Assembly (NCBI RefSeq): GCF_041287625.1
Contig: NZ_JBGGNH010000073.1
Location: forward strand, 165,430-189,429
Source of the DNA: Ideonella sp.
GTDB taxonomy: Bacteria > Pseudomonadota > Gammaproteobacteria > Burkholderiales > Burkholderiaceae_C
Reading direction: 5' to 3'
DNA length: 24,000 bases
The notes below the pieces were generated by a model. That model did no database searches. It saw only the letters and a list, made by a program, of their open reading frames with translations, and had not been told where the DNA came from. How positions within the stretch are numbered: the first letter of the stretch is position 1; every line of letters starts with the position of its first letter. The translations under genes and the position numbers were made by a program. Below are positions 1-24,000 of this stretch, one piece after another.

Positions 1-1095
1 TGGTTGCCGGTGGCGCGGTGGGCGCCGGAGTTGCCGCTGGTGCGGTGGCTGCAGTCGCCCATCGTCGTGGCAACGCAGGTTGCGGGGCCACACCCTGCCC
101 CGCCACCCTCCTCCTGGCCGGCCGTGGCAGCCGCCGTGGCCGTTCTGTGGGCCCTAGGGGCCATGAGCTCCCTGGCCTTGGCCTGGCGTGCCCAGCAGCA
201 GTACCTGCACTCCCTGAGGCGGGACCATGACGGCACATGGCGCTCGCCCGCTGGCAGCAGCCCCGCAGAGGCCGGCGTGTGGCGCAGCCTGCTGGTATTG
301 CCCCAGGACTTCGAGCAGCGCTTCAGCGCTGCGGAGCAAACGCTGGTGCTGGCACACGAAGTCGTGCATCACCGCCGGCACGACAACGGCTGGCGCCTGC
401 TGGCGCTGCTGCTCTGCACGCTGCACTGGTTCAATCCGCTGGCCTGGCGCGCTGCCCGACGGCTGCGGCAGCACCAGGAGCTGGCCTGCGACGCCGCAGT
501 GCTGCGCCAACAGCCGCAAGCGCTGGCGGCCTATGCCAACGCACTGCTGAAGTCACACACCGCGGTTTCCGAAGTTCCTATCGCCAGCAGCGCCTGGCAA
601 TCCAACCACCCTTTGCTCGAAAGAGTCCGCATGCTCGAACTGCACACCACCCACGCTTCCCGCCGCACCACCGGCCGATGGCTGGCCTCCGCCTTGGCCG
701 TGCTCGGGGCCGGCGCTGTCTACGCCACGCATGTCCAGCCTCCCGAAGCTGCCGCCCAGGCCACCGCTTCCGTGATGCTCACGCTGAACCTCGCCAACGA
801 CGGCCTGCCCGGCGGCTCCCCGCAGGTGCTGACCAAGCTGGGCCAGCTCGCCACCGTGAAGATCTCGCCGAAGAACGGCGAACCCGGCGCGACCTGGGAG
901 ATCGATCTGCGAACCACGCAGTTAGCCGATGGCCGGCTGCAGGTGGAGAGCCACTACCGCACCGGCGAGCCGGCACGCGAAGTCGCGCCACACACGCAGG
1001 TCGTGGCACAGGACGAAACCTTCGAGTTCATCGTCAGCAATGCAGGGCACGTGCTGAGCGGCAACCTGACGCCGCACCTGCTCGCGGCTCGCTGA
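1..1095 (+). CDS. M56 family metallopeptidase (BlaR1/MecR1-like signal transducer), 5'-truncated by the window edge
   Basis: The frame is open from base 1. HEVVHHRRHDN (HExxH) is followed by LHWFNPLAW and ELACDAAV, typical of peptidase M56. A later TM segment (WLASALAVLGAGAVY) precedes a C-terminal extracytoplasmic domain. GC3 is high in this frame. Confidence 0.8.
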   Translation, partial: WLPVARWAPELPLVRWLQSPIVVATQVAGPHPAPPPSSWPAVAAAVAVLWALGAMSSLALAWRAQQQYLHSLRRDHDGTWRSPAGSSPAEAGVWRSLLVLPQDFEQRFSAAEQTLVLAHEVVHHRRHDNGWRLLALLLCTLHWFNPLAWRAARRLRQHQELACDAAVLRQQPQALAAYANALLKSHTAVSEVPIASSAWQSNHPLLERVRMLELHTTHASRRTTGRWLASALAVLGAGAVYATHVQPPEAAAQATASVMLTLNLANDGLPGGSPQVLTKLGQLATVKISPKNGEPGATWEIDLRTTQLADGRLQVESHYRTGEPAREVAPHTQVVAQDETFEFIVSNAGHVLSGNLTPHLLAAR

Positions 1096-1107
1096 GCGCA
1101 AGCCTCG

Positions 1108-1243
1108 GCGCTTGCCCTTCGCCTTCACCGTCATGTCCGCCGGCGCCACCGGCCCTTTCACCGCCGCCTGAGCCAGCTTGAAGAACACATCCGTGTTGTC
1201 GATCACACCGAAGAAGCTGAAGGCGCCGGGGCCCGAAGGCGGA
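1108..1243 (-). pseudogene. Displaced remnant (copy A) of the last ~45 codons of the alkaline phosphatase gene
   Basis: 136 nt align to 1903-2037 with 8 substitutions and a 1-nt insertion. It encodes GPGAFSFFGVIDNTDVFFKLAQAAVKGPVAPADMTVKAKGKR. The TGA stop is replaced by CGA, and there is no upstream gene body. Confidence 0.8.
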
Positions 1244-1270
1244 CAGGGGAACCTCGGTGCCCTATCGAAA

Positions 1271-1573
1271 TCAGCTGAGATCGGAGCGGGCTGCGCGGTC
1301 TTTGAGCATGCGCGCGAATTCCGAGTCCCGACCAACAAGGGCGTCTGCCAAGGGCCAACCAGGCGCGGTTTCGATGAGGTGCAGCAGCGACCACGCCAGT
1401 CCGAAGCAGCTGTCGTCACCGAGGAGTGCCACCAATGCACGGGCCTCCTCGTTGGCCAGCGGCGGTGGGATCTGCTCGACGAGCGCCTGAATCCGTTTCA
1501 GCGCTTCAACGGTTGCAGTTTGCTCATCAGGCAGCCGGCCCATTTCAACGAGTTCTTCGACGACGGTGCGCAT
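1271..1573 (-). CDS. Hypothetical 100-aa helical protein in a lower-GC insert; resembles small immunity-type proteins (weak)
   Basis: ATG-started ORF MRTVVEELVEMGRLPDEQ...LLHLIETAPGWP...SDLS. GC3 is visibly lower (many A/T-ending codons) than in flanking genes. It sits between two phosphatase 3'-end remnants. No domain was recognised with certainty. Confidence 0.5.
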   Translation of the reverse strand: MRTVVEELVEMGRLPDEQTATVEALKRIQALVEQIPPPLANEEARALVALLGDDSCFGLAWSLLHLIETAPGWPLADALVGRDSEFARMLKDRAARSDLS

Positions 1574-1588
1574 GGAAATCTCCCCGAT

Positions 1589-1800
1589 TCGGCGCTTGCC
1601 CTTTGCACCAGCATGTCACCTGCGCATCCGGCCAGCTCACAGCGGCCTGGGCCATCGTCGAGAGTACATCGCGCAGCGCCCTCACCGACGAAACTGAAAA
1701 CGCCAGACGGTCGGACAGGCCCTCAGCTGTGCGTTGCACCGCCACATCAAGGCGGCTCAGCACAGAACCCTTTGGAATGCCGATATTTCCGAGCCGTTCG
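1589..1800 (-). pseudogene. Strongly diverged remnant (copy C) of the alkaline phosphatase C-terminal region
   Basis: The minus-strand frame reads LGNIGIPKG...AVQRTAEGLSDRLAFSVSSVRALRDVLSTMAQAAVSWPDA. This is collinear with LGNFLIPGQ...AVHTATDVPLSAFGPGAFSFVGVIDNTDVFFKLAQAAVKGPVAPA of the intact gene. The metal-ligand His of HTATD is changed to Gln. The terminal 15 nt tcggcgcttgccctt are identical to copy A. Indels break the frame. Confidence 0.45.
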
Positions 1801-1899
1801 AGATGGAGATCGTCGAGCGAGCTCGCCGATTCGGCCGGAGCGCGAAAGAAAGAACTGGCTTCGAGCAGTTCAGCCCGAACAGGGAAGCCGCACCAGCGC

Positions 1900-3933
1900 T
1901 CAGCGCTTGCCCTTCGCCTTCACCGTCATGTCCGCCGGCGCCACCGGGCCCTTCACCGCGGCCTGGGCCAGCTTGAAGAACACGTCGGTGTTGTCGATCA
2001 CGCCGACGAAGCTGAAGGCGCCGGGGCCGAAGGCGGAGAGCGGGACGTCGGTGGCGGTGTGCACTGCCGATTCGCCGGGGACCTGGCCGGGGATCAGGAA
2101 GTTGCCCAGGCCGTCGCGTTCGGCCGGGTTTTCCGGGTACCACTTCAGCGGCTCGGCCTTCACCAGGGGCTGCTGGCTGTCCTTGACCGGCTGCGGGTTG
2201 CTGCGCCAGTCTTCGTAGCGGTCGGCATTGGCGCCGTAGGCGACCAGCAGGCGGAAGTCGATGTCGGTGGTTTCGGGATAGCCGTCGGCGGCGATGCGGT
2301 ACTTCGGGAAACCGGCTTGCTCGTAGACGCCCACCACCTTGTCGCGCAGGTTGGCCGAGCCGCCGGCCTTGCCGAGCTGCTGCAGCACCGCGTCGGTGAC
2401 GCGGCTGGCGCCGATCAGCGCAGCGCCGGAGCATTCATGGTCGGCGGTGACGATGACCAGCGTGTCGCCGCGGTCGCGGGCGAAGTCCTGCGCCACCTGC
2501 ACCGTGCGGTCGAACTCGATGGTGTCCAGCATCCAACGCTCGGTGTCCATGTTGTGCGCCTGCTTGTCAATGGACGCGCCTTCGATCATCAGCACGAAGC
2601 CTTGCGTCTGGCGGGCCAGCGTGGCCAGCGCCTTCTCGGCCATTTCGTCGAGCATGGGCTGGTCGGGGAAGCCGTAGTCGTCCACCACGCTACCGGTCAG
2701 GCCCTGCTTTTTGCCGCGTCGGCCGTCTATCTTGTCCAGCGCCACGTTCATGTTGGACAGCGAGAACAGGCCCAGCAGCTTGCCGCCCTTGGCCGCGTCC
2801 AGCTCGGTCTTGCTGGATGCGTACTGGAAGCCGGCACCCTGGAAGTCCTTGATCAGGTCGCGGTCCTTGTCCAGCGCGCCGGGCGAGATGCCCCAGCGCT
2901 TGGCGATCTCGGCGCGGTGCGGGTCGGCGGCGTCGAACACGTAGTCGGTCTTGTCGCCGCGGGCCGAGCCGGGCGTGGCAGACGGCAGGAACCACTTGCG
3001 GCCGCCGCCCATCAGCACGGTCAGCCCCGTGGCGCCGCGGTCGTCGAAGAACTGGTCGACGATGCCGGTGCCCGCGCCGCGGTTGCTGGTGTGCACCGCG
3101 TTGCCGGCCGGCGTGGCGTCGAACACATCGGCCGTGGTGACGATGCCCAGCGCCTTGCCCTGCGTGCGGTGCAGGTACTCCGAGAGGTACTCGATGCGCG
3201 GGTTGTCGAAGGCGTCCGTCGTGTCGTCCGGGAACACGCCCTCTTCATTGTTGTTGTTCTTGTTGCCCAGCACGTAGGAGGTCATGCCCGGCGAGGAGTC
3301 GGTCACCACCGAGTTCAGCGACGAGGTCTTGACCAGCGCGGTCGCCGGGAAGGTGTCCATCGCCAGCGGCGCGATGGCCTTGCCCTGCGCATAGCCGTTC
3401 TTCACGATGCGCGCCGCCGTGCGCTGCGCCGCGCCCATGCCGTCACCCAGCAGGATGATCACGTTCTTCACGGGCTTGCCCTGCGGCGTGCTGAACGGGA
3501 TCACATCGAAATTGCCCCGCGCGCTGAGCTTCTGCCCATCGTCCTGCTCGGCCTCGATGCTGAACTCATGCCGCCCGGTGGCCGCCACGCTGAAGGCGCG
3601 CAGCGAGGCAATCACCGCATTCGCCGGCACGCCGGTCGTGCAACCGCTGGCGCAGTCACGCAAGGTCACGTTCCCCGCCGCTGGCTTGCCATCCAGCAGG
3701 AAGCGCGCACCACTCAGGCTGCGGCCGGCGTCCGGCCGCAAGGTGGCTTGCAGGTCGAAGCGCTGGCCCGGCAGGAAGCGCGCAATGACCGGCTCCGGCC
3801 GGCCCGAGCTGAACAGCTCACTCGGCGGCGTGAGCCGGCTCACGCTGGGCGCTGCGATGGCGCCGAGCGGCGCCAGTGCCAGCAAGGCGATCAACTGGAG
3901 GCGGTGAATGCGGTCAGCGTTCATGGTGGGCAT
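1900..3933 (-). CDS. Secreted alkaline phosphatase (PhoA/PF00245 family) with an extra N-terminal domain
   Basis: Signal peptide MPTMNADRIHRLQLIALLALAPLGAIAAPS. Motifs present: ILLGDGMGAAQ, VTDSSPGMTSY, IVTADHECSG and AVHTATDVPLSAFGPGA. The start is ATG 3933 (alternative ATG at 3924); the track start at 4002 looks like upstream read-through. Confidence 0.9.
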   Translation of the reverse strand: MPTMNADRIHRLQLIALLALAPLGAIAAPSVSRLTPPSELFSSGRPEPVIARFLPGQRFDLQATLRPDAGRSLSGARFLLDGKPAAGNVTLRDCASGCTTGVPANAVIASLRAFSVAATGRHEFSIEAEQDDGQKLSARGNFDVIPFSTPQGKPVKNVIILLGDGMGAAQRTAARIVKNGYAQGKAIAPLAMDTFPATALVKTSSLNSVVTDSSPGMTSYVLGNKNNNNEEGVFPDDTTDAFDNPRIEYLSEYLHRTQGKALGIVTTADVFDATPAGNAVHTSNRGAGTGIVDQFFDDRGATGLTVLMGGGRKWFLPSATPGSARGDKTDYVFDAADPHRAEIAKRWGISPGALDKDRDLIKDFQGAGFQYASSKTELDAAKGGKLLGLFSLSNMNVALDKIDGRRGKKQGLTGSVVDDYGFPDQPMLDEMAEKALATLARQTQGFVLMIEGASIDKQAHNMDTERWMLDTIEFDRTVQVAQDFARDRGDTLVIVTADHECSGAALIGASRVTDAVLQQLGKAGGSANLRDKVVGVYEQAGFPKYRIAADGYPETTDIDFRLLVAYGANADRYEDWRSNPQPVKDSQQPLVKAEPLKWYPENPAERDGLGNFLIPGQVPGESAVHTATDVPLSAFGPGAFSFVGVIDNTDVFFKLAQAAVKGPVAPADMTVKAKGKR

Positions 3934-3964
3934 GGGTTGGATTGGATGAATGTCTCGCGCGAAT

Positions 3965-4417
3965 TCAGGGTTGGGCCAGCTGCAGTTCCAGCCAGGCCAC
4001 ACGCCCGTCCGGCGCCACCGTGCGCCCGTAATGCAACCTGCCCTGCAGATCGATCAACCCAGGCTGATGCGGCAGCACCCGCGACGCGTCCAGCAGCCGC
4101 ACCAGCACCGTGGCCGGCGGCAAGTCGTCCGCATCCCCATCCGCGTGCTCGCTCATCTGCACCGGCCGTGCCGTCAGCAGGAAGGCACCCGGCACTGCGT
4201 CTTCCTGCGCGACCATCCAGCCGACCAGGCGCACCTGCTGGTCCTGCGCCGCGAGCAGGCGATCGGTGGGCTGCAGGCCAGCGGCGCCGACGGGGGTCTG
4301 GAAGAAGTCGGCGAAGCGGAGGGTTTGGGCGGCGGTGTCCGCGGCTTGGGCGGCGGAAAGGCCGCAGACCAGCAGCAGGCTGCCAACGATGGAACTGAGG
4401 CGTCGGTTGTCGCGCAT
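3965..4417 (-). CDS. Secreted hypothetical protein (possibly DUF3299-like), first gene of the phosphatase operon
   Basis: ATG at 4417 gives MRDNRRLSSIVGSLLLVCGLSAAQA, a signal peptide. The gene ends 31 nt before the phosphatase start on the same strand. The family assignment is from memory only. Confidence 0.6.
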   Translation of the reverse strand: MRDNRRLSSIVGSLLLVCGLSAAQAADTAAQTLRFADFFQTPVGAAGLQPTDRLLAAQDQQVRLVGWMVAQEDAVPGAFLLTARPVQMSEHADGDADDLPPATVLVRLLDASRVLPHQPGLIDLQGRLHYGRTVAPDGRVAWLELQLAQP

Positions 4418-4457
4418 GGTGTGGGCGTAGGTCAACCGGTCATGATCGGGTGCGAGC

Positions 4458-4475
4458 ATGACAAGCCCGTGACGG
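4458..4475 (-). promoter_or_regulatory. Candidate Pho box (PhoB binding site) upstream of the phosphatase operon
   Basis: The minus strand reads CCGTCAC-GGGC-TTGTCAT, compared with the consensus CTGTCAT-N4-CTGTCA(C/T). That is 11/14 matches in the two 7-mers, about 40 nt upstream of ATG 4417. Confidence 0.3.
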
Positions 4476-4593
4476 CGAAAAACCCGGTTCGCATGGTCGT
4501 CCGGGCCGGGATTCCGCAAGGCTCAGCGGGGCTCACCAACGAAGGCCTCGGAGGCCGGTAACATCGCCCGGCCCGAGGGGAGGAGCCGGTGCC

Positions 4594-7500
4594 ATGAGAA
4601 GAATTGCATTTGCCACGCTGTACCGTGCGCAACCGCGTGAGCGGCAGTGCGTGATCGAGGTCGTCGAGTTGGACCTGCCGGCGCAGTCTGCAAGCCGATA
4701 CGTGGTGACGCTGCGCCAGGGCTTGCTCAAGGGCGGCGTGGTGCTGGACCCTCAGGAGTCTTCGCTGACCGCGAGGCCCTGCACGCTGGACGAGGCCCAG
4801 CGTCGCGCGATTGACTTCATTCAACGCCGGCTCGCCGCAGCCGAACGGCTGCAACAGCACGAGGGCCTGCCCGGCCTCGCCACTGCCGAACCGCCTGCGC
4901 CATCGAACGCCGCTGCCGTAAAGGCGCCGGCCAGTGACGCCGTGCCGCCCAGCATCGCTGCGCTGGTGGCCCGCTTCGCTCCCGAGCGCTGGCAACTGCT
5001 GCCGGCATCGCAGTGGTCCCGCGCCGTGTGGCGCGTCGCCGAATGCAGCGATGCTGCCGGTGGTGCGGGCCAGCGTGCGCTGGTGGCGCTGGTGCCGCGC
5101 CTGGTCGAACTGCTGGAGAGCGGCGACGACCTGCTGGACCTGTGCATTGCCGTGGCCGTCGCCCGGCTGGGCGACGGCGGTGCCGCGGTGGCGATGCAGG
5201 CGCTGGCAGGCCGAGGCCGCAGCCCGGCCACGCGGCGCACGGCGCACCAGGCCTGGCTGATGCTGCAAACGCCCGAGGCCCTGCGCGCGCATGCCGAGGG
5301 CCTGCTGCCCGAGTGGCAGGCCGAGGTCGAAAGCAGCGAGCGCAGCGTGGCGCAAGTCGCTGCGCTGCAGGACCGCGTGACGGCCCGCGGGCCGGGTTGG
5401 GTGCCGCTGCTGGGCGACTGGTATGACCTGGCGCTGGTGCGCCCGGCGGCGCGGGCCAGCCTGCTCGCATTGCTGGCCGAGTTGCCGCTGCAGCCCGGCC
5501 CGTTCCAGGCACTGCGCTACCTGTACAAGGCAGCCGAGATTCGCCGCGATGCGCCGGTGCTGGGCCTGCTGCATGCACGCTTCGAGAACACTCGCGCCTA
5601 TTTCAACCGCCCGGCCTACAGCGGCAACGGCTTCACCGATCCGGCCACAAAGCGCTGGGTCAAGACCCCCATTGCCAAAGAACTGAGCCGGCCCCAGCCG
5701 CGCCTGGCCTACAGCGACGCAACACGCGATTACCTGCGCCTGCGCGGCTGGCGCACGCTGCGGCGGCTGGCGGCCATCGGTCACTCGCACGCACCCGAGT
5801 TGGCGGTGCAACTGCTGCTTGGGTTGGCGGACGATGCGTTGCCAGCGGCGCGCGTGGAAGCCCGCTGGGATCGCGTCGAAGGCCGGTACCAGCGGCATGA
5901 CCGGCAGTACCACCCTGCCGCCTACTGGCTGCTGGTGCCCAAGCTGCTGCTGGCGCAAGCGCCGGGGGTGCATGTGAGCGCCCGCGGCAAGCGCTGGTGG
6001 ACCGACCAGCCGCTGGACACCAGCGCCGCGCTGCCCCAACGCAGCGAGGGCCTGCAGGACATGTGGAACGCCCACCCTGAAGCGCTGCTCGCATTGGCGC
6101 TGCAAAGCCGCAGCGCGCTGGTGCATGCGGTGGTGGCGAGGGCGCTGCAGGACCACGCCGGGTTCGTTGCGCAGCAACCGGTGGCCGTGCTGAAGGAGCT
6201 GCTGCAAAGCGCGCATGCGCCGACTGCCCGCGTCGGCTTCGAAGCCGTGCGTGCCCGCGTGTTGGCCAGCAGTGCGCTACAGGACCAGGTGCCGTGGCTG
6301 CTGCTGCTCGTGCAGAGCAGCGACGGCGCGGCCCGCGAGTTCGCCTTCGTGCACATCGCCTCGGACCCGGCCGGCTTTGCGGCGCATGCCGAACTGGTGG
6401 TGGCACTGCTGCTGTCGGCCCACGAACGCACACGGCGCCAGGGCCAGGGCCTGGCCTTGATCGCCTCGGCGCCGGCCCTGGTCAACGAACTGCAAGGCGC
6501 GCTGCTGGCCGCCGATGCCGATGCCCCGGGCCTGCGCGACGGCCTGGTGCTGGTGGAACAGTTGCTGCGCGGCCCGCTGGCCGAGGCTGCGGCGCAAGCG
6601 CCGACCGAAGCACTGCTGTGCCTGCTCGACCATGCCGACGCCGGCGTGCTGCACCTGGCCGTCGTGTGGCTGCTGCTGCATGCCCATGGCGCCGCGTTGG
6701 TGGCGCCGGCCACGCTGGCGCGGCTGCTGGTGGACGAGGACCCTTACCGCCGCGCCTCGGGTGTGCGGCTGCTCGCGGCACTGCCTGACGAGGTGCTGCG
6801 CACGCAGGCCGAGCTGCTGAGCGACCTGGCCGTGAGCCCGCATGCGGGCATTCGCGAAGCCTTGGCGCCGGCCTTGCTGCGGCTGGCGGACGACCCGGCT
6901 TTCGCCTCGGCCCTGGCCGCTCGACTGCATGCCTCGCTGTTCACCAGCGAGACCGGCGACGGCCAACACGAGGACGCGCTGCGCTGGCTCACCACCACGC
7001 TGCAGACCCATGCGCCTGCGCGCGACGCCTCGGGCGCCTGGCGCGCATTGCATGCGCAAAGCGCGGGCGCGCAGCTTTACGGCGCCTGGGCATTGGCATC
7101 TCTGCCCAGCACCGAGTTCAGCCTCAAGCAACAGGCCACGCTGGCCCGCCATGCGGACGCGGCTGTGCGCGCCTGGGCGATGGCCGCAATCGACCGCACG
7201 CTGCCGGCGGTGCCCAGCCCGGAACAGTCTGCCCAGCTCCTGCCGCTGGCCGACACGCTGTTCGACGACGCCCGCGCCTATGCCCACCAGTTGTTCGCCG
7301 AGCGCCTGCCGGATGCAGCGCTGACGCCCGAGCTGCTGATCGCCTGGGTCGACCACCCGCAGCCCTGGGTGCAGGCGCTGGGCCGCAGCCGCCTCGTGCG
7401 CCGCATGGCCGCCGGCGAGGCCAGCCTGTGCCTCACCCGGCTGAGCCAGCACCCGAGCGCCAGCGTGCAGCTCTTTGTCACGCAATGGCTGCTGGAACTG

Positions 7501-7827
7501 CCGCGGGACGACGACGCCCAGCTCGCGGCGCGCCTGCGCGAATTGACGCCCTACTTCCTCACCGTGCTGAGCCAGGTGAACCGCAGCCGCGTCGCCAAGT
7601 CCCGCATCACCGCCTTCCTGCGTAAGGCGAGCGACGCGCCGCAAGCCGCTGCAGTGGTGGCCGAGATCTTTGCGCGCCAGGTGGTGACCTGCAGCCTGAC
7701 CGACAAGCCGCAATACATCGCCGGGCTGCGCGACATTGCCGCGCACCATCCGCAGATCGCCCTGCCCTTCATCGCCTGGGCGCCGCCACCGGTGCGCAGC
7801 GCGGCCAACGCCACGGAGGGCGCATGA
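4594..7827 (+). CDS. Large (1077 aa) Leu/Ala-rich helical-repeat protein with a degenerate WGR-like N-terminal domain (MolR/YehI-like partner of SWIM proteins)
   Basis: ATG is preceded by GGAGGAG. GC3 is high throughout. The N-terminal ~90 aa have WGR-like topology (CVIEVVELDL...RYVVTLRQGLLKGG...LDEAQRRAIDFIQRRL), but the W-G-R triad reads R-Q-G. The rest is HEAT/ARM-like repetitive helices. The stop overlaps the next gene's start (ATGA). Confidence 0.75.
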   Translation: MRRIAFATLYRAQPRERQCVIEVVELDLPAQSASRYVVTLRQGLLKGGVVLDPQESSLTARPCTLDEAQRRAIDFIQRRLAAAERLQQHEGLPGLATAEPPAPSNAAAVKAPASDAVPPSIAALVARFAPERWQLLPASQWSRAVWRVAECSDAAGGAGQRALVALVPRLVELLESGDDLLDLCIAVAVARLGDGGAAVAMQALAGRGRSPATRRTAHQAWLMLQTPEALRAHAEGLLPEWQAEVESSERSVAQVAALQDRVTARGPGWVPLLGDWYDLALVRPAARASLLALLAELPLQPGPFQALRYLYKAAEIRRDAPVLGLLHARFENTRAYFNRPAYSGNGFTDPATKRWVKTPIAKELSRPQPRLAYSDATRDYLRLRGWRTLRRLAAIGHSHAPELAVQLLLGLADDALPAARVEARWDRVEGRYQRHDRQYHPAAYWLLVPKLLLAQAPGVHVSARGKRWWTDQPLDTSAALPQRSEGLQDMWNAHPEALLALALQSRSALVHAVVARALQDHAGFVAQQPVAVLKELLQSAHAPTARVGFEAVRARVLASSALQDQVPWLLLLVQSSDGAAREFAFVHIASDPAGFAAHAELVVALLLSAHERTRRQGQGLALIASAPALVNELQGALLAADADAPGLRDGLVLVEQLLRGPLAEAAAQAPTEALLCLLDHADAGVLHLAVVWLLLHAHGAALVAPATLARLLVDEDPYRRASGVRLLAALPDEVLRTQAELLSDLAVSPHAGIREALAPALLRLADDPAFASALAARLHASLFTSETGDGQHEDALRWLTTTLQTHAPARDASGAWRALHAQSAGAQLYGAWALASLPSTEFSLKQQATLARHADAAVRAWAMAAIDRTLPAVPSPEQSAQLLPLADTLFDDARAYAHQLFAERLPDAALTPELLIAWVDHPQPWVQALGRSRLVRRMAAGEASLCLTRLSQHPSASVQLFVTQWLLELPRDDDAQLAARLRELTPYFLTVLSQVNRSRVAKSRITAFLRKASDAPQAAAVVAEIFARQVVTCSLTDKPQYIAGLRDIAAHHPQIALPFIAWAPPPVRSAANATEGA

Positions 7828-9533
7828 AGTTCCAGTACCGCTACTACGGCAGCACCTCGGTCGATGCCAGCGACACCACGCAGGCCTTCAGCCTCGCGCC
7901 GGACACGCTGCGCCCGCCCACCAGCTTCCAGGGCGAGCTGCGCCGCAGCGGCGGCGTGCACCTGGCGTTCCGCGAAGCTCTGTCGGCGCTGCATTCGGTG
8001 GTGGTGAGCGACCAGCGCTACCGCGGCCGCGACCCCTCGGCCTACAAGACCTGGCTGGAGGCCAACGAGAACACGCTGCTCACGCAGTACATGCAGCAAG
8101 CGCAAACGCTACGTGCCGAGGCGAGTGCCGTCACCAGCGAGCTGAAGACCCTGCGCAACCAGAAGGACACGCTGCTGCGCCCCTTCTACATAGCCAGGCA
8201 GAAATACTTCAACTGGCTCTACCTGGCCAACCGCGACGCCTGGTACGTGTTGGACCCGGTGATCACCGTACACCCCGAGCGCCTGCTGTTCGAGGCCTTC
8301 AGCCAGGACGAGTCCAGCTACTGCGCGGTGAGCGTCAGCCACAACGTGTTCAGTCGCACTGCCGAGATGGCCTGCGGCACGACCAACATCGACTACTCCA
8401 TCGGCCTGTTCGACGAGTTCCAGAAGATTCGCGACTACAAGGCCACGAGCTTCCAGGTGGACCCGGCCGGCTTCAGCGTGGCCACCGGCAGCGACCCGGC
8501 CTTCCGCGAAGAAAAGATCGACCTGCCCGACAGCTGGGTGCGCGGCTTCCTGCAGGTCTCCAGCGCGATGACGCTGCCGGCCACCGTGCTGGAGCTGCAC
8601 CCGATGGACCTGCACAACCTGTGCGCCACCTTGCGCCAGCACAAGGAACGCGCCGGCCCCCGCTCGCTGCGCTTCGAGCTGTCGCCGGGCCAGCCGGCCC
8701 GCCTGGTGTTCGAGCCCTGGGGCATCGAACTCACGGCGCGGCGCAGCGCCATCGTCGGCACGCCGCTCAGCGAGCCACGCAGCATCCGCCTGTGGGGCCG
8801 GCGCCGGCTGCTCACGCTGGAGCGGCTGATCGCGCTCGCCACCCGCGTGCGGGTGCACCTGCTGGGCACCGGCATGCCGAGCTTCTGGGTCATCGAGATG
8901 GGCGAGATCAGCGTCACGCTGGGGCTTTCGGGCTGGACGGCCAACGACTGGTCCGCCGCCGGCCGCTTCAACCTGCTGGCACCGCGCCACACCGTGAGCG
9001 CGGCCACCAAGCAGGCCGTGGCCGCGGCGCTGCAGCGCGACTGGGTGGCCACGCCAGCCGAACTCGCCGCCCGCACTGCGCTGCCCGAAGCGGACGTGAG
9101 CGCCGCGCTTGCGCTGTGGGTGCAGGCCGGCCGCGCGGTGTACGACCTGCCGGGCCAGCGCTACGCCTGGCGCGAACTGTCGCGCGAACCTTTGCCGCTG
9201 GAAACGCTGCGCTTTGCCAGCCCCGAGGAAGACGCGGCGCTGAAGCTGGTGCAGGCGCGTGGCGGTGTCACGCTGAAGGACATCGGCGCCAGTGGCGACG
9301 GGCAGCTGCGCATCACGGGCACGGTGAAGGACGGCAAACGCGAGTTCTCGCCATCGCTGCTGCTGAATGCCGACGAACAGCTGCGCGACGCGCAATGCGG
9401 CTGCAACTTCTTCCAGCAGAACAAGCTGCGCCGCGGGCCGTGTGCGCACATGCTGGCGCTGCGTCAGGTGGCACAACCGAAGTTGAATGAAACCAGAACA
9501 CAGCGCGCCGTGACGGCTGGAGAAGCGGCATGA
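7824..9533 (+). CDS. SWIM zinc-finger family protein (YehQ-like)
   Basis: C-terminal CxCx12CxH signature CGCNFFQQNKLRRGPCAH at nt 9397-9450. The ATGA overlap with the upstream gene indicates translational coupling. GC3 is high. Confidence 0.9.
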   Translation: MKFQYRYYGSTSVDASDTTQAFSLAPDTLRPPTSFQGELRRSGGVHLAFREALSALHSVVVSDQRYRGRDPSAYKTWLEANENTLLTQYMQQAQTLRAEASAVTSELKTLRNQKDTLLRPFYIARQKYFNWLYLANRDAWYVLDPVITVHPERLLFEAFSQDESSYCAVSVSHNVFSRTAEMACGTTNIDYSIGLFDEFQKIRDYKATSFQVDPAGFSVATGSDPAFREEKIDLPDSWVRGFLQVSSAMTLPATVLELHPMDLHNLCATLRQHKERAGPRSLRFELSPGQPARLVFEPWGIELTARRSAIVGTPLSEPRSIRLWGRRRLLTLERLIALATRVRVHLLGTGMPSFWVIEMGEISVTLGLSGWTANDWSAAGRFNLLAPRHTVSAATKQAVAAALQRDWVATPAELAARTALPEADVSAALALWVQAGRAVYDLPGQRYAWRELSREPLPLETLRFASPEEDAALKLVQARGGVTLKDIGASGDGQLRITGTVKDGKREFSPSLLLNADEQLRDAQCGCNFFQQNKLRRGPCAHMLALRQVAQPKLNETRTQRAVTAGEAA

Positions 9534-9552
9534 GCACTGATAGACTTCTTGC

Positions 9553-9781
9553 GGGTGCAGCGCGTTGGCTCTTGCAATCCGGGCGATGTTTCGTCGCCCT
9601 TGCCAACCGCCTGTTCATGCGTCACGGGTGCCGTCTTCACTGTGCCGCGCTCGCGCCCTGTGCGCAATTGCGGTTGGGCTTGTCTCAAGCCAATTGGCGC
9701 ACAGGGCGCGGCGCGGCGTCGAGTGGACAGCCCCCGTCCTCGGAGCCCCTCGGGCTCTTCGATGAGAAACGCGCTGCACCC
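9553..9781 (+). ncRNA. Retron msr-msd non-coding RNA
   Basis: a1 GGGTGCAGCGCGTT (9553-9566) is the perfect reverse complement of a2 AACGCGCTGCACCC (9768-9781). GG at 9567-9568 lies directly 3' of a1 and is the candidate branching G. There is an msr hairpin GGGCGA/TCGCCC (9581-9599). The msd long stem pairs 9644-9670 with 9691-9717 (7+14+5 bp, two 1-nt bulges), and a second hairpin GAGCCC-ctc-GGGCTC lies at 9743-9757. a2 ends 29 nt before the RT ATG. Confidence 0.8.
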
Positions 9782-9810
9782 ACCCTTCCCGTTCCTGGAG
9801 CGATGGCAGC

Positions 9811-11736
9811 ATGAGCGGCGAGCGTCAACCGACCCGCGCCGAGCTGATCGCGCGCATTGCCGCGTCCAGCAAGGACGCCGTGGTGCTGAAGGAAATGCAG
9901 CGCTCGGGCTTCTGGCCGAAAGATGCCGCCGCCCCGACCGTCGAAGCCGCGCTGATCCAGCGCGAAGCCGAGCTGGTGCAGGTGCTGAACAAGCTGCAGG
10001 CCGAACTGCGCGAGAAGGGCGACCCGCAGGCCGCGCTGAAGGCCATGCGCCAGCAACGCATGGCCGAGGCCAAGGAACGCCGCGAGGCCACCGCGCAGAA
10101 GCTCGAACGTGAACGCTACGAACGCGCGCTGCAGTGGCGCGAGCGCAGTCGGCATGAGATCGGCTACCTGGGCCAGGGCGTGTCGGCCGGCTTGCAGCCG
10201 CGCCCGGACAACGCAGGCTCGCACGAGAAGCTGCAGCGCCAGGGCCTGCCATTGCTGGACACGCCACAGGCACTGGCCGATGCGATGGGCGTGCCGGTGG
10301 CCGAGCTGCGTTTCCTGGCCTTCCACCGCGAGGTGGCGCGCACGCAGCACTACCGCCGCTTCTCGCTGCCGAAGAAAACGGGCGGCGTGCGCACGATCAG
10401 CGCGCCGATGCCGCGGCTCAAGCGCGCGCAGTACTGGGTGCTGGACAACGTGCTGGCCAAGGTGACTGTGCATGCGGCTGCGCACGGTTTCCTGCCGGGC
10501 AGGTCCATCGTCAGCAATGCCGCGCCGCATGCGGGCCAAGCGGTGGTCATCAACCTGGACCTGAAGGATTTTTTCCCCAGCGTCGCCTACCCGCGCATCA
10601 AGGGCGTGTTCCGCGCGCTGGGCTACAGCGAGGCCACGGCCACGCTGCTGGCCCTGCTGTGCAGCGAAAACGTGTGCGACGAACTGCAGGTCGACGGCGA
10701 GCGCTTCTTCGTGGGCCGCACCGCGCGCGAACGTGTGCTGCCGCAAGGCGCACCCACCAGCCCGATGCTGACCAACATCCTGTGCCGCAGGCTGGACAAG
10801 CGGCTGCAGGGCATTGCCACCAAGCTCGGCTTCACCTACACCCGCTATGCCGACGACCTGAGCTTCTCGGCCTCGGGCGAGGCCGCCAGCCTGACCGGGC
10901 GCCTGCTGCGCCAGGTGCACCACATCCTGAAGGCCGAAGGCTTCACGCCGCACCCTGACAAGCAGCATGTGATGCATGCTGGCCGCCGCCAGGAGGTGAC
11001 AGGGGTTGTGGTCAACAAACAGCCCGCCGTCTCTCGCGAGCAGCGCCGTGCGTTGCGCGCCGCGCTGCACCGCGCAACGCACCAAGGCGTTGAGGCCGCC
11101 ACCTGGCAAGGCGAACCCGCCGCCCGCAATGTGCTGCTCGGCTACGCCCAGTTCGTCACGATGGTGAATGCCAGGCACGGCGCGCCGCTGCTGGCGCAGG
11201 CCAAGGCGCTGCCTTCGGCGGCCTCCGCGCCTTCGGCGATGACGAAGGCCGTGCCGTCAGGCCAGTTCCGCCGGCACGCCGCTGAAGGCAAGGCCCCGCC
11301 GCGCGCCAATGGCGCTTGGTGGCAGCCGGCGCCAAAGCCCGAGCCGGTGCTGCTGAAGACGGCGGGGCAGATCAAGGCCGAACGGCAGGCCCGCCTGGCT
11401 GAGGTGCGCGCCGAGCGCCAGGCCGCGAAGGTCACGGCGACCCAGGCCGCAACCCCTCGCCGCTTGCCGCGCACTGCCACGCCGCCTTCCGCAGCCGCAG
11501 CCAGTGACCTGCAGCAGGAGACCCACGCCCCGCTGCTGCCTCGCATGCGCTGGGAGATCGCTGCAGCCCAGGTGGCGATGCTGATCTACCTGTCGGTGCG
11601 TCTCAAGAGCCCGGGCCTCTTCATGATCGGCTCGCTGTGGCTGGGCTGGCGCGTGATGCGGCGCAAGTTCGGCTGGACGGGCTACTTCGTGGCGATGCTG
11701 GTCATCGGGGTCGCGGCGCTCATGCTGCGGCTGTAA
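9811..11736 (+). CDS. Retron-type reverse transcriptase with N-terminal coiled-coil extension and C-terminal transmembrane domain
   Basis: Motifs collinear with Ec86 RT: NAAPHAG (NAxxH), VINLDLKDFFPSV, LPQGAPTSPMLTNI, YTRYADDLSFS (YADD), QEVTGVVVN (VTG). GGAG lies 10 nt upstream of the ATG. An extra ~140 aa N-terminus is present. The last 65 aa contain 2-3 hydrophobic helices (IAAAQVAMLIYLSV, GLFMIGSLWLGW, GYFVAMLVIGVAALML). Confidence 0.93.
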   Translation: MSGERQPTRAELIARIAASSKDAVVLKEMQRSGFWPKDAAAPTVEAALIQREAELVQVLNKLQAELREKGDPQAALKAMRQQRMAEAKERREATAQKLERERYERALQWRERSRHEIGYLGQGVSAGLQPRPDNAGSHEKLQRQGLPLLDTPQALADAMGVPVAELRFLAFHREVARTQHYRRFSLPKKTGGVRTISAPMPRLKRAQYWVLDNVLAKVTVHAAAHGFLPGRSIVSNAAPHAGQAVVINLDLKDFFPSVAYPRIKGVFRALGYSEATATLLALLCSENVCDELQVDGERFFVGRTARERVLPQGAPTSPMLTNILCRRLDKRLQGIATKLGFTYTRYADDLSFSASGEAASLTGRLLRQVHHILKAEGFTPHPDKQHVMHAGRRQEVTGVVVNKQPAVSREQRRALRAALHRATHQGVEAATWQGEPAARNVLLGYAQFVTMVNARHGAPLLAQAKALPSAASAPSAMTKAVPSGQFRRHAAEGKAPPRANGAWWQPAPKPEPVLLKTAGQIKAERQARLAEVRAERQAAKVTATQAATPRRLPRTATPPSAAAASDLQQETHAPLLPRMRWEIAAAQVAMLIYLSVRLKSPGLFMIGSLWLGWRVMRRKFGWTGYFVAMLVIGVAALMLRL

Positions 11737-11824
11737 CACGGCGACCGGGCTCGGCGGCGGGGCTGCGACAAAGCGTGCACAAGTTCGCCCCGACCCGGTC
11801 TTTTGCTCACTCGCTGCCCCGACA

Positions 11825-13669
11825 ATGCGCGCCATGTTTGCGGAAGCCCCCCGTTCGCCGCCCTCCTCTTTCCTGCCTGACCTGGACCGCCTCGGCGATG
11901 AGGCGACCGACCTGGCGCTGCGCCGCGAGGCCATCCGTTTCACGATGGGGTTCGTCTGGCACAGCGTGCCGCTGATGGGACTGGTCGTGGCCATGCTGCT
12001 GTGGCTGGTGCGCCACCGGCCGGAGGCCTGGGCGCTGGCCGGGCTGGTGGCGCTGCTGGCACTGGTCAGCTGCAGCGGGCGGGTGCTGCTGCAGCGCGCG
12101 AGCCGCCAGGCGGAGCTGCAGGAGCCGGTCGAGCTGCGCCGTTTCGAGCGCCGCATGGCCTGGTACCACGGGCTCTGCTGCGCGGCGTGGATCATTGCCA
12201 CGCCGGGCGTCTATCAGTTCCTTGATTCCGAGGGGCGCGCGGTCTACACCGTGCTGCTGATCGGCTCGGCTTCGCTGTCGGGCTTCTACATGGCCATGGC
12301 CGCGCGCTGGGGCGAAGCGGTGCTGCTCTCGGTGCTGGTGCCGCTGGTGATCCAGACGCTGCTGCCCGACACTCGTTCATGGCCGATGGCACTGGTCGCG
12401 CTGGCTTTCCTGGCCGGGCTGTGGCGAGTGCTGCATGCCGTGCGGCGAACCACGGTACTGGCCATCCGCCGGGGCTTCCAGGCCAATGTGCACAACCAGA
12501 CGCTGCGCGAAGCAATGGCCCAGGCCGAGGAAGCGGCAGCCGCGAAGTCGCGCTTCCTGGCGACCATGAGCCATGAGATCCGCACGCCGATGAACGGCGT
12601 GCTGGGCGCGCTGAGCCTGCTGGGCGGCGCGCCGCTGGCGCCCGAAAACGCCAAGCTGCTGGAGGTGGCCCGGCAGTCCAGCGAAAGCCTGCTGGACGTG
12701 CTGAACGATGTGCTGGACTACTCCAAGATCGAAGCCGGCCACCTGGACCTGCACGACAACCCGGCCCAGCTGGCGCAGCTGGCCGGCGGCGTGCACACCT
12801 TGTTTGCCGCCAGTGCAGATGCGAAAGGCCTGCCGCTGAAGCTGGTGATGGCCCAGGGCCTGCCGGGCTGGATCAGCGTGGACGAACACCGGCTGCGCCA
12901 GGTGCTGATGAACCTGGTGGCCAATGCGCTGAAGTTCACGCCTGCGGGCGGCGTCACGCTGCGGTTGCGGCCGGCGGGCATGAGCGGCGGCCAGCCGCTG
13001 ATCCGCTTCGAGGTGGAGGACACCGGCATCGGCATTCCGGCCGAGCGCATGTCGCAGCTGTTCCAGCCGTTCCAGCAGGTGGACCAGGGCCACCAGCGCG
13101 CGTTTGGCGGCAGCGGCCTGGGCCTGGCCATTTCGCAGCGGCTGGTGGAGCGCATGGGCAGCCGCATCGACGTGCGCAGCGTGCCCGGCCAGGGCAGCTG
13201 CTTCGGCTTCACGCTGCGCCTGCCGCTGGCCCATGCGCCAGCCGCGCTGCCGGTGGCGCCGGTGGCGGCGGCCGCTTCGTCGCTCAGCGGGCGTGTGCTG
13301 GTGGCGGAAGACAACGCGGTGAACCTGATGATCGCCGCGCAGCTGCTGCGCGACATGGGGCTCACGGTGCTCGAAGCGCGCGACGGCGAAGAGGCGTTGG
13401 AGACCCTGCGCAGCGCCGCGGTCGACTTGGTGCTGATGGATGGCCAGATGCCGGTGATGGACGGCTACGCCGCCACGCGGGCCTGGCGCGCCCACGAGCA
13501 GGCCAACCGCATGCCGCGCCGGCCCATCGTGGCACTCACGGCCAATGCGCTGCCGGAGGACGTGCGCATGGCGCTGGACGCCGGCATGGACGACCACCTC
13601 GCCAAGCCCTACGGCCCGGGCGAACTGAAGGCGCTGCTGGCGCAGTGGCTGCCGCCCACGCCGGCCTGA
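11825..13669 (+). CDS. Hybrid sensor histidine kinase/response regulator
   Basis: N-terminal multi-TM region; H-box SRFLATMSHEIRTPMNGV; HATPase motifs (NLVANALKFT, DTGIGI, GGSGLGLAIS). The C-terminal receiver domain has VLVAEDNAVN, DLVLMDGQMPVMDG, LTANAL and HLAKP. Confidence 0.9.
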   Translation: MRAMFAEAPRSPPSSFLPDLDRLGDEATDLALRREAIRFTMGFVWHSVPLMGLVVAMLLWLVRHRPEAWALAGLVALLALVSCSGRVLLQRASRQAELQEPVELRRFERRMAWYHGLCCAAWIIATPGVYQFLDSEGRAVYTVLLIGSASLSGFYMAMAARWGEAVLLSVLVPLVIQTLLPDTRSWPMALVALAFLAGLWRVLHAVRRTTVLAIRRGFQANVHNQTLREAMAQAEEAAAAKSRFLATMSHEIRTPMNGVLGALSLLGGAPLAPENAKLLEVARQSSESLLDVLNDVLDYSKIEAGHLDLHDNPAQLAQLAGGVHTLFAASADAKGLPLKLVMAQGLPGWISVDEHRLRQVLMNLVANALKFTPAGGVTLRLRPAGMSGGQPLIRFEVEDTGIGIPAERMSQLFQPFQQVDQGHQRAFGGSGLGLAISQRLVERMGSRIDVRSVPGQGSCFGFTLRLPLAHAPAALPVAPVAAAASSLSGRVLVAEDNAVNLMIAAQLLRDMGLTVLEARDGEEALETLRSAAVDLVLMDGQMPVMDGYAATRAWRAHEQANRMPRRPIVALTANALPEDVRMALDAGMDDHLAKPYGPGELKALLAQWLPPTPA

Positions 13670-13679
13670 GTTCAGGTTT

Positions 13680-14519
13680 TCAAGCCGCCTCGCGATGTTG
13701 CGGCGGGTTGACCGGTACCGCCCAGTTGGCGTGTTGTGCCAGCCACTCGTGGGCCAGCTCGTCGTCCTGCTGCGAAGGGTGGAAGTCGGTGCGCAGGTAG
13801 CGACGCCACGGGCCGAACAGCTCGCGCACCATGCCACCCTGGCCAAACAGGAAACGCGCGCCGCTGGACCAGGTGGACCAGCGCCAGAGGCTGCGGTCGT
13901 GCCAGAGGTTGTTCACCGTCTGGCGCAGCAGGTCGGTGGTGAAGTGCCAGGTGACGATGTAGAACAGCCGGCGCCGCCAGCGCACGTCGCCGCCCAGCGC
14001 GTAGTACAGGTCGAAGGCCGTGCAGCGGTGTTCGGACTCTTCGCTGGCATGCCAGCGCCACAGCAGCTGCAGCCGCTCCTCGGTGCCGGCCAGCGGCGCG
14101 TCGAGGCTCAGCAGGTGCTCGGCCATGATGGCGGTGAAATGCTCGGTGGCGGCAGTCAGCCCCAGCCAGACCCGAGGCTCCATGCCTTCGAGCCGCTTCA
14201 GGCGGTGGCGGATGCGCCCTTCCCAGTGGTTCACCAGGCCTTGCTGCTGCAGGTGCTGGTTGAACAGCTGGTGGATGCGCCGGTGTGTGGCCTCCTGCCC
14301 AATGAAACCCCTGGCCTCGGCCTCGTGGCGCTCGCGTTGTTCGGGTGGCAGCGCCTGCAGCCCGAGCTTCACCGAGTCGATGAAAAACTGCTCGCCCAGC
14401 GGGAAACTCATTGACAGCGCATTGAAGAACGCCGTTCGGAAGGCGTCTCCCCCGTTCCAGTGCCGCGTCAGCGGCGTCTCGAGGTCGATCAGCAATCGAC
14501 GGATGACGAGATCGGTCAC
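13680..14519 (-). CDS. Predicted metal-dependent hydrolase (PF10118-type)
   Basis: RHWNGGDAFRTAFFNALSMSFPLGEQFFIDSV and GFIGQEATHRRIH match this family. The preferred start is GTG 14519, preceded by GGAG. The track's TTG at 14549 is the alternative. Confidence 0.8.
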   Translation of the reverse strand: MTDLVIRRLLIDLETPLTRHWNGGDAFRTAFFNALSMSFPLGEQFFIDSVKLGLQALPPEQRERHEAEARGFIGQEATHRRIHQLFNQHLQQQGLVNHWEGRIRHRLKRLEGMEPRVWLGLTAATEHFTAIMAEHLLSLDAPLAGTEERLQLLWRWHASEESEHRCTAFDLYYALGGDVRWRRRLFYIVTWHFTTDLLRQTVNNLWHDRSLWRWSTWSSGARFLFGQGGMVRELFGPWRRYLRTDFHPSQQDDELAHEWLAQHANWAVPVNPPQHREAA

Positions 14520-14545
14520 GACGGCTCCTTTCGGCGGGCTTGGAC

Positions 14546-14770
14546 TCAATAGTGCGGCGGCAAATCGTCCCTGAGACTGCGGAACTCCCCGTTGCCGCTT
14601 TGCGTGGGCACCTGCTGGCGCAGCTGGCGCAGTTCGTTGATCAGCAGGTCGAGCTGCTGCTGCTGGCGCACGATGACCTCGTTGAGCTGTTCAACCAGGT
14701 CTTCGGTGAAGCTGGCCTTGATTTCCAGCGCCACGAGGCGTTGTTCGACTTGTTCTGGATCTGCAGGCAT
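14546..14770 (-). CDS. slyX: SlyX family protein
   Basis: 74-aa coiled-coil protein MPADPEQVEQRLVALEIKASFTEDLVEQLN... ending in PPHY, as E. coli SlyX does. The start is ATG at 14770; the upstream part of the track ORF is discarded. Confidence 0.8.
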   Translation of the reverse strand: MPADPEQVEQRLVALEIKASFTEDLVEQLNEVIVRQQQQLDLLINELRQLRQQVPTQSGNGEFRSLRDDLPPHY

Positions 14771-14978
14771 GAAGGTAAAGGATAGGCCGGCACAACGGAT
14801 CGGGACAATCCCCGCCGTTGAATGGGCATGCACTCTACCAATCCCGGGTTGCCCTGCTCGTAGGGTGCGGCCCGGCGCGATGCTTTGAGCCTTCCCGGAG
14901 ATCCCGTTGGAAAGACGCATTGCACCGGCCGGGCCGCAGCGGGTTGCATCAAGTCAACCCGCGAACTCGAAGCAGGAA

Positions 14979-15197
14979 TTACTTCTTGCTGTTTTCGTTG
15001 CCGATCACGCCGCCGATGACGCCACCGGCGACAGCGCCGCCGGTCGTGCCGCCGGTGATGACCGACCCTGCAATCGCGCCGAGACCGGCGCCGACTGCCG
15101 TGTCACGGGTCTGGTTGGACATGCCGGCGCAAGCCGTCAGCGAGATCAGGGAGGCGCTCAGGGCGGCCATGGCGGCCAGACGGAGGGATGAAGACAT
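14979..15197 (-). CDS. osmB: OsmB-like glycine-zipper lipoprotein
   Basis: 72 aa with lipobox LTAC and a Gly-zipper AVGAGLGAIAGSVITGGTTGGAVAGGVIGGVIG, close to E. coli OsmB in length and pattern. An AGGAG RBS lies 8 nt upstream of the ATG. Confidence 0.8.
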   Translation of the reverse strand: MSSSLRLAAMAALSASLISLTACAGMSNQTRDTAVGAGLGAIAGSVITGGTTGGAVAGGVIGGVIGNENSKK

Positions 15198-15498
15198 GGT
15201 GTGAACTCCTTTGGGGTTGGCGGCACTGCGATGCCTGGATCAGGCGCCGACCCATGTGCCGAGGTCAGTGAAGCTGAGTCTGGACCTGCTCAAGCGTCTC
15301 TCTCATCGGCCATGGCCTTCTCCGGGTGTCAGACCAGGACGACGCGCTGCCAGGCGGGTCTTCCGGACGTGGCTCGGCCTGGGCGGCACGGCACCTCGCT
15401 TGCTCAGGGTTCGACGACCGCGGGCGCGCAGGTCCGAGGTCTTGTTTCGGACCCGGCTGGCCAGCGAAGCCGTCGCGGGTCGGGGCCATGTCGCGCCT

Positions 15499-16311
15499 TC
15501 AGCAGAAGAAGAATTCGGCGTGCCGGCCGGCGCGCGCAATGACCTGTTCGCCCAGTACCGGCAACTCGTCGCCAGGCCGGGGCGTGAGCTGGCTGCTGTG
15601 CGCGGCCAGCGCCTGGAGCTTGGCGGCGCGCGGCGCGATGCCCAGCGGCAAGGCGTGCAGGCGCTGCCATGGCACCCGAGCATCGTCCGGCCTGGCCCAG
15701 TGCCACATCCACACCGGCGTCGCGGCGAAGCGGCAGCCGAGCTGGCGCGCCGCGGCCTCGGCAGCGCGACCGCAGGCTTCGTGGTCCGGATGCCCATCCT
15801 GCGACCAAGTGCTGAGCACCAGGTCCGGCACCGGCGACGCGCGCAGCAGCGCCGCGAGCCGCACCTGCAACGCGCCTTCGTGTCGCGCAATCTGCCCGTC
15901 CGGCAAACCCAGCCGAACGACCGCGGCTGGCGACAGGCCCAGCATCGCCAGGCCAGCGTCGCTCTCGGACCGGCGCACGGGGCCCAGCACTTCGGCCGGC
16001 CATGGGTCGCGGCCGCCGTGGCTGGCTTCGCCGTCGCTCACGGCAATCACGAGGCTGTCACCTCCCTGCTCGGCATGGCGCGCCAGCAGGCCGCCGCAGG
16101 CCAGCACTTCATCGTCCGGATGCGGTGCCACCACCACCAGCCGGCAGTTGGCGGGCAACCAGGTGGCCAGGTCCAGCGCCGGCAGCCTGGCCATGCCGGG
16201 CCAGTCCAGCCAAGTGGCTTCATCGGTGCCTTCGCCGCGGGCGGCGCGGTCGGGCAAGCGAGGATCGGAAACGACCGGGGGCGCAATGTCGGAGAAGGTT
16301 TGCAGGTCCAT
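15499..16311 (-). CDS. PIG-L (LmbE-like) family deacetylase
   Basis: VVVAPHPDDEVLACGG and DGHPDHEA motifs. The start is ATG at 16311 (MDLQTFSD...). The upstream part of the 361-aa track ORF is Pro/Arg-rich junk. Confidence 0.85.
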   Translation of the reverse strand: MDLQTFSDIAPPVVSDPRLPDRAARGEGTDEATWLDWPGMARLPALDLATWLPANCRLVVVAPHPDDEVLACGGLLARHAEQGGDSLVIAVSDGEASHGGRDPWPAEVLGPVRRSESDAGLAMLGLSPAAVVRLGLPDGQIARHEGALQVRLAALLRASPVPDLVLSTWSQDGHPDHEACGRAAEAAARQLGCRFAATPVWMWHWARPDDARVPWQRLHALPLGIAPRAAKLQALAAHSSQLTPRPGDELPVLGEQVIARAGRHAEFFFC

Positions 16312-16312
16312 G

Positions 16313-16675
16313 TCACAGGCTCCAGGGTTCGGTGGCTGGCGTGAGCAGGTTTTTCGCCGAGCGCCGCCAGGTCGCGTTCGGCATGGCTTTGGCGGATGAA
16401 GACGGGCAGGTCGGCCGCCAGGCGGGCGAAGTGCGCGCCGTGGCAGAACGGGCCAGCGCCGAGCGCGCGGCCCAGGCGGCAATGCCAGCGGCGCCGTGCC
16501 AGAGGATGGCCGGCGCGTCGGTGTGATCCTCGTGGAGCTTGGCGGCCACATGGGCCCGCGCGCTGACGGCGAAGTGGGGGCCATTGGCCAGGGGCGGCGC
16601 GCTCAGGCGGGCGTCCAGGTGAGCCTCTTCGTTGTGCGCAGGCACGATGACGGCAAGCAAGAGCTTCTCCAGCAA
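16313..16675 (-). pseudogene. Probable degraded family-2 glycosyltransferase stub
   Basis: It begins LLLAVIVPAHNEEAHL (GT2 N-terminal signature) and has a possible DxD-region relic HTDAPAILW. It is only ~120 codons long with a TTG start. In the middle, the best GC3 and composition switch to another frame (GPFCHGAHFARLAADLPVFIRQSHAERDLAAL), implying frameshifts or deletion. Confidence 0.35.
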
Positions 16676-17020
16676 CTGACCGGCGGCCAGACCTCGCGAG
16701 TATCAAAGCCCGCCTGGCTCGCCTGCGTCGGCCGCGGGCGGGCCTCTGCGTAGGCTGGGCCCTACTACTGCTGCGGCGAAAGCACTGCGGCGGCCGTCAT
16801 CGGACTGAACCTACAAGCGGGGCGCGGTCCGGCCGACTTGAAACCGAACCGCAGGGGCGTAGGCTCGTCAACGTCGCGTGGTCAGCCCACCGGCTGCATT
16901 GGCAGCGCCCTTTCCCGGCCGCTGCCAGCCTGTTGTTCGTCGGAGGATCACTTGCTACAACAACCTGCTGCGGAACTTGAACCGGCCGCCTTGTCAGTGC
17001 CGGCGCCCGCCCACGTCGAT

Positions 17021-18136
17021 GTGCAGGTGGCACCGCCGCGCTGGCGCCCCACCGGTCCTTCCGCGGCGCTGACCATCATGGCCACGCTGTTGTGCATCTA
17101 CACGCTGCACTGGGCGGCGGCGGTCTGCATCCCGGTGCTGTTCAGCGTGATCTTCAACTACGCGCTTTCGCCGGTGGTGACGCGGCTGGCAAAGTGGCGG
17201 CTGCCGCGCTGGCTGGGTGCCGCGCTGGTCGTTTCGTCCATCATCAGCGGGCTGGGCTGGACCGGCTACGCGCTGGCTGACGATGCTTCGCAATTGATGG
17301 AGTCGCTGCCCGAAGCTGCGCAGAAGCTGCGCCAGACGCTGAAGGCCCGCCACAGCAACCAGCCAGGCGCGCTGGAGCGGGTGCAGAAGGCCGCGGCGCA
17401 ACTGGAGCAGGCCGCCGACGAAAACGCCCTCACCGCCAGCGCCACCAACACCAAGGGCGTGCTGATGGTGCAGGCGGTCAAGCCCAAGTTCAACATCAAG
17501 GACTATGTGTGGACCGGCACGCTGGGCCTGCTCGGCCTGGGCGGCCAGGCCGCGGCCGTCTGCCTGCTGACCTATTTCCTGCTTGCCTCGGGCACCAACT
17601 TCCGCCGCAAGATGGTCCGCCTCGCCGGGCCGACGCTGACGCACAAGAAGGTCACCGTGCAGGCGCTGGACGAGGTGGTGCGACAGGTGCGGCGCTACCT
17701 GATGGTGCAACTCGTGCTGAGCGCCATCGTCGGTCTCACCACCGGCCTGGCGTTCTGGGCCACAGGGCTGCAGCACGCAGCGGTGTGGGGCCTGGTCGCC
17801 GCCGTCTGCAACCTGGTGCCTTACGTGGGCACCGTGGTGGTCACCGGCGGCGCGGCGCTGGTCGCGCTGATGCAGTTGGGCACGCTGGAATCCGCGCTGC
17901 TGATCGCCGGCCTGTCACTCGGCATCCGCTTCATCACCGGCCAGTTGCTCACCCCCTGGCTCACCAGCCGCACCAGCCGACTGAACCCCGTGGCCGTCTT
18001 CATCGGCATCCTGTTCTGGGGCTGGCTCTGGGGCGTGTGGGGCATGCTGCTCGGCGTGCCCATCCTGATGATCGTGAAGGTCTTCTGCGACTCGGTGAAG
18101 GCGCTGCAGCCGGCGGGGGAATTGCTGGGGAATTGA
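17021..18136 (+). CDS. AI-2E family transporter (PerM/YhhT-like, UPF0118)
   Basis: Multi-TM protein with NLVPYVGTVV and LNPVAVFIGILFWGWLWGVWGMLLGVPILMIV. The start is uncertain: GTG 17021, TTG 16991, GTG 16997 or ATG 17078. Codons 16838-16985 of the track ORF have poor GC3 and look non-coding. Confidence 0.85.
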   Translation: MQVAPPRWRPTGPSAALTIMATLLCIYTLHWAAAVCIPVLFSVIFNYALSPVVTRLAKWRLPRWLGAALVVSSIISGLGWTGYALADDASQLMESLPEAAQKLRQTLKARHSNQPGALERVQKAAAQLEQAADENALTASATNTKGVLMVQAVKPKFNIKDYVWTGTLGLLGLGGQAAAVCLLTYFLLASGTNFRRKMVRLAGPTLTHKKVTVQALDEVVRQVRRYLMVQLVLSAIVGLTTGLAFWATGLQHAAVWGLVAAVCNLVPYVGTVVVTGGAALVALMQLGTLESALLIAGLSLGIRFITGQLLTPWLTSRTSRLNPVAVFIGILFWGWLWGVWGMLLGVPILMIVKVFCDSVKALQPAGELLGN

Positions 18137-18154
18137 GGCTGGGTGCCCCTGGGC

Positions 18155-18323
18155 CCTTCGACAGGCTCAGGGAGAACGGATATAGAGGCACCCCTCACCG
18201 TTCAGCCACCACTCACCCATCGGCCCCCCATCCCCGTTCGGGCTGAGCTTGTCGAAGCCAGCGCCCTCGGCCAAGCTCAAAGCGAGCTGGCGAAGAGTCC
18301 TTCGACAGGCTCAGGACGAACGG
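18155..18323. repeat. Cluster of REP-like intergenic repeat units between convergent genes
   Basis: ccttcgacaggctcagggagaacgg (18155-18179) and ccttcgacaggctcaggacgaacgg (18299-18323) are direct copies (23/25). ccgttcgggctgagcttgtcgaagc (18234-18258) is the inverted copy (20/25). A degenerate unit lies near 18266-18287. Confidence 0.7.
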
Positions 18324-18336
18324 GAAAAGAGATTTC

Positions 18337-21300
18337 TCAGCCGACCCACTTCCGCGCATTGCGGAACATTCGCGTCCACGGGCTGAGTTCGTCCACTGAC
18401 CCGCTGGTCCAGCTCATCAGCACATTGCGGAACACGCGCTCGGGGTGCGGCATCAGCACGGTGAAGCGGCCATCGGCCGTGGTGACGGAGGTCAAACCGT
18501 CGGGGCTGCCGTTGGGGTTCAGCGGGTAGACCTCAGTCGGCTGGCCGTTGCCATCCACCCAGCGCATCGCGCGCTTCACGTTGGCTGCATTGCCACGCTG
18601 TGAGAAGTCGGCAAAGCCTTCGCCATGGGCAACGGCGATGGGCATGCGGCTGCCGGCCATGCCCTGGAAGAAGATGGACGGGCTTTCCAGCACCTCGACC
18701 ATCGCCAGCCGGCCTTCGAACTGTTCGCTCTTGTTGCGGGTGAACTTCGGCCAGTCCTGTGCGCCAGGAATGATGGGCGACAGCGCGGCCATCATCTGGC
18801 AGCCGTTGCAGATGCCTAAAGCAAAGGTGTCCTGCCGACCGAAGAAGGCCTCGAAGTCTTCGGCCAGCTTGGGATTGAACATGACCGAGCGGGCCCAGCC
18901 TTCGCCGGCGCCCAGCGTGTCGCCGTAGCTGAAGCCACCGCAGGCGACAAAGCCCTTGAAGTCGGCCAGCTTGGCGCGGCCGCTTTGCAGGTCGCTCATG
19001 TGCACGTCGTGCGCGTCGAAGCCGGCCAGGTTGAAGACGTAGCTGGTCTCGACGTGGCTGTTGACGCCCTGCTCGCGCAGGATGGCGATCTTCGGACGGG
19101 TGCCGCTCTTCAGGATGTACGGCGCCGCCACGTCTTCCTTGGCATCGAAGGTCAACGCGAGATGCAGGCCCGCGTCGCCGCTGCCGGCCAGCGCATGTTC
19201 GCTGTCGGCGCAGACGGGGTTGTCGCGCTGGCGGGCAATGCGCCAGCTGACGTCGTCCCACTGCTGCTGCAGCTCGGCCAGCGGCGCGCTGAACTGGCTC
19301 TTGGCATCGCGCCAGACTTCGATCACGCCCTTGTCGTTGGTCTTGCCGACGACGTGGCTGAGCTTCGAGAGGCCATGCGCGCGCAGCGTGCCCAGCACCG
19401 CGTCACGGTCGATGGTCTTCACCTGGATCAGCGCGCCCAGCTCCTCGTTGAACAGCGCCTTCAGCGTCAGTTCCTCGCGGCGGCCGCTGACCTGGCTGGC
19501 CCAGTTCTTGGAGTCGCCCATTTCGGCGCGGCTGTCGGAAATGCCGTCGCCTTCGGTGACCAGCATGTCCACGTTCAGGCTCACGCCGCGGCGGCCGGCA
19601 AAGGCCATTTCGCAAGCCGCTGCCCACAGGCCGCCGTCGGAGCGGTCGTGGTAAGCCAGCAGCTTGGCGTCGCTGCGCAGCGCGTTGATGGCGGCGACCA
19701 GGTTCTTCAGCAGTTCGGGGTCGTCCAGGTCCGGCACGCTGTCGCCGAAGCGCTGCAGCGTCTGCGCCAGGATTGAGCCGGCCATGCGGGCCTTGCCCTG
19801 GCCGAGGTCGACCAGGATCAGCGTGGTGTCGCCGTCCTGCAGCTGCGGGGTCAGCGTGCCGCGCACGTCTTCCAGCGAGGCGAAGGCAGTGACGATCAGC
19901 GAGACGGGCGCGACGACCTGCCTGGTCTGGTCATCGTCCTGCCAGCGGGTGCGCATCGACAGGCTGTCCTTGCCGACGGGCACGCTGATGCCCAGCGCCG
20001 GGCACAGTTCCATGCCGACGGCCTTGACGGTTTCGTACAGCGCGGCGTCTTCACCCGGCTCGCCGCAAGCGGCCATCCAGTTGCAGCTGAGCTTGACGCG
20101 ACTCAGCTCGAACGGCGCAGCAAGCAGGTTGGTGATGGCTTCGGCCACGGCCATGCGGCCGGAGGCCGGTGCGTCCAGCGCAGCCAGCGGCGTGCGCTCG
20201 CCCATGCTCATGGCTTCGCCGCGGAAGCCCTTGTAGTCGGCCAGCGTCACGGCGCAGTCTGCCACCGGCACTTGCCACGGGCCGACCATCTGGTCGCGGT
20301 GGTTCATGCCGCCCACGGTGCGGTCCCCAATGGTGACCAGGAAACGCTTGCTGGCGACTGTCGGGTGGCGCAGCACGTCGCGTGCGGCCTTGTCCAGCGG
20401 CACGCCGGTCAGGTCCAGTGCAGGCAGCTGGCGGACCACGCTTTTCACGTCGCGTTGCATCTTCGGCGGTTTGCCCAGCAGCACGTCCATCGGCATGTCG
20501 ATCACGCGCTCGCCGCCGGGGCCGTCTTCGAGGATCAGCTCGGGCTCGTCAGTCGCCACGCCGACGATGGCGTACGGGCAGCGCTCGCGCTCGCACATCT
20601 GCTCGAACAAGCCCAGCTTGGCCGGGTCGATGGCCAGCGTGTAGCGCTCCTGGCTCTCGTTGCACCAGATTTCCTTGGGCGCCAGGCCGGACTCTTCCAG
20701 CGGCACCTTGCGCATGTCGAAGCGAGCGCCCTTGCCGGCACCGTCCACCAGCTCGGGGAAGGCGTTGGAGATGCCACCGGCGCCCACGTCGTGGATCGCG
20801 ACGACGGGGTTGTCGGCGCCCAGGCTCCAGCAGTGGTTGATGACCTCCTGCGCGCGGCGCTGGATCTCGGGGTTGCCACGCTGCACCGAGTCGAAGTCCA
20901 GCGACGCGGTGTTGGTGCCGGCCGCCATCGAACTGGCAGCGCCGCCGCCCATGCCGATGCGCATGCCCGGGCCGCCCAGCTGCACCAGCAGCGTGCCGGC
21001 GGCAAACGGCAGCTTCTTGGTCTGGCCGTCCGAGATCATGCCCAGGCCGCCGGCGATCATGATGGGCTTGTGGTAACCGCGGCGGATGGCTTTTTCCGTA
21101 CCGTCTGCACCCTCGCCCACGGTTTGCTCGTAGACGCGGAAATAGCCGCCCAGCGCTGGCCGGCCGAACTCGTTGTTGAACGCCGCGCCGCCCAGCGGGC
21201 CTTCGGTCATGATCTGCAGCGGGCTGGCGATGTGTTCCGGCTTGCCGTAGGGCGTTTGCTCCCACGGTTCGCTGGTGCCGGGCAGGTTCAGGTTGGAGAC

Positions 21301-22374
21301 GGAAAAGCCGGTGAGGCCGGCCTTGGGGCGGGCGCCGCGGCCGGTGGCACCTTCGTCGCGGATCTCGCCGCCGGCGCCGGTGGAGGCGCCAGGGAACGGC
21401 GAGATGGCGGTCGGATGGTTGTGCGTCTCGACCTTCATCAGCACATGCGCGGTTTCCTCGCGTGCACCGTACTTCGGCGCATCGGTGAAACCCGCAGTTG
21501 AGGATTCAGGCAGCCAGCGCTCGACCGGGCCGCCTTCCATCACCGCGGCGTTGTCGTTGTACGCAATGATGGTGTGCTGCGAGTTCAGCTTTTCGGTGTT
21601 GCGGATCATGCCGAACATCGACAGCGGCTGCTGCTCACCGTCGATGATGAACTCGGCGTTGAAGATCTTGTGGCGGCAGTGCTCGCTGTTGGCCTGCGCG
21701 AACATCATCAGCTCGACGTCGCTGGGGTTGCGCTTGAGCGCGGTGAAGGCCTTGACCAGGTAGTCGATCTCGTCGTCCGACAGCGCCAGGCCGAACTCGC
21801 TGTTGGCCTTGATCAGCGCCGTGCGGCCCTGGCCGATCACGTCCACATGGGCCAGCGGCTCGGCGGCCTTGTCGTCGAACAGGTGCTGCGAGGCTTCCCG
21901 CTCGAAGACCACGCTTTCGGTCATGCGGTCGTGCAGCAGCAGTGCGCAGGCGGCGCGCTCTTCGGCGGTCAGCGGCTTGTTGCCTCCGGTCAGCGTGCTC
22001 ATCAGCCCGCTTTTCAGCACCAGCCGGAATTCGGTCACGCGCTCGACGCGGTGGATCGGCAGGCCACAGTTGTGGGCGATGTCGGTCGCCTTGGAGGCCC
22101 AGGGCGACACGGTGCCCAGGCGCGGCATCACGACGATCAGCTCGCCCTCGGCCGGCGCTTCATAGGCGTCGCCGTAGCTCAGCAGCTCGGCCAGCTTCTG
22201 GCGCACTTCAGCCGCCAGTGGCGCGTCGCTCCAGGCCCAGTGCACATGGCGGGCTGACACCCCAGCGATGCGGGGGCATGCGGCCTGCAGGGCCGGCAGC
22301 AGGGCGGCGGCGCGAAACGCGGAAAGGGCGTTGCCGCCCTCGAAGTGCATCAGGTGCTTGGAAGCTGTGGACAT
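18337..22374 (-). CDS. purL: Phosphoribosylformylglycinamidine synthase, single-chain large form
   Basis: 1345-aa ORF collinear with E. coli PurL: an N-terminal ALSAFR motif, AIR-synthase-like repeats, and a C-terminal glutaminase domain ([12 protein letters not shown]). An alternative start is ATG 22350. Confidence 0.97.
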
Positions 22375-22530
22375 GGGGTTCCGTCGGTTGGCGGCGGTGC
22401 GGGCACGCGTTGGGAGCGTGGAAACCTGGTGACAAAGTCCGCGGCAGGAATGCCCACCGTCGGCTTACTTGGTTCCCCGGTCGCGCCCGTGGAAACCCGG
22501 CATTTTACGATGCGATGGGATAATCAGTGG

Positions 22531-23334
22531 ATGACGATCACCCTGAAATCCGCAGCCGACATCGAAGGCATGCGCGTCGCAGGCCGCCTGGCCTCGGAAG
22601 TGCTGGACATGCTGACCCCGCACGTCAAGCCCGGGATCACGACCGAAGCGCTGGACAAGCTGGCCCACGACCACATCGTGAACGTGCAGGGTGGCATTCC
22701 CGCGCCGCTGAACTACCAGCCGCCGGGCTACACGCCCTACCCGAAGTCGGTCTGCACCTCGATCAACCACCAGGTCTGCCACGGCATTCCCAACGACAGG
22801 CCACTGAAGAACGGCGACATCGTCAACATCGACGTCACCGTCATCAAGGACGGCTGGCATGGCGACACCAGCCGCATGTTCGTCGTCGGTGAAGGCTCCA
22901 TCGCCGCAAAGCGCCTGTGCGCGCTGACCTACGAAGCCATGTGGAAAGGCATCGTCAAGGTCAAGCCAGGCGCTCGCCTGGGCGACATCGGCCATTCGAT
23001 CCAGACCTTCACCGAGAACCAGGGCTTTTCCATCGTTCGCGAGTTCTGCGGCCACGGCATCGGCCTGAAGTTCCACGAGGAGCCACAGGTGCTGCACTAC
23101 GGCCGCCCGGGCACGCTGGAAGAGCTGGTGCCGGGCATGGTGTTCACCATCGAGCCGATGGTCAACGCCGGCCGGCGCGAGATCAAGGAAGCCGGCGACG
23201 GTTGGACCATCGTCACCAAGGACCGCTCGCTGTCGGCGCAGTGGGAACACACCATCGTCGTCACCGACACCGGCTATGAAGTGCTGACGGTTTCTGCTGG
23301 CAGCCCGCCGCCGCCGGCCTTCGTCAACGGCTGA
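22531..23334 (+). CDS. map: Type I methionine aminopeptidase
   Basis: MTITLKSAADIEGMRVAGRLASEVL...CHGIPNDRPLKNGDIVNIDVTVIKDGWHGDTSRMF...EFCGHGIG...FTIEPM...QWEHTIVVT is near-collinear with E. coli Map. The start is ATG 22531. Confidence 0.95.
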   Translation: MTITLKSAADIEGMRVAGRLASEVLDMLTPHVKPGITTEALDKLAHDHIVNVQGGIPAPLNYQPPGYTPYPKSVCTSINHQVCHGIPNDRPLKNGDIVNIDVTVIKDGWHGDTSRMFVVGEGSIAAKRLCALTYEAMWKGIVKVKPGARLGDIGHSIQTFTENQGFSIVREFCGHGIGLKFHEEPQVLHYGRPGTLEELVPGMVFTIEPMVNAGRREIKEAGDGWTIVTKDRSLSAQWEHTIVVTDTGYEVLTVSAGSPPPPAFVNG

Positions 23335-23342
23335 ACAAGCGG

Positions 23343-24000
23343 ATGTCTGCAGTCCTAGAGTCCGTCATCCAGCCTCCGATCCCGCCGCAGGCCGCCGTGC
23401 CGGTGGCCGAGTTGCGCCGCCGCTTCAAGGACGGCAAGGCTGCCTTGCTGAACCACTTCCGCGAGGCCAGGCCCACGGTCACCAGCGCGGCGCGACTGGC
23501 GCGGGCACTGGCCCGGCATGTGGACGCGACGCTGGCCCAGCTGTGGTTCCAGTCCTGCCTGCCGCAGGGCGCGGTGCTGGTGGCGGTGGGCGGCTACGGG
23601 CGCGGTGAGCTGTGTCCGTATTCCGACATTGACGTGCTGGTGCTGCTGCCTGCCGGTGCCGAGGCCGACCCGGTCTGCCAGGCCGGCGTGTCGGATTTGA
23701 TCACCGGCTGCTGGGACATCGGGCTGGAGATCGGCTCTTCGGTGCGCACGGTGGACGAATGCGTGGCCGAGGCCCGCAACGATGTGACGGTGCAGACGGC
23801 GCTGCTGGAAAGCCGCTTCCTGTGCGGCCCGCGGCGCCTGTTCACCCGCTTTCGCCGCGCGACCGACGAGACGATGGACCCGGTGGCCTTCCTGCGCGCC
23901 AAGGCGCTGGAAATGCGCCAGCGCCATGTCAAGTACGAGGACACGCCCTACTCGCTGGAGCCCAACTGCAAGGAAAGCCCGGGCGGCCTGCGCGACCTGC
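23343..24000 (+). CDS. glnD: [Protein-PII] uridylyltransferase/uridylyl-removing enzyme, 3'-truncated by the window edge
   Basis: The frame is open from ATG 23343 to the window end (not in the ORF track because it has no stop). It carries the nucleotidyltransferase motif VAVGGYGRGELCPYSDIDVLVLLP. The conserved map-glnD gene order supports the call. Confidence 0.9.
   Translation, partial: MSAVLESVIQPPIPPQAAVPVAELRRRFKDGKAALLNHFREARPTVTSAARLARALARHVDATLAQLWFQSCLPQGAVLVAVGGYGRGELCPYSDIDVLVLLPAGAEADPVCQAGVSDLITGCWDIGLEIGSSVRTVDECVAEARNDVTVQTALLESRFLCGPRRLFTRFRRATDETMDPVAFLRAKALEMRQRHVKYEDTPYSLEPNCKESPGGLRDL

Follow-up and report, generated by a model that had tools for sequence, protein, structure and literature searches.

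The described systems closest to the locus studied here are the type XIII retrons. Mestre et al. (2020; PMC7736814, Table 1) define them by three proteins: a clade-10 reverse transcriptase (RT), a "WGR-like + HEAT/ARM" protein and a SWIM protein. Their members include Retron-Mxa1 (Mx162), Retron-Mxa2 (Mx65), Retron-Sau1 (Sa163) and Retron-Nex2 (Ne144) (PMC7736814). In the SWIM protein of these systems (cluster 114_1), a DEDE motif is combined with a winged helix and, at the C-terminus, a SWIM finger of the form CxCx12CxH; the gene that precedes it encodes the cluster 216_1 protein, in which HEAT/ARM repeats accompany a WGR-like domain (PMC7736814). A 2026 survey counted 143 type XIII candidates, and PADLOC-DB 2.0 (2023) holds the dedicated models WGR_XIII, SWIM_XIII and RT_XIII.

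We analysed a window of 24,000 nucleotides from Ideonella (Burkholderiales) and found in it a four-part block that is very probably a canonical type XIII retron, related to the family members Mx162, Mx65 and Sa163 and located in the Ideonella chromosome. According to the ORF and repeat scan, a WGR-like gene, a SWIM gene, an ncRNA and an RT gene follow each other head-to-tail, all on the + strand (Table 1). The WGR-like gene has a ribosome-binding site (GGAGGAG) 5' of its ATG and shares with the SWIM gene an ATGA stop/start overlap (7824–7827) that is preceded by a second ribosome-binding site (GGAGG). The a1 repeat of the ncRNA starts 19 nt past the SWIM stop, and a2 ends 29 nt short of the RT ATG. 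The coordinates, co-orientation, overlap, 14-nt a1/a2 repeat and both gaps had been reported in a preliminary description of this DNA and were all confirmed, and the scan of the + strand across 4300–12000 likewise returned no terminator-like site, in line with the earlier claim that none lies between the elements. Since no internal + strand terminator was found and the accessory genes overlap, the WGR-like gene, the SWIM gene, the ncRNA and the RT gene form one operon, in which SWIM is translationally coupled to the WGR-like gene through the ATGA overlap.

Table 1. Features of the Ideonella block (positions in the window; A1, A2 and A5 are alignments).
Feature	Positions	Strand	Evidence
Type XIII accessory protein 1 (Mestre cluster 216_1-like), 1077 aa	4594–7827	+	PADLOC WGR_XIII, AF2, Foldseek
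Type XIII accessory protein 2 (Mestre cluster 114_1-like), SWIM protein, 569 aa	7824–9533	+	PADLOC SWIM_XIII, Pfam SWIM, AF2
Acidic "DEDE" motif region of SWIM protein, D144-x7-E152-x4-E157-x32-D190-x38-E229	8253–8510	+	Alignment A2
SWIM zinc finger, C525-x-C527-x12-C540-x-H542	9396–9449	+	Translation; all four residues invariant in A2
Retron ncRNA (msr-msd)	9553–9781	+	14-nt inverted repeat; nhmmer profile match 9554–9782
a1 repeat, GGGTGCAGCGCGTT	9553–9566	+	Perfect 14-nt inverted repeat with a2
Conserved msr stem-loop, 3 bp + 8 bp stem	9574–9603	+	RNAalifold helices 1–2
Long msd hairpin, template for predicted msDNA stem	9624–9737	+	Inverted repeats I1 + I2, helices 3–8
a2 repeat	9768–9781	+	Perfect 14-nt inverted repeat with a1
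Retron RT, type XIII (clade 10), 641 aa	9811–11736	+	PADLOC RT_XIII, Pfam RVT_1, Ec86 similarity
W503-W504 of RT, internal counterpart of C-terminal "KKKWWKLF"	11317–11322	+	Invariant in A1
Clade-specific hydrophobic C-terminal tail of RT, residues ~581–641	11551–11733	+	Kyte-Doolittle scan, alignment A5

The block is flanked upstream by an alkaline phosphatase gene on the opposite strand (1900–4002, −) and downstream by a hybrid histidine kinase gene (11825–13669, +). The kinase corresponds to the sensor kinase described before, but the "Pho-type phosphatase operon" upstream was an overstatement, as it consists of a single divergent phosphatase gene and one unknown ORF. The borders had been said to lack an integrase or transposase, and no such domain was detected among the 18 larger ORFs of the window that were scanned. 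The genomic context of the block was identical in I. azotifigens, the locus being syntenic between the two Ideonella genomes. A further locus (L084) carries the same block with flanking genes that differ from those in Ideonella, and relatives at 81% RT identity have the block in different genomic contexts.

All three proteins matched the PADLOC type XIII models near full length with E<=1e-178: WGR_XIII at E=6.6e-268 (890 bits; protein residues 1–1065 on profile positions 1–971 of 973), SWIM_XIII at E=1.7e-215 (714 bits) and RT_XIII at E=1.4e-178 (592.8 bits over residues 4–505; 347 bits for the next model). Judged from this lead of RT_XIII and from its myxococcal relatives, the RT belongs to clade 10. 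The SWIM protein corresponds to cluster 114_1, with its PADLOC score, a CxCx12CxH finger, the DEDE residues and a wHTH-like helical region (378–450), and the WGR-like protein to cluster 216_1, with its PADLOC score and a solenoid model resembling HEAT scaffolds. Compared with the described type XIII retrons (Mx162, Mx65, Sa163, Ne144), the Ideonella block thus has the same clade-10 RT with N-terminal extension, the same SWIM/wHTH/DEDE protein, the same WGR-like + HEAT/ARM protein and the same kind of distinctive ncRNA, ~230 nt long with a long msd hairpin, and differs from the named members in its host, a betaproteobacterium.

The RT comprises an N-terminal extension (residues 1 to ~140) and an RT core (Pfam RVT_1, residues 187–400), and has the retron-type motifs NAxxH, YxDD and VTG: N236-A-x-P-H240, YADD (346–349; nt 10846–10857) and VTG (396–398) were invariant in alignment A1. 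Its closest relatives in the PDB search were retron RTs (Ec86 RT at 1.9e-40), and it was 100% identical to a protein from an Ideonella sp. MAG. Many non-proteobacterial type XIII RTs end in "KKKWWKLF"; a C-terminal WWK[LVF][FW] motif was present in 16 out of 80 loci, and three more had related WW termini. The Ideonella RT is ~130–170 aa longer than the myxobacterial-type RTs among the loci gathered, because it has a linker and a three-helix hydrophobic tail. This tail, whose helices were predicted from hydropathy only (Kyte-Doolittle), has an invariant Gln within its first helix and, ahead of the third, a basic patch together with an invariant Trp. It is strongly hydrophobic, in agreement with the membrane domain noted in the preliminary description. 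It was conserved in 115 out of the 120 closest (Burkholderiales) homologues, and its alignment (A5) was free of gaps. A search with the tail profile against 1.84 billion representative proteins matched RTs and RT fragments only. Most other type XIII RTs lack the tail; being conserved only in a proteobacterial subclade, it cannot be the general type XIII effector.

Among the Pfam domains named in the preliminary description, RVT_1 and SWIM were recovered, the latter (residues 517–546) barely above the Pfam cut-off, but Pfam WGR (PF05406) gave no match to the full 1077-aa protein, nor to residues 1–99 at E<=10. "WGR-like" is therefore used here as a fold- and annotation-level label, based on the PADLOC model and on the N-terminal fold (residues 1–90), predicted as beta-beta-beta-beta-alpha-beta in the AF2 model (pLDDT 90.4). 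This domain is followed by a disordered linker (98–114) and a HEAT/ARM alpha-solenoid of ~930 aa with a beta-rich insertion (~340–480), the best Foldseek matches of which were the HEAT scaffolds CAND1, PP2A-A and karyopherin-beta2. The solenoid, with no catalytic domain, probably scaffolds a complex of RT, msDNA and SWIM protein, judging from its modelled fold. NCBIfam had no match for the WGR-like or the SWIM protein, and neither contained a recognisable toxin domain in the Pfam scan and fold search.

The finger of the SWIM protein agrees with the type XIII signature (PMC7736814), and D144, E157 and D190 were invariant in the alignment of 59 SWIM proteins (A2), with E229 nearly so. In the one AF2 model, which is moderately confident (pLDDT 74, pTM 0.67), the N-terminal ~370 aa (two-thirds of the protein) make up a predicted two-domain clamp resembling PCNA, interrupted by a coiled-coil insertion (residues ~71–135) and followed by a winged helix (~378–450), a beta domain (482–524) and the SWIM finger; weak TFE winged-helix profile matches fell on residues 382–438. 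Sliding clamps dominated the Foldseek results in two independent structure libraries: the 50 best PDB matches were all PCNA chains or PCNA-containing complexes, and nearly all named best matches in BFVD were PCNA, DnaN or other sliding clamps. The match to PCNA covered ~260 columns with probability 1.00, TM 0.50–0.61 (PCNA-normalised), rmsd 6–10 Å and 8–14% identity. However, PCNA was not detected in sequence-profile searches of the SWIM protein, there is no similarity to clamps at the sequence level, and the region has conserved acidic residues that clamps lack. With three predicted nucleic-acid-binding modules (clamp fold, winged helix and SWIM finger), the protein probably binds msDNA. We found no description of this clamp-like fold or of the RT membrane tail in the literature searched, and these are apparently the only undescribed features of the block.

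The RT is adjoined by an ncRNA with terminal a1/a2 repeats around a structured msr and msd, as in retrons. A repeat of 14 nt was reached in only 1 out of 500 approximately dinucleotide-preserving shuffles of the region (custom swap routine), and the 246-nt ncRNA element folded at −142.4 kcal/mol (z = −8.9), with as good a fold in 0 out of 200 shuffles. Rfam had no family matching the ncRNA. Our nhmmer profile matched the window on the + strand only and found homologous elements at 50 out of 84 other loci, including those beside type XIII RTs from myxobacteria, acidobacteria and Bacteroidota. Among the loci gathered here, the ncRNA aligned with ncRNAs beside type XIII RTs of seven phyla, which have a consensus structure in common. 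Covariation in this structure was strong, and 88.7% of cells were paired (36–48% in slid controls). In the msr stem-loop, pairing reached 96.7% of cells for helix 1 and 99.4% for helix 2, and 5 out of 11 pairs showed compensatory changes; the msd hairpin had such changes in 24 out of 28 pairs. The covariation score was 0.54 (0.09–0.18 in slid controls), a value reached by 0 out of 500 shuffles. G9567 and G9568 lie directly 3' of a1, and the related loci checked by eye also had a G no more than 1–2 nt from a1; either of the two Gs in Ideonella is a candidate for the branching G.

The four-part block is a real, conserved and co-inherited functional unit. A co-oriented SWIM homologue was present at 68 out of 70 related RT loci (66 upstream on the same strand, 2 downstream), in at least eight phyla (Pseudomonadota, Myxococcota, Acidobacteriota, Bacteroidota, Cyanobacteria, Planctomycetota, Verrucomicrobiota and Bacillota), with Archangium, Hyalangium and other Myxococcota among the hosts. 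The WGR-like homologue was detectable at 39 out of 63 loci, and accessory–accessory–ncRNA–RT was the commonest gene order among 80 loci. The association of both genes with this RT, and the view of the four elements as one retron system, were thus borne out.

The preliminary description went further and proposed a new retron type, with a WGR/SWIM pairing not known from any retron. The lack of Pfam WGR and NCBIfam matches would fit such novelty, but exactly this composition is given in Table 1 of PMC7736814, many candidates have been surveyed since, and the PADLOC type XIII models match all three proteins; a new type is refuted by these matches and by the published definition, and we consider it next to impossible. 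That the WGR-like/SWIM pair is an independent two-gene module lying beside a retron by accident is likewise extremely improbable. RT-less SWIM homologues do adjoin a different large helical protein, e.g. at L084 (12628–16719; SWIM versus SWIM E=4e-24), but the constancy of the co-oriented SWIM gene beside the RT, the start of the ncRNA a few tens of nt past the SWIM stop in many related loci and the RT/accessory co-evolution reported by Mestre et al. (PMC7736814) effectively refute accidental juxtaposition. In the RT-less pair of L084 (SWIM + DUF6493/DUF7824/DUF7825), the SWIM protein, of 450 aa, shows homology across residues 144–552 (26% identity) and also adjoins a large protein (~900 aa, DUF domain matches only), in which BLAST found no similarity to the WGR-like/HEAT protein. 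RT and ncRNA are both absent from such pairs, as is the coiled-coil insertion from their SWIM protein.

Going by established retron biology, pairing of a1 with a2 in this type XIII retron would position the G just 3' of a1 (G9567 or G9568) as 2'-OH primer, and the RT would copy the msd leftwards from about 9767 into a branched msDNA of roughly 140–165 nt, mostly the long 9624–9737 hairpin. On the basis of the predicted folds, the SWIM protein would then bind the msDNA within a complex scaffolded by the HEAT solenoid, and, by analogy with characterised retrons only, the complex would stay inactive until phage infection perturbs it or its msDNA, leading to growth arrest. In the proteobacterial subclade, the three-helix RT tail may anchor the complex in the inner membrane or, possibly, be an effector itself. 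The preliminary description had suggested that the WGR/SWIM pair might read or guard msDNA, with the membrane domain of the RT as executioner. We regard these steps as evenly balanced at best; those that follow msDNA synthesis come from analogy or predicted folds, because our literature search found no experiments on type XIII accessory genes and no functional study of type XIII.

Two other views of function seem possible but rather unlikely. In one, the SWIM protein would be the effector through a DEDE-type nuclease activity, which Mestre et al. proposed (PMC7736814), and the RT tail would only localise the complex. The conservation of D144, E157, D190 and E229 across 59 homologues, the grouping of type XIII with nuclease-associated retrons (PMC7736814) and the absence of the tail from most type XIII RTs are consistent with this, but the acidic residues lie in a region predicted as a non-catalytic PCNA clamp fold and not as an RNase H-like transposase fold, and in our judgement the 46-residue D-to-D spacing seems short for classical DDE catalytic cores. 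The same residues, if they formed a nuclease site, would speak against a domesticated, non-defence role, which Mestre et al. also raised for type XIII (PMC7736814) and in which the retron would serve housekeeping or regulation (e.g. DNA or membrane-associated transactions) rather than abortive infection against phages. Every retron type characterised by experiment acts in phage defence (retron literature), and the differing contexts of the relatives at 81% RT identity fit a mobile accessory module. [quoted passage not shown]

A membrane-directed output of the Ideonella type XIII retron is conceivable, since type IV retrons (e.g. Ec48) also have membrane-spanning helices. Membership in type IV was rejected: no separate TM gene was present in the ORF list of 4594–11736, and no type IV RT model was among the best 25 PADLOC matches listed. 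In type IV, the TM effector is a separate 2-TM gene beside a clade 3 RT, whereas the Ideonella block has its hydrophobic helices within the clade-10 RT itself and, unlike type IV, also has two large soluble accessory proteins.

The three ORFs of the block and the retron ncRNA lying between the second and the third were recovered at exactly the positions assigned to them in the preliminary description, whose observation was confirmed as a whole. The WGR-like and SWIM genes were joined by an ATGA stop/start overlap, with a GGAGG-type ribosome-binding site before each, and no terminator-like site was found on the + strand within the block. A sigma-70 scan found no promoter, though it was uninformative because of the GC content (about 70% in the window).

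Mx162 and Mx65 were the first retrons ever found. Together with Sa163 and Ne144, they are listed as members of retron type XIII, which has a three-part definition including a clade-10 RT (Mestre et al. 2020, PMC7736814). In the block, Pfam matches were limited to RVT_1, in the RT, and a SWIM finger of marginal score; for the WGR-like protein Pfam and NCBIfam were both negative, including a search of its N-terminal domain alone at E<=10. All three proteins were matched near full length by PADLOC type XIII models. The SWIM protein carried the motifs C525-x-C527-x12-C540-x-H542 and D144-x7-E152-x4-E157-x32-D190-x38-E229, with the key residues invariant in 59 homologues, and the NAxxH, YADD and VTG motifs of the RT were invariant as well. 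On the strength of these matches, the published definition and the motifs, the system already has its place in the retron classification. The feature itself is real and had been accurately described, but the claim that it is a new type fails, given that the XIII models fit all three proteins and that this composition has been published (PMC7736814); in the main, type XIII has been correctly re-discovered from sequence alone.

Features of the retron block and its immediate neighbours, with PADLOC matches (near full length)
Feature	Position	Strand	Description	PADLOC model	E	Bits
Divergent ORF	3965-4519	-	ORF, 184 aa
WGR-like protein	4594-7827	+	ORF, 1077 aa	WGR_XIII	6.6e-268	890.1
SWIM protein	7824-9533	+	ORF, 569 aa	SWIM_XIII	1.7e-215	714.4
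Predicted clamp-like region	7824-8933		SWIM protein residues ~1-370
ncRNA repeat a1	9553-9566		14-nt inverted repeat
ncRNA profile match	9554-9782	+	nhmmer, single copy in window
Long hairpin	9624-9737		between a1 and a2
ncRNA repeat a2	9768-9781		14-nt inverted repeat
RT	9811-11736	+	ORF, 641 aa	RT_XIII	1.4e-178	592.8 (next best RT model 347)
RT WW pair	11317-11322		W503-W504
Hybrid histidine kinase/response regulator	11825-13669	+	ORF, 88 nt past RT

The RT was identical (100%) to a protein from an Ideonella sp. MAG, and the WGR-like protein shared 94% identity with a protein of Ideonella azotifigens. We scanned one genome per species and obtained 80 related RT loci from at least eight phyla; the 70 in which 2.5 kb or more of sequence preceded the RT were used for the synteny count. 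A SWIM homologue was located upstream and on the same strand as the RT in 66 of the 70 loci, while the pair was downstream of the RT in two (both Bacteroidota) and absent in another two. The association of the SWIM and WGR-like genes with the RT is thus real, with a co-oriented SWIM gene in 68/70 loci. By tblastn, a WGR-like homologue could be detected at 39 of 63 loci, and those at greater distance presumably have other HEAT/ARM clusters described by Mestre et al. (PMC7736814). In I. azotifigens the flanks were identical (M56 peptidase, alkaline phosphatase, ~205-aa ORF, block, hybrid kinase, metal hydrolase), whereas the closest metagenomic relative, L084 (RT 81% identical), had the same block among entirely different genes. 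The SWIM/RT synteny and the context of L084 therefore speak against an accidental juxtaposition, a possibility that the preliminary description had itself raised.

The 184-aa ORF divergent from the retron operon had no Pfam, NCBIfam or PADLOC match; its conservation in Ideonella (with a called length of 205-207 aa in I. azotifigens) did not extend to L084, and it therefore probably does not belong to the system. The downstream kinase gene follows the RT with no terminator detected between them, and read-through co-transcription is possible, but its position was kept in I. azotifigens and not in L084, and the association is not conserved. Its PADLOC match to SduA covered the receiver domain only and was dismissed. 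In L084, a 241-aa ORF absent from the window (11893-12618; no Pfam match) overlapped the RT stop codon by 4 nt.

In the SWIM-to-RT interval of the window, the perfect 14-nt inverted repeat a1/a2 enclosed a small stem-loop and the long hairpin, and the 246-nt element folded at -142.4 kcal/mol (z = -8.9). A 14-nt long-range repeat was reached by 1 of 500 shuffles (approximately dinucleotide-preserving, own swap routine). Similar repeats (perfect, at least 10 nt, arms 150-260 nt apart) were present in 53 of 71 SWIM-to-RT intergenic regions, in many cases beginning a few tens of nt past the SWIM stop; a 10-nt repeat occurred in 2% of the shuffles of the window region. Arm sequences varied by lineage, and the conserved blocks were in the interior. 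Based on an alignment of 20 sequences across phyla, RNAalifold recovered an msr stem-loop and a long msd hairpin with compensatory changes in 29 of 39 pairs. Paired cells amounted to 88.7%, against 36-48% with slid partners, and the covariation score was 0.54 against 0.09-0.18; the observed values were reached by none of 500 shuffles. The nhmmer profile found copies in 50 of 84 other loci, always on the same strand and upstream of the RT. No match was found in Rfam at gathering thresholds, and a relaxed scan returned only miRNA-hairpin matches to the msd stem, which were taken as chance, with no family fitting the ncRNA.

Some Acidobacteriota and Bacteroidota loci had two to three tandem ncRNA copies upstream of one RT (L019 1031-1523; L021 2260-3060; L022 9346-9893; L026 7369-8043; nhmmer E 1e-13 to 1e-46). 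In cyanobacterial loci (L040, L030, L034, L072) the ncRNA was beside the SWIM stop but 1-2.3 kb upstream of the RT. This gap in L040, a cyanobacterial MAG (7447-10001), contained an NYN-domain nuclease gene (8264-9052) and an RNase III + dsRBD gene (9241-9954), candidate ncRNA-processing enzymes embedded in the retron operon, while a 302-aa ORF in the L030 gap had no Pfam match.

A sequence search of the PDB found no relative of the WGR-like or the SWIM protein. In the confident model of the WGR-like protein (pLDDT 90.4), a beta-beta-beta-beta-alpha-beta domain at the N-terminus was joined by a disordered linker to an alpha-solenoid of ~930 residues, with a resemblance to CAND1, the PP2A-A subunit and karyopherin-beta2; the protein has no catalytic domain and is probably a scaffold. 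The AF2 model of the SWIM protein was of moderate confidence (pLDDT 74, pTM 0.67). Each of the top 50 Foldseek matches of this model in the PDB was a PCNA chain or a complex that includes PCNA (E down to 6e-9, probability 1.00, target-normalised TM 0.50-0.61, ~260 aligned columns), and nearly all named matches in BFVD were viral PCNA, DnaN or herpesvirus processivity factors; clamps dominated both lists for the N-terminal region. PCNA was not detected by sequence profiles, and the SWIM profile gave winged-helix matches only, all sub-threshold. The same region has been viewed as carrying a transposase-like DEDE motif (PMC7736814).

From hydropathy, the last ~60 residues of the RT were predicted to form three hydrophobic helices. 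Among its 120 nearest homologues, from Burkholderiales and 52-100% identical, 115 had a hydrophobic C-terminus, and the tails aligned without internal gaps, with an invariant Gln in helix 1 and an invariant Trp before helix 3. A tail-only profile matched 20 of 1.84 billion representative proteins, and the 15 inspected (two full-length RTs and 13 retrieved) were all RTs or RT C-terminal fragments; therefore, the module appears, from sequence, to be specific to this RT clade, and a recruited stand-alone membrane protein family found no support. A CPP1-like Pfam match of the tail was weak, below cut-off and probably due to hydrophobic composition.

Across the 80 loci the RT C-termini formed a gradient: core type XIII RTs ended ~125 aa past YADD, and hydrophobic helices were present only in proteobacterial RTs (Burkholderiales, Methylobacterium, Vibrionaceae). 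Many Myxococcota, Acidobacteriota and Bacteroidota RTs had an extra low-complexity linker and a terminal KKKWWKLF/W (linker and WW peptide in L008-L011, L013-L015, L017, L019, L022, L025-L028, L031, L033, L041, L046 and L065), with a variant, DWWNI[LF]S, in two Bacteroidota RTs. In the window RT the WW pair was internal and invariant, and it was also kept in membrane-tailed Burkholderiales RTs. The terminal peptide is cationic-aromatic and conserved; we take it to resemble the peptides at the C-termini of MinD and FtsA that direct these proteins to the membrane, and it could serve in membrane targeting or partner docking. In sequence, WWKLF resembled neither PIP nor beta-clamp motifs, and a PIP-box-like clamp-binding role is highly improbable.

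A large proteobacterial type XIII branch may have integral-membrane RTs, in Burkholderiales and also in Methylobacterium and Vibrionaceae, whose tails are shaped independently; Mestre et al. (PMC7736814) mention no TM segment for type XIII RTs. Membrane-tailed and KKKWWKLF-ended RTs together would mean that membrane tethering of the complex that makes the msDNA is ancestral and unrecognised in the Mx162 family. Integral-membrane RTs and ancestral tethering, jointly with a SWIM protein that grips the msDNA hairpin as a PCNA-like clamp and is no nuclease of transposase origin, make up a reading we consider rather unlikely; if true, type XIII would sense DNA with a clamp-based machine at the membrane, without a counterpart among characterised retrons. 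The clade-specific RT tail and the predicted clamp are undescribed in the papers searched on this mechanistically uncharacterised family and are two leads for first mechanistic experiments. Our literature search turned up neither functional nor structural work on the type XIII accessory proteins, nor any experiment on what type XIII does.

Component identity, co-inheritance and ncRNA structure are shown by the analysis. Following general retron biology, priming would occur from a G beside a1 and yield a ~140-165-nt hairpin msDNA. Going by the predicted folds, the SWIM protein would bind this msDNA, the HEAT protein would scaffold the complex and the RT tail would anchor it in the membrane; a phage-triggered abortive response might follow, by analogy with other systems. 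The main alternative to such a defence function is a domesticated role, which is favoured by the correlation of type XIII with host 16S (PMC7736814), by a locus free of mobile-element hallmarks and by the synteny within Ideonella.

Finally, L084 contained an RT-less pair (12628-16719, -) on the opposite strand, ~700 nt downstream of its type XIII retron. Its 450-aa SWIM protein shared 26% identity with residues 144-552 of the window SWIM protein (E=4e-24), and its partner was a 910-aa DUF6493/DUF7824/DUF7825 protein with no BLAST similarity to the WGR-like/HEAT protein. Its presence suggests an origin of the two type XIII accessory genes in a broader module of a SWIM protein and a large DUF/helical protein.

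What the first reader, a model, noticed from the sequence alone, without database searches (positions are those of the whole stretch)
9553..9781. Textbook retron msr-msd architecture readable directly from the sequence
- **a1/a2:** a1 GGGTGCAGCGCGTT (9553-9566) and a2 AACGCGCTGCACCC (9768-9781) are a perfect 14-bp inverted repeat that brackets 201 nt.
- **Branching G:** immediately 3' of a1 comes GG (9567-9568). This is where retrons place the 2'-OH priming guanosine.
- **msr:** the 5' part contains a small hairpin GGGCGA-tgtttcg-TCGCCC (9581-9599).
- **msd long stem:** the 3' part contains a 26-bp stem. The pairs are 9644-9650 with 9711-9717, 9652-9665 with 9697-9710, and 9666-9670 with 9691-9695. 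T9651 and G9696 are bulged, and the stem is capped by a GCTT-gtctc-AAGC mini-hairpin.
- **Second msd hairpin:** GAGCCC-ctc-GGGCTC lies at 9743-9757.
- **Predicted product:** reverse transcription starting at 9767 and running leftward would give an msDNA of roughly 100-130 nt dominated by the long hairpin.
- **Possible own promoter:** TGGAGA (9518-9523), a 17-nt spacer and TAGACT (9541-9546) would start transcription near a1. Each hexamer matches only 4/6.
Basis: seen in the sequence. Interest (0 to 1): 0.8.

Follow-up and report, generated by a model that had tools for sequence, protein, structure and literature searches.

The report
Type XIII retron msr-msd RNA gene
The 229-base stretch is a genuine retron template RNA gene of the already catalogued type XIII (Mx162-like) family in an Ideonella genome; the one unexpected feature is a conserved open reading frame that runs through it and links the two flanking genes.

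Summary
The element lies between a SWIM zinc-finger gene and a reverse transcriptase (RT) gene. PADLOC assigns these, and the upstream WGR/HEAT gene, to retron type XIII, the family of Mx162, Sa163 and Ne144.

In 13 Burkholderiales-type loci the same RNA sits in the same place. 98% of the 83 predicted pair positions are paired, and 46 pairs show compensatory changes. A covariance model built from these loci also finds the RNA upstream of type XIII RTs in myxobacteria, Vibrionaceae, alphaproteobacteria, cyanobacteria and Bacteroidota. This is a new member of a known kind.

- The long stem is 42 pairs (9624-9737), not 26.
- The msDNA is more likely about 150-160 nt than 100-130 nt.
- The -10 hexamer TAGACT is conserved at a fixed distance from the RNA. 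The -35 is not conserved.

One unexpected feature is the 94-codon ORF 9530-9814 that covers the RNA. It starts on the SWIM stop codon and ends on the RT start codon. It stays open in 38 of 42 alpha-, beta- and gammaproteobacterial-type loci, in different frames and without codon periodicity. I read it as a translational bridge, which is an inference.

The parts
4594..7827 (+). Accessory gene 1: WGR-like / HEAT-ARM repeat protein, 1077 aa
   Evidence: PADLOC WGR_XIII, E 6.6e-268, covering residues 1-1065. It has no Pfam hit. A gene of 1047-1118 aa occupies the same position in 9 of the 10 homolog loci L081-L090; in L083 it is split into two shorter genes.
7824..9533 (+). Accessory gene 2: SWIM zinc-finger protein, 569 aa. 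Its start overlaps the stop of the upstream gene (ATGA).
   Evidence: PADLOC SWIM_XIII, E 1.7e-215. Pfam SWIM, E 3.4e-4, residues 517-546. The C-terminal CGCNFFQQNKLRRGPCAH is CxCx12CxH, the motif given for type XIII in PMC7736814.
9541..9546 (+). -10-like promoter hexamer TAGACT, preceded by TGA (an extended -10 TGn). The predicted transcription start is near 9553.
   Evidence: A TAnACT hexamer lies exactly 20 nt before the conserved G in 14 of 15 cluster-1 loci. TATACT lies exactly 23 nt before it in all 12 cluster-2 loci scored, 7 of them with a TTGxxx -35 at an 18-nt spacer and most with TGT before the hexamer. The generic scan found no full sigma-70 site in the window.
9553..9781 (+). msr-msd non-coding RNA gene, from a1 to a2
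   Evidence: Fold z = -8.9. 13-locus alignment A2: 83 pairs, 98.3% of cells paired, 46 pairs with changes on both sides, against 6-17 in the slid controls. Model R1 scores 268 bits on + and 43 bits on -.
9553..9566 (+). a1 arm of the terminal inverted repeat
   Evidence: 14/14 complementary to a2. 9 of 13 consensus pairs covary in A2, and 13 of 13 in the 88-sequence alignment A3.
9567..9567 (+). Predicted priming (branching) guanosine. G9568 is the alternative.
   Evidence: GG is invariant in A2 and is preceded by one unpaired A/T/G. The consensus context is (C/T)AGGC. Mx162 and Sa163 prime from the G of CAGC (PMC6868368). The position is inferred and not tested.
9567..9611 (+). msr domain: the 8-pair hairpin 9581-9588/9592-9599, enclosed by 9574-9577/9600-9603 and possibly by 9567-9569/9609-9611
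   Evidence: This is the most sequence-conserved part of the RNA (GGCTCTTGCAAyCCGGGCGrTGTTTCGyCGCCC). The hairpin helix is 100% paired with 3 covarying pairs in A2 and 99.7% paired in A3. The outer two helices do not covary in A2.
9624..9737 (+). Long msd stem, 42 pairs, capped by the mini-hairpin 9678-9682/9686-9690
   Evidence: 29 of 42 pairs, and 4 of 5 cap pairs, have compensatory changes in A2. The base of the stem is conserved in sequence and the interior is variable. Folded as DNA, the predicted msDNA gives -58.7 kcal/mol, z = -8.5.
9743..9757 (+). Second msd hairpin. Five pairs are conserved (9744-9748/9752-9756). The outer G-C pair is specific to the window.
   Evidence: 100% paired in A2, with one covarying pair (C-G in 7 sequences, U-A in 6). 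In A3 this region is gapped in many of the other sequences.
9768..9781 (+). a2 arm. Reverse transcription is predicted to start on template base 9767.
   Evidence: As for a1. The start position is inferred from the general retron mechanism (PMC7736814).
9530..9814 (+). 94-codon 'bridging' ORF covering the whole msr-msd. Its ATG overlaps the SWIM stop (ATGA), GGAGAA lies 5 nt upstream, and its TGA overlaps the RT ATG (ATGA).
   Evidence: The same arrangement is found in 38 of 42 alpha/beta/gamma-proteobacterial-type loci. In 16 representative loci, stops number 0 in the bridge frame against 57 and 57 in the other two frames. P(open) is 0.29 for the window and 0.001-0.004 in Vibrionaceae. The frame relative to the RNA differs between clades, and there is no third-position periodicity. 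The ORF has no protein-family hit.
9811..11736 (+). Retron reverse transcriptase, 641 aa, with N-terminal extension, RT core and hydrophobic C-terminal tail
   Evidence: PADLOC RT_XIII, E 1.4e-178, residues 4-505. Pfam RVT_1, residues 187-400. NAAPH 236-240, YADD 346-349 and VTG 396-398 are invariant in A1. The protein is 100% identical to an Ideonella sp. MAG protein.

Best explanation
Window 9553-9781 (+) is the msr-msd template RNA gene of a type XIII retron. The operon order is WGR/HEAT protein, SWIM protein, ncRNA, RT, on the chromosome of an Ideonella sp. (Burkholderiales).

Mechanism. The anatomy is shown here; the chemistry is inferred from characterised retrons, including the type XIII members Mx162 and Sa163.
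1. The RNA is transcribed from a promoter whose -10 is TAGACT (9541-9546), starting near a1. It is also transcribed as part of the longer operon mRNA.
2. It folds so that a1 and a2 pair.
3. The RT binds the conserved msr domain (9567-9611).
4. The RT uses the 2'-OH of G9567 to prime DNA synthesis on template base 9767.
5. It copies leftwards through the second hairpin and the 42-pair stem while RNase H removes the template.
6. It stops in the single-stranded linker around 9604-9620.

The product would be a branched RNA-DNA molecule with about 150-160 nt of single-stranded DNA dominated by a long hairpin.

By analogy with other retrons, the msDNA-RT complex is expected to work together with the SWIM and HEAT proteins. 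No function has been demonstrated for type XIII.
For: - Gene content: the three genes match PADLOC WGR_XIII (E 7e-268), SWIM_XIII (E 2e-215) and RT_XIII (E 1e-178).
- Protein motifs: the SWIM protein has CxCx12CxH. The RT has NAxxH, YADD and VTG.
- Synteny: all 10 fetched homolog loci have the order SWIM gene, uncalled gap of 275-470 nt, RT gene, with a large or split upstream gene, and the flanking genes differ in every genome.
- Inverted repeat: each of these gaps, and the corresponding stretch of L001 and L002, contains a perfect 10-14 bp inverted repeat bracketing 201-205 nt.
- Covariation in A2 (13 sequences): 98.3% of cells paired, 46 of 83 pairs with compensatory changes, covariation score 0.416 against 0.04-0.08 in slid controls, 0 of 500 shuffles as high.
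- Covariation in A3 (88 distinct sequences from many phyla): 93.1% paired, 74 of 83 pairs with compensatory changes.
- Model R1 hits the + strand upstream of type XIII RTs from Archangium and Hyalangium (108-123 bits), Vibrionaceae, Methylobacterium, cyanobacteria and Bacteroidota.
- The GG after a1 is invariant.
- The -10 hexamer is conserved at a fixed distance from that G.
- Published context: type XIII contains the experimentally validated Mx162, Mx65, Sa163 and Ne144 (PMC7736814). In Mx162, 241 nt run from the 5' end to the start of the msd template, giving a 162-nt msDNA (PMC6868368). The equivalent stretch here, 9553-9767, is 215 nt with a much shorter a1.
Against: - No msDNA has been observed for this locus or for any Burkholderiales type XIII retron in the papers I could search.
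- Rfam 15 gives no retron match. There are no hits at gathering score in the whole window, and only generic hairpin (miRNA) matches at E up to 10 in 9300-10000.
- NCBIfam retron RT models score below their cut-offs: St85 213 against 235, Ec67 209 against 450.
- The priming G and the termination point are placed by analogy only.
- The region is also an open reading frame, so the RNA on the long operon transcript may be translated rather than folded.
Confidence: 0.9

Rival explanations
1. The stretch is simply a small protein-coding gene (the 94-aa ORF 9530-9814), translationally coupled between the SWIM and RT genes. On this view the hairpins are incidental GC-rich palindromes.
For: The ORF has an ATG with GGAGAA 5 nt upstream, overlaps both neighbours by ATGA, and is open in 38 of 42 related loci.
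Against: - The ORF has no family hit.
- Column entropy is 0.53, 0.52 and 0.59 at codon positions 1, 2 and 3, so there is no coding periodicity.
- The reading frame relative to homologous RNA positions differs between clades, and L087 is frameshifted internally. Peptides are alike only where the RNA and the frame coincide.
- Substitutions occur as compensatory pairs.
- Gene callers leave the gap empty in all 10 loci.
- The RNA, without any open frame, is present in myxobacterial, Bacteroidota and Acidobacteriota type XIII loci.
Confidence: 0.02
2. It is a structured intergenic RNA element of the operon that is not reverse transcribed, for example a processing site, attenuator or RT-binding autoregulatory leader.
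For: It sits between two co-oriented genes of one operon. The long hairpin alone gives generic hairpin matches. No msDNA data exist for this clade.
Against: - The full retron layout is conserved: terminal inverted repeat, invariant G next to it, msr hairpins, long msd stem.
- Model R1, built from this clade, matches the RNAs upstream of type XIII RTs in the myxobacterial genera Archangium and Hyalangium. Type XIII is the family of the msDNA-producing Mx162 and Sa163 (PMC7736814).
- No T-run terminator follows the stem on the + strand.
Confidence: 0.04
3. It is a retron by descent that is no longer active in this genome, that is, a decaying RNA or RT.
For: Nothing specific. This cannot be excluded without an experiment, and the source is a metagenome-assembled genome.
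Against: - All three ORFs are intact and full length against their PADLOC profiles.
- All catalytic and retron-specific RT motifs are present.
- The window RNA is among the top six scorers with R1, although it is one of the sequences the model was built from.
- It has no broken pairs in the conserved helices.
Confidence: 0.04

Closest known systems
Retron-Mxa1 (Mx162) and Retron-Sau1 (Sa163) of myxobacteria, the first retrons described; type XIII / RT clade 10 of Mestre et al. 2020
   Same: - Same RT clade, with an N-terminal extension.
- Same accessory gene types (SWIM, WGR/HEAT).
- Same RNA plan and size. In Mx162, 241 nt run from the 5' end to the start of the msd template; the equivalent stretch here, 9553-9767, is 215 nt.
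- Model R1 from this clade hits the Archangium and Hyalangium RNAs at 108-123 bits.
- The priming G lies in an AG context: CAGC in Mx162, (C/T)AGGC in this clade's consensus and TTGGC in the window.
   Different: - a1/a2 is 13-14 bp here. From my own knowledge it is about 34 bp in Mx162.
- The RT is 641 aa with a hydrophobic C-terminal tail, against 485 aa for Mx162 (own knowledge).
- The host is a betaproteobacterium.
- The RNA lies inside a conserved bridging ORF, which most of the myxobacterial loci I fetched lack.
- No msDNA has been shown for this locus.
Type XIII retron ncRNA consensus predicted by Mestre et al. 2020 (NAR 48:12632), as annotated by PADLOC and DefenseFinder
   Same: Gene order and content, the SWIM CxCx12CxH motif, and an ncRNA placed next to the RT. 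The authors note that type XIII pairs a unique effector set with its own ncRNA structure class.
   Different: I could not run their covariance model, so identity with their consensus is inferred through the myxobacterial hits of my own model. I found no mention of an ORF over the ncRNA, a conserved -10 box or a membrane tail on the RT in the passages of that paper I read.
Retron-Eco1 (Ec86), the mechanistic reference retron
   Same: An a1/a2 duplex, a priming G next to it, msr hairpins recognised by the RT, an msd stem-loop copied into DNA, and the RT gene downstream of msd on one transcript.
   Different: Ec86 has a different RT clade and effector (type II-A), an msDNA of 86 nt and an RT of about 320 aa. 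The accessory genes here lie upstream of the ncRNA.

Membership tests
Retron (msr-msd plus RT) | RT of the retron clade with YADD and the retron-specific NAxxH and VTG motifs | tested here: met
   NAAPH 236-240, YADD 346-349 and VTG 396-398 are invariant in 16 homologs. All of the top PADLOC hits are retron RT models.
Retron (msr-msd plus RT) | ncRNA next to the RT gene, on the same strand, bracketed by the inverted repeats a1/a2 | tested here: met
   A 14-bp perfect repeat, with a2 ending 29 nt before the RT ATG. 9 of 13 stem pairs covary in A2 and 13 of 13 in A3.
Retron (msr-msd plus RT) | Conserved guanosine at the inner end of a1 (the 2'-OH primer) | tested here: met
   GG at 9567-9568 is invariant in A2, and a G at this column is near-universal in A3. 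Its role as the branch point is not testable here.
Retron (msr-msd plus RT) | msr hairpin(s) plus a long stable msd stem-loop | tested here: met
   An 8-pair msr hairpin and a 42-pair msd stem plus cap, supported by 3 and 33 covarying pairs.
Retron (msr-msd plus RT) | Production of branched multicopy single-stranded DNA with a 2'-5' link | not testable with these tools
   This needs a nucleic-acid extraction from the strain or from an expression clone.
Type XIII retron (Mestre et al. 2020) | RT of clade 10 | tested here: met
   PADLOC RT_XIII, E 1.4e-178 (593 bits), against 347 bits for the next model.
Type XIII retron (Mestre et al. 2020) | [quoted passage not shown] | tested here: met
   PADLOC SWIM_XIII, E 1.7e-215, and the motif CGCNFFQQNKLRRGPCAH.
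Type XIII retron (Mestre et al. 2020) | Preceding WGR-like / HEAT-ARM repeat protein (cluster 216) | tested here: met
   PADLOC WGR_XIII, E 6.6e-268, and HEAT-ARM_XIII, E 2.5e-16.
Type XIII retron (Mestre et al. 2020) | Type XIII (Mx162-class) ncRNA structure | tested here: inconclusive
   My model R1 links the window RNA to RNAs upstream of type XIII RTs in Archangium and Hyalangium at 108-123 bits. The published model and the Mx162 sequence itself were not available to score.
Rfam retron RNA families (release 15) | Match at or above a family's gathering score | tested here: not met
   There are 0 matches in the window at gathering score. At E up to 10 in 9300-10000 there are only miRNA-precursor hairpin matches. 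This RNA family appears to be absent from Rfam.
NCBIfam retron RT families (St85, Ec67, TIR) | Score above the curated cut-off | tested here: not met
   Scores are 213 against a cut-off of 235, 209 against 450, and 205 against 600. The RT is related to these families but belongs to none of them.

The most novel reading that the evidence does not exclude
In alpha-, beta- and gammaproteobacterial type XIII retrons the template RNA gene lies inside a short ORF that is selected only to stay open. Ribosomes finishing the SWIM gene would restart on the overlapping ATG, translate straight through msr-msd, and hand over to the RT start codon.

This would couple RT synthesis to SWIM synthesis on the operon mRNA and keep that copy of the RNA unfolded. 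A separate promoter just upstream of a1 would make the copy that folds and is reverse transcribed.

A stronger version, which my evidence does not exclude, is that ribosome traffic through the template sets how much msDNA is made. The retron would then respond to the cell's translation status, for example when a phage shuts translation down.
Probability: 0.5. Interest if true: 0.6.

Novelty: new member of a known kind. Interest (0 to 1): 0.35.

Why it matters
The retron itself adds little: standard defence-system annotators would label this locus as retron type XIII.

Three things may still be useful.
- **An RNA model.** The work yields a well-supported alignment and covariance model for the type XIII template RNA. 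Rfam lacks this family, no function is known for type XIII, and it includes the first retron ever found.
- **A testable coupling device.** The conserved bridging ORF and the fixed-distance -10 box suggest two expression routes for one template RNA, one translated and one folded. I found no description of this in the papers I searched. It can be tested with stop codons that preserve the RNA pairing.
- **A possible localisation clue.** The hydrophobic C-terminal tail on the RT hints that this clade's retron complex sits at the membrane.

Tried and rejected
- **Rfam scans.** Neither the whole window at gathering score nor 9300-10000 at E up to 10 gave a retron family, only hairpin look-alikes.
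- **Generic promoter scan.** It found nothing in 9300-9900.
- **The ORF as a real protein.** Rejected for five reasons: no family hits, no codon periodicity, frame changes between clades, weak peptide similarity, and no gene call in any of the 10 loci.
- **The ORF as a pure GC-content artefact.** Rejected because it persists at 45-49% GC in Vibrionaceae, where the other two frames carry 6-9 stops, P about 0.001-0.004.
- **Source organism.** I suspected a myxobacterium, and Ne144 in particular. The RT is instead 100% identical to a protein from an Ideonella sp. MAG.
- **Plasmid search with the RT.** It gave only distant hits on megaplasmids or chromids, and nothing about mobility.
- **Literature.** Searches for retron with translational coupling, retron with SWIM, Mx162, and the retron census paper gave no functional or msDNA data for type XIII outside myxobacteria, and no mention of an ORF over the ncRNA.

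Full report
**The observation.**
- The terminal repeat GGGTGCAGCGCGTT / AACGCGCTGCACCC is 14 of 14 with 201 nt between the arms. A repeat that long at that spacing arose in 2 of 1000 shuffles of the surrounding 700 nt.
- As RNA, 9545-9790 folds to -142.4 kcal/mol, against -101.5 +/- 4.6 for dinucleotide shuffles (z = -8.9).
- The long stem is larger than described. It runs from 9624 to 9737, 42 pairs with a few bulges, and is capped by GCTTG-TCT-CAAGC.

**Gene context.** The window is about 69% G+C. Four + strand reading frames are chained by ATGA overlaps:
- 4594-7827 (1077 aa) matches PADLOC WGR_XIII at E 7e-268.
- 7824-9533 (569 aa) matches PADLOC SWIM_XIII at E 2e-215.
- 9530-9814 (94 aa) covers the candidate RNA.
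- 9811-11736 (641 aa) matches PADLOC RT_XIII at E 1e-178.

Pfam sees the SWIM finger and RVT_1. The SWIM protein ends with CxCx12CxH. The RT carries NAAPH, YADD and VTG.

Mestre et al. 2020 define type XIII by exactly this gene set. They place Mx162, Mx65, Sa163 and Ne144 in it (PMC7736814). The RT is 100% identical to a protein of an Ideonella sp. metagenome-assembled genome. The neighbouring genes are ordinary chromosomal genes, including purL, a methionine aminopeptidase-type peptidase, an AI-2E transporter and a hybrid histidine kinase.

**Evidence from related sequences.** RT homologs are abundant in Burkholderiales, including Roseateles, Aquabacterium, Delftia, Xenophilus and Caenimonas.
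- Ten homolog loci all show a SWIM gene, then a gap of 275-470 nt in which no gene was called, then the RT. Nine have a single HEAT/WGR-sized gene upstream, and L083 has it split in two. The flanking genes differ in every genome.
- Each of these gaps, and the corresponding stretch of L001 and L002, holds a perfect 10-14 bp inverted repeat bracketing 201-205 nt. The repeat sequence itself differs between loci.
- 98.3% of pair cells are standard pairs. The covariation score is 0.416, against 0.04-0.08 when the 3' partners are slid by 1-3 columns, and 0 of 500 shuffles reach it.
- Conservation has the shape expected of a retron RNA. The msr domain and the base of the msd stem are nearly invariant in sequence. 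The interior of the stem varies freely but stays paired.

**Reach of the RNA family.** A covariance model built from A2 (R1) scores the window at 268 bits on the + strand and 43 bits on the - strand. It finds a full-length match upstream of the RT in the great majority of the type XIII loci I searched. These include Archangium and Hyalangium (108-123 bits), Vibrionaceae, Methylobacterium, Bradyrhizobium, cyanobacteria, Acidobacteriota and Bacteroidota. On that 88-sequence alignment, 93.1% of cells are paired and 74 of 83 pairs show compensatory changes. That alignment was fitted to the model, so it leans towards the structure.

Rfam has no matching family.

**What it is and how it should work.** This is the template RNA of a type XIII retron.
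- **Priming G.** The invariant GG follows a1 after one unpaired base. The consensus context (C/T)AGGC resembles the CAGC around the priming G of Mx162 and Sa163 (PMC6868368). I therefore place the branch at G9567, with G9568 as the alternative.
- **msDNA length.** The msr domain closes at 9611, 45 nt after the G. That is the same length as the stretch of Mx162 RNA between its priming G and the 3' end of the template, computed from the published 241-nt, 71-nt and 162-nt figures and an a1 of about 34 nt, which is from my own knowledge.
- **DNA fold.** Folded as DNA, that product is a long hairpin of -58.7 kcal/mol, z = -8.5.

These placements are inferences by analogy. No msDNA data exist for this clade, and no function is established for type XIII in the papers I could search.

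**Promoter.**
- A TAnACT hexamer lies exactly 20 nt upstream of the conserved G in 14 of 15 close loci.
- In a second cluster of loci (RT 49-55% identical) it is TATACT at exactly 23 nt, usually preceded by TGT. Seven of those 12 loci also have TTGxxx 18 nt further upstream.
- In the window, TGA precedes TAGACT, which fits an extended -10. Transcription would then start at about 9553, the first base of a1.
- The proposed -35 TGGAGA is not conserved. It overlaps a conserved GGAG that sits 5-9 nt before the ATG of the overlapping ORF.

**The overlapping ORF.** I expected the 94-codon ORF 9530-9814 to be a by-product of high G+C. In the window alone it could be, since P(open) is 0.29 by dinucleotide shuffling. 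Across related loci it is not.
- **Both ends.** In 38 of 42 alpha-, beta- and gammaproteobacterial-type loci, the SWIM gene ends in NTGA and that NTG starts an ORF. The ORF is free of stops across the entire RNA and ends on a stop that overlaps the RT start. That stop is mostly ATGA, and of the ATGnnTAA or ATGnnTGA type in Vibrionaceae and L002.
- **Length.** ORF lengths range from 93 to 145 codons. The spacers on both sides of the RNA differ in length between loci, yet the frame is kept.
- **Stop counts.** In 16 representative loci, the bridge frame has 0 stops and the other two frames have 57 each. In Vibrionaceae, at 45-49% G+C, P(open) is 0.001-0.004.
- **No selection on the peptide.**
  - The reading frame relative to homologous RNA positions differs between clades, and L087 carries an internal frameshift yet stays open.
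  - Column entropy is flat across codon positions (0.53, 0.52, 0.59).
  - The peptides match no family and resemble each other only where RNA and frame coincide.
- **Where it is absent.** The ORF is missing in L090, in the two Undibacterium loci, in Bacteroidota and Acidobacteriota, and in most myxobacterial loci. L084 has a shorter version. It is therefore not required for the RNA family.

My reading is that the frame is kept open so that ribosomes can pass from the SWIM gene through the structured RNA to the RT gene on the operon mRNA. The promoter at a1 would supply the copy that folds. This is an inference. I found no description of it in the library.

**Verdict.** The finding is real and correctly interpreted, but it is a member of a catalogued family and not a new kind of element. 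The points worth carrying forward are the corrected anatomy, a usable RNA model for a family missing from Rfam, the conserved -10 box, the bridging ORF, and a hydrophobic C-terminal tail on the RT.

Noticed in passing
window 9530-9814 (+); also L081-L089, L091-L114, L005-L007, L012, L016, L020, L023, L024, L033, L039, L113: A conserved stop-free ORF bridges the SWIM stop codon and the RT start codon across the whole retron RNA. It is open in 38 of 42 alpha/beta/gamma-proteobacterial-type loci, in differing frames and without codon periodicity. I found no report of this in the papers searched.
   Followed up: yes
window 11500-11733 (RT residues about 565-641): Beyond the RT_XIII profile match (residues 4-505), the RT has an A/K/P-rich linker and a roughly 70-residue tail with 2-3 hydrophobic segments. 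The strongest is residues 623-641, mean Kyte-Doolittle score 1.95. All 16 aligned Burkholderiales homologs have such a tail, which suggests a membrane-anchored retron RT.
   Followed up: partly
L019 1008-1546; L021 2236-3080; L022 5824-6411; L026 5741-6473: Two or three tandem copies of the type XIII template RNA lie upstream of a single RT gene in Acidobacteriota and Bacteroidota metagenome-assembled genomes.
   Followed up: no
window 9567-9573 and 9752-9758: GGCTCTT occurs twice: directly after a1 (GGCTCTTGCAA) and in the 3' arm of the second msd hairpin, 10 nt before a2 (GGCTCTTCGATGAGAA). Both copies are nearly invariant in the Burkholderiales alignment. I did not explore a possible shared recognition or alternative pairing.
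   Followed up: no
window 9617-9619: An ATG in the single-stranded linker between msr and the msd stem (conserved motif CATGCG) is in frame with the bridging ORF in both Burkholderiales-type clusters, giving peptides ...MRHG... and ...MRHW.... It could be a start codon on the promoter-derived transcript, or simply part of the RT termination region.
   Followed up: no
L081 8628-12719 (- strand): The closest relative's locus has a second, RT-less pair close to the retron. One gene is a weak SWIM protein and the other carries DUF6493, DUF7824 and DUF7825. This suggests that SWIM plus repeat-protein pairs also exist without a retron.
   Followed up: no
L084 5530-6001: This is an exception to the bridging ORF. 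In Aquabacterium sp. A7-Y the ORF through the RNA ends at 5850, on another SD-preceded ATGA, 150 nt before the called RT start. Either a second short ORF follows, or the RT start is miscalled.
   Followed up: no
window 1426-4398 (+): A 990-aa ORF immediately upstream of the retron operon has no Pfam, PADLOC or NCBIfam match. Whether it belongs to the system is unknown. The genes in the corresponding position of the homolog loci differ between genomes.
   Followed up: no

Follow-up and report, generated by a model that had tools for sequence, protein, structure and literature searches.

A type XIII retron reverse transcriptase from Ideonella sp. with a conserved three-helix hydrophobic tail, a probable membrane anchor

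The window analysed here, a stretch of 24,000 nucleotides of DNA from Ideonella sp., holds, as judged from its sequence, a complete type XIII (Mx162-family) retron composed of a WGR-HEAT/ARM gene, a WH-SWIM gene, an msr-msd RNA and a reverse transcriptase (RT). The last 65 residues of the RT form a conserved three-helix hydrophobic module, which most likely holds the enzyme at the inner membrane. We favour, with moderate confidence, the reading in which this module is an integral-membrane anchor that tethers the RT, its msDNA and the partner proteins. Type XIII is the oldest known family of retrons, with Mx162 dating from the 1980s.

The retron locus

The first gene of the system (4594..7827, + strand) encodes a WGR-like / HEAT-ARM accessory protein of 1077 aa, matched over its full length by the PADLOC model WGR_XIII (E 6.6e-268) and, more weakly, by HEAT-ARM_XIII. 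Its stop overlaps the start of the second gene (7824..9533, + strand), the product of which is a winged-helix / SWIM zinc-finger accessory protein of 569 aa (PADLOC SWIM_XIII, E 1.7e-215; Pfam SWIM match at aa 517-546). Between the end of the SWIM gene and the start of the RT lie 277 nt, in which the msr-msd ncRNA gene was placed (9553..9781, + strand), marked by a perfect 14-nt inverted repeat (a1, 9553-9566; a2, 9768-9781) flanking nested long hairpins, with the long msd hairpin at about 9624-9737. Comparison of the msr-msd region with Rfam yielded no matching family and one chance miRNA match only. The RT gene (9811..11736, + strand) is the last of the three; its best PADLOC match was RT_XIII (E 1.4e-178, aa 4-505), with RT_other as the runner-up (E 4.9e-104), and Pfam RVT_1 was matched at aa 187-400. 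The next gene downstream codes for a hybrid histidine kinase, and no terminator or promoter was found in a search of the interval between the two.

The RT is read from a single frame of 641 codons plus stop, of which codons 577-641 and the stop (11539-11736) specify the tail. GC content at codon positions 1/2/3 was 0.62/0.46/0.94 in the tail and 0.71/0.48/0.88 in the RT core, the third-position value of the last 66 codons was likewise 0.94, and stops were present in both alternative frames across the tail region. The RT and its hydrophobic tail are thus one polypeptide, as the first-pass annotation had it. An internal start at M579, which would release a free tail peptide, was considered and rejected; position 579 is variable among homologues, valine being the commonest residue at 31%.

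Architecture and distribution of the C-terminal extension

The N-terminal helical extension (aa 1-150; 9811..10260, + strand) is typical of type XIII RTs, lies within the RT_XIII profile and shows long helices at residues 44-113 in the AlphaFold2 model, which was calculated with an 87-sequence alignment and reached a mean pLDDT of 87.9. The RT core and thumb (aa 151-470; 10261..11220, + strand) were delimited with Pfam, the model and a comparison with Ec86 RT, the fold of which the core matches (TM-score 0.78-0.80 on target). The core had been proposed at first sight to end near aa 470, and tail-less type XIII homologues (about 465-490 aa) bear this out, as they stop at a position aligned to about this residue and have C-terminal extensions of 0-5 aa. 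The Ideonella protein continues for some 170 residues, comprising a conserved block, a spacer and the three-helix tail.

The conserved “WW block” (aa 486-540; 11266..11430, + strand) follows the pattern FR..A.G..P......WW.P.....P....T..Q....R and leads into a long helix. Across residues 486-546, in which F486, R487, G493, P496, W503, W504, P512, T517, Q520 and R525 are conserved, pLDDT was 80-97 and a helix was modelled at 518-546; dN/dS of the block was 0.16. The invariant WW pair corresponds to the ..KKWWKLF peptide found at the extreme C-terminus of tail-less homologues. The spacer (aa 541-576; 11431..11538, + strand) is rich in alanine (24%) and proline (17%), ranges from 16 to 52 aa among homologues and was modelled with low confidence (pLDDT <50 at residues 549-573). 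Consequently, of the disordered linker of about 105 aa that was initially described, only some 25-35 residues hold up as a variable Ala/Pro spacer, and residues 486-546 turn out to be conserved and confidently modelled.

The tail itself (aa 577-641; 11539..11733, + strand) was expected to contain two to three hydrophobic helices, and AlphaFold2 gave three with pLDDT of about 96, at aa 581-598 (11551-11604), 601-617 (11611-11661) and 622-640 (11674-11730), each 17-19 residues long. In the Ideonella protein only helix 3 passed the Kyte-Doolittle threshold with a 19-residue window (1.95); helix 1 passed it with a 15-residue window, and the helix 1/2 region did so in most homologues. Across the family the helix cores had mean Kyte-Doolittle values of 1.6-2.1 and were almost free of charges. 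Eisenberg <H> of the tail helices was 0.36-0.61 with a low hydrophobic moment, and unweighted sums on the Hessa scale were 6.3 and 8.0 for helices 1 and 2 and 2.2 for helix 3. Lysine and arginine together averaged 2.7 per sequence in loop 2, between helices 2 and 3, versus 0.8 in loop 1, a distribution that fits the positive-inside rule.

Alignment of 87 homologues from Roseateles, Aquabacterium, Ideonella, Delftia, Xenophilus, Caenimonas and Diaphorobacter was free of gaps from position 575 to 637, with conservation of Q587 (97%), S600 (79%), G607 (80%), R618 (93%), W622 (99%) and F/Y625 (83%). Measured against the closest orthologue, dN/dS was 0.38 in the tail and 1.09 in the spacer; comparisons with the more distant L045, L004 and L010 were saturated and were left out. 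Delftia proteins (e.g. P0114, 658 aa) share the architecture and align with the Ideonella protein through the tail, at tail identities of about 20-25%. Such fast change of sequence with hydrophobicity retained is typical of membrane anchors, and the tail fits this pattern.

The fusion is conserved. The tail is present in about 115 of the 120 best homologues, which have lengths of 615-720 aa. When 401 genomes from the same order were searched, all nine full-profile RT_XIII matches fell into open frames of 627-726 aa, as did two from another order of the phylum. A tail profile run against the 401 genomes gave significant matches inside RT frames only, with no stand-alone copy; matches to short frames, with E between 1e-3 and 1e-2, were at chance level for this number of genomes. 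No PADLOC model matched aa 471-641 at E <= 0.1, the tail had no match in PHROGs, and 37 tail sequences compared with Pfam at E <= 1 gave, among the matches listed (25 of 30 families), sporadic hits regarded as noise, Wzy_C and TrbC for example.

Other RT_XIII proteins end in non-homologous hydrophobic tails, namely a single C-terminal helix, two-helix hairpins, multi-pass segments or RDD-family domains, and five scanned representatives of different tail types matched RT_XIII at E 1e-159 to 1e-191. In the RT tree these tailed forms group together, with 26 of 38 rows in one clade (SH-aLRT 94). Non-membrane additions, NusA_N and TerD, also occur in the same slot. Downstream of tail-less RTs at 69 loci from other phyla, a conserved separate gene for a small single-TM protein (82-85 aa) was seen at two myxobacterial loci only (L030, L033). 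The remaining hydrophobic ORFs there look unrelated or spurious and were set aside.

Anchoring and its alternatives

We propose the following arrangement. Judging by the family, the N-terminal 470 residues would work in the cytoplasm as a retron RT, producing msDNA from the neighbouring msd RNA; beside the enzyme would lie the firmly modelled and conserved block of residues 486-546 with its invariant WW. After a presumably flexible Ala/Pro spacer of about 30 residues, the three short helices would insert into the inner membrane, most plausibly with both the N-terminus and the basic loop between helices 2 and 3 inside and the C-terminus outside; for helices 1 and 2, membrane crossing and a re-entrant hairpin are both conceivable. 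The tail would tether the RT-msDNA particle at the inner membrane face and, via the RT, would hold the WGR-HEAT/ARM and WH-SWIM partners there too. The output of the system would probably come from these partner proteins and not from the tail. Since the partner genes of tail-less type XIII RTs are the same, the tail appears to be an addition rather than a replacement of an effector, and the variety of non-homologous hydrophobic tails elsewhere in type XIII favours membrane tethering over a specific pore. A conserved membrane tether of the RT, recurring in different architectures, would suggest where the msDNA particle and the WGR/SWIM partners act, and a membrane-anchored RT would behave unlike the soluble enzymes now used in retron engineering.

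Some features sit uneasily with a plain anchor. In the Ideonella protein the hydrophobicity of helices 1 and 2 is marginal; Q587, S600 and G607, located inside helices, exceed what an anchor needs and would also suit an oligomerising, pore-forming module; and the RDD domains found in the same slot are genuine multi-pass domains and more than simple anchors. The swapping of diverse TM modules is a pattern seen also among membrane effectors of other defence systems.

Possible, although doubtful in our estimate, is that the tail is itself the effector: the RT-msDNA complex would hold the tails apart until infection alters the msDNA or the partners, whereupon the RTs would oligomerise and the tails form a depolarising pore, leading to abortive infection. 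This reading sets the idea of the first-pass annotation within a three-gene system. The near-invariant glutamine in the middle of helix 1, the conserved Ser/Gly packing positions and the R618/W622/F625 stripe are compatible with it, as is the way in which TM modules replace one another in a single slot, also typical of effector swapping. Furthermore, separate effectors with two to three TM helices are known with other defence RTs and retrons, as in the two-TM protein of type IV/Ec48 (PMC7736814) and SLATT with UG17/DRT10 (PMC9226505). Against it stand the two large conserved partner genes, which are always retained and are the same in tail-less type XIII retrons, the fast evolution of the tail sequence, relatives with a single C-terminal helix only, and a tail that shows no similarity to holins, to SLATT, to the effector of type IV retrons or to any family in PADLOC, Pfam or PHROGs. 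The more specific proposal of the first-pass annotation, a self-contained abortive-infection effector, is unsupported, because the RT belongs to a three-gene retron (WGR_XIII, SWIM_XIII, RT_XIII) and the SWIM gene is kept in all ten tailed loci for which upstream DNA was available.

It is very unlikely, in our judgement, that the helices stay outside the membrane as a hydrophobic bundle serving RT oligomerisation or docking into the HEAT/ARM partner. The shortness of helices 1 and 2 (14 and 12 uncharged core residues), their marginal hydrophobicity in the Ideonella protein, the very high AlphaFold2 confidence expected of a packed bundle, and the co-evolution of the RT with the HEAT/ARM protein (Mestre et al. 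2020, PMC7736814) would agree with such a bundle. Against it speak the hydrophobic, nearly charge-free helix cores across the family, the clear-cut TM tails and RDD domains that related RTs carry at this position, and the distribution of basic residues. Finally, a lost stop or frameshift joining a meaningless high-GC frame to the RT, suggested by the abundance of long spurious open frames in high-GC genomes and by two database homologues with aberrant ends (P0079, with an Arg-rich end that looks out-of-frame, and P0053, which breaks off where the tail begins), is effectively refuted by the conservation data: over 100 proteins, drawn from independent genomes and metagenomes, carry the tail without indels and with near-invariant residues, its dN/dS is below 1, its GC3 is high with coding-like GC2, and it was modelled with high confidence.

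A broader extension of the anchor reading, which we regard as unlikely, is that type XIII retrons as a class act at the cytoplasmic membrane, their RTs having repeatedly gained interchangeable membrane modules (single helix, hairpins, three-helix tail, RDD), with the ..KKWWKLF peptide of tail-less members perhaps as a weaker peripheral tether; in its strongest form the tail would be an msDNA-gated pore. Should this pore form hold, the membrane-disrupting effector of a retron would here, for the first time, be its own RT polypeptide.

Comparison with known systems

Type XIII retrons correspond to RT clade 10, which includes Retron-Mxa1/Mx162, Mxa2/Mx65, Sau1/Sa163 and Nex2/Ne144, with the winged-helix/SWIM protein as accessory cluster 114 and the WGR-like HEAT/ARM protein as cluster 216 (Mestre et al. 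2020, PMC7736814). The main text of that study describes neither a fused domain nor membrane association for type XIII RTs. Among the retron groups compared in a 2026 survey, type XIII had the broadest phylum-level distribution (PMC13712802). The literature searched contained nothing relevant on a membrane-anchored retron RT or on the type XIII mechanism, no mention of a three-helix RT tail and no phage-defence test of type XIII retrons, and no solved structure of a type XIII retron was found. Current classification presents type XIII RTs without a fused module, to which the TM tails, the RDD, TerD and NusA_N additions and the conserved WW peptide should be added.

The Ideonella system resembles type XIII retrons in the RT_XIII profile, which is the best match and covers the whole core including the N-terminal extension, in the upstream WH-SWIM and WGR-like HEAT/ARM genes and in the a1/a2-flanked msr-msd before the RT; it differs in the residues added beyond the point where tail-less homologues end.

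SLATT proteins (with UG17/DRT10, AbiA and UG23; PMC9226505) are likewise small membrane modules of two to three helices associated with defence RTs, but they are separate genes of defined Pfam/PADLOC families, none of which the tail matched at E <= 0.1-1. No SLATT match was obtained with the full protein in Pfam (E <= 0.01), with aa 471-641 in PADLOC (E <= 0.1) or with the 37 tails in Pfam (E <= 1; 25 of 30 families listed), searches in which short helices could hide very remote homology.

In type IV Retron-Eco6 (Ec48), too, a retron RT is coupled in function to a small membrane module of several helices. There, as the earlier annotation correctly stated, a gene of its own encodes the two-TM protein (Mestre et al. 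2020, PMC7736814, Table 1), which has a signal peptide, accompanies a clade 3 RT and is the sole effector, whereas the Ideonella module is part of a clade 10 RT polypeptide, bears no sequence similarity to the two-TM protein and coexists with two partner genes. At the Ideonella locus, the RT is of type XIII, the downstream gene encodes a kinase and aa 471-641 lack a PADLOC match to the type IV effector.

Lastly, the effector fusions at the C-terminus of other retron RTs (I-C Toprim/Ec67-Eco2, VII-A1 DUF3800, XI protease and XII TIR) share with the Ideonella protein the position of an extra module after the RT thumb. In those cases a single gene makes up the system and the added domain is a soluble enzyme, in contrast to the three-gene Ideonella retron and its 65-aa hydrophobic tail without a recognisable catalytic domain.

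Type XIII locus and coding frame of the reverse transcriptase

The reverse transcriptase (RT) is encoded by a single open frame of 641 aa at 9811-11736 on the forward strand. Among the PADLOC models for retron types, RT_XIII fitted it by far the best (E 1.4e-178, covering aa 4-505). Upstream, on the same strand, are situated the WGR_XIII gene (1077 aa; PADLOC E 6.6e-268) and the SWIM_XIII gene (569 aa; PADLOC E 1.7e-215). The 277-nt gap from the SWIM gene to the RT contains a candidate msr-msd ncRNA, with a perfect 14-nt inverted repeat (9553-9566 / 9768-9781) enclosing long nested hairpins, an arrangement that corresponds to the a1/a2 repeats and msd of a retron ncRNA. Judged from its sequence, the locus is of the type XIII retron architecture described by Mestre et al. 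2020 (PMC7736814); Mx162, Mx65, Sa163 and Ne144 belong to this family. When modelled, the RT core was superposable on the Ec86 RT; we found no solved structure of any type XIII retron protein.

Directly downstream of the RT, 11825-13669 encodes a hybrid histidine kinase that shows no obvious connection with the retron. This kinase gene also follows the orthologous RT in a congeneric genome (G003, locus L002), and the retron is therefore placed at the same chromosomal position in both. The genome of the present locus (G000) possesses one more retron-type RT, belonging to a different type (contig C23:54993-56033), which matched RT_XIII only with E 9e-87 across profile positions 105-433, with one in-frame TGA inside the match.

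Positions 11539-11736 correspond to codons 577-641 plus the stop of the RT frame. At codon positions 1/2/3 the RT core had a GC of 0.71/0.48/0.88 and the last 66 codons one of 0.62/0.46/0.94, and both alternative frames were interrupted by stops across this stretch. Tail and RT are thus translated as one continuous frame, in concordance with the first-pass annotation, which had considered them one polypeptide from GC3 remaining high up to the stop.

Structure and conservation of the C-terminal region

The full RT protein was modelled with AlphaFold2 using an 87-sequence alignment (mean pLDDT 87.9, pTM 0.72). Residues 471-576, previously described as one long disordered linker, are not a single disordered stretch, and only the downstream spacer was of low confidence (pLDDT <50 at 549-573). 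The preceding conserved segment (aa 486-540), hereafter the WW block, had F486, R487, G493, P496, W503, W504, P512, T517, Q520 and R525 invariant or nearly so in the alignment; it was modelled with pLDDT 80-97, including a long helix 518-546, and its dN/dS against the closest orthologue was 0.16. W503-W504 (window 11317-11322) form the invariant WW of this RT, within WWQP. The spacer, 24% Ala and 17% Pro, varied from 16 to 52 aa among homologues, and in Pelomonas lactea (L045) it is a long (Gly-Ala)n repeat, which illustrates how freely it can change.

The predicted hydrophobic C-terminal helices were recovered in the model, three in number (581-598, 601-617 and 622-640) and with pLDDT about 96; their hydropathy was less even than initially implied. 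In this RT helix 3 alone exceeds the classic 19-residue Kyte-Doolittle threshold (1.95), helix 1 passes it with a 15-residue window and helix 2 has a 12-residue charge-free core, the helix 1/2 region being over the threshold in most homologues. No Pfam, PADLOC or PHROG family matched the tail, SLATT and the type IV retron effector included.

The best 120 database homologues, from Roseateles, Aquabacterium, Ideonella, Delftia, Xenophilus, Caenimonas and Diaphorobacter, were nearly all 615-720 aa long, covered 97-100% of the query RT and exhibited the same three hydrophobic C-terminal segments. Alignment columns 575-637 were gap-free in the 87 sequences, with Q587 conserved in 97%, S600 in 79%, G607 in 80%, R618 in 93%, W622 in 99% and F/Y625 in 83%. 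Measured versus the congeneric orthologue, dN/dS rose from 0.09 in the RT core to 0.38 in the tail and 1.09 in the spacer. Sampling of 401 genomes from the same order gave nine full-profile RT_XIII matches, each in an open frame of 627-726 aa; significant tail-profile matches occurred only inside these RT frames, and no stand-alone tail was detected. The survey of fused versus split arrangements, suggested along with the first-pass annotation, spoke for fusion. Two close homologues have no normal tail: P0079 (Roseateles chitinivorans, 603 aa) has an Arg-rich, out-of-frame-looking end and P0053 (582 aa) stops where the tail begins; these may represent frameshifts, partial records or occasional tail decay. 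Within the genus, the tail was present in 4 of the 25 genomes searched, this one counted.

Fused modules across type XIII reverse transcriptases

A phylum-wide sample (401 genomes) yielded two more RT_XIII matches, from another order, whose frames of 631 and 642 aa end in two-helix hairpins, not in the three-helix tail. Searching 1.84 billion representative proteins with HMMER, together with hydropathy analysis, revealed a mixed family: 26 of about 55 representatives sharing the type XIII N-terminal extension had hydrophobic C-terminal tails, with architectures ranging over the present three-helix tail, two-helix hairpins, single C-terminal helices, multi-pass tails and RDD-family membrane domains (RDD by Pfam). 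Five representatives with different tail types, to which the type XIII assignment of module-bearing metagenomic relatives applies, matched RT_XIII in PADLOC with E 1e-159 to 1e-191. Among metagenomic relatives, RDD was found in P0133, P0135 and P0140, while TerD (P0181) and NusA_N (P0137) are further additions at the same C-terminal slot; a few relatives (P0163, P0173, P0178) have N-terminal hydrophobic segments. None of these modules is listed in the 2020 retron classification list.

In the RT-core tree, tailed forms fell into one 38-row clade (SH-aLRT 94) that also includes tail-less members, and well-supported branches force at least three changes of tail state. Named genomes spanning many phyla supplied a sample of 80 loci, among which tails were confined to Enterovibrio, Photobacterium, Undibacterium and Pelomonas; here, RTs of Myxococcota, Cyanobacteriota, Planctomycetota, Verrucomicrobiota, Bacteroidota, Acidobacteriota and Bacillota were tail-less. 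One tailed representative, outside this sample, derives from a Bacteroidota MAG.

Many "tail-less" type XIII RTs of several phyla terminate, after a Pro-rich spacer, in the conserved peptide [KR][KR]WWK[LVI][FW], whose WW is the one found internally as W503-W504 in the present RT (loci L026, L029, L030, L033, L034, L041, L042, L050, L057 and L063; proteins P0129, P0131, P0137, P0138 and P0141), NusA_N being interposed between RT and WW peptide in P0137. This peptide could serve for partner docking or peripheral membrane binding. Furthermore, two of the 69 tail-less loci (Archangium, L030:4415-4672; Hyalangium, L033:8546-8794) contain, 5-31 nt past the RT stop, a conserved ORF of 82-85 aa whose N-terminal helix is hydrophobic and whose soluble part is conserved (..LPR.QAEESLARH..). 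Some type XIII retrons of myxobacteria may have in it a membrane partner distinct from the RT.

Tail function and comparison with known retrons

The tail had been proposed to make the RT a self-contained abortive-infection effector. This is at odds with the SWIM gene being kept directly upstream in all ten tailed loci with upstream DNA available, and with the use of the same partners by tail-less type XIII retrons; the tail hence comes on top of a three-gene system. As for its function, we infer that it probably tethers the RT at the membrane, since non-homologous hydrophobic modules, single helices included, recur at a single site, the tail changes fast in sequence while retaining hydrophobicity and a few interface residues, it is preceded by a flexible spacer whose length varies, and basic residues cluster in the H2-H3 loop. 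The latter bias (2.7 K+R per sequence, against 0.8 for the H1-H2 loop) suggests that such an anchor would have its N-terminus inside and its C-terminus outside, leaving the RT cytoplasmic.

That the tail acts as a pore or effector is distinctly less probable, even if the near-invariant Gln in the middle of helix 1 and the Ser/Gly packing positions exceed the needs of a plain anchor, RDD domains are genuine multi-pass domains and effectors, too, typically swap TM modules. A hydrophobic bundle outside the membrane is unlikely, and an artefact is hardly credible.

The fusion of RT and tail is real, conserved and widespread, not confined to this genome, and was not found in the retron literature searched: full-text searches for a membrane-anchored retron RT returned nothing, and the words "membrane" and "transmembrane" are absent from the 2026 SPIRE survey (PMC13712802). 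The tail offers a spatial clue to the mechanistically opaque type XIII retrons and opens a simple experiment. Mestre et al. 2020, in the main text, describe RT-fused domains for types I-C, VII-A1, XI and XII, associate membrane proteins with types II, IV and X, and give type XIII neither, in contrast with the hydrophobic C-terminal tail of the RT presented here.
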